The notes beneath the pieces are model-generated. The model had not been told where the DNA came from. It saw only the letters and a program-made list of their open reading frames with translations, and did no database searches. From assembly GCA_965198005.1 (NCBI GenBank), contig CBDAOI010000002.1, positions 352,001 to 416,000 on the forward strand: a stretch of DNA of 64,000 nucleotides. The letters run 5' to 3'. Below, one piece after another: positions 1 to 64,000 of this stretch. This DNA comes from Spirochaetia bacterium. Lineage in GTDB: Bacteria > Spirochaetota > Spirochaetia > SZUA-6 > Bin103. How positions within the stretch are numbered: the stretch's first letter is position 1; every line of letters begins with the position of its first letter. The position numbers and the translations under genes are program-made.

Positions 1-274
1 CATACGACGGGTCCTGGCGTCAGAATCCCGTATCGTCACAGGGTGTGGACGCACGTGGGAAGATGGAATCGCCCAAACCACGTCCAGCACCGTCAATCAA
101 CTCGCAATTCCAGGTCTTCACCGGGCTGCTCTATTTCCACGAAGGCGTCAGGCGGCTACGGCTGAATAGTCGCTAACCACCTATACGTAGGCACCAGAAT
201 CGTCGTTTTGCCAACGCCGTTCTTCCCAATCATGATTGTCAAGGGTTCGAATCGGACTTCCGTGTCGACCAAAG

Positions 275-1294
275 TTAACCGGGATGGACGTCCCTCAGCG
301 GCGCATCGCGCATCAGCTCCTTGCCTTGCAGCTCCTTCAGTATGTGTTCCACGCGTGGGTCGAAGACTTCCTTGAGCCTCGGAAGCAGGTCGAGCATCCA
401 GGTTCTGGTCTCCTCCAGCTTCTCCGGCGGATCATCTATGGAGCCGTTTCTTCTTATGTTTATGCTGGAGAAAGTAAATGCGTTGTGCCTGTGCCAGCGC
501 CATTCCTGGTCGGAGTCAGTGGCGATGCTCGCTTCGATGTTTGCTTTGTCCCTCATCAACTGATCGAATACGCGCTTGGTCAGATCCTTGTCGTCCGTTT
601 GAATGTGCAGGGTTACCCAGGCATCGTTGTTGCCTTCAAGGGACACGGCGTACCATATGCCGGAGTTGAGGCGGGAGGGAACGTGACGGTCCGTGCTGCT
701 GAATCTCTGTATTGCCCGGTCAGCAGCAAAGCCAGCCCCAAACAGTGCAGCGATGAGTGGTCGGAAGAAGTCATGGAACTGCCGGATGCGCGGGGACATG
801 GTAGCCCCCCGTGGCTGTGTGATGTCCTTGTTCCAGCCGTCTGGGGTCACCACTGGGAGGAGACGCGGCTCGGGGGGCGCGTTACCGGTGTTCAGGAGCA
901 TTACCTTGACGCCGTAGAACTTGAGCCCGTCGCGTGTCCATTGGTTGAGCCAGTGCAGGGTCTCGGCGTGTTCGTAGCGAAACTCGGGCGCGACCCATAC
1001 CGCGATTCGCGCGTCCAGCCCGGCCGCGTAGGTGAGCAGGGATAGATGGCTGTGGTCGGTCCAATACAACTGGTTCTCAATAGCGACGTTCACACCGGAG
1101 TCGACCTCTCTGGCCAGAATATCGCAGAAGAACGGGCCTACGGGCGCTTCCGTCTGGACCAGTTCCAGCTTCACTCCAAGCGCAGCGCTCAACATATCCA
1201 GGTTGTCAGCGAGCCATGGTGTGAAGTGCAGGGCCTCGTCCTTCCATCTGGTGTTGACGTCCACATACTCCATTCCTTCTTCCGCTGTGGTCAT
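275..1294 (-). CDS. PD-(D/E)xK nuclease-like protein with DUF4268-type C-terminal domain
   Basis: EALHFTPWLADNL, VGPFFCDILA, AIENQL..TDHSHL.LLTYAAG motifs typical of NucS-like/DUF4268 proteins. Confidence 0.75.
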   Translation of the reverse strand: MTTAEEGMEYVDVNTRWKDEALHFTPWLADNLDMLSAALGVKLELVQTEAPVGPFFCDILAREVDSGVNVAIENQLYWTDHSHLSLLTYAAGLDARIAVWVAPEFRYEHAETLHWLNQWTRDGLKFYGVKVMLLNTGNAPPEPRLLPVVTPDGWNKDITQPRGATMSPRIRQFHDFFRPLIAALFGAGFAADRAIQRFSSTDRHVPSRLNSGIWYAVSLEGNNDAWVTLHIQTDDKDLTKRVFDQLMRDKANIEASIATDSDQEWRWHRHNAFTFSSINIRRNGSIDDPPEKLEETRTWMLDLLPRLKEVFDPRVEHILKELQGKELMRDAPLRDVHPG

Positions 1295-1300
1295 TGCGAA

Positions 1301-1520
1301 CTACTCCTCTCGTCTGCCTGTGTCTCCGCGCTCAATCACGAAGTCGCGGCGGTCACGGTACAACAGCGCACGGTTCAGCACATAGTCGTCCGCTTCCAGG
1401 TCGATGTCCGGGCAGTCCGTCATCGTCCAATACTTGTGTTCGCCCAGGAACAGGTACTTCCGCTGCTCGTGGAAGAACCAGCACTCGACGCCTTCTCCCT
1501 GCGCGATACGCGCGCAGAAC
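1301..1520 (-). pseudogene. 5'-truncated hypothetical protein fragment
   Basis: Protein-like segment FCARIAQGEGVECWFFHEQRKYLFLGEHKYWTM...VLNR with no start of its own; directly abuts the Lhr tail repeat. Confidence 0.5.
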
Positions 1521-1805
1521 GCCGTCGGGCATGGGGGGCGCGCCGTCCAGGAACCGGGTCTCGCCGGCCTCGCGGACCGCCACCGGGACGCCGTCGCGGA
1601 ACAGGATGCGGTTGCCGCGCACGGCGGCCAGGCGGTGGCGCTCGTGCGCCGCGCGCACCTTCCACCGGTCGCCGTCGGGCATGGGGGGCGCGCCGTCCAG
1701 GAACCGGGTCTCGCCGGCCTCGCGGACCGCCACCGGGACGCCGTCGCGGAACAGGATGCGGTTGCCGCGCACGGCGGATGGCGCTCGTGCGCCGGGCGCA
1801 CCTTG
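1521..1805. repeat. 150-bp tandem duplication of the Lhr C-terminal coding sequence
   Basis: gccgtcgggcatggggggcg... begins at both 1521 and 1671; encodes GNRILFRDGVPVAVREAGETRFLDGAPPMPDG twice. Confidence 0.9.
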
Positions 1806-2943
1806 ATCCGGCCGCGCCGGCCGGATCGACCGCGGGCAGCACGCGCAGCGCGCCCGCCGGCCCGGCGCGCCGTACGCGGCGCATCGCGGCGACCGCTTCG
1901 GCCAGCGCGAACTGCTCGCCGCCGACGCCGCTCACGAAGTAGCCGCCGCGGATCTGGCCGCGCGCCTCCAGCAGGCGGTAGACCACGACCAGGTCGCGCC
2001 AGGCGGGCGCCAGCGTCTCCCGCTCCAGCAGGCGCCGGAACACCACTCCGTAGCGGTGCAGCAGGCCGAGCGCGATCGCCTCCAGGTGCGTCTCGGCGGG
2101 CTCCGCGGCCGGCGGCAGCAGGCTCCAGCGTCCCGAGCGGCTGAGCGGCCGGCGCGGCACGGCGACCGGGGCACCGCCGCGGCCGGACTGGCGCCGGCGG
2201 GCGCGCTCCAGCCGGCGGGCGGCCGCCTGCCGCGCCGCGGGACGGATCAACGCGCGCAGGCCGGCGAAGCTGTCGCAGGTCACGACCCCGGCCGCCGCCA
2301 GCTCGCCGAGGGCGGTGTCGACCTGGGCCGGCAGCAGGTTGGTGACCCGCTGCACCTCGTCCCGGAACAGGGCGCCGCGGGTGGCCAGGCAGGAGCGGAC
2401 CTGCGCGGCCACCGCGCTGAGTCCCTCTGCCGGCGGCACCGGGCCCGGCGGCGCCGGCTCAGCCGCCCAGCCATTCACGGTCGGGCTGCCGGCGGTGGGG
2501 TTGCCGCGGGTCGAGTTGCCGGCAGCCGCAAGCGGCGCCGGCGCGGTGCCGCGCCACAGCTCCAGCTCGGTGCGGGGCAGCAGCGCGATCGGGCTGCTGG
2601 CGAGCGGCGCAATCGGTCCGCCGGGCCGGTTGCCGTTGCCGGCCGGCGCCCGCAACCGGCCCCAGGCGACCTCGCCGGCGGCGCACAACAGGTCGAGCCA
2701 GGCCGGATCGTAGTCGGCCAGCCGCGCCGGCAGGATCCACTCCTCCCACGCCGCCGCGGGCGCCTCGCACCCGGCGAGCTGGCGAATCACGGCCAACAGC
2801 GCCTCCGGACCGCTGCCGCCGTCCACGGCCGGCTCGCGCTCGAACGCGCCGCCGCCGATGGCAGCGACGTGCTGCCACTCGAACAGGGAGCGCAGGTAAT
2901 CGTCGAACGTCAGCGGCTCGATCTCGCGCCGCAGGCGGGTCAG
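1521..2943 (-). pseudogene. lhr: Lhr-family helicase, C-terminal part only
   Basis: RLRREIEP..FEWQHV, AWEEWILPARLADYDPAWLD, GRWSLL, IRGGYFVSGVGGEQFAL, NRILFRDGVPVA; helicase core absent. Confidence 0.8.
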
Positions 2944-3366
2944 AAAAACAATCTTGTCTCGGTTGTTGCGATGGCATTCTCTCCTTCGATCTTCGTCTTC
3001 CCCGTCGCAATTGTCAAGATTTAAGAAGAGAGCCGGGCTCCCAGTAGCGCCTGGGGTTTGTGTCTCATTGGAGTCATTGAACGAGACGCGCGGAGCGGAT
3101 GTTCCTTCAATGCTATTTCCGATAACGTAATGATGAGTGCCGCTAACCGTCGGGACAATAGTTGGTATGGTACTGGATCCGTTTTCGCTTAGTGGTGATT
3201 CGACAGGCGGTCAGTTGACAGGTGGTTCACCGCTTGGTCCGCCTCCTATCGGTCCAGAACCACCGCCTGATCCGAATCCGCCGAACTGAGCCGTCGCGGT
3301 AACATCAACCAAAAGCATAATTGAACACATTGCGAGCAAAACGGCCCTAACAGACGTTGTTCTCAT
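2944..3366 (-). pseudogene. Secreted-protein remnant with an internal TGA, in frame with the Lhr tail
   Basis: RBS AAGGAG; MRTTSVRAVLLAMCSIMLLVDVTATA signal-like N-terminus; TGA at 3211-3213; frame then stays open into Lhr; lower GC. Confidence 0.5.
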
Positions 3367-3465
3367 ATTCGGAAATCTCCTTAGTGGTGAGTCTCTCAAG
3401 AATCGAGCCCATCCAGGCGGGCAATCACATCGCGTAGTGTCGGGTCTTAGTCTGGGACGTTTCAA

Positions 3466-3753
3466 CTATACAGGATACGCCGAAGCGACGACAGGGTCAG
3501 GTGCCGATTCGCCGCGCATTGGGGCGGTGCCCGAATCGTGCCGACGTAGCGGGCGCGCACCAAGGGTAAGTGGAGCGACTAGGCGATCGCTCAGTACGTG
3601 CAGGCCGCGGCGCACCTCGCCCTCGTCGGCGCGAAGTGTGTTGATCTCGCGGTGCTGACTCGCCCCTCGCGAGCGGACCACCGGCAGCAGCACGCCCAGC
3701 ACGGCCGCCACTGTACCAAGGGCGCCGAACAGGGTAGTCAGGGCGGGGCTCAT
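3466..3753 (-). CDS. Small membrane-anchored coiled-coil hypothetical protein
   Basis: N-terminal hydrophobic helix followed by REINTLRADEGEVRRGLHVLSDRL. Confidence 0.45.
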   Translation of the reverse strand: MSPALTTLFGALGTVAAVLGVLLPVVRSRGASQHREINTLRADEGEVRRGLHVLSDRLVAPLTLGARPLRRHDSGTAPMRGESAPDPVVASAYPV

Positions 3754-3914
3754 AGGTGAGCCGCGGCTTCCCCGGGGGCAAGTTTAGGCGGGCGGTGCCT
3801 CCGCTCGAACGATCGGCAGCAGGCATCGAGTTTCAGCCTGCGCGCCCACACGGAGGCAGTAAAGCCGATAGGCCCGTAGCGTCCGGTAACGCCCGTTCTG
3901 TCGAGCCACGGCGG

Positions 3915-5297
3915 TCAGCGCAGCTCCCGCATCACCGCGCCAACGGCTCCTGCCGAATCGGCAACGTTGAATGGGAAACAGACCATCTCCAGATCGTGAT
4001 CTTCGACGAATCGGAAATGGAGCGTCTCGCGAAACGCCGTCGTCCTTGGATAGACGAGGACGACACGCCGGCAGCCGTATCGCTTCCCGTAGGCGAAGAG
4101 CTGGTACGCATCGTCCTGACTGACCCCATGGTTCGCAGCGTCGGGATCGAGACGCTTCCACTTCGCATCCAGGATGAATCGGGCCTGCCCACGTTCCATC
4201 AGGACGATGTCCGGCTTCAGCCGAAAGGTGTCCTTGCCGGCGCCGTCCGTCGCCAGAGGCCGCATCGGCCCCTGGGCGCGCACCGTGAAACGCCGCTGGT
4301 GACGACGGAAAGCGGCGGTGACGAAGTCCTCGAACACTTCCTCCATCGGGAACAGCAGCGCACGGTTCACGTGCGGGCCGGCGAACGTGCCCAGACCTTG
4401 GCCGAACAGGAACAACCCGACCCACGGCATCACGGCGTCGTAGTGTCGTATCGAGCGCTCGACTCGATGCCGCGCCCAGTCGTCGTCCAGGTTCGTCGAA
4501 GGCGGCACCTCGGAGAAGACGATGCGCAACTGGTGAACCCGCTGTCGGTTCTCGGGATGACGCACGACACCCATGAGCCGCCGCAACGCAAGGTGAATCA
4601 GACGGTTTGCCGGCCGGTCCGCTGTGAACTCATCGTAGCCGACGTAGAACCGGGAGCGGTCGATCAGATTCTCGCGAACGTGTGGCTGGAATAGGATCCG
4701 CCCACGCATGCAGGAGAGATTCGCCTCCCGCGTACGGTACGCACGGGCGAAGCCACGCTGGGTCAGCAGGACGACGCTCGCCAGGAACAGATGGACAAAT
4801 GCTTCGAACATGTCCATGTGGCGGATCGCTCGGATGCCGGCACTGTCAAGCTGCGCTTCACCGAGACCGCGCCAATCCCGCAGCATGGCCAGGAAGACAC
4901 GCCGAGTGTCTTCCTCCTCGCCTGCCACGGCATCAGGATCGCCGTCCGTCTCTCGCGACGGGGTCCCTGCTGGTCCTTCTTCTTGGTGTCTCCCGTCGCT
5001 CGTCAGATCGACCTTCGGCAGGATTTCGATCACGGTCCCACGGTGTGTTTCGATGATCCCAACGTAGTTCTGTGCGTGGAGGCGACCGTTCCGTAGCGCG
5101 AAGACGGCCCGGCGCTGACTCCGTTCGTCGGTCGATTGCGCGAGTGCGAATCTCTCCAGATCACGCTGTTCGTCTTCACGCAATCCGTTGAGCGGCTCGT
5201 ACTCTCGAACGACCAGTGCGTGCGACACGGTGCGTCGTGGCCCCGGCGGCGCGGCGGTAAAGGAGTCCTCGCCGGATGGATGTCGCACTTGCGTCAC
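3915..5297 (-). CDS. mcrC: McrC family restriction subunit
   Basis: QNYVGII..IEILPK, DEFTADRPANRLIH, LLFPMEEVFEDFV, KPDIV..ILDAKWK, DAYQLFAYG; ATGA overlap with mcrB. Confidence 0.9.
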   Translation of the reverse strand: MTQVRHPSGEDSFTAAPPGPRRTVSHALVVREYEPLNGLREDEQRDLERFALAQSTDERSQRRAVFALRNGRLHAQNYVGIIETHRGTVIEILPKVDLTSDGRHQEEGPAGTPSRETDGDPDAVAGEEEDTRRVFLAMLRDWRGLGEAQLDSAGIRAIRHMDMFEAFVHLFLASVVLLTQRGFARAYRTREANLSCMRGRILFQPHVRENLIDRSRFYVGYDEFTADRPANRLIHLALRRLMGVVRHPENRQRVHQLRIVFSEVPPSTNLDDDWARHRVERSIRHYDAVMPWVGLFLFGQGLGTFAGPHVNRALLFPMEEVFEDFVTAAFRRHQRRFTVRAQGPMRPLATDGAGKDTFRLKPDIVLMERGQARFILDAKWKRLDPDAANHGVSQDDAYQLFAYGKRYGCRRVVLVYPRTTAFRETLHFRFVEDHDLEMVCFPFNVADSAGAVGAVMRELR

Positions 5298-7015
5298 TCC
5301 GGCACGCTTCGCTCAGGGTCTCCACGTGCCGCGCTGCCGTTTTCCGTCTGCGTCGTCGTCTCGTAGATCGCTCGGTACGCCGTAGGGGAGGTCCACCGTC
5401 CGTCGGCGGCGGGCCACAGATCGTACACGGCCCGGCTGGCATCCACCAGATCCATTCTGGCCAGCTCCTCCGGCAGATTCGACTTCCGGACGAATCCGTT
5501 GTTGTTCAGAACCGCGCGGATCTTTTCCCAGTCGTCGTAGAAGTACTCCTGCAGCAGCGGCATGACTCGGGTCCGGAACGTGCTCGCGAGCAACTCCACG
5601 GTGTCTACCCTCAGGAAGTAGGTGTGTCCGATCTGGTGCTCCCGATCCAGCAATACGGCGATGCGAAGATTCATCGCGGCCAGAAGCTTGCTGCAATCGA
5701 CGCCGTCCACGTCCGCACTGAGGCCTGGATGGGACGGGTCCGGCATCATCTCCTCGAACACGAACCGGCGTCGCAGCGCTGTGTCCAGGAGGGCGATGGA
5801 TCGGTCCGCGGTGTTCATCGTCCCGAGCACGTGCAGGTTCGCCGGTACGCCAAAGGCCGTCTTCGAGCCGGGCAGTGTCACCCGCGCTTCGTCGGCTTGG
5901 CCGATTCGCTTTGAGTCCTCGATCAGGGTGATCAGCTCGCCGAAGATTCGGGCAATGTTGCCGCGGTTGATTTCGTCGATGACCAGGACGTAGCGCCGGT
6001 TCGGCTCCAGCGCGGCGCGCTCCGCGATGCGCCGGAACACGCCGCGCGACAACTCATACCGAACCTCGCCAGCAGCTCCGGGTTCGGGCCGGGTCTCCGC
6101 GCTGTCGCTCGCGCCGTCTGCCAGAACCGGACGGATGCCTTCAACAAAGTCCTCGTAGGTGGTGTTTTGGTGAAACGTCACCATCTCGATTCGCCCGGCA
6201 CCTTGATGCTCGTCGAACCGGCGCTTGACGATAGCGCGGTCCTCCGCCGCCACCTCACCGACTTCCCGATCCTCGACAACCGCCACCGCGTACGTGACGG
6301 TATGCCACGTCTTCCCGGTTCCGGGCGGGCCGTAGAGAATCGTGTTCAGGGCATGCGCCAATCGAACCGGACCGCGACGCGGCGGCCGGGGGTCGGGATG
6401 CTCCCGGTGGAGCTTCCATACGACCGATTGAGCGTCCAGTCGTGTACTCGGTCTATCCATGCCCCGCCTCCGTGCTTCTTCGAGTACACGGTCAAGGAAT
6501 CCAAGGGCATACTCGTACTCATCCCCTACATCGGCGGCGGAAGGCTCCGGATAGCCCAGTCTCTGATATACGGCTCGGAACGGCGTTTGTCGGTATGGCG
6601 GATACTGTTGCGGATCGATCCCCATCATGAGATACGATGCGAAATTGAGGCGAGTGCCCGTGGCTCCTCGGGGGTACACGCTTTCGGGTAGTCTGCCGTC
6701 GAATGAGCGTACGCGATCGCCGGGCGCTCGGTCGTCTTCGCTCCACATTTCCGACAGGCCACGACGCGCCTCTTCCACGTTTCCGTCGATCCACTCCACG
6801 AGTTTCGCGTGATTGCGCCAGTTGACGATGTTATTCGATTTGTGCGTGATCGCTGCCGTCACAGCCCTCGGCCAGTCTCGCTCTTCGCGCAGCAGTGCCT
6901 CACGGGCTCTGGTCAACGCCTTCCCAAGCTCGATCTTGTACCGTTCTTCTCGGTCAATCTCCTCGTACCTCTCCCTCGCCGTTGCGAGGTATGCGTCCCA
7001 TAGTGCTTCGCTCAT
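5294..7015 (-). CDS. mcrB: McrB family AAA+ GTPase
   Basis: GPPGTGKT, VTFHQNTTYEDFVEG, IDEINRGN, GTMNTADRSIALLDTALRRRF. Confidence 0.93.
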   Translation of the reverse strand: MSEALWDAYLATARERYEEIDREERYKIELGKALTRAREALLREERDWPRAVTAAITHKSNNIVNWRNHAKLVEWIDGNVEEARRGLSEMWSEDDRAPGDRVRSFDGRLPESVYPRGATGTRLNFASYLMMGIDPQQYPPYRQTPFRAVYQRLGYPEPSAADVGDEYEYALGFLDRVLEEARRRGMDRPSTRLDAQSVVWKLHREHPDPRPPRRGPVRLAHALNTILYGPPGTGKTWHTVTYAVAVVEDREVGEVAAEDRAIVKRRFDEHQGAGRIEMVTFHQNTTYEDFVEGIRPVLADGASDSAETRPEPGAAGEVRYELSRGVFRRIAERAALEPNRRYVLVIDEINRGNIARIFGELITLIEDSKRIGQADEARVTLPGSKTAFGVPANLHVLGTMNTADRSIALLDTALRRRFVFEEMMPDPSHPGLSADVDGVDCSKLLAAMNLRIAVLLDREHQIGHTYFLRVDTVELLASTFRTRVMPLLQEYFYDDWEKIRAVLNNNGFVRKSNLPEELARMDLVDASRAVYDLWPAADGRWTSPTAYRAIYETTTQTENGSAARGDPERSVPE

Positions 7016-7350
7016 TCGGTCAGGACCCTCAGGGCCTGCTCGGGCGCCTTGTCGAGCACTCGGAGCAGTGCCCTCGCCGCGCCGGTGGGGCAGCGCTTGC
7101 CCTGCTCCCAGTTGCGGATCGTCTCGTGCGGCACGTCGATGCGACGCGCCAACTCCACCTGCGTCAGTCCCAGGCGCCGGCGCACCCGGCGGGCATACTG
7201 CGCCATGTCTCGCATCGCCTCGGCGTCGTCCTGCTGCTGTTGCAGGGCGAGGTCCCTTTCAGTCGTGCCGTCCAGCACCTCATGGTCGACCCGCCCCCGC
7301 GGCCAGCTCTGCGGATCGTCGAGATCAACCCTCACGTGTATTCTGCTCAT
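7012..7350 (-). CDS. HTH (Xre/MqsA-like) antitoxin
   Basis: LGLTQVELARRIDVPHETIRNWEQGKRCPTGAARALL; overlaps the BrnT remnant and mcrB. Confidence 0.85.
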   Translation of the reverse strand: MSRIHVRVDLDDPQSWPRGRVDHEVLDGTTERDLALQQQQDDAEAMRDMAQYARRVRRRLGLTQVELARRIDVPHETIRNWEQGKRCPTGAARALLRVLDKAPEQALRVLTE

Positions 7351-7495
7351 ACTCCCGAATCTCCTTGCTGTTGGCCTTGCGGGCCGAGATGATACGGATG
7401 GCCGACCCGCGTATCGTGTAGATCAGGACAAACACACGTCCCTCGATCACCCCGAGCAGTCGGTAGCGGTCCTCTCCGTAATCCCATCGCCGGTC
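7325..7495 (-). pseudogene. BrnT-family toxin, C-terminal remnant
   Basis: Manual translation DYGEDRYRLLGVIEGRVFVLIYTIRGSAIRIISARKANSKE; N-terminus missing. Confidence 0.8.
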
Positions 7496-7499
7496 CCGT

Positions 7500-7640
7500 C
7501 CGCCGCGTCGAAGCGATCACTCTGCACCCATCCCCGTAACGTCAGAATCGCTTGCCCGCCGGCCTCTCGCCAGCGCATCCCCGAGCGCTTCATCCGTTCG
7601 GTGACCAGCGTCTTGCACGCTGCCTCCATTTTACCGGCGC
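7500..7640 (-). mobile_element. ISKra4-family transposase C-terminal fragment
   Basis: EAACKTLVTERMKRSGMRWREAGGQAILTLR..QSDRFD; no terminal inverted repeats seen. Confidence 0.75.
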
Positions 7641-7676
7641 CCGGCGGCAAGCGGCCGCCAGCGCCGCCGCGGCTGC

Positions 7677-8771
7677 TCAAGCCGTGGTTTCCGGGGCCGC
7701 GCCGCCGGCGAGCAGCGCTTCGATCCGGGCGCGGTGCGGCATGGAGGGCTGCGCCCCTTCCTGCTGGACCGAGAGCGCGGCGCCGGCGGATGCGTACCGG
7801 AGCGCGGCCGGGATGGCGGCGCCGGCCGCCAACGCCGCGGCGAACACGCCGCAGAAGCAGTCGCCGGCGCCCACCGTGTCGACCGCGGTCGCCGGCCGCG
7901 CCGGCTGGTGCAGCAGCTCGACCTGCCCGGCGCCGCCGCGCCGCACCCAGAGGCAGCCGTCCGCCCCGAGCGTGACGATCAGGTTGCGTACCGGCGCCGC
8001 GCGCCCGTCCGCCACCAGCGCCCGCGCCCGCTCGGCAACCGCGGCACTGCCGGCGATCGCGGCAGCGGCCGGGTCAGTGACTGCGATCGGGGCAGTGGCG
8101 GCCACCGGGCCAGTGCCAGTGGCGGCGGCAGTGGAGGTGGCCGGCGCCTCCGCTCCGGCCAGCGCCGCCAGCTCGACCTCGTTCACCAGCAGGAACTCCA
8201 CCGCCGCCAGCACCTCCGCCGGCGGCGGGGTCTCCGGCGCCGGCGCCAAGTTCCAGATCACGCGCGCGCCGGCAGCGCCCCACCGGGCCGCGCACGCCGC
8301 CGTGGTCGCGGGATCGATCTCGTTCTGCAACAGCAGCACCGGCGCAGCCGGCGCGCTCCCGGCCGGCGGCGGCGCCAGCTCGGGACCGAACTGCCGGTTG
8401 GCACCCGGCGCGACCACGATCTGATTCTCGCCGCGGCCGTCGACTAGGATCAGCGCGACCCCCGAAGCCTGCCCCGGCAGCGTCACCAGCCGGTCGGCGA
8501 TCACCCCCGCCTGCTCCAGACTGGCGCGCCCAGCCCGCCCGTATGCGTCGTCCCCCACCGCCCCGATGAACGTGGTCGTCGCCCCCGCGCGCGCCGCCGC
8601 CACCGCCTGATTCGCCCCCTTGCCGCCGGCGAACTGGGCGAACCGCTCCCCGAACATCGTTTCGCCCCCCACCGGCAGCCGCTGCACGTAGGCCACCAGA
8701 TCGGTGTTGATCGAACCCACCACGTACACCGCAGCAGCCGCCGCACCCCGGCGCGCGCCGCCCGCACTCAA
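7677..8771 (-). CDS. rbsK: Ribokinase (PfkB family)
   Basis: VVGSINTDL, GGKGANQAVAAAR, NEVEL, DTVGAGDCFCG; probable TTG start overlapping the cysE stop. Confidence 0.9.
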   Translation of the reverse strand: MSAGGARRGAAAAAVYVVGSINTDLVAYVQRLPVGGETMFGERFAQFAGGKGANQAVAAARAGATTTFIGAVGDDAYGRAGRASLEQAGVIADRLVTLPGQASGVALILVDGRGENQIVVAPGANRQFGPELAPPPAGSAPAAPVLLLQNEIDPATTAACAARWGAAGARVIWNLAPAPETPPPAEVLAAVEFLLVNEVELAALAGAEAPATSTAAATGTGPVAATAPIAVTDPAAAAIAGSAAVAERARALVADGRAAPVRNLIVTLGADGCLWVRRGGAGQVELLHQPARPATAVDTVGAGDCFCGVFAAALAAGAAIPAALRYASAGAALSVQQEGAQPSMPHRARIEALLAGGAAPETTA

Positions 8772-9727
8772 CCCGGAAGCTCCACCCGCAGGTCGTCCTG
8801 CTCCCCGTGATAGCGGGTCACGATCGCCCCCGGCTCCACGTCCCGCGTCACCCACGCGTTGGCGCCGATGATCGAGCCCCGCCCCAGCCGCGTGCGCCCC
8901 AGGATGGTCGCCCCCGAGTAGATGATCACCCCGTCTTCCACAATCGGGTGGCGCGGTATCCCCTTCACCGGCTGCCCGTGACGGTCCAGCGGAAAGCTCT
9001 TGGCCCCGAGCGTCGCGCCCTGATAGATCCGCACGTTGCGCCCGATCTCGCAGGTCTCGCCGATCACCACCCCGGTGCCGTGGTCGATGAAGAACCGCTC
9101 GCCGATGCTGGCCCCGGGATGGATGTCGATCCCGGTCGTGCTGTGCGCATGCTCGGATATGATCCGCGGAATCAACGGAATCTCGAGCCGATACAACTCG
9201 TGCGAGATGCGGTGCTGAATGATCGTGCGCACGCCGGGGTAGCTGAAGATCACCTCGTCGTGGCTGATCGCCGCCGGATCGCCGGTGTACGCGGCCTCGA
9301 CGTCCAGCACCACCAGCCGCTGCAGCTCCGGCAGCCGGCTCAGGAGCTGACGCGTGGCAGCCGCGGCGCGCTCCTCGTTCTTGCGCCGGAGCTGCTCCGG
9401 CGACCCGGCGCCCTGCCACCGGGACCATTGGGCGAACACCAGCCCGCGCACGATCTGCTCCTGCAGGTGGCGCAGCTTCTCCTCCAGGATCGAGCCGACG
9501 CGAAACCGCAGCCCCTCCGTCATCTGCACCAGCCCGAAGTACCCGGGAAACAGCGCCGACCGCAGTCCCTCCACCACCCCCACCAGCACCCCCGGCGACG
9601 GCGGCTGAAACCCCACCCCCGCCGCCTGCCGAGCCGCCACCGCCGGACTGGCACAGAGCTGATCGACAATCGCCCCAATCGATCCGATCGAGTCGGTGGT
9701 CGGCTGCGAATGCGCGCCGTGGGCCAT
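8768..9727 (-). CDS. cysE: Serine O-acetyltransferase
   Basis: DVEAAYTGDPAA, YPG, TGIDIHPGASIG..FFIDHGTGVVIGET, RHP hexapeptide region. Confidence 0.92.
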   Translation of the reverse strand: MAHGAHSQPTTDSIGSIGAIVDQLCASPAVAARQAAGVGFQPPSPGVLVGVVEGLRSALFPGYFGLVQMTEGLRFRVGSILEEKLRHLQEQIVRGLVFAQWSRWQGAGSPEQLRRKNEERAAAATRQLLSRLPELQRLVVLDVEAAYTGDPAAISHDEVIFSYPGVRTIIQHRISHELYRLEIPLIPRIISEHAHSTTGIDIHPGASIGERFFIDHGTGVVIGETCEIGRNVRIYQGATLGAKSFPLDRHGQPVKGIPRHPIVEDGVIIYSGATILGRTRLGRGSIIGANAWVTRDVEPGAIVTRYHGEQDDLRVELPG

Positions 9728-9734
9728 CCCCGCT

Positions 9735-9763
9735 GTTGTAGACCAGCGCCGTACGCCGGTCAA
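9735..9763 (-). promoter_or_regulatory. Sigma70-type promoter of cysE, probably leaderless
   Basis: TTGACC-17bp-TACAAC on the minus strand, 7 nt before the ATG. Confidence 0.55.
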
Positions 9764-9900
9764 GTACCGCCCCGAGGCCGCCGGGCCGTGCCGGGACCGA
9801 AGATTCCTGAAAAAAGTCCCAAGGAATCCCCCATTTGGGGGACGACTCCAGCCCAGCCGGGAACCCACACTGGCGCAAACTGTGCTGACTGGAGTAGACG

Positions 9901-11046
9901 ATGACCCGAACCAAGCCCACAAAGCCTGCATTCTTCCTGATACCGATGGCGTTGCTCGCTTGCGCGCTGGTGCTGATAAGTGGCTGCAACTTTTTTGGAG
10001 GCGGCGGAGGAACCGCGGATAGCAACGCGGGAATCGCGTGGCAGCTCGTACGCACCGGCGGCGGCCTGGAGTCCCCGGCGGGGACGACGGGAGAACCTCT
10101 CCTGAGCGTAGCCTGGGGCGACGGCCGCTTCGTCGCGGTCGGGCGCGAAAGTACCATTCTGCACAGCGACGACGGCACGAGTTGGACGGCGGCGAGCCAA
10201 AATCCCGATCTCTGGGTGTTTGTCGTTGCCTCCGGCGATTCGCGCTTCATAGGAATCGCGTGGGACGCGCCGCGTGGTGTCAACATCATCGCGCACAGCA
10301 CGGACGGCGATATCTGGGAGAGGGGGCCGGAGATCGAGTTGGACGGCGATGCCCGGTGGCTCCGCGACATCGCCTGGGACGGCAGGCGTTTCGTGGCGGT
10401 CGGGGATATGGGCTCGATCATGCACAGCGCCGATGGCGAGAGCTGGACGAACGCGAGCACGACCGCTACCGAGGAGAGGCTTTTTGGAGTTGTCTGGAAT
10501 GGCAGTCATTTTGTCGCGGTTGGGAACAACGGGACCACCGTGCACAGCGCCGATGGCGACCGCTGGACTGAGGCCAGCGCTACCGGTACGGAAGAGTGGC
10601 TTCAAGCCGTAACTTGGGGCGACGGCCGCTTCGTCGCGGTCGGGCGGGGCGGCACGATCATCCACAGCGCTGACGGAGCCACCTGGAAGGCGGCGAGCGT
10701 CACCGCTACCGGGGCAGACCTATTCGGTGTAGCCTACGGTGACGGCCGTTTCGTCGCCGTCGGCGACGGCATAATCCTTCACAGCGCTGATGCGAACCAG
10801 TGGACCGCGTCCAGCGACACCGCAATTACGAATTGGTTCTTCGAGGTCGCGCACGGCGCTACCCACTTCATCGCAATCGCGTTGAACAACGATCCCCCCA
10901 GCAGCAAGATCGTACGGAGCACCGACGGAACCACCTGGAACGAGGCCACCGACACCGACATTCCAGGCTATATTGGGGACGTCGCTTACGGTGCCAATCG
11001 CTTCGTCGCCGTCGGCGACAACGGCACAATCGTAACCAGCCCGTAA
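9901..11046 (+). CDS. Lipoprotein with BNR/Asp-box-like beta-propeller repeats
   Basis: Lipobox LVLISG-C; about 7 repeats of VAWGDGRFVAVG..TI.HS.DG..W. Confidence 0.8.
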   Translation: MTRTKPTKPAFFLIPMALLACALVLISGCNFFGGGGGTADSNAGIAWQLVRTGGGLESPAGTTGEPLLSVAWGDGRFVAVGRESTILHSDDGTSWTAASQNPDLWVFVVASGDSRFIGIAWDAPRGVNIIAHSTDGDIWERGPEIELDGDARWLRDIAWDGRRFVAVGDMGSIMHSADGESWTNASTTATEERLFGVVWNGSHFVAVGNNGTTVHSADGDRWTEASATGTEEWLQAVTWGDGRFVAVGRGGTIIHSADGATWKAASVTATGADLFGVAYGDGRFVAVGDGIILHSADANQWTASSDTAITNWFFEVAHGATHFIAIALNNDPPSSKIVRSTDGTTWNEATDTDIPGYIGDVAYGANRFVAVGDNGTIVTSP

Positions 11047-11264
11047 TACGGATAGACGCAGGAGGAACGTCGCATGCCAGACACGACACGACCTACAGGT
11101 CGAAGACAACGGAAATAATCGGTACTTCAGATTCACCAAGAAGCTTCCAAAGCTGCAAGCTACCTGCCGAGATAGCTCGGTCACGGATTGAGAAGGCCGT
11201 CGAAACGTCTGTGCTCAGACGCAGCTTAAGTTCGACATGTCTCGGCGAAGCGGCCGTCGGAACA

Positions 11265-11577
11265 GATCGATCTCGTTCTGCAGCAACAGCACCGGCGCAA
11301 CCGGCGCGGCCCCGTCCGGCGCCGGCGCAACCTCGGGACCGAACTGCAGGTTGGCTCCCGGCGCGACCACGATCTGATTCTCGCCGCGCCGGTCGACCAG
11401 GATCAGCGCGACCCCCGAAGCCCTGCCCCGGCAGCGTCACCAGCCGGTCGGCGATCACGCCCGCCTGCTCCAGACGGGCGCGCCCGGCCCGCCCATAGTC
11501 GTCGTCCCCCACCGCGCCGATGAACGTGGTCGCCGCCCCGGCGCGCGCCGCCCGCAGTCAACCCGGAAGCTCCACGG
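11265..11577 (-). pseudogene. Diverged, internally deleted copy of the cysE end/rbsK 5' half
   Basis: Matches about 8312-8600 joined to about 8752-8784 at a shared gcgcgcgccgcc. Confidence 0.85.
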
Positions 11578-11628
11578 ACTGGCGCGTTGCGGCGGATGGA
11601 GGGCTACCGCGTCATCGTCACGATCCGG

Positions 11629-12021
11629 TCATGCGAGCTCGATGTGGATAGCCAGCCCGGGCGTCCGCAGGAGGCGGCCGTCGCCGGTTACCAGCACGGC
11701 CGACAGCGCTTCCGTAAGAGCGACGTAAACCGCATCGTAGGCGCTCACGTTGTCGCGGAGTTGCCACATGCGATCGAGAAACAGCTCATGCGAGTAGCGT
11801 TCGACATCAAGTTGGCGCCACTGGTCGAGCGCGAGCTCGCCGCGGTCGGCAGTCACCAATCCACGTAACGTGTAGCGACGGAGCACGTCCGCGATCTCCA
11901 CGTCGATGAGGTGCGGTACGTGAATGCTCACGGCGGGGGTCTCTATGCGCTTCGCGACGCGTTTACCGGCGGTTGTGTTCAGCAACAACTCGACCGCACC
12001 GGAGGCATCCAGTACGAACAA
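11629..12021 (-). CDS. vapC: VapC/PIN toxin
   Basis: VLDAS, LIDVEI, NVSAYDAVYVAL, LVTGD. Confidence 0.88.
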   Translation of the reverse strand: MFVLDASGAVELLLNTTAGKRVAKRIETPAVSIHVPHLIDVEIADVLRRYTLRGLVTADRGELALDQWRQLDVERYSHELFLDRMWQLRDNVSAYDAVYVALTEALSAVLVTGDGRLLRTPGLAIHIELA

Positions 12022-12027
12022 CCCGCT

Positions 12028-12303
12028 TTACCGGGCTCGGTCCGGGAATTCGGCGTCGTCGGTAAGCGGCTCGCCACGAGCTTGGCGCTCTGCGCGGAGC
12101 GCGTCCGCTGGAGATGGATCAAGGGTCACACGTGGCTGCCGGCGGATCGCGGCAAGCAGCTCCAGCCTGCTCGGCCGCTCCAGCGCCCGCTCGATTGCCG
12201 TCATTACGTATTGCGACATCGAGACCCCTTCCAGCGCCGCGCGGGCTTTCAGCCGGCGATGCATGGCCACCGGAACGTTGCGAATCTGGATCATCGTGGA
12301 CAT
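12028..12303 (-). CDS. FitA-like RHH antitoxin
   Basis: MSTMIQIRNVP..HRRLKARAALEGVSMSQY, directly upstream of the PIN gene. Confidence 0.85.
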   Translation of the reverse strand: MSTMIQIRNVPVAMHRRLKARAALEGVSMSQYVMTAIERALERPSRLELLAAIRRQPRVTLDPSPADALRAERQARGEPLTDDAEFPDRAR

Positions 12304-12329
12304 GTAATCAATATGAAAACATGAACATT

Positions 12330-12869
12330 TCATGTCGACCCCGCGTTGGCCAGCACGGCAGCCGCAGCGAACGGCGCGGCCAGCCACCGGGCGCGGCGCG
12401 CGTCCCAGCCGCGCTTCCGGAGCAAGTAGCCGGTCAGCAGCGGCAGCACGAACAGGGAGGCGTTGCGTGCGTAGAACCCCTCACTGGCGGCGCTGCCGAA
12501 GTGGTGGCCGAACAACTCGGGAACCTTGATCGCCGCCGCCGCGGCGAGCGCGATGCCCACTACCACGGCGGTCTCGGTGCGCCCGCCGCCAGCCGGAACG
12601 CCGCCGGCGGGTTCGGCCACCAGTTGCTTCCACCACCGCTCGGAGTGGACGCGCGCGAACTCGCGGCACGCCGCGTCGATGTTTCCCATCCGCCTGACCG
12701 CGACCAGCAAGGCCTCGTCGGCCGCCAGGCCGGTAGCCAGCAGCGCGGCCACCTGCTCGCGCAGATGGACTTCCATCTCCTCCACGTCGGTGGGATCGAC
12801 TGCCCGGCCGTGCAGCAGGTGCGCCCGCCACTGGGCAATCTGCGTCTCCAGGGTGTTCTCGTCCGCCAT
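12330..12869 (-). pseudogene. Permease-prefix-domain membrane protein, 3'-truncated
   Basis: DVEEMEVHLREQ..GL..DEALLVAVRRMG motif followed by TM helices; ends abruptly at the TA cassette. Confidence 0.65.
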
Positions 12870-13036
12870 GCGCTATATCTTCTAGCCAGCTACAGTATGG
12901 CAGGCAATGTAGTACGCAACAGCTTACCGCCCGGCGGGAAACGCCCGGCCGGCGCCGGTCACGCGGCCGCGCCTCGTTGCTCAGGAGCTTCCCACCGGGC
13001 GGGGCCCGGCGTGGTCATGCAAGAAACTGTTGTTTC

Positions 13037-13864
13037 TTAGGAGAAGGTCGTCGCCATCCAGCGCACCTCACCGGCAACTGCGGTCCCGCGATGGGGCCAC
13101 GGCACCGGTGGTCGCCGCTGATTGTCGCTCACCAGGACCCAGCGCCCGGTCTGATCCTTGCCCGCGCGCCGCACGATCAACTCGTCGCCGATGCGCAGCA
13201 CGAAGATGTGCCCGAGACGGCGCCGGCGGCGTTGGTGATCGACCAGGATCGAGCAGCCGCCCGGCAGCGTTGGCTGCATCGCGTCTCCCCGCACCTCCAT
13301 GATCGTGCAGCGGTCGGGATCGATCGCGTGGCGCTCGAGCCAACTGCGTTGAAACGCGAGGTAGCCGACGACGGGCGCGCGCTCCAGCTCGGGGCCGCCC
13401 CCGGCCGCCGGGTCAGGGGTGCGCATCGCCACGTACGCTGGATCGCGCCGGTCTCCGGCCTCGGGCAGGGCGGCGTTGCGCCTGGACTCGGTAAGCTCGC
13501 GGAGCAGCAGAGCCAGATCTTCGCGCAGCCCGGCGCGCAACTCCTGCCGCAGCTTCATCGCCCACGTGGGGGACTGCTCAGCGGCGGGCGGAGCAGGGGC
13601 TCGGTCGACCGTGCCAGCCGTGTAGGGGGTGGAGCCGCTCGCGATCCGCGTCGTATCCGCTACGCGCGGCGGTCCGACGTAGAACTCCAGACCGAGGGCC
13701 GAGGTAGCGAGTTCCAGGGTGGTGCTCAACGCCGCCCGCCCGTGCAGGATGCTGCGAAGCTGTCCGACGGGTATCCCGGTGCGGGCCGAGAGCGGCCGCA
13801 GGCCCTCTCGTTCGACTTGAGCGCGTACCACCGAGCGGAGATGTTCCAGCCCCTGACGTGTCAC
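13037..13864 (-). CDS. CI/LexA-like HTH + S24 repressor with a substituted catalytic dyad
   Basis: N-terminal HTH; AAG site; VRGDAMQPTL and LIVRR in place of GDSM/VKR; VSDN, GEVRW; start codon approximate. Confidence 0.8.
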   Translation of the reverse strand: MTRQGLEHLRSVVRAQVEREGLRPLSARTGIPVGQLRSILHGRAALSTTLELATSALGLEFYVGPPRVADTTRIASGSTPYTAGTVDRAPAPPAAEQSPTWAMKLRQELRAGLREDLALLLRELTESRRNAALPEAGDRRDPAYVAMRTPDPAAGGGPELERAPVVGYLAFQRSWLERHAIDPDRCTIMEVRGDAMQPTLPGGCSILVDHQRRRRRLGHIFVLRIGDELIVRRAGKDQTGRWVLVSDNQRRPPVPWPHRGTAVAGEVRWMATTFS

Positions 13865-13982
13865 GTGTAACACGATACCGGAAAATCCGAAAAAATCCAC
13901 CAGGATCAATCGTGGATCAATCGACAGGGGGGCGGGGTGGACAGGGTGGACAGAGCGTGCTACATATGACACGGTACACGCC

Positions 13983-14288
13983 ATGCATGACACGGAAGAG
14001 TGGCTGTCCCGCCTCTGCACGATCTTCGCCAGGCTTACGCGGCGCCGGCTGTCGACGGTCTCACGCTTGGCGACCGGTAGCGGCGAGACGATCGCCCGTC
14101 TGAAGCGAGGCCGTACCATCACGATCCGCCGCGCGGCTCGGGCGCTCAAGTACCTGTCCGACCACTGGCCCGACGACAAGGAGTGGCCTACCGAGATCCC
14201 GCGGCCCAAGGACGCCGCGCGTGACCGCCGCCGGTTGAGGTGGTCCTGGAGAATTGGACAGGGGGTTAAGGTGTATTCCAGGCTATGA
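13983..14288 (+). CDS. Cro-like small DNA-binding protein
   Basis: LSTVSRLATGSG..IARLKRG..IT..LSDHWP..WP.EIPRP; divergent from the CI-like gene. Confidence 0.7.
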   Translation: MHDTEEWLSRLCTIFARLTRRRLSTVSRLATGSGETIARLKRGRTITIRRAARALKYLSDHWPDDKEWPTEIPRPKDAARDRRRLRWSWRIGQGVKVYSRL

Positions 14289-14347
14289 GGAGGGCCAAGG
14301 AGCGCCGGAGCGCCGAGCGGCATCTGCCTACCGTTCGGGTATCGGCG

Positions 14348-15509
14348 ATGAGCCAGCAGGACAAGTTCGAGCGCATCATGGCGGCGCTGCACGAAGCGAT
14401 GCTGGACGACTCCAAGTGGCAAGAGGCAGCGACCCTGATCGACGACGCGTGCGGCGTTACCGGCTCTCATCTCGTGATCGTCGGCGGCCGCTCGCGCCAC
14501 GACGCCAAATCGCTCTTTGACCAAGCCTGCTACCGTGGGAGCTCCCGCGAAGAACCAGGACGCGACTACGCCGCACACTTACTTTCCCCGCGACCAGCGC
14601 AATTCCCGCCTGGCTACTCTCCCTGACCGGCGTGCCACGCACGTGCCTGACCTCTACACCGAACGGGAGCTGCGATCCTGCGCGACCTTCCATGAAGTGC
14701 TGCGCCGCGGCGGTGCTCAAGTTGGCCTGAACATACGCCTGGACGGCCCGAATGGGCTGCAAATCGTCTGGGCAATCGCCAACCCGACTGCTCCGGAAGG
14801 CTGGAACTCCGGGCAGGTAGCCATGATCAGGCGTCTGCTGCCCCACATTCGCCAGTTCGTCCGGGTCCGCCAAGCGCTGGCCGACGCCGAGGCCCTGGGG
14901 GCATCGCTCGCCGACCGACTCGACGACATGAGGATCGGTATGATCTGCCTCGATTGGCGCGGGATGATCGTCGAGGCCAACTCCCGCGCCCGCGCGATCC
15001 TGCGGCACCGCGACGGCCTGGTCGATCGCGGTGGCTTCCTGCATGCACGGATGGCCGCGGACGACCGGCGACTCGGGAATTTGTTTGTGGACGCTCTGCC
15101 ACGCTCCGGCCGCGCGGCGACCAGCGGTTCGACGTCGGTCACCCGTTCGTCCGCACTACCGGGGTTCGCGCTACACCTGAGGCCGGTGGACCTTGACGAC
15201 GCCGGTTTCGGCCTTGGCCCGTTCGCGGTGATGGTGCTGATCGTCGACCCGAGGGCGACGCCGAGCATCGACCCCGAGCACGTTGCCGCGGTGCTCGGCC
15301 TCACGCCGGCGGAGAGCCGGGTGGCGGTGGCGTTGGCCGAGGGCAAGACCATGCGCGACATCGCGGCGGCCACGCATCGAGCGGAAAGCACGGTGCGCGA
15401 GCTGGTCAAGCGTATCCACGTCAAACTCGACGTCTCGCGGCGGGCAGACCTGGTGCGTATCGTCGTGTCGCTCGCCGGTAGTTCCGGGAGCCAAGATTCA
15501 AGCTCGTGA
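14348..15509 (+). CDS. LuxR-family regulator with a frameshift near 14578
   Basis: N-terminus MSQQDKFERIMAALHEAMLDD in one frame; remainder with GLTPAESRVAVALAEG HTH in the +1 frame. Confidence 0.75.
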
Positions 15510-15656
15510 CCCAAGACTCGCGATCCCCGCATGACCGTGACGTACCCGGCTCTTGCGGATGAGCGGATGGTGTCGGCGAAGAGCGGCGCCGGAGGCGCCG
15601 TTCGCACCGTTCGCAGTGGACGCTGACCGACGCTCGGTGTAGAATCGACGCGAGCC

Positions 15657-16004
15657 ATGGCTGTGCTTTCGGTGCCACGCCCACTGCAGGAGCGCCTGGG
15701 GGACGTTGCGACCGCGTCCCTGGTGGAGATGCTGCGCCAGCTCGAAGATGACCAGGAAGAGCGGCGCGAGGTCCAGAAAGAGCATCTGTTCCAACTGCTG
15801 GAGGAACGGTTTCTCCGTCACGTCGCGGAATCGGAACAGCGGACGCGCAAGGAGATCGCCGACCTACGGCCGGATCTCAGCAAGGAGATCACCGGCGTCC
15901 ACAAGGAGATTACGGTACAGACCCGGTGGATTGTGGCGGTAATGGCAGCCGCGGCGGTGCTGATCCCGATCATGCTGCGGGTCATGGAGGCAATCATTCC
16001 TTAG
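15657..16004 (+). CDS. DUF1640-like coiled-coil protein with a C-terminal TM helix
   Basis: VP..LQERLG N-terminus, heptads, QTRWIV + hydrophobic tail; TAGAAT -10 box upstream. Confidence 0.7.
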   Translation: MAVLSVPRPLQERLGDVATASLVEMLRQLEDDQEERREVQKEHLFQLLEERFLRHVAESEQRTRKEIADLRPDLSKEITGVHKEITVQTRWIVAVMAAAAVLIPIMLRVMEAIIP

Positions 16005-16245
16005 CCCCGCGCTGCTGCCGCTGCGAGCACGGCGCGCCAAGCGGGTTACGCCTACTCCGACTGGCGCCCGGCGCCGGCCCCGCAGAGGGTCGCTGCTCCG
16101 ACTCTGGTCCCGGTCAGCGCGCGCTCCTGGGTATTCTCACCGGTTGAGACCGTGCCGGCTCTCAACGTCCACCACTGGCAGGAGCCGTTCCCGGTGACCG
16201 TGGAGGCGCTGCCGAACGACGACGACTCGGCATCGCCTATATGAA

Positions 16246-16286
16246 CAGACATATGTCTTGTTATTGCAGACTCTTGTCTGTAACAT
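16246..16286 (+). promoter_or_regulatory. dnaE2 promoter with two CAGAC-N4-GTCT palindromes
   Basis: CAGACatatGTCT at 16246 and CAGACtcttGTCTG at 16267; TTGTTA-17bp-TAACAT. Confidence 0.6.
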
Positions 16287-16293
16287 GGGCGAC

Positions 16294-19631
<3,338 letters not shown>

Positions 19632-19635
<4 letters not shown>

Positions 19636-20389
19636 CAAACACACGAGAATGGACGATTCCGACCTTCCTTGATCCGAAAATGGGCAATCTTACGAAGGTA
19701 AAGCGCTGGGTTGGCTATGAACACGATCCGGGGATCGTTGCTGTCAGAGACATACTCCGTCTATCGGAAACCGTCGGTATTTACCGATCATACTCGTTGT
19801 TGGAGCGGGCTTCCAAATCAGCTACATTCCATGAGGATATTCAAAGCATAGTTTCTGATGATCCCGACGATGACCCCTACGGTCTTGGCTACGGGCGTGT
19901 GATGTCTCAAGTCGCTGAGAAGAGGTATCCGTCGCGGGCAGCCGTGCACGTAAGCTACTATTCGGGGTCCACCTTACTCAGCAAGGCTATCGCACCGAGA
20001 ACTGCCGCCGATCTTGATGTTGTATTGTCGGCGCGTTTTCCGATCACTGGTCGTGCTCGCCAAGCCAGATTGGCGGGTCCGATTCACTTTCTTGCGAGAC
20101 TCCTGGAAACGTGGGGTCTTACGCGGGCAGATGCAACTACGCTGCTCGGCCTGGAGGCAGCCGATCAACCCTACGTAAGCGAACTGTTCAGCGGACACGC
20201 TCCTCTACGTGGCCGCGACACGAAGGATCGGATCGCTTATCTGTTTCGCATCCGCAAGACCCTTTCCGCATTATTTCGAAACGAAGAAGTAGAGAATGAC
20301 TGGCTTCGAGAGCCACACTCTTGCTGGAAGGATCGATGGAGAATCTCTTGCTCGTAAAGGAGTACGTTGAAGCAGCGGCGGGCCGATAG
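19632..20389 (+). pseudogene. Xre/MbcA/ParS-type antitoxin, frameshifted near 20318
   Basis: LLETWGLTRADATTLLG, DTKDRIAYLFRI, WLREPH; tail LLEGSMENLLLVKEYVEAAAGR* lies in another frame. Confidence 0.7.
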
Positions 20390-20391
20390 GG

Positions 20392-20725
20392 ATGCTCGAA
20401 TCGATTCCCTCTGAACGGCGGAATACGCCCGTGTTTCGCTTCGCGAGCTATCGGGACGACGGGGAGTTCATGGAGGAGCAGAGACACGATCGGCAACGCA
20501 TCGCCGAACTCACCGACCTGCTGCAGTCGTGTGGATCCTTGCGACTATGGTTTTTGCAATAGGCTGGGCGCCGAGGCGAAGGCAACCTCACTCGACGGGT
20601 TGATCGCACCGTCGGTGAGGTATCCCGGCGGAACGAACGTCCCCGTGTTTGAACGTTCCGCGATCGGCCACCCAAGAGATCTCACGCTCGTCCAGGTTAC
20701 ATGTAGACATCCATCGGGATCGTAA
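20392..20725 (+). pseudogene. RES-domain toxin remnant
   Basis: DYGFCNRLG..LDGLIAPSVRYPGGTNVPVF; most of the middle is deleted. Confidence 0.7.
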
Positions 20726-20760
20726 CGGCGCGCCCCGTGCCCCGGCGCGCGCCGCACCCT

Positions 20761-20787
20761 CCCCTCAGGAGCCACGACGTCCACTGA
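20761..20787 (+). repeat. Right copy of the 18-bp repeat carrying a displaced dnaE2 tail (LRSHDVH*)
   Basis: cccctcaggagccacgac followed by gtccactga. Confidence 0.8.
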
Positions 20788-20863
20788 CACCCGTCCCTCA
20801 TTCGCTTAGGCGCCTCACCCGACCGCCGACCCGTGCCGACCCGTGCCGACCCGCACCGGCCGC

Positions 20864-20893
20864 TTGACGGGTGCGCGGGGGGTGGGGTACGAT
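20864..20893 (+). promoter_or_regulatory. pyr operon promoter
   Basis: TTGACG-18bp-TACGAT just upstream of the PyrR site. Confidence 0.65.
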
Positions 20894-20900
20894 ACCGGCA

Positions 20901-20933
20901 TCCTTTAAGCCGGTCCGGTGAGGCCGGGAAGGG
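20901..20933 (+). promoter_or_regulatory. PyrR-binding RNA element
   Basis: CCTTTAAGCCGGTCCGGTGAGGCCGGGAAGG matches the CUUUAA + RUCCNGNGAGGY consensus; lies upstream of pyrR. Confidence 0.85.
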
Positions 20934-21060
20934 CGGACATTGCACACCGATCCTACGATCTTGAACGGCCGGGAGCGTCTCCGGCCCGCATCGTCGCGGT
21001 TCAGCGCACCGACACCGGCGCCTGCACCGCCCGCGCCGCGGGCTCAGGAACGGGCCGACC

Positions 21061-21624
21061 ATGGCTGAACAACCGCGGCGGCACGCCGAGCGCCGCATTC
21101 TCAATGCGGCCGACCTGGAGCGCTGCCTGACGCGGCTGGCGCACGAGGTGGTGGAGCGCAACCGTACGGTCGACCAGATGGTGTTTGTGGGCATCCGCAC
21201 CCGCGGGGTGCCGCTGGCACGGCGCTTGCAGCACTTGGTGCGGCAGATCACCGGCGTCGAGCCGCCGCTGGGCGTGCTCGACATCAGCCTGTACCGCGAC
21301 GACCTGAGTCACGTGGCCAGCTCGCCCGTGGTCGGCCGGACGGAGATCGACTTCGCCCTCGACGACCGCGTGGTGGTGCTGGTGGACGACGTGCTCTACA
21401 CCGGCCGCACCACCCGGGCCGCGCTCGACGCCCTGATCGAGTTCGGGCGCCCGCGCCGGATTCAGCTTGCCGTGGTGATCGACCGCGGCCATCGCGAGTA
21501 CCCGATCCGCGCCGACTACGTGGGCAAGAACGTCCCCACCAGCAGTGAGGAGATCGTGCACGTACGGCTGCAGGACACCGACGCCATCGAGGAGGTGGTC
21601 ATTGCCTACCGAGACCAGCACTGA
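21061..21624 (+). CDS. pyrR: PyrR regulator / uracil phosphoribosyltransferase
   Basis: [43 protein letters not shown]. Confidence 0.97.
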
Positions 21625-22678
21625 GCCGCGCCCCGCCGCACCGCCGCGGCCCGCTTCCGCACGACCGGCGCCGGCAACCGCCACCGGCGCGGCCCCGGCC
21701 CCGGCTCCGGCCCCGGCCTGGACGCGCAAGGATCTGCTGTCGCTGGAGGAGCTCAGCCGGACGGAGATCGAGCTGCTGCTGGACACCGCCGAGTCGTTCA
21801 AGGAGGTGTCCGCACGCCAGGTCAAGAAGGTGCCGGCGCTACGCGGCAAGACCATCGCCAACCTGTTCTTCGAGTCCTCGACCCGCACCCGCACCAGCTT
21901 CGAGCTGGCGGCGAAGCGGCTGTCGGCGGACACGGTCAACTTCCAGGGCTCCACCTCCAGCGTGCAGAAAGGCGAGAGCCTGGTCGACACGGCCCGCAAC
22001 ATCGAGGCGATGCAGGTGGACACGGTGGTGGTGCGGCACGGGTCGTCGGGAGCCGCCGAGCTGCTGGCGCGTGCGCTGGACGCCAGCGTGGTCAACGCCG
22101 GCGACGGCATCCACGAGCACCCCACCCAGGGACTGCTGGACATCTTCACCATCCGCGAGCATCAGGAGTTGGCGGGGCTGCACGTCTGTCTGGTGGGTGA
22201 CATCCTCCACTCGCGGGTGGCGCGCTCCAACCTGTGGGGCCTGCGCAAGCTCGGCGCGCGGGTGACGGTGTGCGGTCCGCCGAGCCTGATCCCGCACGGC
22301 ATCGAGGAGCTGGGCGCGGCAGTGTCCTACGATCTGGACGAGGTGATCGAGGAGGCCGACGTGCTCAACCTGCTGCGGATTCAGTTCGAGCGCCAGCGCG
22401 GGGCGTTCTTCCCGTCGGTGCGGGAGTACGCGGTGGAGTACGGGCTGTCGCACGACCGCCTGCAGCGCGCCCGGGAGGGGCTGCTGGTGCTGCACCCCGG
22501 ACCCGTGAACCGCGGCGTCGAGGTGGCCGCGGAAGTGGCCGACGGGCCCCACTCGCTGATCCTGGATCAGGTGACCAACGGCGTGGCGGTGCGCATGGCG
22601 GTGCTGTTCCACACCACGCTGACGCGCGAGGAGGGAGCTACGCGGCGGCCCGGCGCGGCCCTCGGACGGAGCGCGTGA
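21602..22678 (+). CDS. pyrB: Aspartate carbamoyltransferase catalytic subunit
   Basis: [31 protein letters not shown]; start codon uncertain. Confidence 0.96.
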
Positions 22679-22680
22679 GG

Positions 22681-24051
22681 ATGGCCGACGCATGCCCGCG
22701 GCCGGCCGCGGTGCCGGTGGTGATCCGCGGCGGGCGGCTGGTGGATCCGCGGCAGGGGGTGGACGCCACGGTCGACCTGCTGGTGCGCAACGGACGCGTG
22801 CAGCAGGTGGCGGCCGATCTGGCCGGGGCCAACGGCGGCGGCGCGCTCGAGGTGATCGACGCGCGCGGCAAGCTGGTGCTGCCCGGGCTGATCGACGTCC
22901 ACGTCCACCTGCGCCAGCCCGGCTTCGAGTACAAGGAGACGATAGAAAGCGGCTTGCGCGCCGCCCTGGCCGGCGGCTTTACCGGCGTGTGCCCGATGCC
23001 GAACACCAATCCGGTGTCCGATTCGCGCGCCGACATGGAGTTTCTGCGGCGCGAGGCACGGCGCCTGGACCTGATCAACCTGTGGCCGGTGGGTGCGGTC
23101 ACCGTGCGCCAGGAGGGCGAGCGGCTCACCGAGTTCGGTGAGCTGCGCACCGGCGGGGCGGTGGCGCTGTCGGATGACGGCAAGCCGATCGTGTCGTCGG
23201 CGATCATGCGCCGCGCCCTGGAGTACGCCAAGAAGTTCGACCTGCCGCTGCTGCTGCACGAGGAGGACCACGAGCTGTCGCAGGCGGGGACGCTGAACGA
23301 GGGGGTGGTGGCCACCCGGCTGGGGCTGATCGGCAGCCCGTGCCAGGCCGAGTCCGCCCTGGTGGCGCGCGATCTCGAGATCGCCTCGCTGGCCGGCGGC
23401 CGGGTCCACTTCCAGCATATCTCCTGCCGGCGCTCGGTGGAGCTGATCCGGCAGGCGCGCGCCGGCGGGATCGCGGTAACCGCCGAGACCTGTCCGCACT
23501 ACCTGTTCCTGACCGAGGACGCGGTGATGCGCTACAACACCCACGCCAAGATGTACCCGCCGCTGCGGACCGCGGCCGACGTGGCCGCCGTACGCGCCGG
23601 ACTGGCGGACGGCACCATCGACATCGTGGGCAGCGATCACGCGCCGCACGCCGACTACGAGAAGGCGGTGGAGTTCGACCACGCTCCCAACGGCATCACC
23701 GGCGTGGAGACCATGCTGCCGCTGATGCTGGCGCTGGTGCGGGACGGGGTGATCGGCCTGGAGCGGCTGGTGCGGGTGCTGGCGGTGAACCCGGCGCGCC
23801 TGATCGGCGTCGAACGCGGCAGCCTGGGGGTGGGAGCGGTGGCCGACGTGACGGTGGTCGATCCGGCCGCCGCCTGGGTGTACGACGCGGCCACGGCGCA
23901 GTCGAAGGCGCACAATTCGCCGTTCTGGGGCGAGCGCTTGACCGGCCGGGCCACCGACTGCCTGGTGGCAGGGCAGATTCGCCTGCGCGACTGCCGCATC
24001 CTGCAGCCGTTCCCGGTGCGCGCCGCCGCCGGCGTGGAGCAGCCGGCGTGA
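22681..24051 (+). CDS. pyrC: Dihydroorotase
   Basis: [20 protein letters not shown]. Confidence 0.95.
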
Positions 24052-25313
24052 TCGACCAGCCCGCGCTGCTGGTGCTGGAGGATGGGGCCGCGTTCCCGGG
24101 GCGCGCGGTGGGAGCGGACGGCGAAGTCGCCGGCGAGGTGGTGTTCAACACCGCCATGACCGGTTACCAGGAGATCCTCACCGATCCCTCCTACGCCGGC
24201 CAACTCGTCTGCCTGACCTATCCGCTGATTGGCAACTACGGCGTCAACGAAGACGACCCCGAGTCGCGGCAGCCGTGGACGCGCGGCCTGATCGTGCGCG
24301 AGCTGGCCGCCCGCCACTCCAACTGGCGCGCCACCGGCGATCTGGGCAGTTACCTCAGGCAGCACGGGATCGTCGGCATCGACGAGGTCGACACCCGCGC
24401 CCTGACCCGCCATCTGCGGCTGCACGGCGCCAAGACCGGCGTGATCTCCACCACCGATCCGGATCCCGCTTCGCTGGTGCGCAAGGCGCAGGCGGCGCCC
24501 AAGCTCGGCGAGCTGGACCTGGTTCGCCGGGTGACGACGAAGGACATCGCGCCGCTGAGTCTGCCGGCGGACTTCTACGACCCGCTCGCCGGGCTGCTCC
24601 CGACGCAGACGAGAACAGTACGTGCCGATGCCAGCCCGATCGAAGCAGTCGCATCGCTTGGCTCTGCCACGGCACGGGTCACCGCGGCGGCGGTCGCGGC
24701 CCCGCCGGACGGCCGTGCGCATCACGTGGTCGCCATCGACGCCGGCGCCAAGCACAACATCATGCGCAACCTGGCGGCGCGCGGCTGCCGCGTCACGGTG
24801 GCGCCGGCCACCGCCTCCGCCGCCGAGATCGCCGCGCTGGCGCCCGACGGGCTGTTCCTCTCCAACGGCCCCGGCGACCCCGAACAGGCGCCCTACTTGG
24901 CGCACACCGTACGCGCGCTGCTCGACGGCCACCGCGACCTGCCGGTGTTCGGCATCTGCCTCGGCCTGCAGATCATGGGCCTTGCCCTGGGGGCGAACAT
25001 CTACAAGCTCAAGTTCGGCCATCACGGCGCCAACCACCCCGTGCGCGAGGAACGCACCGGCGCCATCTCCATCACCAGCCAGAACCACGGCTACGCGGTG
25101 GATGCCGACTCCCTGCCTCGGGATCTGCACGTCACCCACGTCAACCTCAACGACGGCACCATCGAAGGGCTGGAGCACCGTACGCGGCCGGTATTCGCCA
25201 TCCAGTACCACCCGGAGGCCGCCCCCGGCCCGCACGACGCCCACTACCTGTTCGACCGCTTCGTCACCGCCATGGACCGCTCAACCTTCCGCCCGAAGGC
25301 AAATCAGCGGTGA
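24048..25313 (+). CDS. carA: Carbamoyl-phosphate synthase small subunit
   Basis: [31 protein letters not shown]. Confidence 0.97.
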
Positions 25314-25675
25314 CATCAATTCACACAGAATCACGGATTCAGCCGGTGTGCAGCTCCGCCAAGCTCAGCCCTCCAGTGCGCAGGTTCATCGATGCAACGA
25401 GGTCATGCAAGTGGCGATAGAACGCCTCATTCTCCGTAGCCAATGCGAAACGGTCCGGCAAGGCATCCACCGGTGGTGAGTGGGAGAAAGCCATACATGG
25501 TCGGCGCGTCGGCAACGGACAGTGGGGGAACATGGTCCCGCGCCAAGCAGTTGGCGAATGGATCAACCGTGAATCCCGTAAGTATCTTCGCGGCGCCCCG
25601 GTGGCGGCGCGGGCGACCGACCGCTGCCGACCTGCTACTCTGTGGAGGATAACCACTCACACGCAGGGGGCTACT

Positions 25676-27055
25676 GTGCGTAGATTGATACTCGACCTCC
25701 GGCAACGCCGGGGAATCGCGCTCGGGAAAGCCCTGCTGGTGCTCGGCTTCCTGTTCTTCGGGTCGACCATCGCCTACGCCGCGGTGGACGAAGAGTCGCT
25801 GTTCGTCTTCAACACCTTCTCGTTCCTGGTCTGGGGCGGACTGGTGATGTGGATGGCGGCCGGGTTCACCATGCTGGAGTCCGGTTCGGTGCGCACCAAG
25901 AACGCGTCCGTGATCTGCCTCAAGAACATCGGGCTGTACGCGATCGCCGGGCTGGCCTACTACCTGGTCGGCTACAACCTCATGTACGTGGACGTCGGCA
26001 GCGTGATCGGCTCGTTCAAGCTGTTCTACGGACCGTCGGCCGAGGAGCTGGCCCTGCTCGCCGGGACCGCGGAAGCGGCGGACGAGGTCATAGCCAGCGG
26101 CTATTCGGTCATGTCGGACTGGTTCTTCCAGATGGTGTTCGTGGCGACCGCGGCCTCCATCGTGTCGGGAGCGCTGGCGGAGCGGGTCAAGATGTGGCCG
26201 TTCTTCCTCTTCACGCTGTTCCTGACCGCGCTCGTGTACCCGATCGTCGGCGCCTGGACCTGGGGCGGCGGCTGGCTCAGCGCCCTGGGGTTCCAGGACT
26301 TCGCCGGGTCGACCATCGTGCACGGCACCGGCGGCTGGGCCGCGCTGGCCGGGATCCTGGTGGTCGGGCCGCGGCTCGGCAAGTTCCGCCGCGACGGCTC
26401 GATCAAGCCCACCCCGCCCTCCAACGTGGTGGTGGTGACGCTGGGCGTGTTCATCCTCTGGTTCGGCTGGTTCGGATTCAACGGCGGCTCGCAACTGGCG
26501 CTGGGCAGCGCGGCGGACGCGGTGGCGATGAGCAGCGTGCTGGTCAACACCAACCTCGCCGGCGCGGCGGGCGTCGTCGCCGCGCTCGCGGTCTCCCGCT
26601 TCATCCTGGGGCGGATGGACATGTTCGCCGGCCTGAACGGCGCGATCGCGGGGCTGGTCTCGATCACCGCCGGGCCGGACATCACCGCTCACTACTGGGC
26701 GATCGTCATCGGCGCCGGCGGCGGCGTGGTGTGCACCGCAGGAATCAAGCTACTGGAAAAACTCAAGCTGGACGACGTGGTCGGCGCGGTGCCGGCGCAC
26801 CTGCTGGCCGGCATCTGGGGGACTCTGGCGGTCTGCATCGCGGCCGGGGGCAGCTTCGGCGTGCAACTCCTCGGCGTGGTGGCGGTCGGGGCGTTCGTGT
26901 TCCTGGTGTCATTGCTGTTGTGGCGCGTCGTGGACCTGCTGCTCGCCGCGCGCGTGTCGAAGCAGGTGGAGCAGCTCGGGCAGGACGTCGCGGAGTTGAA
27001 AATCGAGGCCTACCCCGAGTTCGTGCTCATGCCGGAGGAAGACGACGAAGAGTAG
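25676..27055 (+). CDS. amtB: Ammonium transporter
   Basis: GFTMLESG, FFQMVF, DFAGSTIVH, WFGWFGFNGGS, DDVVGAVPAH. Confidence 0.95.
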   Translation: MRRLILDLRQRRGIALGKALLVLGFLFFGSTIAYAAVDEESLFVFNTFSFLVWGGLVMWMAAGFTMLESGSVRTKNASVICLKNIGLYAIAGLAYYLVGYNLMYVDVGSVIGSFKLFYGPSAEELALLAGTAEAADEVIASGYSVMSDWFFQMVFVATAASIVSGALAERVKMWPFFLFTLFLTALVYPIVGAWTWGGGWLSALGFQDFAGSTIVHGTGGWAALAGILVVGPRLGKFRRDGSIKPTPPSNVVVVTLGVFILWFGWFGFNGGSQLALGSAADAVAMSSVLVNTNLAGAAGVVAALAVSRFILGRMDMFAGLNGAIAGLVSITAGPDITAHYWAIVIGAGGGVVCTAGIKLLEKLKLDDVVGAVPAHLLAGIWGTLAVCIAAGGSFGVQLLGVVAVGAFVFLVSLLLWRVVDLLLAARVSKQVEQLGQDVAELKIEAYPEFVLMPEEDDEE

Positions 27056-27103
27056 CGTACGCGCTTCCAAACCAGCCGCCGTCGGTGGTACAATACGTTC
27101 GCG

Positions 27104-27670
27104 ATGCATTCCTACCTGGAGTTCGAGGTCTCACTGCGGTCCATCACGCCGCGGATCTGGCGCCGCTTCCGGATCACCGCCAACGCAACGTTCCTGGATC
27201 TGCACTGGGCGATTCAGGGCAGCTTCGCATGGATGAACGCTCACCTGTGGGAGTTTCACACCACGGGACGGCCTCGAGAGGTGATAGCGGGGATTCCGTC
27301 TGATTCCCTGATGTGGTCGGAGGACCTGGAGGACACGCCTGACGCTCGCGCAGTCAGGCTCACGAGCTACTTCGGCACCGCGACGCAGTGCATATACTGG
27401 TACGACTTCGGTGACGACTGGCTGCACACGGTGAAGCTGCGCGAGCGGGTGTCGTCCAACGATCGTTTCACCCGCCGGCTGCTTGCCGGGCGCCGCTTCG
27501 GCCCGCCCGAAGATTGCGGCGGAGTCGGTGGGTACGAGCGACTCATCGAGTTTCTGCGCACCGGCACCGACCCCTGGGAAGACGGTGACGACGATCTGGC
27601 GACCTGGCTCGGCGGCTGGGAGCCTGACGGTTTCTCCCTGGCCGCGGCCAAGCGCGAGTTCGACAAGTAG
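27104..27670 (+). CDS. pRiA4b ORF-3-like protein
   Basis: PRIWRR, LH..IQ, HLWEF, YWYDFGDDWLH, PPEDCGGVGGY; own TGnTACAAT -10 box. Confidence 0.85.
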   Translation: MHSYLEFEVSLRSITPRIWRRFRITANATFLDLHWAIQGSFAWMNAHLWEFHTTGRPREVIAGIPSDSLMWSEDLEDTPDARAVRLTSYFGTATQCIYWYDFGDDWLHTVKLRERVSSNDRFTRRLLAGRRFGPPEDCGGVGGYERLIEFLRTGTDPWEDGDDDLATWLGGWEPDGFSLAAAKREFDK

Positions 27671-27821
27671 GCGTAGGAGGCGTGCGGGGCAGCCCCTGTG
27701 GTGCACGTAGTACGAGCAGCGCGCACAAACGACTGCGCAGAGGTCGGCCGTACGGACGTAGTGCGCGTGCGTGGTGACTCGGCCTTGACCATGAAGGCGC
27801 TGCCGCAGCGAGCAACGAGAG

Positions 27822-31035
<3,214 letters not shown>

Positions 31036-31057
<22 letters not shown>

Positions 31058-31962
31058 CCGACCGACTCGCGGCCGGACCTGCGGTCGCGCCGGTCCAGGA
31101 GCGCTGCCGGGTGCTGGCCAACCGCGTGGTGGCGCCCGAACACAACCTGCTGACCGTCGCCACGCGTGCCATCGGGCGGCGTGCGCAGGCCGGGCAGTTC
31201 GCCCAGATCCGGGTACCCGGCGACGCGGTCTTCCTGCCGCGCCCGTTCAGCTTCCTCGCCGCGGAAGGCGATCGGTGCGCGTTCCTGTCGCGCGCGGTGG
31301 GGCCGGGCACGCGCGCGCTGGCGGGCTTGGCCGAAGGCGCGGAGATGGAGCTGCTCGGGCCGCTGGGGCAGGGGTTTGATCTGGCCGCGGCCGCGGCGGG
31401 CGAGGTGATCCTGGTGGGCGGCGGGGTCGGAGTGCCGCCGCTGGTGCACGCCGCGGCCGAGCTGGCGCCGCGGACCGGCACCGCGCTGATCGGCGCCGCC
31501 CGCGGCGAGCTGCTGCTGTGCGGGGAGGAGTTCGCCGACCTCGGCTGGCAGGTGCAGGTGGCCACCGACGACGGCTCGCGCGGCCACCACGGGCTGATCA
31601 CCGAGCTCCTGGAACAAGCGCTGGCGCGCGCTACGGGGCGGGTTGAGGCCGTTTCGGGAAATGCAACGACGCCGCAGCACACGGACCAGATCCTTGCGCG
31701 CGCTGCCGGGCAGGGCCGGCGGCGTCCGACCGTGCTGGCATGCGGTCCGCATCCGATGCTCCACCGCTGCGCCGAACTGGCCGCCGCGACCGGCGCCGCA
31801 TGCCAGGTCGCCCTGGAAGAGCCGATGGCCTGCGGCTTCGGCGTCTGCCTCGGCTGCGCCATCCGCGTCCGCCCGCCCGCCTCCAACTGCTCGCCCGGCA
31901 CCGCCTACGCCCTGGTCTGCCGTGACGGCCCGGTGTTCCCCGCCGACCAAGTGCTGTGGTAA
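31036..31962 (+). CDS. pyrK: Dihydroorotate dehydrogenase electron transfer subunit
   Basis: RPFS, GPLG, GGGVG.PP, EEPMACGFGVCLGC...C.DGPVF; start approximate. Confidence 0.92.
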
Positions 31963-32085
31963 TGGTGGAGGAGCGCTCAGGGATTGGCTCCCCTGCGTGA
32001 GCTGGCGGCGTTTGCCCAGTCCCCGAGTTGACGCTCGGTGCATCGGTTGCGATACTACCAGTACGCTTGCTGGGGAGGACTAGCC

Positions 32086-32595
32086 ATGGTGTCAGACGTG
32101 GTCCGTCGTCAGGTCTGGAATCAACTTCAGGAATCTGTCAGGCATTCTCGGTACTTCGCTCGTTTGATAAGCAACATGAACAGATACCATCGGGCTAGAC
32201 TGATAGTGCTCGCTTTAGTCTCCGTATCAGGCGGCGCCAGTTTCATTGTTCAGGATCTTCCAGGGTACGTCGGTGCTGTCGCTGGTTTCGCCATTGCAGT
32301 GTTCTCGGTATGGATCATTCTGGCGGATCACTCGCAAAAGCTCGCCACCGTAAAGTACGTTAGCAGGCGGTTTCAAGAGATAGAAGTCGATGTCCGTGAT
32401 TGTTGGGTCCTCATAGAAGATGGACGAATCGACAACGAATCCGCTCACCGGAGATGGAACGATGCTGAGCGTGCGATCAACGACGCGGTCGAAGACTGGA
32501 AAGCTTCAGGAATGTCGATTAACGACAGGCTGAACGAGAAAAGTGAGGAAGAGTCGGTTCGTTTGGTGAAGGAGGAGTTTTCTTATGCCATCTGA
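32086..32595 (+). CDS. Two-TM SLATT-like hypothetical protein
   Basis: RBS GGAGG; helix-2TM-helix architecture; lower GC than the flanks. Confidence 0.6.
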   Translation: MVSDVVRRQVWNQLQESVRHSRYFARLISNMNRYHRARLIVLALVSVSGGASFIVQDLPGYVGAVAGFAIAVFSVWIILADHSQKLATVKYVSRRFQEIEVDVRDCWVLIEDGRIDNESAHRRWNDAERAINDAVEDWKASGMSINDRLNEKSEEESVRLVKEEFSYAI

Positions 32596-32731
32596 AAACT
32601 CGAATCCGGAGCAGCGCGGCATGCCCAGGCCGGGAAAGACACCGCTGGCACCGCCGCCTCCACGGCCGTCACCACCGAAACCTGATCCTTCTGCGCCGCG
32701 GAAACCACCGGCGGAGAAGCAGAAACGATGA
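32585..32731 (+). CDS. 48-aa proline-rich peptide
   Basis: AGGAGGAG RBS; MPSENSNPEQRGMPRPGKTPLAPPPPRPSPPKPDPSAPRKPPAEKQKR; overlaps the upstream stop. Confidence 0.5.
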   Translation: MPSENSNPEQRGMPRPGKTPLAPPPPRPSPPKPDPSAPRKPPAEKQKR

Positions 32732-32839
32732 CGTTCTTCCTCATGTGGTAAGCAAGCTGCGTCTTCGTACCAGCAAGTTCAAGACCCCCCATGTGAGCGG
32801 TCTCATCATTCCCGCGCGTGACGACTGAGCAATCCGGTT

Positions 32840-33871
32840 ATGTATAACGAAGCGCAGGCGAGCAGGACAACGGTCGGTAGCGCGGCAGCCAACCGCGGTC
32901 GTGACGGGTCTCCATCGAAGGGCCGGCTGGCGGTCAGCCTCGGGCCTTTGCGGTTGGCCAATCCGGTGCTGGTTGCATCCGGGACGTTCGGTTACGCCAA
33001 CGAGTTGGCGGGGCTGGTGGATCTGCAGCGATTGGGCGGGATCGTCACCAAGACTGTCACGGTGAAACCACGGCCGGGCAATCCGCCGCCGCGCATCGTG
33101 GAGACGCCGTCCGGGATGCTCAATGCCATCGGTCTGCAGAACGTCGGCATAGAGCGGTTCGTGACCGAAAAGCTGCCCTATCTCGCCGAGCTGGATCCGG
33201 TCGTGCTGGTGTCGATCATGGGCTACACAATCGGCGAGTTCGTGGCCCTGGCCGAGCGGCTGGATGGGCTGCCGGGGGTGGATGGGCTGGAGCTGAACCT
33301 CTCCTGTCCCAACGTCGCCTACGGCGGTGGCGGTGGCGCGAAGATGTTCGCCCACGATCCGAAACTGACCGCAGAGGTAGTCCGTGCGGTGCGTGCGGTG
33401 ACCGGCCTGCCGGTAATTGCGAAGTTGGGACCGGACGTGGCCGACGTCGCCGCCATCGGCCGTGCCGCCGTGGCCGCGGGAGCGGATGCGCTGGCGGTGA
33501 TGAACACCATTCCCGGCATGGTGATCGACACCAAGCGGCGGCGGCCGGTGCTGGCCAACGTCACCGGCGGGCTGTCCGGGCCCGCGGTCCGGCCGATCGC
33601 GGTGCGGCTCACTTACGAACTGGTGCGCGCGGTGTCGACCCCGGTGGTCGGCGTCGGCGGGATCATGGATCACCGCGATGCGCTGCAGTTCCTGCTGGCC
33701 GGGGCGTGCGCGGTGCAGGTCGGCACCGCCACCTTCACCAACCCACGCGCCGCGCTGGAGGTGCTGGACGGACTGGAGCGCTACCTCGACGAGGCCGGCG
33801 TGGAGCGGCTCAGCGATCTGATCGGGGCGGCGCAACCTTCCGCCATAATAAGGGAGCAACCTGATGAATAG
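32840..33871 (+). CDS. pyrD: Dihydroorotate dehydrogenase class 1B
   Basis: ASGTFG, NAIGLQN, ELNLSCPN, GGLSGPAVRP. Confidence 0.96.
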   Translation: MYNEAQASRTTVGSAAANRGRDGSPSKGRLAVSLGPLRLANPVLVASGTFGYANELAGLVDLQRLGGIVTKTVTVKPRPGNPPPRIVETPSGMLNAIGLQNVGIERFVTEKLPYLAELDPVVLVSIMGYTIGEFVALAERLDGLPGVDGLELNLSCPNVAYGGGGGAKMFAHDPKLTAEVVRAVRAVTGLPVIAKLGPDVADVAAIGRAAVAAGADALAVMNTIPGMVIDTKRRRPVLANVTGGLSGPAVRPIAVRLTYELVRAVSTPVVGVGGIMDHRDALQFLLAGACAVQVGTATFTNPRAALEVLDGLERYLDEAGVERLSDLIGAAQPSAIIREQPDE

Positions 33872-34670
33872 AGGCATCGGCTCACCGTCCAGAGTGGCGC
33901 CCGCACCCGGGGCGGAGCCCGGCACCCCTTCGGTGTCACCGCCTCCCGAGTGGTTGATCGTCGGCCTCGACCTGCCGGACCTGGAACAGGCGCGGCCGCT
34001 CGTGCGGACCCTCGCCGGCCGCGTCGGCGCGCTCAAGATCGGACCGGTGCTGTTCACCCGTGCCGGGCCGGCAGCCATCGATCTGGTGCACGAGCACGGG
34101 CGGCCGGGTGTTCCTCGATCTGAAGTGGTACGACATTCCCAACACCGTGGCGGGCGCTTTCCGCGCGGCCGCGGCGCAAGGTGTGTGGATGGTCAACGTG
34201 CACGCGGCCGGCGGCGAGCGCATGCTGGCCGCCGCTCGGGAGGCCCTGGAGCAGGCCGGGCAACCCGGCACCGCGCGCCGCCCCCTGCTCATCGCCGTAA
34301 CCGTCCTGACCAGCCTGGACGCCGCCGACCTGCCCGCCACCGGCGTCACCGGCTCCGTCCGGGGCAGGTGGAACGCTTGGCCGCCCTGGCGGAGCGTGGC
34401 GGAGCCGACGGCTTGGTCACCTCCGGCCACGAGGCAGCCGGGCTCCGCGCCCGCTGGCCGCAATTCAACCTGGTGGTGCCCGGCGTGCGCCCGCGGTGGC
34501 TTACCGCCAGCGGCGCCACCCCGGCCGACGATCAACGCCGCATCGCCACACCCGCCGCCACGCTTGCGGCCGGTGCCAGCCACATCGCAATCGCCCGTCC
34601 CATCATCACCCACCCCGACCCGGCGCAGGCCGTCCACCTCACTGTGCAGGAAGTTGCCACCGGGAACTGA
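33864..34670 (+). CDS. pyrF: OMP decarboxylase with two compensating frameshifts
   Basis: [14 protein letters not shown] and VTVLTS are out of frame between G-runs at ~34100 and ~34363; PGVR, DDQRR are in frame. Confidence 0.9.
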
Positions 34671-34698
34671 AACCCACGGACGCGCAAGACGCGACAGG

Positions 34699-35667
34699 AT
34701 GGCACCGCTGTACGTAACAGAAGCCGGTGTTCTCGGGCGCGCGGCTCTCGACAGCTACTGTCTACGCTCGGTGCAGGCGGCCATCGCGCTGGACGTGCAG
34801 CTTGGCGAGCCCTCGAATCCGGCGGAGTGGCGGTACCGCCTCAGCGTCGTGCAGGACAATCAACGCCAGCCGCGGATCAAGGAGGAACGAGTCGAACGGC
34901 GGGGCCAGGCGGTGCTTCGTCGGCCTGACGCCGACGACGAGAAAGACTCGGAGCGCCTGCGGCAGACTCACCTGGAAGGAATCAGCACGAACAAGACCTT
35001 TCGCGAGATCTACCGGTTCTTCAACTCGATACGGTACCTCCACGTTCTTCCCCCACTGGTGCGGCAGCCGGAGCGGTTCACCGGCCGGGATTTTTCCGGG
35101 GAGACGTTCGGTAGCGACTTCCTGGAACAGGTCGCACGCAGCACTCCGAAAACTCGCCAGTCGCGGCTGCGGCGAATCGAGAGCGCGCTCCGCATCGCCG
35201 TGCCTCAACTGCGGGAACTGAAGCTGGAGAAGGACGAAATAGGGATTCCACATCTGGAAGGCCGCTATGAGCATTGGCGGCCGAATGCGGGCTGGCAGCG
35301 GGAGGATCAGTTCTCCGACGGCACCCTGCGGCTGATGGCCCTCTTGTGGTCTGTGATGGACGGCACCGGCCCTTTGATGATCGAGGAGCCGGAGCTGAAC
35401 CTGCATCCCGCGGTGGTGAAGTTCCTGCCGCAGATGCTCCACCGGGCCACGCGGCGGTCGAAGCGCCAAGTGATTGTCTCCACGCATTCGCCGGATTTCC
35501 TGCATGACGGAGGGATAGCGTCCGACGAGACGCTCTTGCTGCGCCCTGACAGCAACGGAACACGGGTTGAAGTCGCAGCCGCCGACCCGGAGATCGGACT
35601 TCTGCTGGAGGCCGGAGTATCGCATCTGCAGAGAGGTGGAACTCGAGATTGCGGCGGTTCACGGTGA
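34699..35667 (+). pseudogene. AAA_21-type ABC ATPase lacking its N-terminal Walker A
   Basis: [20 protein letters not shown] present; no GxxxxGKS. Confidence 0.75.
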
Positions 35668-35867
35668 ACGAGGTAAGCACCGGCTGGATCAATCCTTGAC
35701 CGCCTGTCACGAGTTCGGTAAATCGAGGACCGCCACCGAGGAGGGCGCATGAGTGATTCCACACCGATTCACCTGCGAGCACACCTCGCCGAGATGAACT
35801 CGACGCAATAGATCCGCTGACGACTAGCGTAAGTTGCGCACTTTCAAGGACGATGCAGCGAGATTTG

Positions 35868-36350
35868 CCGGTCCGATCCGGCGCTGCGGCGGCAGGATGC
35901 TCGATCAGAAAAGCGGCGGCCGCCTGGGCCTCCCGGTCAAGCGCGAAGTGCCAGGCGAGCGACAGCAGATTGCGGACTGCCGCGGCGTCGAGCGGTTGCG
36001 GTGAGTTGCGGCGGGACGGACCCCGTTCGGCTTGGGTGCGCAGTTCCAGGGCGCCTGAGATGGTCTGCAGCAGGAGTTGCGTGGCAGCGCGTAGCGCACG
36101 GTGCCACGGGGCCTCCCGGTCTCCGGCTGGAACCCGGCTCAGGCGCCACAGGAGGTCGATTACGCCGTTCGTACGGCGCAGCAGATTCGCGCCGACGAAG
36201 TCCGGCAGCCAGTCGCGGATCGCGACCGGCGTGATGGCATCTCCCGCCTCCTCCCGTAAGACGCCCGTTCCGCCGCCGCGACCAGAGCCTCGGCCACCAA
36301 CCCTTCCAGGGCTGACGACCGGGATGGTATTCGATTTCGAAGTTCGCCAT
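35868..36350 (-). pseudogene. Collapsed third allele of the 2OG-Fe(II) oxygenase
   Basis: MANFEIEYHP start, EALVAAAERA and ITPVAIRDWLP...APDRT segments joined by deletions. Confidence 0.85.
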
Positions 36351-36381
36351 TGATCGTTACGTCCGGCGGGAAGTGTAGTCG
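36328..36381. repeat. 54-bp direct repeat (oxygenase leader + start); partner at 45378-45431
   Basis: One mismatch; includes a TACACT -10-like box and ATG on the minus strand. Confidence 0.9.
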
Positions 36382-36435
36382 GCCATCACCGTCGCTACCA
36401 GGCGCCGGTCCAGTATGCTCGAATCTCCAGCGGCG

Positions 36436-38802
36436 TCACTTCCCGTGCTGGTCGTGAACGGCAATCGCGGCGCGGAGTTGGGCGCGTTCGCCAGCGCCGT
36501 CGGCCACGCGGCCACGCTCGGCCGTCTCCAGCAGCAGACGCATGTGCGCAAGGTCGTCGGCGTACTGCGCGAGCCGCCGCTGGTGACTTGCACGGGTCTT
36601 GGTGCAGACCAACGTGAACGGACGGCCCTTGCGCTCGGTCTCGTGCAGCAGGTCCAGCCCTTCGCGCTTGATGCTTTGATGGACGTGCCGGCGCAACTCC
36701 TGGCGTAGCGGCAGTCGCAGTATCTGCGCCCGCGGGTCGGCGTAGAACTGTTGCAGCCGGCGGCAGTGCTGGCAGCCGCACGAGACCGTGGCCTCCAGCG
36801 CCCAGTCGCGCGGCGCCGCTGGGGGCTGCGCGCTACGAGCTAGCAGAGAGCCGGCGGCATGGCGCCACAGCTTCGCGAACGCCGGGACTGCCGCCGCGCG
36901 CTCGGTGAGCCCCGGAAGGTCCGCCAGCGCCGCCGGCAGCGTGCGGTCGGGCGGGGCCGCGGCGGGGTGCTCGATCAGCAGTTCGGCGGTCGCGTCGGCC
37001 TCCCGGTCAAGTGCGAAGTGCCCGGCGAGCGCCAGCAGGTTGCGGACCGCGGCGCTGTCGAGAGGTGGCGGCGGATTGCGCAGCGACCGATCGCGCCGGG
37101 CATTGGTACGCAGCTCCAGAGCACCGGAGATGTTCTGCAGCAGGAGTTGCACGGCGTCGCGCAACGCACCGTGCCAGGGGGCTTCCTCCTTCCTGTCCGG
37201 AACCCGGCTCAGGCGCCACACGAGATCGATTACGCCGTCGGTACGGCGCAGCAGATTCGCGCCGATGAACTCCGGCAGCCAGTCGCGGAGCGCAATCGGA
37301 GTGATCGCAGCCGCCAACTCCTCATTGACTCCGCCGGAGTACCTCGGCGTGACAATCTCGCGCAGGAAGCGGAGCGTGATGGAGCGGTCACCCAGCCGGC
37401 ACAGCAGCCGCAGTGCGGTGCGGATCTCGGTGCGGCGCCCGCGCGGCGGCTTCGGCCACGCGTCGATGAGCTGCTCGGCGAGGTCGCGCAAACGGCCGGG
37501 CTCGGCCTCGGACTGGTCGCTGCGTTCCAACTCGTCCGCAACGTAGACAACGAACGCACCGATTCCGGCGCCGGCCAGGGCGGTGACGGCCCGTGCCCGC
37601 GGCCACAGCACCAGCGCCGCCGAGCGGTATGCGCGCTCGATCTCCACGCCCGCGTTGCCGGTCGCCTCGCTCACCGACTCATCGTCCGGTTGGGCGTCGT
37701 CCAGAGCGCCGACGGGTAGCAGTTCGCCCGATCCCAGCGGCAGCTTGCCGTAGTCCGGCCTCATGTCGTCCGGCGCCACCCAGTCGTCGAGCCAGTGCTC
37801 GGAGTCGATCACCTCGCCGGCCTCCAGGTCACTGTCGCCAAGCTTGAACCCGTACGGCAGGTCCTGCGGGTACTCCGAGGCGTAGTACACCTTAACGTGG
37901 AGAATCGCGGCGTAGAGGGCGCAGTCCGCGCGCCGCGCCGCCTCCGCCAGAGTGCGGGCAACGGCCGCGTCGACGTTCTTCAAGGCCCCGAACGAGAGCC
38001 CCGCCTCGCTGTAGTCGTGCTCCAGCAGCCAGACGATTTTATTGCGGTCGTGCGTAGCATGATCCCACTGCTGCAGCAACGCGGCAATGCGCCCCGTCAC
38101 GGCGTCGTAGTCGGGTGCCCGCTCCAGCGCGCCGTGAGCGGCTCCGCGCAGCACGAGTTGGTAGACCAGGACGATGCGGTGGCCGGTGGCGACCGGCCGG
38201 GTCTCGTGCATGCAGTCGGCGTAAAACGCCGCGAAGGCAAGCTCCGACGGGTCCTCGGTGCGCAGGTCGATCACGGTCTCATGCTCCCGGTGGCGAATCA
38301 CCAGCTCGCCGCCCGTCCCGGCGACCGGCAGCGAGATCACCAGCGTGGCGACCATGCCGATCGCCTTCTCGCTGTCGCGGTGGGCGCTGAAGAACCCGCC
38401 CGGCTCGTAGACCAGCAGCTTGTAGAGGCGCGCCTCGGTGCGCTCGCGCGGGCAGCCGAGTCCCTCGGCGGCACGGCCGACGATCTGCGCCAGCGTGTCA
38501 CTCCATGCCCCGCCGCCCACGGCCACCTTGTCTGCGTCGATCTGCCAGCAATCGCGTACCGAACGGTCCAGCACCGTGTCCGGCCCCCGGCCGTACGGCG
38601 CCCGCGCCGCGGCCGCGATCAGATCCTGCACCTGCGCCGCGGGCACCGGAAAGGAAATCAGTCCCGCACCCGCCACCTCCAGGCGCGGCAGCGGCACTGC
38701 CAGCCGCCCGTGGGTGCAATACTCCCCCGGACGGTCGATCGACTGCAGCAATTCCCCCAAGGCGGATTGCCCGGGGTGGTACTCGATTCCGACGTTCGCC
38801 AT
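36436..38802 (-). CDS. Large 2OG-Fe(II) oxygenase-domain protein, copy A
   Basis: YKLLVY..GGFF..HRD, GGELVIRH, HETRPV..GHR; C-terminal CGCQHC...RRH...CTK. Confidence 0.88.
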   Translation of the reverse strand: MANVGIEYHPGQSALGELLQSIDRPGEYCTHGRLAVPLPRLEVAGAGLISFPVPAAQVQDLIAAAARAPYGRGPDTVLDRSVRDCWQIDADKVAVGGGAWSDTLAQIVGRAAEGLGCPRERTEARLYKLLVYEPGGFFSAHRDSEKAIGMVATLVISLPVAGTGGELVIRHREHETVIDLRTEDPSELAFAAFYADCMHETRPVATGHRIVLVYQLVLRGAAHGALERAPDYDAVTGRIAALLQQWDHATHDRNKIVWLLEHDYSEAGLSFGALKNVDAAVARTLAEAARRADCALYAAILHVKVYYASEYPQDLPYGFKLGDSDLEAGEVIDSEHWLDDWVAPDDMRPDYGKLPLGSGELLPVGALDDAQPDDESVSEATGNAGVEIERAYRSAALVLWPRARAVTALAGAGIGAFVVYVADELERSDQSEAEPGRLRDLAEQLIDAWPKPPRGRRTEIRTALRLLCRLGDRSITLRFLREIVTPRYSGGVNEELAAAITPIALRDWLPEFIGANLLRRTDGVIDLVWRLSRVPDRKEEAPWHGALRDAVQLLLQNISGALELRTNARRDRSLRNPPPPLDSAAVRNLLALAGHFALDREADATAELLIEHPAAAPPDRTLPAALADLPGLTERAAAVPAFAKLWRHAAGSLLARSAQPPAAPRDWALEATVSCGCQHCRRLQQFYADPRAQILRLPLRQELRRHVHQSIKREGLDLLHETERKGRPFTLVCTKTRASHQRRLAQYADDLAHMRLLLETAERGRVADGAGERAQLRAAIAVHDQHGK

Positions 38803-39259
38803 CGTTCGTTACGCTCGCACGGGAGTGTATCCTGGCTGGCCGTCGGCCAGCCACCGAGGCGAATGCACGCGCGAGCAGACTGGCCGCCCTCGGCGAGCTG
38901 ACCGCCGGCGTCGCGCAAGAGATCACGACCTCGCTGGTGCAGACGCTGCCGATGGCGGCGCGCGTCATCTCCCGGCCGAGCAGCGCGGTCTCCCTGGCGC
39001 GTTCAGCCTCGATACCAACGAGATGTTCGCGGAGTGATGCGGGGCGCGGCGGTCGGCATTGGCGCGCCGAGCGATACGGTTCGGGTGCGGCTCTTTTAGG
39101 ACGACCCCAGAGGGGGGTGAGGTGGCCTGAAGGGGAGCAGGCATTCGCTCAGTCAGACGGATGCGGCGCACTGCGATCGAGTGGTGAGATGCCCGCGGGA
39201 CTCTGCCGAGCCTTCAGCCGCCAACGCGTGACCCGCCTTCCACAGGTATTCCAGCACGT

Positions 39260-40758
39260 GAAAGATGTCGGGCTGTCGCCATCGGCGGCCAGCTTCGGCT
39301 GCAGATCGCCGAGTCCTTCGCGGCCGAAACCGCGGCGTACTTCCTGCAGCAGTTCGACGCCCCGGCGCTGGAAGCAGAACACGTAGCTCTCGTCCAGCAG
39401 CGGTCGCCGGTCTTGCGCGCGTAGGGCTGGCGCAGGATACGGCCCACGAGCTGGGTCAGCGCGCGCTTCGAGCTGGGACGGGTCAGAATCGCCAACACGT
39501 AGGCGAACGCACAGTCCCACCCCTCCTGCAGCGCCTGCTTGGCGATGATGAAGCGGATCGGGCAGTCGCGCCCCAAGAGGCCCCCGGAGCCGGCGTCGTC
39601 CACCTGCTTCAGGTCGTCGCGCGCGCTGGTCTTGATGGCGATCTGTTCTGCGGCGATGTCCGGATGCTCCAGCAGGTACTCGCGGGCGTCCTCGGCGTGC
39701 ACGACCCCCGGTTGACGCTGGTCGCGGCCGGTGCGCTCCACCTGAATCAGGCAGATCGGTCGAATATCAATGCCGGTGGCGGCCTCGTGCCGCCGGGCGC
39801 GCTGCTCCAGCTTTGCCCGGTGCTCGATCGCGGCCAGCAGGGTGTCCTTCCAGCTTGCGCTCGACCGATTCTTGATGTTCAAGTCGAGCTTGATCATCTG
39901 TTCCGCGTTCAGGTCCCGGCCCAGAATCTCGATCAGCACGTTGGCCTCGGCGGTCGGGGTCGCCGAAAGCTCGACGATGAGGGAGGGATTGAACCCCTCC
40001 AGCGTCGCCTTGGCGTTGCGGCTGTACGCCTTGTGCCCCTCGTCGAGCACGATCATGGGACGCAGCAGGCGCAGCGTGTTGCCCAGCGAGGTCTTGACTT
40101 GCCGCCCCCAGAAGCCGCCCGCCGACCCGGCGGTTCCGAACGGGTCGAGGTTGGGTACCCGCTTCAGCAGAGCGGCATGCCCCTTGACGTCGTCGTCGCC
40201 GGGGAAGAAGCGATCGAAACCGCCGCTGTCGCGGAACATTCGCAGTTGTTCCTTGGTCTCGCGGTTGGCCGACGGCAGCATCAGCAGCAGGATGCACAGG
40301 TGGTCGGCCACGTCGGCCGGTGCGAAGCCGCTACGCTTCTCCGGAATCATGGTGCGCCCGGCGGAGGCCAGATCGAGTTGCTGGCGGTAGGGATGGTCGC
40401 GGTCCTTGAGCGCCATGAGGGTCTGGCGGTAGATCTGCGTGGTCGGCACGACCCACAGCACGAGCGGTCTGCCGATAGAGGAACTTGCTGTTGACCAGAT
40501 CGATAACGCGCGTCGCCAGCAGCGTCTTGCCGCCACCGGGGGAATCTTCAGGCAGAATGACGGCAGCGGCTCACCGGTACCGGTGGTGCGCCGGTGGTAG
40601 TCGCGTGCCGGCACCGCCGTCTCCCACGCTTCACGCACCCAATCGAGATTCGGGTGGGACGCGCGAGCTTGCGCCGCCAACGTGCGCTGGCGCGCAAGCT
40701 CACTCAGGAGACCGCGCACCGCGGCCAGTGTGCGCCGCTGAAACTCCTTGAGGATCAT
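39260..40758 (-). pseudogene. res: Type III restriction Res subunit, N-terminal helicase part
   Basis: Walker A GGGKT out of frame near 40535; LDEGH, SAT, LQEGWD, QLVGRILR; truncated at the 3' end. Confidence 0.85.
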
Positions 40759-41012
40759 GTGGCGCGCTGCACGCCGCCGCTCGCAAAGCTCTCGATCGCC
40801 TGGTAGATCTGGAACGGCAACTGGCAGAAGGAGATGCGGTACTCCTCCAGAAATTCCTCGTCCAGGTACTTGGTGGCTGCGAACACCAGCCGGTCGGAAC
40901 GCCTCGGCTTGGGCAGCGAACGGGCGAACTCCAGCGTGAGCGCCAAGTCCTTGATCTTTTCCCTATCCGGCTCGTAGATCAGGTACACCGGTCCGTCAGT
41001 CGACGGCAGCAT
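40755..41012 (-). pseudogene. mod: Type III Mod C-terminal remnant
   Basis: VYLIYEPD..LALT..RLVFA..KY..FCQLPFQIY; ATGA overlap with res. Confidence 0.7.
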
Positions 41013-41047
41013 CCAGGGCCGTGCGGTTGGCCGTCAAGCGCGCGATT

Positions 41048-41497
41048 TCAGTACGGGCTGGCGGACTCGTCCCCTTCCGCCACGCCCCGCACCGCGAACC
41101 CGACAGCGCGGGCGGCCGTCCCCAACTGCCCGTCGTGGGTCAGAAACTCGTCGATCTGGCGGTTGCGTCGCTCATGGACGACGAGCGCACTTGTCAGGTG
41201 AATAGCATCCAACGTACCGACGACCGTCGGGAAGGACCGGCTTGCCCGGGTGAGGAGTGCGGCGGAAACGCGGACCCGGTAGACGGATTTCCAGAACGTG
41301 ACGAACCGCTCGTGCACAAAGACACGTTCGTGATCATTCAGGTCGCCGCCGAGGCGGAGCCGGTCGATAGTCCGGTGAAACTCGACCCGGCAGATCTCGC
41401 TGGTGTAGGCGGCCTGCCAGTGTCCCCACTCTTCGAGCGACGGATCCTGGTTGAGCAACCAGCTCAGCACCACCGACGTGTCGAGGTAGACCGTCAT
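41048..41497 (-). CDS. vapC: VapC/PIN toxin
   Basis: YLDTS, VE, TLDAIHL, THD. Confidence 0.88.
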   Translation of the reverse strand: MTVYLDTSVVLSWLLNQDPSLEEWGHWQAAYTSEICRVEFHRTIDRLRLGGDLNDHERVFVHERFVTFWKSVYRVRVSAALLTRASRSFPTVVGTLDAIHLTSALVVHERRNRQIDEFLTHDGQLGTAARAVGFAVRGVAEGDESASPY

Positions 41498-41745
41498 CGC
41501 CGCCTGCGGTCGGCCAGCAGCGCGGCTACCCCCGGAATGGATCTGCCGGACGGTAAGCGGTCGAGGCGGGCAAGCGCCTCGGGTGGTTCGGTCGGCTCTT
41601 CGATGAGCAACTCCTCTTCGACGGCCGGGACCAACCTGGCAACGCTCTGACGGTAGGAGGTGATGTCAATCGTGGCTCCCGTTCGCACCATCCCAAGGTA
41701 CGTTCCGAGCCGAGACTTCAACTCTGCGGTACTGACTTGGATCAT
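41494..41745 (-). CDS. Phd/YefM antitoxin
   Basis: VSTAELKSRLGTYL..V..G..I.IT...VARLVP. Confidence 0.85.
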   Translation of the reverse strand: MIQVSTAELKSRLGTYLGMVRTGATIDITSYRQSVARLVPAVEEELLIEEPTEPPEALARLDRLPSGRSIPGVAALLADRRRR

Positions 41746-41783
41746 GACCGCATCTTGGTCAAGCCATGGACAATGTTCAAGGG

Positions 41784-44183
41784 TCAAACATCGGGGGTTT
41801 GCCCATTCCTCGTAGACTGAACGGCAATCGCGGAGCGGAGTAGATCGAGCTTGCCGGAGTCCACGGTATTTCCCACGTGGGCACGCTCGGCGGTCTCTAC
41901 CAGCAGGCGCATGTGCGTAATGTCCTCCGCGTACTGCGCAAGCCGCCGCTGGTGACCGGCGCGCGTCTTGGTGCAGACCAGCGTGTAGGGACGGCCCTTG
42001 CGTTCGGTCTCGTGGAGCAGGTCGAGCCCGTTACCGTCGATGATCCCGTGGAGATGCCGGCGCAGTTCCTTGCGGAGCGGAAGCCGCAGCACTCTCTCCC
42101 GCGGGTCGGCGTAGAACCGTTGCAGTTCGCGGCAATGCGGGCACTGACACGAAATCGAGGCCCCCAGCGCCCAGTCGCTCGGTGCCGCGGGCGGCCGCGC
42201 GCTCCTTGCCAGCAGGTAGCCGGCGGCATGGTGCCACAGCGCCTTGAACGCCGGGGCTGCCGTTGGGCGCTGCGGCAGGACCGCAAGTTCCGCCAGCGCC
42301 GCCGGCAGCGTCCGATCGGGCGGCGCGGCTACCGGGTGTTCGATCAGCAGTGCCGCGGCTGCGTCCGCCTCTTGAGCCAGATCGAAATGCCACGCGAGGG
42401 CCAACAGGTTGCGGATCGTGGCGGCGTCCACGGGTGGCGGAGGTTTGCGCAGAGATCGATTCCCGTGGGCGTTGGTCCGCTGCTCCAGGGCGCCGGAGAT
42501 GGTCCGCAACAGGAGTTGCGTGGCGTTGCGCAGTGCGTCGTGCCAGCCCGCGTCCTGCCCCTCGGCCGGAACCAGGATGAGCCGCCATACGAGATCGATC
42601 ACACCATCCGTGCGCGACAGCAGATTGGCGTCGATGAATTCCGGCAGCCAGTCGCGGAGCGCTGCCGGGGTAACCACCGCGGCCAACTCGGCGTTCAGCC
42701 CACCGGAGTAGATCGCCGTGGTAACGTCATGCAGGAAGCGGAGCGTGATGGACTGGTCACCCAGCCGGCACAGCAGCCGGAGCGCGGCACGGCAGCTCCG
42801 TTCGACATCCGTCCGGCGCCCGGGCGGCGGCGCCGGCCACGCGTCGATGAGCTGCGTGGCAAGGTCGCGCAGGCGGCCATGCGCGGCCTCCGAATGGTCG
42901 TTGCGTTCCAACTCCTCGGCGACGTAGGCGACGCTGGAGCCGATACCGGCGCCGGCCAGCGTGGCGACGGTCCGTGCGCGCGGCCACAGCACCAGCGCCG
43001 CCGAGCGATACGCGCGCTCGATTTCGACCCCCGCGTTGCCCGTGGCCTCGTTCACCGACTCGTCATCCGGATCGGCGTCGTCCAGAGCGCCGACGGGCAG
43101 CAGTTCGCGCGCCCGCAACGGCAGCTTGCCGTACTCCGGCCTGACGTCGTCCGGCGCTACCCAATCATCGAGCCAGTGCTCGGAATCGAGCACCTCCCCG
43201 GCCTCAAGATCGCTGTCGTCCAGGTCGACACCGTAGGGCAGGTCCTGCGGGTACTCCGCGGCGCAGGACTCCTCGATATGCAGAATCGCGGCGTACAGGG
43301 CACAGTCCGCGCGCCGAGCCGCTTCGGCCAGGGTCCGAGCCACTGCGGCGTCGGTGTTCTTCAAGGCCGAGAACGAGAGCCCCTCCTCGCTGTACTCGTG
43401 CTCCAGCAGCCAGACGATCTTCTCCGCGCCCTGCGTGCTACGGTCCCACTGCGCCAGCAGGGCTGCGATGCGCTCCGTCAGCACGTCGTAGTCGGGTGCC
43501 CGCTCCAGCCCGCCGTGGTCGCCGCCGCGCAGCAGCAGTTGGTAGACCAGAACGATGCGGTGGCCGGTGGCGACCGGCCGGGTCTCGTGCACGCAGTCGG
43601 CGTAGAATGCCGCGAAGGCCAGCTCCGAGGGATCCTCGGTGCGCAGGTCGATCACCGCCTCATTCTGCTTGTGGCGGATCACCAGCTCGCCGCCCGTGCC
43701 GGCGACCGGCAGCGAGATCACCAGCGTTCCGACCATCCCGGTCGCCTTCTCGCTGTCGCGGTGGGCGCTGAAGAACCCTCCCGGCTCGTAGACCAGCAGC
43801 TTGTAGAGGCGCGCCTCGGTGCGCTCGCGGGGGCAGCCGAGTCCCTCCGCTGCGCGGCCGATGATCTGCGCCAACGTCTCGCTCCATGCCCCGCCGCCCA
43901 CGTCGACCTTGTCCGCGTCGATCTGCCAGCAGTCGCGGACCGATCGGTCCAGCACCGTCTCCGACCCCCTGCCGTACGGCGCCCGTTCCGCCGCCGCCAC
44001 CAGAGCCTCGGCCTGGGCGGGCGGAACCGGAAAAGGAATCAACCCGGCGCCCGCAACCTCCAGGCGCGGTAGCGGCGCGAACAGCCGGCCATGGGTGCAG
44101 TACTCGCCGGGGCGGTCAATTGATTCCAGCAACCCTTCCAGGGCTGATTGAGCGGGATGATATTCGACTTCGAAGTTGGACAT
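41784..44183 (-). CDS. Large 2OG-Fe(II) oxygenase-domain protein, copy B
   Basis: Full-length paralog of 36436-38802; HRD...H...R motif; CQCPHC. Confidence 0.88.
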   Translation of the reverse strand: MSNFEVEYHPAQSALEGLLESIDRPGEYCTHGRLFAPLPRLEVAGAGLIPFPVPPAQAEALVAAAERAPYGRGSETVLDRSVRDCWQIDADKVDVGGGAWSETLAQIIGRAAEGLGCPRERTEARLYKLLVYEPGGFFSAHRDSEKATGMVGTLVISLPVAGTGGELVIRHKQNEAVIDLRTEDPSELAFAAFYADCVHETRPVATGHRIVLVYQLLLRGGDHGGLERAPDYDVLTERIAALLAQWDRSTQGAEKIVWLLEHEYSEEGLSFSALKNTDAAVARTLAEAARRADCALYAAILHIEESCAAEYPQDLPYGVDLDDSDLEAGEVLDSEHWLDDWVAPDDVRPEYGKLPLRARELLPVGALDDADPDDESVNEATGNAGVEIERAYRSAALVLWPRARTVATLAGAGIGSSVAYVAEELERNDHSEAAHGRLRDLATQLIDAWPAPPPGRRTDVERSCRAALRLLCRLGDQSITLRFLHDVTTAIYSGGLNAELAAVVTPAALRDWLPEFIDANLLSRTDGVIDLVWRLILVPAEGQDAGWHDALRNATQLLLRTISGALEQRTNAHGNRSLRKPPPPVDAATIRNLLALAWHFDLAQEADAAAALLIEHPVAAPPDRTLPAALAELAVLPQRPTAAPAFKALWHHAAGYLLARSARPPAAPSDWALGASISCQCPHCRELQRFYADPRERVLRLPLRKELRRHLHGIIDGNGLDLLHETERKGRPYTLVCTKTRAGHQRRLAQYAEDITHMRLLVETAERAHVGNTVDSGKLDLLRSAIAVQSTRNGQTPDV

Positions 44184-44289
44184 CGATCACTACGCTTGGT
44201 GCGGGAGTGTAGCCCACGTGGTCGGCGCCTCGCCACCGGCCGTGAATGCATACACGATGGTCTGCACAGGTCGGCTCGGGTAGCGGGCG

Positions 44290-44617
44290 ACTCGGCACGC
44301 GAGCGTGGCCTGCGCTACCAGTCTGTGGCCGACAGGGTCCACCGTTACGGCGAAGCCTTCCAGGGTTCGGACGCCCAGCAACACCTGATCGCCCCTCCGC
44401 CCGAACACTACCTCGTCGGTGGTCTCGTACCCTTCGGCGCGCACGATGGCGTACCCGATCTCGCGCTGCAGCCGTTCCCCGGAAGCCGTAACGAAGGTTC
44501 GCTTGCGCCGCGGCGATGCCGATTGCGGTCACCAGCCACGCTCGGATCCGGTAGATCGGTTCGGCGCGTCTCGTTCTTCGGATTCACCGCCACGACGCTT
44601 ACCCTGAATGCGCTCAT
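44290..44617 (-). pseudogene. Clan AA aspartyl-protease-like small gene, degraded
   Basis: MSAFRVSVVAVNP, TGSE remnant, DEVVFG..D..LLGVRTLEGF..VDPV; several indels. Confidence 0.6.
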
Positions 44618-44798
44618 CGGCCCTGGCACGTATCATATCACTTTCGAGCTGGCGGCGCCCATGTCCGGTACGTATGGTGATGCCTGTGACGCCGGCGACG
44701 TTTGAGCAGGTACGACGGGACGGCGTAATCTGAGCGCAGGATTTAAGGAGAGGTCAGGTCATGAGTCCCACCCTTCTTCCGCCCGTCTTGGGAAGCCT

Positions 44799-44858
44799 GT
44801 GAAGTCGGGGTTGGTAGCCGCGAAGGCCCGTGGCAAGCGCCTTGGGCGCCCGCCTGGT
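44799..44858 (+). mobile_element. Serine recombinase (resolvase/invertase) fragment
   Basis: VKSGLVAAKARGKRLGRPPG. Confidence 0.6.
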
Positions 44859-44880
44859 CATCCAGTCTGATCGCCGTATG

Positions 44881-45431
44881 CCGCCGCCCACGTCGACCTT
44901 GTCCGCGTCGATCTGCCAGCAGTCGCGGACCTGATCGGTCGCCCCTGCCAGCAGCGGCACCAGGCGTCTCCGTAACGAACTCCTCGGTAGCCGTACTACC
45001 CAAGATATCCGATTCCGTTCACGCCGACTCGCGCCATCAGCCAACAGCAACGAAACCGCATCTTCACTGAACGCGTTCGTGCTAACGTCCGGAAGTTCAG
45101 GAATCACGAAGTGGAGTAACACGTTCCTGAACTTAGATCTCGGCTTGTTGCGACGAAACCTTAAGTGAAAAGGAATCAACCCGGCGCCCGCAACCTCCAG
45201 GCGCGGTAGCGGCGCGAACAGCCGGCCATGGGTGCAGTACTCGCCGGGGCGGTCAATTGATTGCCGGCCAGCAACCCTAATCCCAGACATGCCCATGTCG
45301 CGTTCAACGATTTCGGCGAGGTCGGAGCGTGCGGCGCAAAGGGGTTGAAGAGCCGGCAACGGGAGTACATGTTGCGCTATTCGATTTCGAAGTTCGCCAT
45401 TGATCGTTACGTCCGGCAGGAAGTGTAGTCG
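44881..45431 (-). repeat. Three ordered pieces of the oxygenase 5' end interleaved with foreign DNA
   Basis: 44881-44940 matches 43891-43949; 45167-45262 is identical to 44030-44125; 45378-45431 is the leader. Confidence 0.88.
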
Positions 45432-45499
45432 ACTGGCCGGCGACGCGCCATCGACGCGAATGTTCGGTGTGGAGCGGCACGACCCTAATCGGTGCCGCC

Positions 45500-46245
45500 G
45501 GCGCCGCCGGCCCACCGCCCGCCAGCTCGGTGAGCCGGCGCTGCCATTCGGCTTCGTCGACTACCTCGAAACGCATCGACTTGCCCTGCATCGCCGAGAC
45601 GAACTCGGCCCAATCGCGCCGGGTGGCATGCTGCGAGCAGATGTCGAACACCGAGCGCTTGTATTCGGTGTCGGCGGCTTCCTTGAGGTGCAGGCCCTTG
45701 GTTTCGACCACGAACACCTGATGGAAGGCGTCGTCGGTGTCCGGATCGTCGGGCTTCAGGGTGAAGATGAAGTCGGCGTAGATCCGTCCGCGCTTCCAGC
45801 CCTGGACGTAGTAGTCCTGGCGCGCGCGGTTGCGGTACCAGAAGAACAGACGCTCCTGCTGGTCGTGAAAGGTGGCTACCCGATTCTCCAGCTCGTTCAG
45901 GTCCTCCTCGCTCGTACGGTCGAACAGATTGAGCAAGTACTGGCCGCCGTCGTCACGGTTGGCCTGCCGGCCGGCGCTGGTCTTGATCTGTCGGGGAAGA
46001 CGATTGAAGCCCAGGTCCTCGGCCGCCACGATGAACCGCATCGTGCCGTCTTCGAGCAGCTCGGTGAACACGCCACGCGTCAGCCGGTCGCGTTCGGCCT
46101 CCAGACGTTTGTGCAACTCCTCCAGGATGAAGCCGTAGTTGCCGCAGACTTCCTACAACAATTCGACGCCGCGGCGCTGGAAGCAGAACACGTAGCTTTC
46201 GTCCAGCCACCGGTCGCCGGTCTTGCGCGCATGGGGGCTGGCGCT
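45500..46245 (-). pseudogene. res: Type III Res, C-terminal nuclease part (second allele)
   Basis: IYADFI..VVETKG, DTEYK; 46152-46243 is a diverged match to 39345-39435. Confidence 0.8.
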
Positions 46246-46370
46246 GGTTGAGCGCCAGGACCGCGTGTGCCGTAGTCCCCGATCCGGCGAACGAGTCAAG
46301 AATGATGGAGTCTTCGTCGGCAGACAGCCTTATCACTTGCTTCAGTAGCTCAACCGGCTTAGTGGTCGTG
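46246..46370 (-). pseudogene. mod: Type III Mod methyltransferase fragment
   Basis: KPVELL...IILDSFAGSGTTAHAVLALN. Confidence 0.8.
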
Positions 46371-46544
46371 ATGATGTCGGAAACGTCGACCGCAACCCGG
46401 CGCTGGAGCTGAGCCTCAGGGCGGACCCAGCGGAGTCCCAGGAGACCTTGACCCAGCTCGCGGTGGCGCGGCTGATCGAGTTCCTGGAAGACCAACAACA
46501 GGCCAGCCGCGAGGGGCTGCAGGCGACAGCCAGGTAGTGGTGGT

Positions 46545-46934
46545 TCATGCTCCCGCCCACGGGTCGATTACTTCTATCTCTGTTCCTGAGAAATCCTGAA
46601 CATTCCGCGTCGCCACGGCCATGCCTCGCGATCGCGCGATGGCCGCTATCTGACAATCCGCTTGCGAGATTGGACGCCCAACGGCACGACGGACGGCGGC
46701 AATATCCGCATAGGAGCGGGCCGCGGTGCTGTCGAACGGCAGAACCCGCCCGGCGAACAGACTGCCGAGTGTTCGTTCGGCAGCGTCAGCGAGATTCCGG
46801 CGGCGTGCACCCTCGGACAGAAAGGCTATACCAGTGCGGACCTCTGCCTCCGTCACCGCCGTCACGAAAAACTCCTGAGCTGGCCGACTGTCCATCCAGG
46901 CAAGAACCTCCGGATGTGGAGAATCGAGCATCAT
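46545..46934 (-). CDS. FitB-like PIN toxin, possibly with a short N-terminal deletion
   Basis: TEAE, ADCQIAAIA, VATRNVQDF; the usual TNV.SE after LD is missing. Confidence 0.8.
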   Translation of the reverse strand: MMLDSPHPEVLAWMDSRPAQEFFVTAVTEAEVRTGIAFLSEGARRRNLADAAERTLGSLFAGRVLPFDSTAARSYADIAAVRRAVGRPISQADCQIAAIARSRGMAVATRNVQDFSGTEIEVIDPWAGA

Positions 46935-47149
46935 TTCGGATGCGGTAACTCCAACTCAACCCCACCGAAGGGTTTGAACAGTTCGTGGATAGCCGTACCC
47001 AAGCCCTTCGCGGGCACGTCCTCCTGTCCGACGACCTCGCGCAGAATCAACCGCACTTCCTCTTCCATGGAACGGCCATTGTCCGCCGCCCGCACGCGCA
47101 GCCGCGTCTTTACCTGGTCGTCGAGATTGCGAATCGTGATACTCGCCAT
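46931..47149 (-). CDS. FitA-like antitoxin
   Basis: MASITIRNLDD.VK.RLRVRAA.NGRSMEEE.R.IL. Confidence 0.88.
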   Translation of the reverse strand: MASITIRNLDDQVKTRLRVRAADNGRSMEEEVRLILREVVGQEDVPAKGLGTAIHELFKPFGGVELELPHPK

Positions 47150-47297
47150 GATCGATCATGCCCCCGTCAGTACAATCCACCCTACATGGATGCTTGCGAT
47201 GCAATCAAGCGCTGAGCGCCTCAACGAAAGCATCCTACCGGAGCATCTGGCGCCATGACAGGAGTATCACCGATGACGCGCGGCCTGGCAAGAACGC

Positions 47298-47400
47298 GTT
47301 ACCCCTCAATGCTGCCGATCATGACGCCCTTGACGAGGTAGCGCTGGATCAAGGGGTAGACGCACAGGATGGGGGTGACGGCAACCACGATCATCGCCGT
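47298..47400 (-). pseudogene. Carbohydrate ABC permease C-terminal scrap
   Basis: MIVVAVTPILCVYPLIQRYLVKGVMIGSIEG*; next to an oxygenase scrap (QYCTHGRLFAP, ~47416-47450). Confidence 0.7.
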
Positions 47401-47527
47401 ATTCAGGCGTGGTCACCGGTGCGAACAGCCGGCCATGCGTGCAGTACTGCCGGCGCCGCCCGGCGGGGTTGTGGCCGTTGTCCCGGAGGGGCCGTGCCGA
47501 GTAGTATTGTGTACGGCGAGTACGGAG

Positions 47528-48271
47528 ATGGCCTTCACCGTAGCCGATGTTCGGGATTTGGTGCGATTGCTGGACGAACAGCCGGACTGGCGTGCCGAGG
47601 TCCGCCGGCAACTTCTCACCGACGAGTTGCTGGCCATGCCGGAGCAGATCGCCCAGCAGCGGCGAGACATCCAGCGGATCGAAGAGCAGATTGCCCGGCA
47701 GCGGCGAGACATCCACCGGATCGAAGGACAGCTCGTGGAGCAGCGGCGAGCAACAGATCGGCGTTTTCAGCAGGTCGAAGATCAGATCGCCGCTCTGACC
47801 CGTACCGTCGACACCCTCACGAACGACGTTGGCGAACTGAAAGGAGACAGTCTGGAGCGCCGCTACCGCGAGAAGGCCGGCGCCTACTTCGGCCGTCTGC
47901 TGCGGCGTACCCACGTCCTGAGCGACGACGAACTGAACAAGCTGCTCGACGACGCGGTCGCGCAGGGGGTGCTCACCGAGGACGAGTGCGATGAAGTGAT
48001 CTGGGCCGACGCCATCGTGCGCGGCCGGCGCCGTGGCGACCGCGCACAGGTGGTGGCCGTCGCCGAGGTCTCGTGGGGCGTAGGAATCAAAGACGTGGAA
48101 CGCGCGTCGCGCCGCGCGGACCTGCTGGCCCGGGTCGGCTTCACCACCCTGCCGGTCGTGGGCGGCAAGGCGGTGACCCGAGAGGCGGCGGAGCTGGCCC
48201 GGCAGAAAGGGGTGTGGCAACTGTTCGACGGCAGGCTGGTAGCCCCCGACGCGGCCGGCGAACCGGAATAG
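47528..48271 (+). CDS. Coiled-coil protein with a degenerate PD-(D/E)xK-like C-terminus
   Basis: DLVRLL...W..EVRR.LLTDELL, 14-aa repeats, LKGDSLE, ADAIVRG..AEVS. Confidence 0.75.
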   Translation: MAFTVADVRDLVRLLDEQPDWRAEVRRQLLTDELLAMPEQIAQQRRDIQRIEEQIARQRRDIHRIEGQLVEQRRATDRRFQQVEDQIAALTRTVDTLTNDVGELKGDSLERRYREKAGAYFGRLLRRTHVLSDDELNKLLDDAVAQGVLTEDECDEVIWADAIVRGRRRGDRAQVVAVAEVSWGVGIKDVERASRRADLLARVGFTTLPVVGGKAVTREAAELARQKGVWQLFDGRLVAPDAAGEPE

Positions 48272-48331
48272 ACTGCGCCCCGCCTTCCGGTAGCGCGCCG
48301 GTTGCCGCCCGACGTGCTCGTACTGGTCGCG

Positions 48332-50152
48332 CTACTCCCAGTAGCGACTCAGGCGGAAGAACGAGTGCAGGAGCGGGCCGGCCGTCATGCGGCAGCGGGC
48401 ATGGGACGGCTGCACGCGGTCGACCTCGCCTTCGATCTCCACGACGCCAAGGGGCTCCAGCACTCTCCGGCAGAACACGGCGTAGTTCTCGATGAAGCTC
48501 CGGACGTGAACCGAGGCCTTGCCCGGCAGCAGCACTTGCCAGAACAGCCGCAACACCTCGGCGGCGTAGTCGGAAACGCGCTGCGGCGTAGCGCCTGCGT
48601 GGTGCAACAGGCACAGCGTATAGGCAAGCACCGTGGCGTCCTTCGCCTGCCAATGCGCGAAGAACAGGTCGTCCAGGAGCCGCGGCAGCATCTCCAGCGC
48701 CACGCGTTCGGCACCGCCGCCGGCAGCGGTCTCTACCTCGAGGCCGGCCGCACGCCGCTCGGCCAGGAGCGCTTCCACCCGCGGCGCTCGCGCCGCGAGC
48801 TCGCGGCGTGCCGCAGGGCTGAAGTCCAGGGTGAACAGCGTGCTCTTGGACGGCACCGACGGCATATGCCGGCGCACCTCCGGTGGTGGCGGGGTGTAGT
48901 CCGCGATCCCTCCGGGGAGGGAGATCTCGTAGCGTTGGACCGTTCTCTTGAGGGTTGCTTCCAGCTCGCGCGCGGTCTCGGGTGCCACGCCGTAGCGCGT
49001 TGCCAACTCTTCCAAGCGGTATTCGACACCGAGATTGCGCCGCCGGGAAAGTTCACGCAGGAATGCGTTGATCGGCTCCAGTGCCGCCGCGGCACCATCA
49101 TCGGTTTTCCGCGCATCCTCCACCAGCCGCTGGTACTGCAGACTCTTGACAATCGGCGACACCACGCCGGGCAGATCCCTGGCGACGAGCGCCATGGTCC
49201 CGCCAGCGAACCATTCCGGATCATCCGGCAACTCCGCCTGCTCGCGCAGGAGCTGCGCAAGCTCCCGGTAGAGATCCGGCCCCATCGCGATCACGGTGAG
49301 CACTCCCTTGACCGCGTCGTAGTAGAACTGCGCGATCTCAGCGGGTGAGCTGCGATCGCGCAGCTTGCCTTCGACCACCTGTCGCCGCTCCGGCACCGCG
49401 GTGATCTCGAAGTCGGCGGCACACCGCTCCACGGAAAAGGAGCGCACCGCCACCTCATGCGCACAGAACCGGACCGGTTGCTCTCTGAACACCGCCTCCG
49501 GGATCTCCGCCCAGCGCGCCAGCAACAGAAAGTAGGCCGGCCGTGCGGCCACCGCGGCCTCCAGTCCCTGTATCCTGAGGGTATCGGGGTGCAGCGCCTT
49601 GGCCAGGTAGACGAAGTCGTAGGGCTGGAAGCCGCGGTGGTAGTGCACCACTCCGAAAGTCTGACAACACAGCCCGTTCGAATACGCCGCGGTGAAGAAC
49701 AGCCGCTCGCCCTGGCGCGTCAGGTCGGTAAGCGCCGGCGAATAGAACAGCCGCTCGCAGTCCGACAGGTGATCCACCACCCGGTAGAGGTCTCCCCGCA
49801 CCTGTGCGGTCACCGAGAACAGCGTCCAGAACCAGGGGCGGCGCATGACCTCACGGAGCAGCCCTCGCTGCTCCCGCGACAGGTCCTCGCGATGCTGAGC
49901 CAGGTACTTGCGTACCATGGCCGGCCGGCGCATGACCTCCATGCCGGCGACCTGCACCACGGCCAGTTGATGCCACTCTTCGGGCAATTCGGCGGCGACC
50001 TTGTGCAGGCGCCGCACATCTCTCGCGTACCCGGCCAGCAGCTTGCGTCCGGTGACGGCCCAGGATATGAAGTGGTCCTCGATGTGGGAGAGCGATTCCA
50101 CGATGTCACTCACCGCGACGCTGCGTTCGACCGTCGCGTCAATGTCCATCAT
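48332..50152 (-). CDS. Hypothetical protein (~606 aa)
   Basis: Long ORF with protein-like composition; no family recognised. Confidence 0.7.
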   Translation of the reverse strand: MMDIDATVERSVAVSDIVESLSHIEDHFISWAVTGRKLLAGYARDVRRLHKVAAELPEEWHQLAVVQVAGMEVMRRPAMVRKYLAQHREDLSREQRGLLREVMRRPWFWTLFSVTAQVRGDLYRVVDHLSDCERLFYSPALTDLTRQGERLFFTAAYSNGLCCQTFGVVHYHRGFQPYDFVYLAKALHPDTLRIQGLEAAVAARPAYFLLLARWAEIPEAVFREQPVRFCAHEVAVRSFSVERCAADFEITAVPERRQVVEGKLRDRSSPAEIAQFYYDAVKGVLTVIAMGPDLYRELAQLLREQAELPDDPEWFAGGTMALVARDLPGVVSPIVKSLQYQRLVEDARKTDDGAAAALEPINAFLRELSRRRNLGVEYRLEELATRYGVAPETARELEATLKRTVQRYEISLPGGIADYTPPPPEVRRHMPSVPSKSTLFTLDFSPAARRELAARAPRVEALLAERRAAGLEVETAAGGGAERVALEMLPRLLDDLFFAHWQAKDATVLAYTLCLLHHAGATPQRVSDYAAEVLRLFWQVLLPGKASVHVRSFIENYAVFCRRVLEPLGVVEIEGEVDRVQPSHARCRMTAGPLLHSFFRLSRYWE

Positions 50153-50267
50153 GGCCGAAAGCCTACCACACACGCGCACGTCAGGGGCGACGGCTCGACA
50201 GGAGCGCACGTCCACCTTGACCGGGTTGGCATTCCTCTTGCGCTGTGCCGGCAGGAGGTTCCCCTCG

Positions 50268-50668
50268 ATGCAGAGATTACATCGCGCGGCGCTGGTGTTG
50301 GCCGCGTCCGTGTTCGCCTTGTTGGCTGCCGTCGCCGTGAGCGCCGAGTAGCTCGCCGTCAAGTATTCGCTCGACTGGAAGTTCGAAGGTCCGAGCGCGA
50401 TCGCCCGCGTCGCCAGCGGCGTCTACCAGTTCGGCTTCGCCGACATCAACTCCCTGATCAAGTTCCACGACAAGAATCCGGACGTGGGGATCAAGGGGAT
50501 TCTCATGGTGTACGACGCGCCGCCGTTCGCTATCGTCACGCTGGGCCGCTGGTGTTCGCCGGCCTCTGGGCGCTGGCCGCGGAGGGGATCGGCATGTATG
50601 CTGCCTTCGCTTGGCTCGAGCGGCGCCTTACCGGCTGGGCCTTTCGCCGCGACGCCGCCAACGCCTGA
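50268..50668 (+). pseudogene. Collapsed NMT1/THI5-type ABC transporter operon
   Basis: Signal peptide, TAG, LDWKFEGPSA | FGFADINSL..VYD.PP | permease tail WLERRLTGWA. Confidence 0.75.
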
Positions 50669-50721
50669 TTCGGACGCGGCAGAAGTCGCCCGCGAAATCA
50701 GGCGAAATCAGAGGGGGAGGG

Positions 50722-52278
50722 ATGAGCGAGCGACGCGACGGCGGCGGCGAGTACCTGCTGGAGGCGCGCGACATCGTCAAGCAGTTCGGCGACTTCACCG
50801 CCAACGACCGGGTGAGTTTGCGCCTGCGCCACGGTCAGATCCACGCCCTGCTGGGCGAGAACGGGGCCGGCAAGTCGACCCTGGTCAAGATCATGTTCGG
50901 CGCGCTCCAACCTACGGCCGGCAGCCTGCACTGGCGCGGGCAGGAGGTCGTCATCCCCAGTCCGGCGGCCGCGCGGCGGCTCGGCATCGCCATGGTGTTC
51001 CAGCACTTCTCACTGTTCGAGGAACTCACCGTGATCGAGAACATCGCCCTCGCGCTACGCGGCGCGTTCGATCCCACGGCCCTTACCGAGCGCCTCACGC
51101 GCGCGTCACACGCGTACGGCCTGCCGCCGAAGCCCTCGGCACTGGTCGCGGATCTGTCGGTCGGCGAACGCCAGCGGATCGAGATCATGCGCTGCCTGCT
51201 GCAGGAGCCCAGGCTCCTGATCATGGATGAGCCGACCGCGGTGCTCACCCCGCAGGAGGCGGACCAGCTGTTCGTCACCCTGCGCCGGCTGGCGCGCGAC
51301 GGCTGCGCGGTGCTCTACATCTCACACCGGCTGGAGGAGGTGAAGCGGCTCTGCCACGCCGCCACCATCCTGCGTCACGGCAAGGTGGTGGCCGAGGTAG
51401 ATCCGCAGACCGAGACCGCGGCCTCGCTGGCCCGGCTGATGGTGGGCGCCGACGTGCACGAGGTGGAGGCCGCCGGCCACGCCGCCGGCGGGACGCCGCT
51501 GCTGACCGTGACCGGCTTGTCGCTGCCGGCCGGCGGTCCGTTCGGCGTGGCGCTGCGTCACGTATCCCTGGAGGTGCGCGCGGGCGAGGTGGTGGCGATC
51601 GCCGGGGTGGCCGGCAATGGCCAGTCCGAGCTGTTCGAGGCGCTGTCCGGCGAGCGTCTCGCTCCGGCGCCCGAAACCATCACCATCGCGGGCCATCACT
51701 GCGGCAAGCGCGACGTAACTGCACGCCGCCAGCTCGGCGCCGCCTTCGTCCCCGAAGAACGGCTCGGCCACAGTGCCGTGCCCAACTTCGTACTTGCCGA
51801 CAACGTGCTGCTGACCCGCCACGCGTCCGATCCGGCCATGGTGCGCGCCGGCTTCGTCGACCGGCTCAAGACGCGCACCGCCGCGGCCCGCGTCACCGAG
51901 CGGTTCGACGTACGCGTCAGCCAGGAGAATTCGCCGGCGGCGTCCCTGTCCGGCGGCAACCTGCAGAAGTTCGTGGTCGGGCGTGAGCTGGACCGCGATC
52001 CGCGGGTGCTGGTGATCAACCAGCCGACCTGGGGAGTGGACGCGGGCGCCGCGGCGCTGATCCGCCAAGTGCTGTCCGACATGGCGCGCACCGGCGCCGC
52101 GGTGCTGGTGATCAGCCAGGATCTCGACGAGATCTTCGAGATCGCCGACCGGATCGCGGTGATCTCGCGCGGCGAGCTGTCCGAGAGCTTTACCGCGGGC
52201 GCGATCGACCGCGAGCGGATCGGCCTGCTGATGGCCGGCGCCCACGAGCACGCCGCCGCCGTGGAGGTCACCGGGTGA
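50722..52278 (+). CDS. Nucleoside/purine ABC transporter ATPase (tandem domains)
   Basis: GENGAGKST, DEPTAVL, LSGGNLQK, QPTWGVD. Confidence 0.92.
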   Translation: MSERRDGGGEYLLEARDIVKQFGDFTANDRVSLRLRHGQIHALLGENGAGKSTLVKIMFGALQPTAGSLHWRGQEVVIPSPAAARRLGIAMVFQHFSLFEELTVIENIALALRGAFDPTALTERLTRASHAYGLPPKPSALVADLSVGERQRIEIMRCLLQEPRLLIMDEPTAVLTPQEADQLFVTLRRLARDGCAVLYISHRLEEVKRLCHAATILRHGKVVAEVDPQTETAASLARLMVGADVHEVEAAGHAAGGTPLLTVTGLSLPAGGPFGVALRHVSLEVRAGEVVAIAGVAGNGQSELFEALSGERLAPAPETITIAGHHCGKRDVTARRQLGAAFVPEERLGHSAVPNFVLADNVLLTRHASDPAMVRAGFVDRLKTRTAAARVTERFDVRVSQENSPAASLSGGNLQKFVVGRELDRDPRVLVINQPTWGVDAGAAALIRQVLSDMARTGAAVLVISQDLDEIFEIADRIAVISRGELSESFTAGAIDRERIGLLMAGAHEHAAAVEVTG

Positions 52279-53357
52279 AGCTCCTGTTCGAAAAGCGGGC
52301 GCAGCCGAGCCGGGCGATGAGCGTGCTCGCTCCGGTCCTGGCGATCCTGCTGATGGTGGTCGTGGGCGGCATCCTGTTCGCGGCGCGCGGCATCGAGCCG
52401 TTGCGCGGGCTCTACGTCTACTTCATCGAGCCGGTCACCACCCTGTGGTCGATCGAGGAGCTGATCGTCAAGGCCACGCCGCTGGTGCTGATCGGGGCCG
52501 GCCTCGCGGTCTGCTTCCGCGCCAACGTCTGGAACATCGGCGCCGAGGGCCAACTGACGCTGGGCGCCGTGGCCGGCGCCGCCATCCCGATCCTGGCCCA
52601 CCAGTGGCAGTCGCCGCTGGTGCTGCCGCTGATGATGCTGCTCGGGATGCTGGGCGGCATTGCCTGGGCGACGATCCCGGCGCTGCTGCGCAATCGTTTC
52701 GGCGCCAACGAGATCCTCACCAGCCTGATGCTCGTGTACGTGGCGCAACTCCTGCTCGACTGGCTGGTACGCGGTCCGTGGCGCGACCCGGACGGCTACA
52801 ACTTCCCCGAGTCGGTGGCGTTCGAGCAATGGCAGCTTCTGCCGACGCTCGGTTACAGCCGGGTCCACCTCGGCGGCGCCTTCGCGCTGCTCGCCGTGCT
52901 GGTGTTGTTCCTGTTTCTGGCGCGCACCATCAAGGGCTTCGAGATCGAGGTGAGCGGCGCCGCCCCGCGCGCCAGCGGCTTCGGTGGCTTCTCGCGGCCG
53001 CGCACCGTGTGGTTCTGTCTGGCGCTCTCCGGCGCCCTGGCCGGGCTGGCCGGCATCGGCGAGATAGCGGGACCGGTCGGACAGTTGCAACCGACAATCT
53101 CGCCGGGCTACGGCTTCACCGCCATCATCGTGGCGTTTCTCGGACGCCTGAACCCGATCGGCGTATTGCTCGCCGGAATCATCCTGGCGATCAGCTATCT
53201 CGGCGGCGAGGGCGCGCAGATCGAGCTCGGCCTGTCCGACAAGACCGCGCAGGTGTTCCAGGGCACCCTGCTATTCTTCATCCTCGCCAGCGACACCCTG
53301 ATCCGCTACCGCGTGCGGGTGCAGCGCGGCGCGGCGCCAACCGAGGTGGCGCGATGA
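52275..53357 (+). CDS. Nucleoside/purine ABC permease
   Basis: WNIGAEGQ, NEILTSLML, GYGFTAIIVAFLGRLNP. Confidence 0.92.
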   Translation: MKLLFEKRAQPSRAMSVLAPVLAILLMVVVGGILFAARGIEPLRGLYVYFIEPVTTLWSIEELIVKATPLVLIGAGLAVCFRANVWNIGAEGQLTLGAVAGAAIPILAHQWQSPLVLPLMMLLGMLGGIAWATIPALLRNRFGANEILTSLMLVYVAQLLLDWLVRGPWRDPDGYNFPESVAFEQWQLLPTLGYSRVHLGGAFALLAVLVLFLFLARTIKGFEIEVSGAAPRASGFGGFSRPRTVWFCLALSGALAGLAGIGEIAGPVGQLQPTISPGYGFTAIIVAFLGRLNPIGVLLAGIILAISYLGGEGAQIELGLSDKTAQVFQGTLLFFILASDTLIRYRVRVQRGAAPTEVAR

Positions 53358-54274
53358 CCGGTCTCGAAGCGGTGTTGCTGACGATCATCACCGCGTCGAC
53401 GCCGTTGCTGCTGGCCGCCCTCGGGGAACTGGTGGTGGAGCGTTCGGGGGTGCTCAACCTCGGCGTCGAGGGGATGATGATCATCGGCGCGGTCAGCGGC
53501 TTCGTGGCCGCCTACACCTTCGGCTCGGCGGTGGTCGGCGTGGTGGCGGCGATTGTCATGGGAGTCGGGGTGGCCCTGCTGTTCGCCTACTTCACCCAGA
53601 CGCTGGTGACCAACCAGGTCGCGACCGGATTGGCCCTGACCCTGTTCGGGCTGGGCCTGGCCGGCCTGATCGGCGAGAACTTCACCGGCCTGCCCGGGGT
53701 AAAGCTGCAGCGCATTCACCTGCCGGTGCTGACCGACCTCCCGCTGGTCGGCCCCGTGCTGTTCGGCCAGGACCCGCTGGTCTACGCCTCGGTCGCCATC
53801 ACCGTGCTGGTGGCCTGGACCCTGGCGCGCACCCGCGTGGGGCTGGTGATCCGCGCCACCGGCGGCAACCACCACTCGGCGCACGCCCTGGGCTATCGCG
53901 TGATCGCGGTCCGCTACGGCTGCATCGCCTTCGGCGGTGGCTGCGCGGGACTGGCCGGCGGGTACCTTTCCCTGTTCTACACCCCGCAGTGGATCGAGAA
54001 CATGACCGCCGGACGCGGCTGGATCGCCCTGGCGCTGGTGGTGTTCTCCACCTGGGCGCCGTGGCGGGTGGCCGTCGGCGCCTACCTGTTCGGCACCGTG
54101 TGGATCATGGGGCTGTACGCGCAAGGCGTCGGGATCGGGATTCCGTCGCAACTGCTCTCGTCGCTGCCCTACCTGGCCACCATCGCCGCGCTGGTGCTGA
54201 TCTCCGGCAACCGCCAGCTGACCAGGAAGAACACGCCGGCCTGTCTCGGCCTGCCGTTCGTGCCCGATCGCTGA
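53354..54274 (+). CDS. Nucleoside/purine ABC permease
   Basis: ERSGVLNLGVEGMM, GRGWIALALV. Confidence 0.92.
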   Translation: MTGLEAVLLTIITASTPLLLAALGELVVERSGVLNLGVEGMMIIGAVSGFVAAYTFGSAVVGVVAAIVMGVGVALLFAYFTQTLVTNQVATGLALTLFGLGLAGLIGENFTGLPGVKLQRIHLPVLTDLPLVGPVLFGQDPLVYASVAITVLVAWTLARTRVGLVIRATGGNHHSAHALGYRVIAVRYGCIAFGGGCAGLAGGYLSLFYTPQWIENMTAGRGWIALALVVFSTWAPWRVAVGAYLFGTVWIMGLYAQGVGIGIPSQLLSSLPYLATIAALVLISGNRQLTRKNTPACLGLPFVPDR

Positions 54275-54473
54275 GGCGGGTCGTGGCCATGGTGGCGGTC
54301 GCGCATCCCGCCGCATCGTGCAATGGCGGCTTGACCAACGCGCGTTCCCGTGGTTGCATTGGACGGCGGCTCGTGCCGGGCCATACGGCCCGACCGTCCG
54401 AGGTTCGCCACCTATCAATCTTGATCCCACCGGGAGCACCAACCTGTCAGTGGGAACCACACAAGGAGTAGCT

Positions 54474-55541
54474 ATGAGGAACGTATTCGCACTTGCCACC
54501 GCCATTGTGCTGGCGTTGGCGACCGTCGCGTCCGTCCACGGCGACGAGGCGATCAAGGTCGGGTTCATCTACGTCGGCCCGATCGGCGACCACGGCTGGA
54601 CCTATCAGCACCATCAGGGCCTGCTGGCAGTGGAGGAGGAGTTCGGCGACCGCGTCGAAACGATCTACGTGGAAAACGTCGCCGAGGGTCCGGATGCCGA
54701 ACGCGCCATCACCCGCCTTGCGCGCCAGGGCGCCGGCCTGATCTTCACCACCTCGTTCGGCTTCATGGAGCCGACCGTCAAGGTGGCCAAACGCTTCCCG
54801 GACGTGATCTTCGAGCACGCCACCGGCTACCAGCGCGCCGATAACGTGGCGATCTACTCGGCCCGCTTCTACGAAGGCCGCTACATCATCGGTCAGATCG
54901 CCGCGCAGATGTCGGAGAGCGGCGTCGCCGGCTACATCGCGTCGTTCCCGATCCCGGAAGTGGTGCGCGGCATCAACTCGTTCCTGCTGGGCGCACAGAC
55001 CGTCAACCCCGACTTCAAGCTCAAGATCGTCTGGGTGAACACCTGGTTCGATCCGGGCAAGGAAGCGGACGCCGCCAAGGTGCTGATCGGCCAGGGCGCG
55101 GACATCATCACCCAGCACACCGACTCCACCGCGCCGCTGCAGATCGCCGAGGAACAGGGCGTGCTCGGTTTCGGCCAAGCATCCAACATGTTCGAGTTTG
55201 CGCCGAATGCCCAACTCACGGCCATCATCGACGACTGGGCGCCCTACTACGTCGTACGCACCCGCGCCGCGCTCGACGGCACCTGGGAGTCGACCGACAC
55301 CTGGGACGGCATCGGGCCGGGGATGGTCAAGATGGCGGCCTACACCAACATGCCGGAGGACGTGGCGGCGTTGGCCATGGAGACAGAAGCGATGATCGCG
55401 TCCGGCGAGCTGCACCCGTTCAAGGGCCCGATCTACCGCCAGGACGGCACCATGGTGATCGGCGAGGGCGAGGTGCTCGACGACGGCACGCTGCTGCGCA
55501 TGGACTGGTACGTGCAGGGCGTCGACGACAAGCTGCCCTGA
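54474..55541 (+). CDS. BMP-family substrate-binding protein
   Basis: GFIYVGPIGDHGW, TSFGFM, QHTDS; signal peptide and RBS. Confidence 0.93.
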   Translation: MRNVFALATAIVLALATVASVHGDEAIKVGFIYVGPIGDHGWTYQHHQGLLAVEEEFGDRVETIYVENVAEGPDAERAITRLARQGAGLIFTTSFGFMEPTVKVAKRFPDVIFEHATGYQRADNVAIYSARFYEGRYIIGQIAAQMSESGVAGYIASFPIPEVVRGINSFLLGAQTVNPDFKLKIVWVNTWFDPGKEADAAKVLIGQGADIITQHTDSTAPLQIAEEQGVLGFGQASNMFEFAPNAQLTAIIDDWAPYYVVRTRAALDGTWESTDTWDGIGPGMVKMAAYTNMPEDVAALAMETEAMIASGELHPFKGPIYRQDGTMVIGEGEVLDDGTLLRMDWYVQGVDDKLP

Positions 55542-55651
55542 TAGGGCCCACACCCGACCCGGCACGCGTCCGGTTGGCGCCGGCGGCGGCGAGCGACTGA
55601 CCGCCGCCAGCCCCCGGCCGTTCGACGCGCGCCATGAGCCATGTTTCGTTG

Positions 55652-56524
55652 CTATCCGCCGAGGAACAGGCGGCCTACGCGGGGGTCGCGCAGCAGTTCT
55701 TCGCCGCGCGCGGCGAGGGCCAGATTGCCGGCCACCAGGACGTAGCCCAGGTCCGCGAACTGCAACCCCTTGCGGGCGTTCTGCTCGACCATGATGATCG
55801 TCTTGCGCTCGCGGTCGCGCAGCTCGACCAGGAGCTCGAACACCAGGTCGATGTAGCGCGGCTCGAGGCCGATCGACGGCTCGTCCACCAGCAGCACATC
55901 CGGATTCATCACCAGGGCGCGCGAAATCTCCAGCAGGCGCCGCTCGCCGCCGGACAATACCCGCGCGGGCTGCGTGCGGCGCTCGGCGAGGCGCGGGTAG
56001 CGGTCGAGCACCGCGGCCACGGCGTTGCGCACGGCGGCCTGGTCGCGCATCAGGTAGGCGCCCATCTGCAGGTTCTCCTCGACCGTCATGTCGGGAAACA
56101 CGGAGTTGTCCTGCAGGATGTAGGCGATGCCGGCCTGCCTGAGCTTGTCAGCGGCGTGCATGCGGGTGAGGTCGCGGCCCTGCTTGCGGATGGTGCCGCC
56201 GGTGATGGTGTTGAGGCCGTAGATCGCGTGCAGCACGGTGGACTTGCCGGCGCCGTTGGGGCCGATCAGGCACAGCGACTGCCCGCGCCCCACCTGCAGG
56301 TCGATGCCGTGCAGGATTTCCATGCGGCCGTAACCGGCGACCAGGTGGTCGATGCGGATGAAGTCGTCGCCGCCGGCCAGCTCCGCCAGCCGTGCGCGCG
56401 CCACGCCCCGCTCCAGCAGCGACGCGCTCTCGCGCGCCACCTGCTCCACCGAGATCGCCGCACCGAGCTCGCCGACCCCGTACCCGGAAACGCCGCCGGC
56501 CGGCGTCCTGCGCTCCAGCGCCAT
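55652..56524 (-). CDS. LivF-type ABC ATPase
   Basis: GPNGAGKST, LSGGER, DEPSIGL, VEQN. Confidence 0.9.
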   Translation of the reverse strand: MALERRTPAGGVSGYGVGELGAAISVEQVARESASLLERGVARARLAELAGGDDFIRIDHLVAGYGRMEILHGIDLQVGRGQSLCLIGPNGAGKSTVLHAIYGLNTITGGTIRKQGRDLTRMHAADKLRQAGIAYILQDNSVFPDMTVEENLQMGAYLMRDQAAVRNAVAAVLDRYPRLAERRTQPARVLSGGERRLLEISRALVMNPDVLLVDEPSIGLEPRYIDLVFELLVELRDRERKTIIMVEQNARKGLQFADLGYVLVAGNLALAARGEELLRDPRVGRLFLGG

Positions 56525-57267
56525 CAATCCGCTCCGAGGTACGCTTCCACCACGCGCGGGTCGCGGCGCACCTCTTCCGGCGTGCCCGCGGCCAGCAGCC
56601 GGCCATGCGCCAGACAGTAGACGTGGGTGGCCAGGTTCATGATCACCCGCATGTTGTGCTCGATCACCAGCAGGGTCACGCCCAGCTCGGCGTTGGCCCG
56701 GACCAGCCGGTCGATCATCCCGTTGATCAGGGTTGGATTGATGCCCGCCGTGGGCTCGTCGAGCAGCAGCATCGTGGGCCGGAACATCAGTGCCATGGCG
56801 AATTCCAGCAGCTTCTGCTGCCCGAACGACAGGCTGCCGGCGGGCTGGTGGCGCAGAGCATGGAGACCGACGAATTCCAGCAGCGCTGCCGCGCGCTCGG
56901 TGACGGCTGGCGGCACCCGGCGCAGCAGCACGCCGCCGTGCGCGGTGCGGTGGGGCGCGCTGACCTGCATGTTCTCGAGGCAGCTCATGGCGCCGTACAC
57001 CCGGGTCTGCTGGAAGGTGCGCAGCAGGCCGAGGCGGGCGATGCGCGGCACGGTCATGCGCTCGATGCGGGTGCCGTCGAAGCTGACCGTGCCGGCGTCC
57101 ACCGGATGGTGGCCGACGATGCAGTTGAACAGCGTGGTCTTGCCGGAGCCGTTGGGACCGATCAGCCCGTGCACGGCGCCGGGCGCGACGCGCAGGCTGA
57201 TCTCGCGGTTGGCCGTCACCCCGCCGAACGACTTGCTGACCGCGTCGACCTGCAGCAGGGCGTTCAT
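56524..57267 (-). CDS. LivG-type ABC ATPase
   Basis: GPNGSGKTT, RTFQ, DEPTAG, IEHNM, VVEAYLG. Confidence 0.92.
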   Translation of the reverse strand: MNALLQVDAVSKSFGGVTANREISLRVAPGAVHGLIGPNGSGKTTLFNCIVGHHPVDAGTVSFDGTRIERMTVPRIARLGLLRTFQQTRVYGAMSCLENMQVSAPHRTAHGGVLLRRVPPAVTERAAALLEFVGLHALRHQPAGSLSFGQQKLLEFAMALMFRPTMLLLDEPTAGINPTLINGMIDRLVRANAELGVTLLVIEHNMRVIMNLATHVYCLAHGRLLAAGTPEEVRRDPRVVEAYLGAD

Positions 57268-58337
57268 GCGCCCCGCCCCGCCGCCAGCGCCGTGGTGCCG
57301 CGCCGCTCCCGGATCCCGCCGAGAATGCCGTTCGGCAGGAAAGTCACGATCAGCACGATCAGCAGACCCATGGCGACCCGGTGCCAGCCGAGCAGGAAGG
57401 TCCAGAACAGCTCCTGGGCGACGTGGAACACCATCGCCCCGAGCACCGGTCCCCACAGCGTGCCGCGCCCGCCCATGATCGCCATCAGGATCATCCACAC
57501 CCCGAAGGTCGCTCCCGAGAACGCGATGTCCAGCGGATCGATGAAGCCGATGAAGTTGCCGTAGGCGCCGCCGGCCAGGGCCAGAAACAACGCGGCCACC
57601 GACCAGGCCAGCACCTTGCAGCGGGTGGTCGGCAGGCCCATCGCCTCGGCCTTGTCCTCGTCGTCGCGAATGGCGTTGATCAGCAGCCCGAAACGGCAGC
57701 GATACAGCAGCCGCAACCCGCCGAAGCAGACCCCGGCCAGCGCGAGAAAGTAGAAACAGAAGAAGCGGTTGCGATTGCCCAGGGCCTCCGGGAACAGTGG
57801 CGTGACCAGCCCCGAGCCGGCCCCGAGCCAGTCCCAGGCGCTGGCGATCTCGCCCGCGGCGACCCCGAGACCGAGCGTGCAGATAGCGAAGTAGTGGCCG
57901 CGCAGACGCAGGATGCCGGCGCCCAGCGGCAGCGCGATCAGCACCGCCACCAGCGCCGCGCAGGCCAGCCCCAGACCCAGTCCGCCGAAGTACTGCAGCG
58001 GCTCCAGGCGCGCCGCCGCGCCGCCGGCGATGCTGGCGTACTCCTGCACGTTGAAGAACAGGCCGCGCTGCACCACCGCGCTGGCGTACATCCCGGCGCC
58101 GAAGAAGACGATGTTGCCGAACGAGTTGTAGCCCATCTGGCCGCCCACCACGTCCCAGGTCAGCGCCAGCACCACCATCACCCACAGCACCGCCATCTGC
58201 GACTGGAGCTGCGGCACCAGAAACGGCCCGGCGATGCCCGCCGCGGCCAGCAGCAGCGGGGCCAGGCGCCGGGCGCCAACCCGAGACGGCGGGGCGCCGG
58301 GCGGCGCCGCCCGCGCCGTGCTCGCAGCAGAGCTCAT
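57264..58337 (-). CDS. LivM-type ABC permease
   Basis: LRGHYFAICTL, AIRDDE..A.AMG, GGRGTLWGP. Confidence 0.9.
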   Translation of the reverse strand: MSSAASTARAAPPGAPPSRVGARRLAPLLLAAAGIAGPFLVPQLQSQMAVLWVMVVLALTWDVVGGQMGYNSFGNIVFFGAGMYASAVVQRGLFFNVQEYASIAGGAAARLEPLQYFGGLGLGLACAALVAVLIALPLGAGILRLRGHYFAICTLGLGVAAGEIASAWDWLGAGSGLVTPLFPEALGNRNRFFCFYFLALAGVCFGGLRLLYRCRFGLLINAIRDDEDKAEAMGLPTTRCKVLAWSVAALFLALAGGAYGNFIGFIDPLDIAFSGATFGVWMILMAIMGGRGTLWGPVLGAMVFHVAQELFWTFLLGWHRVAMGLLIVLIVTFLPNGILGGIRERRGTTALAAGRGA

Positions 58338-60532
58338 CGCAGGACGCGGCGGCGCCGCCCCAGCAGGTAGCTGCGCAGCAGCAGGATCACCACCAGCAGC
58401 ACGAACACCAACGCGGTCCGGAACTCGGCGCCGAGCAGGAAGCCGGTGAGGTTCTCGGCGTACCCCAGGGCGGCGCCGGCGACCACCACCGGAGCGATGT
58501 TGCCCAGCCCGGCGACCACCACGATCACGAACGAACGCACCGTGTAGGTGATGCCGATGAACGGGTGCACCACCCATACCATCGCCACCAGCGCGCCGGT
58601 GACTCCGCACACCGCGCCGTTGAGGGCGAAGGCGAGGGCGTAGACGCGGTCGGTGCGCACCCCCATCAGGCGCGCCGCGCGCGCGTTCTGGGAGGTGGCC
58701 CGGATGGCGCGCCCGGCGCGGCTGCGGCGCAGGAACAGCAGCAACCCCGCGGCTGCCGCCAGCGCCACCGCGAACGCCACCAGCTTGCTGTTGCCCAGCA
58801 CCACGCCGTCACCCAGCAGATAGGTGGCGCCGAGCTCCGCGTTGGCGGTGCGCAGGTCGGCGCCGAACACCTGGTTCATCAACTGCTGCAGCAGAATCGA
58901 GAGCCCGAAGGTGGCCAGCAGCGACCCGAACAGGTCGCGGTCCACGAGGCGGTACACCACCGCGCGGTAGAGCAGCCAGCCGAACACGAACAGCACGGCG
59001 CCGGAGACCGGTATCCCGAACAGCGGATGGATACCGAACGTGGTCAGCCACCAAGTGAGGAAGCCGCCCAGGATCACCAGCTCGCCCTGGGCCACGTTGA
59101 TGATGTTCATCACCCCCCACACCAGCGCCATGCCGTAGGCGGCGAGCGCGAAGATCGCCCCCACCAACAGCCCGTCCAGGAGCAGTTGCACGGACAGCGG
59201 CCCCAAGCGCAACGGGCGGGGACCGGTCTGTTCGGTGGCGGTGGAGGAGGCGTGGCCGGCCGTGGCGCCCGGACGGGGAAACCGCAGCTCGTGCGACGCC
59301 CAGGCGGTCGGCGCCACGACCCGGTACCGGCCGTCCTGAATCTGACTCAGCACCATCGGCTTGGCGATGTTCTTGCCGGTGGCGTCGAAGCGGATGTTGC
59401 CGTAGAAGGTCTGCACGTCGGTCGCCGCCAGCGCTGCACGCACCGCCTCGGTATCGAACGAACCGGCGCGCTGCAGCGCGTCCGCCCAGACCATGACCGC
59501 GGCCGACGACTCCGCGGCCTGGTAGGGAGGCGCATAGCCGTACTCCCGCTCGAACAGCGCGGCGTAGTCGGCGGCGCTGCCGAACAGGTGGTCGCGGTAG
59601 GTCAGGGTCGGTGCCCACTGCCCGGTGCACAGTATGCCCTCGGCGGCGTTCCCGAACCGTGCCGCGTCGGTCACCTCGGCCGACTCGCAGTGCGAGATGG
59701 CGACGATCGGGGCCGAGGCACGCAGCTCCGCGGCCTGCCGCACCAGCAGCGCCGCACCCTTCGAGTGGCCCGACACCAGCAGCAAGTCGGGGCGCCGCGC
59801 CTTGACCTTGAGCAGCGTCGCCGTCATGTCGTTGAGGTCGCGCGGCAGCTTGTCGTCGATCACCACCTCCATGCCGTGGCGCTCGGCGTCGTCCAGCACG
59901 CCGGCGCGGACGTCCTGGGAGAACGGGTCGTTCTCGGTAGCCACGGCGATCGTCAACGAGGCGGGGTCCCTCCCCTGCGCCCGCGCCTGCTCGGCGGCGA
60001 GGTTGATCGCCTCCTGCAGGTACTGCTCGGAGGTCGACAGCACCGCGAACAGGTAGCGGTAGCCCTTGTTGAACAGCTCGCGCGAGGCGCCGTTGCCCTC
60101 CACCATCGGCACGCGATGGCGCTCGGTGACCGGGGCGATCGCCTGGGTCAGACCCGAGCTGTAGGGGCCGAGCATGAACCGGACGCCGTCCTGCCGGATC
60201 AGGCGCTCGGCCAACTGGGCGCCGCGCGCCGGCGTCGACTCGTCGTCGTAATACAGGATCTCGAGCCGGTAGCTCCGGTCGCCGACGCGGACGCCGCCAC
60301 GCTGGTTGATCAGCTTGACCGCGAGGTCGTAACCGTTGCGCGTGTGGTTGCCGGCGGTGGTGTACTTGCCGGTCAGAGAAACCGCGGCGCCGAGCACGAT
60401 GGTATCGCCGGTGACTCTGGCGTACAGCGCTACCGGCACCAACAGCAGCCCCGCGGCCAGCAGCAACGCGTGCGCCCGGCCGGGAATGGTGGACACGGTG
60501 TCAGCCTGCGCGCACAGCGTGGTGCCGGTCAA
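58334..60532 (-). CDS. Fused LivK-type binding protein + LivH-type permease
   Basis: SLTGKY, YDDES, LGPYSS domain, a linker, then GMALVWGVMNIINVAQG and TM helices in one frame. Confidence 0.85.
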   Translation of the reverse strand: MTGTTLCAQADTVSTIPGRAHALLLAAGLLLVPVALYARVTGDTIVLGAAVSLTGKYTTAGNHTRNGYDLAVKLINQRGGVRVGDRSYRLEILYYDDESTPARGAQLAERLIRQDGVRFMLGPYSSGLTQAIAPVTERHRVPMVEGNGASRELFNKGYRYLFAVLSTSEQYLQEAINLAAEQARAQGRDPASLTIAVATENDPFSQDVRAGVLDDAERHGMEVVIDDKLPRDLNDMTATLLKVKARRPDLLLVSGHSKGAALLVRQAAELRASAPIVAISHCESAEVTDAARFGNAAEGILCTGQWAPTLTYRDHLFGSAADYAALFEREYGYAPPYQAAESSAAVMVWADALQRAGSFDTEAVRAALAATDVQTFYGNIRFDATGKNIAKPMVLSQIQDGRYRVVAPTAWASHELRFPRPGATAGHASSTATEQTGPRPLRLGPLSVQLLLDGLLVGAIFALAAYGMALVWGVMNIINVAQGELVILGGFLTWWLTTFGIHPLFGIPVSGAVLFVFGWLLYRAVVYRLVDRDLFGSLLATFGLSILLQQLMNQVFGADLRTANAELGATYLLGDGVVLGNSKLVAFAVALAAAAGLLLFLRRSRAGRAIRATSQNARAARLMGVRTDRVYALAFALNGAVCGVTGALVAMVWVVHPFIGITYTVRSFVIVVVAGLGNIAPVVVAGAALGYAENLTGFLLGAEFRTALVFVLLVVILLLRSYLLGRRRRVLR

Positions 60533-60578
60533 GGGCTAGCCAAGTCGCCCCGGTGCCCCGGTCAGGTCGGTTGACATT

Positions 60579-60875
60579 TTGCATCCATCCGGTCTATTGG
60601 TCAGGCTGGGGGTCAGGAGGTCGGACGTGTCTGCAATCGCGGAGGACTATCGCGCGCCGGACTTGGTGCCGGATCAGTGCTGGGAGGATGCCCGGATCGA
60701 AGCCGCTGCTGGCCTCTACCGGCAGGGTCTGATGTCCACTGGAGCCGCAGCAGAGTGGGCGGGGGTGCCGAAGCCTATCTTCTTGACGAAGCTGTCCGAG
60801 TACGGAATTGACACCTTCAGCCACGGCACCGACGAGTTGCGGCAGGATCTAGCCGTTGCACGAGGTCATCTGTAA
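60579..60875 (+). CDS. UPF0175-family antitoxin-like protein; N-terminus uncertain
   Basis: LYRQGLMSTGAAAEWAGV....FL..L..YGI. Confidence 0.7.
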   Translation: MHPSGLLVRLGVRRSDVSAIAEDYRAPDLVPDQCWEDARIEAAAGLYRQGLMSTGAAAEWAGVPKPIFLTKLSEYGIDTFSHGTDELRQDLAVARGHL

Positions 60876-61341
60876 CACTTCGCCACTCCAGTATCTGTAT
60901 CAGGTCAACCTGCTGGACGTGCTGCGGGAGCGGTTTGATCAAGTGCTCGTACCGGAGGCGGTAGAAGCTGAACTGGCCGAGGGTAGACGACGCAACGTGG
61001 CGCTTCCGACGCTGAAGGACCTCGACTGGGTGACCATCAGGTCGACACACGACCCATTACCGAGTCCGGCCCGCGGGTTGGGAAAGGGCGAAAGGGCCGT
61101 GCTCGCCTTGGGGATGCAGATGCCGCAAGCGGTGCTCCTGCTGGACGACGAGCGCGCTCGGCGCTATGCAATCAGGCGCAGGATGAAGATTACCGGCACC
61201 TTGGGCATGGTACTTGTGGCGAAAGAACGGGCCATGATCCCGTCGGTCACGGCAATGTTGGACCGTCTGGAGCACTACGGTTTTCGGCTCAGCGACCGGA
61301 CCCGCCAAGCAACGCTTGAGCTGGCGGGGGAGGCAAGCTGA
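60856..61341 (+). CDS. DUF3368 PIN-domain protein
   Basis: NTSPL, LGKGE, LLDD..AR, GTLG. Confidence 0.85.
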   Translation: MHEVICNTSPLQYLYQVNLLDVLRERFDQVLVPEAVEAELAEGRRRNVALPTLKDLDWVTIRSTHDPLPSPARGLGKGERAVLALGMQMPQAVLLLDDERARRYAIRRRMKITGTLGMVLVAKERAMIPSVTAMLDRLEHYGFRLSDRTRQATLELAGEAS

Positions 61342-61449
61342 ATGGTCACGCACTCTGCCGACGAGAGAACGAATCCGCGCAGACTGTGTGCCGTCGTCTG
61401 AGTTGCGAACGCTGGCAGGTGTTCACTATCTTCAAGGCAAATGTAGCAA

Positions 61450-62085
61450 ATGAGTAGTCAACAGACGCAAGGCCTCGAGATTGACCGCGAACGGATGCCG
61501 GACGAGTGGCCTACCCATATATTCCCTCCCGGATTCTGGGAAGAGCTGGGGAGAACAGTCGGCACGCTTGCCTTTCTTGAGGACTGCCTGAAACGAGCGA
61601 ACCTCGCGATCACGGCCACCCGTACGTATCGAACCGTGGCGGAAGCGGAAGATGCGTTCGCCACCTGGGAGGGTGACCTTGAGACTTCGCTGAACGAGAC
61701 CCTGGGAAGGCTGGCCAAGCGACTAGCGATGGCCATAACGGCCGATAAGCGGTACTCGGCGGACGCCGTTGACGCAATAGAGCAGGGATTGAAGAGTGTT
61801 GTGGAGTGGCGCAACGCGCTCTGTCACGGCGCGTGGGTCGGCTATGACCAGGGGAGCGGCGTCGCCACTCTGCGTTACTGGAAAAAGGACGAATGGCGCC
61901 GGCGCTCATCGCGGACTCTCTCCACGACTGACCTCGCGACAATTCGTCGCCAGGCGGTCGATCTCACCTTTGACGTTATCGACGCAGTAACTCGTCAGGG
62001 CATCCAGTTTCCCGGCTCGGGGTCCCCCGGGAAGGCGATACACAAGACATTCAAGACACCCAATTCGAGCCACACCGCCGAGTGA
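61450..62085 (+). CDS. Hypothetical protein with an Rx4H (HEPN-like) motif
   Basis: Predicted helical; LG...LE near the N-terminus; WRNALCHG. Confidence 0.6.
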   Translation: MSSQQTQGLEIDRERMPDEWPTHIFPPGFWEELGRTVGTLAFLEDCLKRANLAITATRTYRTVAEAEDAFATWEGDLETSLNETLGRLAKRLAMAITADKRYSADAVDAIEQGLKSVVEWRNALCHGAWVGYDQGSGVATLRYWKKDEWRRRSSRTLSTTDLATIRRQAVDLTFDVIDAVTRQGIQFPGSGSPGKAIHKTFKTPNSSHTAE

Positions 62086-62280
62086 CGCCGCAAGCAACTA
62101 AGAAGGACCGCGTCGGCGTGTACGGCGAAACTCACACCGTCGTAGAGTGCGTACAATCTAGCACGCCGCGCATGATCACTACTTTGGTGCCAGAGGCGCT
62201 GAGCCGCAGCGCATGCGGATCGGACCCTGGTATAGTAGCCGCCATGAAGACCAGCGACATCATCCGCACCCGCTCGCGGT

Positions 62281-63192
62281 ATGCACGCTGACCGGAACCA
62301 GGCCGCTGAGCCGGGCGCCGGGGTCGCCGCGGCCGGCCTGGATCTGACCGGACGGGCGGCCATCGTTACCGGCGCCAACTCCGGGGTCGGCCGGTCGGCG
62401 ACGGAGCTGCTGCTGGCCGCGGGCGCGGAGGTCACCTTGGTGTGCCGCGACCGCACGCGGGGCGAACAGGCGCTGGCGGAGGTCGGCCGCGCCTATCCGG
62501 GCGCCGCGGCCACCCTGGAGCTGGCGGACTTGGCGTCCTGGGCCGCGGTGCGCCGGCTGGCTGACCGTCTGGGCCGGCGGCTGCACCGGATCGACGTCCT
62601 GGTGAACAACGCCGGCGGGCCGAACGACCGCATGACGACCACCGACGAGGGATTCGAACACACCTTCGCGGCCAATCACCTCGGCCACTTCCTGCTGACC
62701 AATCTCCTGCTGGAACGATTGCACAACGGCGGGCGGATCGTGAACGTCAGCTCCGAGGGGCACCGCATGGGCGACCTGCGGCGCGCGCCGCTGGAGCAGA
62801 TCGCCCGCGGCGGAGCGTGGCGGGGGGGGTTTCAGGCCTACGCCGACGCCAAGCTGGCCAACGTCCTGTTTACCCTGGAGTCGGCCCGGCGCTGGGAACT
62901 GCACGGACTGGCGGTCAACGCACTGCACCCGGGTGCGCTCGCCACGCGCATCTGGAACCGGTACCATGGCCCGGCCGGACTGATCCTGCGGCTGCTCAAG
63001 CCGTTCCTGCGCAATCCCGAGGTCGGGGGGAAGGCGGTGGTCGGGCTGGTCCGGCAATCGGGGCCCGGCGGAGTGTCCGGCCGCTACTTCCGGGTCGGCA
63101 GGGAAAGCACGCCGCAACCACAGGCCGGAGACCGTGATCTTGCAGGTTGCCTCTGGGAGTGCAGCGCCGCGTGGACCGGACTGTCGGACTGA
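62281..63192 (+). CDS. SDR oxidoreductase (retinol-dehydrogenase-like)
   Basis: TGANSGVG, NNAG, NHLGHF, YADAK. Confidence 0.9.
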   Translation: MHADRNQAAEPGAGVAAAGLDLTGRAAIVTGANSGVGRSATELLLAAGAEVTLVCRDRTRGEQALAEVGRAYPGAAATLELADLASWAAVRRLADRLGRRLHRIDVLVNNAGGPNDRMTTTDEGFEHTFAANHLGHFLLTNLLLERLHNGGRIVNVSSEGHRMGDLRRAPLEQIARGGAWRGGFQAYADAKLANVLFTLESARRWELHGLAVNALHPGALATRIWNRYHGPAGLILRLLKPFLRNPEVGGKAVVGLVRQSGPGGVSGRYFRVGRESTPQPQAGDRDLAGCLWECSAAWTGLSD

Positions 63193-63203
63193 ACGAGAAG
63201 ACG

Positions 63204-63770
63204 ATGCAGACACGCTTGTCCCTGGACGCGGTAAATGACCTGGATGAGGCGGCGTTCACGTCATGTTTCGGTGACGTCGCGGAGCATTCGCCCTGGGTGG
63301 CCGCAACGGCGGCTGCCGCCCGCCCGTTCCCGCATCGCGAGGCGCTGATCGCCGCGTTCGTGGGCGCGGTGCGCGCCGCGCCGCCGGACGCCCAGCTCGC
63401 ACTGCTGCGCGTGCACCCCGACTTGGCCCACCGGGCGGCGGTGGCCGGCGACGCCGCGGCCGGCACAGCCATTGCGGAGGAGTCGCGGCGCGAGCAGGCG
63501 GGGGCGGGCCTCGACCGCCTTACCGCCGCCGAGTTCACCCGCTTCGGCGACCTCAACACCCGCTATCGCCGGCGCTTCGGCTTCCCGTTCATCTTCGCGG
63601 TGAAGGGCGCCACCAAGGAGGCGCTCCTGGCCGCGTTCGAGGCGCGGATCGACAACCCCGCCGCGACCGAGCGCGCCCTGGCCCTGGCCAACGTCGAACG
63701 CATCCTCCGTTTCCGCCTCGAGGATCGGGTCGCGCCCCCCAATCACCGCCCAGGCGCCGCGAAGCCGTGA
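63204..63770 (+). CDS. uraD: OHCU decarboxylase
   Basis: EHSPWVA, HPDLA, EQAGAGL, Y..RFGFPFIFAV. Confidence 0.92.
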   Translation: MQTRLSLDAVNDLDEAAFTSCFGDVAEHSPWVAATAAAARPFPHREALIAAFVGAVRAAPPDAQLALLRVHPDLAHRAAVAGDAAAGTAIAEESRREQAGAGLDRLTAAEFTRFGDLNTRYRRRFGFPFIFAVKGATKEALLAAFEARIDNPAATERALALANVERILRFRLEDRVAPPNHRPGAAKP

Positions 63771-64000
63771 ACCCGACCGCCGCGGGGCGGGTGGTGCGCG
63801 GCGCGGTGTTGACCTATCGCGACGACCCCGCCCGCGTCGGGCCGCGCCGCGCCGTGCTGTTCCACCGCCGGGGCGCGGTCGCAGTGACCGCCGCCGGCCG
63901 CATCGCCTGGCGCGGGCCGGCGGCGCGGCTGCCGCAGCGCTTTCAATCGCTGCCGGTGGACGACCACGGCGCGGCGCTGGTGCTGCCGGGGCTGATCGAC
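63767..64000 (+). CDS. guaD: Guanine deaminase, 5' end (runs off the window)
   Basis: RG.VLTYRDDP...[15 protein letters not shown] overlap with uraD. Confidence 0.75.
   Translation, partial: MNPTAAGRVVRGAVLTYRDDPARVGPRRAVLFHRRGAVAVTAAGRIAWRGPAARLPQRFQSLPVDDHGAALVLPGLID

Follow-up and report, generated by a model that had tools for sequence, protein, structure and literature searches.

The window that we have analysed, i.e. the whole stretch of 64,000 nucleotides, contains an islet bounded on the left by pyrF and on the right by a conserved gene for a 300-residue protein. Our reading of the window by open reading frames, Pfam and PADLOC has shown that, on the minus strand, the order toxin-antitoxin (TA) pair, mod remnant, res remnant and oxygenase occurs twice, as an earlier note had described and as tblastn matches also support (Table 1). 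Both oxygenase reading frames are intact, and fragments of additional copies are located in the same stretch, together with an ATPase remnant; the reading-frame and profile matches of the islet are long and specific, and are not due to chance.

Table 1. Features of the islet and of its flanks (window coordinates).
Feature	Position	Strand	Basis
pyrF, conserved left flank	33864..34670	+	tblastn with L010 pyrF product; synteny with L010 and L013; Pfam OMPdecase match in shifted frame
AAA_21 / HEC-01A-type ATPase remnant	34765..35667	+	PADLOC PDLC04180 positions 72-362/382, E 6.4e-103; Pfam AAA_21 positions 47-300/304
Collapsed third oxygenase allele: start/leader, short aa ~57-75 piece, then aa ~492-625	about 35870..36381	-	tblastn with oxyA/oxyB; repeat families D1, D5, D7; blastn
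oxyA, intact 788-aa P4H-like 2OG-Fe(II) oxygenase, long C-terminal extension	36436..38802	-	ORF, Pfam, alignment
res' (left), N-terminal half of type III Res, aa ~30-526 of ~900, non-homologous tail	39214..40758	-	PADLOC REase_III positions 61-476/883, E 2e-111; tblastn
mod' (left), last ~65-85 aa of type III Mod	40755..41012	-	PADLOC MTase_III positions 582-651/654; tblastn aa 544-608
PIN-domain toxin, left TA pair	41048..41497	-	Pfam PIN 25.8 bits (cut-off 23.6)
Phd/YefM-like antitoxin, left pair, probable ATG at 41745	41494..41787	-	Pfam 19.8 bits (under cut-off of 29.8); blastn to L013
oxyB, intact 799-aa oxygenase, clusters with pyrF-adjacent L010 orthologue	41784..44183	-	ORF, Pfam, tree
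Oxygenase 5' scraps: aa ~81-101, aa ~20-52, start/leader	44881..45431	-	Repeats, tblastn, blastn
res' (right), C-terminal piece aa ~698-859	45535..46247	-	PADLOC REase_III positions 737-877/883 (in ORF 45304-46116); tblastn; blastn
mod' (right), 44-aa internal type III Mod piece, aa 391-434	46244..46375	-	tblastn; Pfam N6_N4_Mtase positions 163-204/221; PADLOC MTase_III positions 388-433/621 (in ORF 45953-46498)
VapC (PIN) toxin, right TA pair	46545..46934	-	Pfam PIN 39.4 bits; NCBIfam VapC matches below their cut-offs
FitA-like RHH antitoxin, right pair	46931..47149	-	Pfam PF22513, E 8.2e-21
Right-flank ORF, conserved, 300 aa	47369..48271	+	blastn of window 47476-48276 to L010 9848-8869
Oxygenase 5' stub, 53 nt	47404..47456	-	blastn, 87% to oxyB 44061-44113

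The islet and its chromosomal site

In the assembly, pyrF is read in frames 3, 1 and 3, as two frameshifts near 34099 and 34360 compensate each other; at 34098, one base is absent in most of the contig depth of four runs. The relative L010 has the order pyrD-pyrF-(GNAT)-one oxygenase-flank gene, the right-flank ORF (which has no Pfam match) directly adjoining its single oxygenase; nucleotide identity between L010 and the window is 82-84% for the flanks and oxyB, and 77% for oxyA. In the relative L013, pyrF is located downstream of the single oxygenase, and a Phd-like stretch, 90% identical to the left antitoxin at the nucleotide level (blastn), is located upstream. The oxygenases of both relatives are syntenic and their divergence resembles that of the housekeeping flanks, which is also compatible with an ordinary chromosomal enzyme.

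The ATPase remnant corresponds to residues 236-522 of the reading frame 34060-35667 (+); since its HEC-01A match begins at position 72 of the model, the N-terminal ~70 positions are absent, in agreement with the remnant that the earlier note had placed beside the region. The collapsed third allele and the further scraps mentioned there have likewise been recovered by tblastn, repeat families and blastn. Oxygenase 5' stubs occur at 36240-36381, 44881-44940 (98% identical to 5' parts of oxyB), 45167-45278 (95.5%) and 47404-47456, the last of which abuts the conserved right flank, while a start/leader copy at 45378-45431 is 98% identical to 36328-36381. This copy is met at 45431, ~100 nucleotides beyond the end of Res homology (~45535), which fits the claim that the oxygenase leader of the right-hand unit comes right after the end of res. 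The stretch 44881..45431 is variable in the population, with low depth and alternative joints in four runs.

Fixed flanks with contents that differ between genomes, TA pairs, restriction-modification (R-M) debris and an ATPase remnant liken the islet to the variable or defence islands of conserved hotspots; in contrast to these, the oxygenase gene itself appears to be the anchor of repeated exchanges, with two full alleles and stubs remaining, and the islet is without integrase or transposase. Neither a recombinase or integrase nor a repeat-bounded cassette has been found, and the mechanism of stacking is therefore deduced from the stubs only.

Two distinct oxygenase alleles in tandem

The two oxygenases are identical at 610 of 789 protein positions (77%) and at 80% of nucleotides, and both match PF13640 at residues 128-213 (oxyA 32.6 bits, oxyB 32.4 bits; Pfam cut-off 27 bits). 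They are distinct alleles and not the outcome of a fresh duplication: in a tree of 24 rows, oxyB and L010 form a 100/100 clade, while a 99/98 clade of 17 rows includes oxyB and excludes oxyA, so that the two are not sisters; the dS between them (0.50) is the same as that to homologues from the genomes of other species (0.46-0.65). The oxygenase is under purifying selection (overall omega 0.27; catalytic domain 0.17; solenoid 0.34) and the HxD...H motif is kept. Both genes are intact, as had been proposed.

We take the structure to be real. In four runs of two studies, each of the 30 depth bins has coverage, and a second assembly contains an exact oxyA and a 99% oxyB on what is apparently one contig of 2,065,258 bases, which shows co-occurrence, not adjacency; over a distance of more than 5 kb, the tandem order is bridged by none of the contigs listed (the longest pieces) in the four runs. 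We consider it very improbable that two strain haplotypes of one locus have been joined head to tail in this metagenome-assembled genome. In such a mis-join, each unit would abut the flank of its own side, as is the case; at least one likely indel problem occurs nearby (the double frameshift of pyrF), depth is low at 44522-45022, where alternative forms also occur, and similar stacked, diverged repeats occur at a second locus of the genome. However, in each of the four runs the per-contig depth is much the same for oxyA, oxyB and the flanks (28, 21 and 21-26 in X2), instead of the flank depth being the sum of the two; the junctions between the ATPase remnant and the scrap, and between the scrap and the 3' end of oxyA, are bridged by contigs in all four runs; the exact oxyA and the 99% oxyB of the other assembly are on what is apparently one contig; and a nucleotide identity of 80% is far outside strain-level variation.

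Type III R-M remnants and the neighbourhood of the oxygenase family

The R-M pieces match the models of type III Mod and Res; in the left pair, mod' overlaps the start of res' by 4 nucleotides, as at an intact operon junction; in contrast to a type III R-M system, neither set is complete, and different parts are missing from each. Because the left Res retains only residues 30-526, the right Res only residues 698-859 and the Mod pieces 44-65 residues, the pieces are, judging from their sequence, non-functional leftovers of two different alleles. The divergence of the res alleles had been claimed correctly, though it rests on a short overlap of ~100 nucleotides (39339-39436 versus 46148-46247, 89%, blastn), the piece in common preceding the right C-terminal piece. 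For the tblastn placement of the remnants, an intact type III pair from elsewhere in this genome (C4:1875420-1879797) was the query; our search of the genome has found no oxygenase match near this intact R-M (C4:1875636-1879737).

The earlier note had linked the oxygenase functionally to type III R-M, in a defence or DNA-modification (epigenetic) system that oxidises methylated bases like AlkB or TET/JBP. The pairing does occur twice in the window, the structural matches include AlkB (Z 11.7), and one DNA methylase piece adjoins the oxygenase at another locus (L032), the nearest exception to the following counts: none of 283 neighbours at 75 other loci of the family matches REase_III or MTase_III (PADLOC, E<=1e-20), which weakens this reading, as do the absence of R-M beside the oxygenase in the closest relatives (L010-L013), the lack of an oxygenase near the intact pair, the P4H-type model being the sole Pfam match, and the loss from both local sets of the greater part of Mod and of at least half of Res, while the oxygenases are still under purifying selection. 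Since no type III R-M gene is located within two genes at the 75 other loci, the pairing is a matter of local history, not a system, and we regard the partnership as highly improbable. The statement that R-M decayed while the oxygenases survived is true of the islet but not a rule, as oxygenase copies elsewhere in the genome, and copies in its relatives, carry stops or are fragmentary.

The oxygenase family is large, patchy, multi-copy and often broken. In the taxonomic family, 13 of 24 genomes have the oxygenase; three single-contig genomes of the same genus (95-97% complete) have none, while in others the number of matches, counting both full copies and pieces, is 2-6, and several of these carry stops or are fragmentary. 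A homologue is found on 24 plasmid records and on none of 50,697 phage records. No neighbour cluster is common to more than 16 of 78 loci (to this cluster belong the L012 and L019 ABC-transporter ATPases), and the second most common occurs in nine. TA, R-M or defence-type genes occupy 34 of 283 positions at +-1,2 against 5 of 148 at +-6,7 (OR 3.9, p 0.002), in a contrast between related, non-independent loci that depends on an unblinded sorting of Pfam names by the author of the analysis; by PADLOC, the contrast is marginal (raw 25/283 versus 6/148, OR 2.3, p 0.078; filtered 21/283 versus 4/148, OR 2.9, p 0.052). The enrichment of TA, R-M and defence-type genes is moderate by Pfam and only marginal by PADLOC; our observations support the family being accessory and tending to adjoin TA, R-M and defence genes.

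The explanation that we modestly favour is that the islet is variable, with imported oxygenase alleles stacked in it, the R-M as dead cargo and the oxygenase acting alone. In L010, the site has one accessory ~790-residue P4H-like Fe(II)/2-oxoglutarate oxygenase between pyrF and the 300-residue gene; in this genome, DNA of other lineages would have recombined into it more than once, each import carrying its own oxygenase allele and upstream cargo (TA pair, type III R-M), with crossovers in or near the oxygenase 5' part. Such events would probably have left what is seen today: a tandem of two full alleles that are not sisters, a collapsed copy, 5' stubs at several places, and two R-M remnants that have lost different parts and would not be partners of the oxygenases. 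Of the idea of a defence or epigenetic enzyme under repeated allele replacement, the distinct alleles stand, but the epigenetic and R-M part finds no support in neighbours or fold.

Fold, active site and possible role of the oxygenase

Residues H141, D143, H199 and R209 are invariant in 37 of 37 sequences and form an HxD...H triad with a conserved Arg, a motif by which the oxygenases would be catalytically competent. The predicted model (pLDDT 87.8) has an extension of ~570 residues past the catalytic domain, in which an alpha/beta domain is followed by an alpha-solenoid and, at the C-terminus, by a small domain; the separate C-terminal model (pLDDT 91.7) has helical repeats and a small alpha/beta end. 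The best fold matches are the Pseudomonas prolyl hydroxylase PPHD on EF-Tu (4iw3, Z 14.5, rmsd 4.4, 178 aligned), PiuC (13.5) and PHD2/EGLN1 (13.2), and Foldseek returns E 6e-07. The likeness to prolyl-4-hydroxylases covers the double-stranded beta-helix domain (model residues ~24-225), the triad with its Arg and the 2OG-FeII_Oxy_3 match above cut-off; unlike these enzymes of ~200 residues, the family has the ~570-residue addition, and sequence identity is only 13-18%. OGFOD1 and Tpa1, two-domain prolyl hydroxylases of the translation apparatus that act on a ribosomal protein, are similarly multi-domain (catalytic domain Z 11.3-11.6), but the alignment is confined to residues 24-225 and their second domain is unmatched.

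AlkB and TET/JBP have the superfamily fold in common with the oxygenase, but AlkB ranks below about 30 entries of prolyl-hydroxylase type, no AlkB-type or TET/JBP-type Pfam model matches at E<=0.01, and the family is without a conserved DNA methylase link; the analogy with these enzymes is not supported. Fold and motifs make a protein side chain a more likely target than a DNA base, and the oxygenase has the appearance of a protein hydroxylase, not of a partner of the restriction genes. The Z score of AlkB is, however, only about 3 units below those of the prolyl hydroxylases; as PF13640 is reported to include also the small-molecule hydroxylase HilA, a protein substrate is a preference, not a result.

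It is rather unlikely that we are dealing with an ordinary enzyme of metabolism or stress (e.g. a small-molecule or housekeeping-protein hydroxylase) that borders a hotspot of TA and R-M cassettes. The position of the oxygenase beside pyrF is kept in L010 and L013 with flank-like divergence, only housekeeping genes are neighbours at 50 of 75 loci, amino-acid hydroxylases are reported within PF13640, and mobile-element genes are not enriched nearby (11/283 near versus 11/148 far); however, about half of the genomes in its own taxonomic family lack the oxygenase, pseudogenes are frequent, a conserved metabolic operon partner is lacking, and the solenoid-bearing extension would be unusual for small-molecule enzymes.

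A single-gene anti-phage or anti-plasmid defence, with the solenoid as the sensor of an invader protein and the hydroxylase domain acting on a factor of host or invader, e.g. a translation factor, is possible but doubtful. It would agree with the patchy, multi-copy and pseudogene-prone distribution, with homologues on plasmid but not on phage records, with a TA, R-M or defence-type gene within two genes at 25 of 75 loci (AbiE, BREX pieces, type I R-M, SoFic and AEP-TOTE helicases are among the neighbours), with the Pfam-based contrast and with the solenoid evolving faster than the catalytic domain (omega 0.34-0.47 versus 0.10-0.20). On the other hand, this is guilt by association, the PADLOC enrichment is marginal, the enriched neighbours are mostly TA pairs, i.e. 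general markers of variable islets, syntenic and vertically evolving copies exist, and no described-system model of PADLOC matches beyond the generic 2OG model; effector swapping is not evident either, as the C-terminal module follows a ~400-residue N-terminal part in the full-length matches among the best 150 of the profile search.

In the favoured explanation of stacked alleles, each oxygenase most likely works alone, and its N-terminal beta-helix domain, with the iron site and the conserved Arg, would hydroxylate a target that is held by the C-terminal solenoid, as fold and motifs suggest. A role of the family in genetic conflict is plausible, although less likely than not, because its distribution is patchy, multi-copy, plasmid-borne and pseudogene-prone, beside TA and defence genes.

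Layout of the islet and its type III R-M remnants

The islet, i.e. the variable stretch between pyrF and a 300-aa ORF, lies in a high-GC genome (~63-74%), whose closest relatives among public genomes are Spirochaetia MAGs. The order of its parts on the minus strand, from 47149 to 36436, has been obtained from the ORF list and family scans, which uphold the twofold succession of toxin-antitoxin (TA) pair, mod piece, res piece and oxygenase described in the earlier note, together with the scraps and the ATPase remnant; the table includes one oxygenase stub beyond that description.

Features of the islet, in the reading order of the minus-strand units
Feature	Position	Strand	Remark
Additional oxygenase stub	47404-47456
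FitA-like antitoxin	46931-47149	-	RHH, E 8.2e-21
VapC/PIN toxin	46545-46934	-	PIN, 39.4 bits
Type III Mod, internal piece	46244-46375	-	44 aa
Type III Res, C-terminal piece	~45535-46131	-
Oxygenase 5' scraps	44881-45431	-
oxyB	41784-44183	-	799 aa
Phd-like antitoxin	41494-41787	-	ATG at 41745
PIN	41048-41497	-
Mod	40755-41012	-	last ~65-85 aa
Res	39214-40758	-	N-terminal half
oxyA	36436-38802	-	788 aa
Third oxygenase copy	35870-36381	-	collapsed
AAA_21/HEC-01A ATPase remnant	34765-35667	+	lacks the first ~70 profile positions; convergent to the minus-strand units

In the right TA pair, the FitA-like RHH and PIN ORFs overlap by 4 nt, as a type II system of the VapBC/FitAB type; the identity of the left pair is less certain, because its PIN match is above the cut-off, while its Phd-like match is below it (19.8 vs 29.8 bits). 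A retropepsin-like ORF upstream of oxyB (44116-44532), considered for its likeness to similar sequences, has been dropped, as it has no Pfam match. Two tandem 42-nt units of 93% identity occur at 47642-47725, inside the right-flank ORF (47369-48271), which itself has no family match.

The R-M remnants have been placed by tblastn with the products of the intact type III pair of the same genome (contig C4, 1875636-1879737). The left Res remnant corresponds to aa 30-526 and the right one to aa 698-859 plus a piece of ~100 nt, while, of a Mod of ~613-697 aa, only aa 544-608 remain on the left and aa 391-434 on the right. The two Res remnants overlap by only ~100 nt (39339-39436 vs 46148-46247, 89%); the divergence of the res copies that had been noticed earlier is thus that of two different alleles, each gutted differently. 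The islet holds neither a complete Mod, with target recognition and catalytic domains, nor a complete Res, with helicase and endonuclease; judged from the sequence, neither R-M set can be functional. At the exact end of the left Res homology, an extra C after 39397 is carried by a subset to the majority of the contig depth in four sequencing runs, and the reading frame of this res piece may differ within the population.

The proposal that the oxygenase and type III R-M form one system is not borne out: both local sets are gutted, and type III Res/Mod models have no match (PADLOC, E<=1e-20) among the 283 proteins located at positions ±1 and ±2 of 75 other loci of the oxygenase family, a near set from which the 4 proteins of locus L087 are excluded. 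The Pfam ResIII matches among these neighbours belong to AEP-TOTE helicases (L017, L019, L053, L068, L072) and to type I HsdR (L042, L070). The R-M link to the oxygenase is explained away; the repeated pairing is a footprint of the way in which the islet arose, not a system.

The tandem and its history

The possibility raised in the earlier note, that the tandem is an assembly artefact in which two strain haplotypes have been joined, has been weighed with Logan contigs (four runs, two studies) against 33.5-48.5 kb of the window. All 30 of the 30 bins are covered, and the joints of the ATPase remnant with the scrap, and of the scrap with the oxyA 3' end, are bridged by contigs in 4/4 runs. Of the contigs listed, none is long enough to span the whole tandem and none bridges the Phd/oxyB junction at 41787; the exact 50-nt pattern of this junction has no match in the metagenome contigs. 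At 44522-45022 the depth is low and alternative forms occur. Per contig, oxyA, oxyB and the flanks have comparable depths, namely 28, 21 and 21-26 in run X2 and 8, 13 and 8-10 in run X4, which is not expected from the joining of two haplotypes. Furthermore, the exact oxyA protein occurs on three contigs, the longest of 2,065,258 bases, and a 99% oxyB variant occurs on a contig also of 2,065,258 bases; therefore, a second assembly holds both oxygenases. On the even depths and this second assembly, we regard a joining of haplotypes as highly improbable.

Comparison of 30-56 kb of the window with the four closest loci by blastn has shown that pyrD, pyrF, a single oxygenase and a homologue of the right-flank ORF occur together at locus L010, with identities to the window of 82-84% for the flanks and oxyB and 77% for oxyA, and that locus L013 has a single oxygenase with pyrF downstream and a copy of the Phd-like stretch (90% identical) upstream. 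This synteny shows a conserved site, with one oxygenase as the norm, which is expanded in this genome. The maximum-likelihood tree has 24 rows; in it, the L010 oxygenase groups with oxyB (100/100), and a clade of 17 rows (99/98) has oxyB within it and oxyA outside. The dS between oxyA and oxyB (0.50) is level with the dS to the homologues of other species (0.46-0.65). The tree and the dS values argue that oxyA and oxyB are not recent in-situ duplicates.

Oxygenase 5' stubs are present at every unit boundary. With the single-copy site, the tree, the dS values and these stubs combined, the simplest history would be the repeated import of allelic DNA, the oxygenase arriving with its upstream TA/R-M cargo; we infer that the recombination would have had one end inside the oxygenase gene. 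Site-specific tandem accretion through an integrase and att sites has been set aside, as no integrase or transposase match occurs in 34-48 kb of the window. Irrespective of any role of the oxygenase in conflict, the islet would be a clear case of hotspot growth by stacked imported alleles anchored on one gene, useful for reading other "repeated pairings" as history and not as function.

A second locus of this genome (contig C4, 2228000-2262000) resembles the window in its stacking style: its segmental repeats are numerous and diverged (77-98% identity), with oxygenase pieces at several of them; besides two such pieces, the locus contains an oxygenase copy that is interrupted by a TAG stop. SBP/permease, PNPOx, AbiEii-like and aminotransferase genes are present there in duplicate. 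In a Rhodothermales MAG (L063), each copy of a 2.9-kb direct repeat of 95% identity (9521-12395 and 15325-18198) contains a full oxygenase gene, and inverted pieces of TnpB (IS605 OrfB) are found close by. At four other loci, the oxygenase is flanked on both sides by like genes, i.e. HSP20 (L011), trigger-factor-like (L035, L044) or dienelactone hydrolase (L058), which suggests insertion with flank duplication, or stacking, at further sites.

On the left flank, pyrF (33864-34670) is read in frames 3, 1 and 3 in turn, with shifts near 34099 and 34360; most of the contig depth in the four runs is one base short at 34098, and in X2 a G is also inserted after 34359. The frameshifts probably reflect a pair of assembly indels or a minor variant rather than a dead gene. 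A second, distant OMP-decarboxylase-like gene (32% identity) is located at 519496-520197 of the same contig. Farther out, in the pyrimidine operon region at 21545-33871 of the window, the series pyrB, pyrC, carB-like ORF and pyrD is broken up by an ammonium transporter gene and a gene of the PRiA4_ORF3 family; the carB-like ORF has just 482 aa, and the large subunit of carbamoyl-phosphate synthase may be split or broken.

Fold and distribution of the oxygenase family

The sole Pfam match of oxyA and oxyB is PF13640 (aa 128-213, E<=0.01), where oxyA scores 32.6 bits and oxyB 32.4 (cut-off 27), and neither protein has an NCBIfam match. All 37 of the family members aligned, which come from several phyla, share the residues H141, D143, H199 and R209; HxD...H is the iron-binding triad, and the basic residue binds the C5 carboxylate of 2OG. 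An AlphaFold model of the full oxygenase (pLDDT 87.8) predicts a DSBH (aa ~24-225), a middle alpha/beta part (aa ~231-400), an alpha-solenoid and a small C-terminal alpha/beta part.

In the fold ranking by Foldseek and VIA-align, prolyl hydroxylases come at the top: PPHD with EF-Tu (4iw3_A; Z 14.5, rmsd 4.4, 178 aligned; Foldseek E 6.2e-07), PiuC (Z 13.5) and PHD2 (13.2), followed by AlkB (11.7) and OGFOD1/Tpa1 (11.3-11.6). The gap between AlkB and PPHD is modest, and no TET/JBP structure occurs among the matches listed. By sequence profile, the likeness to AlkB and TET/JBP enzymes suggested previously is absent, since no Pfam profile of either type matches either oxygenase at E<=0.01. The predicted fold and the motif favour a protein hydroxylase; other substrates are possible, because PF13640, in the titles and abstract openings consulted, includes an isoleucine dioxygenase.

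The C-terminal 398 aa, modelled alone (pLDDT 91.7), have no Foldseek match at E<=0.001, and their VIA-align matches are only generic helical-repeat proteins, the best being a designed repeat (Z 12.7). The oxyB sequence matches no solved structure at E<=1, and the ESM Atlas returns only "2OG-Fe(II) oxygenase" clusters and, for the C-terminal part, unnamed clusters. Among the P4H-like 2OG oxygenases, the enzyme represents an uncharacterised architectural variant. Both oxyA and oxyB are under purifying selection, with an omega of 0.27 overall; the catalytic domain has values of 0.10-0.20 and the solenoid 0.33-0.47.

At E<=0.001, 2366 family proteins were found among 8000 scored candidates; the 120 matches listed bear no source name other than "2OG-Fe(II) oxygenase". 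In species-representative genomes, 339 relatives occur. The C-terminal module has 3486 representative clusters; in the full-length proteins among the best 150 matches, ~400 aa of N-terminal sequence precede it in nearly every case. The titles, the abstract openings and the passages of PMC12458937 that were consulted contain no description of the ~800-aa family. The oxygenase is accessory: it is present in 13 of the 24 genomes of the taxonomic family and lacking from three single-contig genomes of the same genus, while the number of matches, counting full copies and pieces, is 2-6 in others, where several are fragmentary or contain stops; 24 plasmid records and 0 phage records carry it.

Neighbouring genes and a candidate conflict role

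The defence enrichment around homologues that the earlier note had suggested looking for is found by Pfam sorting and is weaker by PADLOC. With 148 proteins out of the 184 chosen from positions ±6 and ±7 as the internal control, TA, R-M or defence-type genes make up 34/283 of the near and 5/148 of the far proteins (OR 3.9, p 0.002, from the author's unblinded sorting of Pfam names at loci that are not independent), and one or more such neighbours occur at 25 of the 75 loci; mobile-element genes (11/283 vs 11/148) do not differ significantly. The PADLOC counts at E<=1e-20 are 25/283 vs 6/148 (OR 2.3, p 0.078) as they stand, and 21/283 vs 4/148 (OR 2.9, p 0.052) after removal of the ABC-transporter "mad3" rows and one TnpB row. 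The association of the oxygenase with TA and defence genes is moderate, and no neighbour conserved across the whole family was found. The oxygenase itself matches no model of a described or candidate anti-phage system in PADLOC-DB v2.0.0, where its only match is a generic 81-position "2OG" CRISPR-associated model on the catalytic core (E 2.3e-08). A third intact paralogue of this genome (L088, contig C4, 1257604-1260132; 842-aa ORF, 54% identity) has an AAA_16 ATPase on one side and an AAA_21/AAA_15 ATPase on the other, with NOV_C, DUF1156 and DUF433 proteins downstream; these surroundings are defence-island-like.

A stand-alone conflict role of the oxygenase is a candidate worth testing. In its fullest form, which we hold to be possible but rather unlikely, the ~790-aa family would be a widespread, undescribed single-protein conflict system, where the fast-evolving alpha-solenoid would recognise an invader or stress cue and the prolyl-hydroxylase-like domain would hydroxylate a protein, e.g. 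a translation factor, as PPHD acts on EF-Tu. If so, protein hydroxylation would be a new immune effector chemistry in bacteria, and the stacked, diverged alleles of the window and the second locus would reflect selection for allelic diversity. As a conflict gene, the oxygenase would give a function to a family of thousands that is named only "2OG-Fe(II) oxygenase".

Two kinds of neighbour recur in parts of the family. A large AEP-TOTE primase-helicase (TOTE being spelled out, in the passages of PMC12458937 consulted, as "TPR, OB, TBP, Effector") occurs within two genes of the oxygenase, in varying orientation, at the five proteobacterial loci whose helicases match ResIII; in L017 and L019 the helicase carries a DUF559 nuclease domain, L019 being matched only by the helicase-DUF559 part. 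Among the islet ORFs scanned, the AEP-TOTE model has no match. In the alphaproteobacterial branch, a conserved gene of ~235 aa is located ~40 nt downstream on the same strand (L055, L059, L072, L074, L076, L077, L078, L043), and also at the plasmid locus L091 (9290-9997). Its product, which has CxxC pairs and CHRCGG...ACLRC motifs and no Pfam (E<=1) or PDB match, may be a partner of the oxygenase; the profile of this gene has no match in the present genome, which is 90% complete. A small DUF6429 protein adjoins the oxygenase in L046, L053 and L082, and in annotated plasmid contexts a WGR protein (Acidiphilium) or a helicase and a SWIM protein (Bradyrhizobium) are located upstream.
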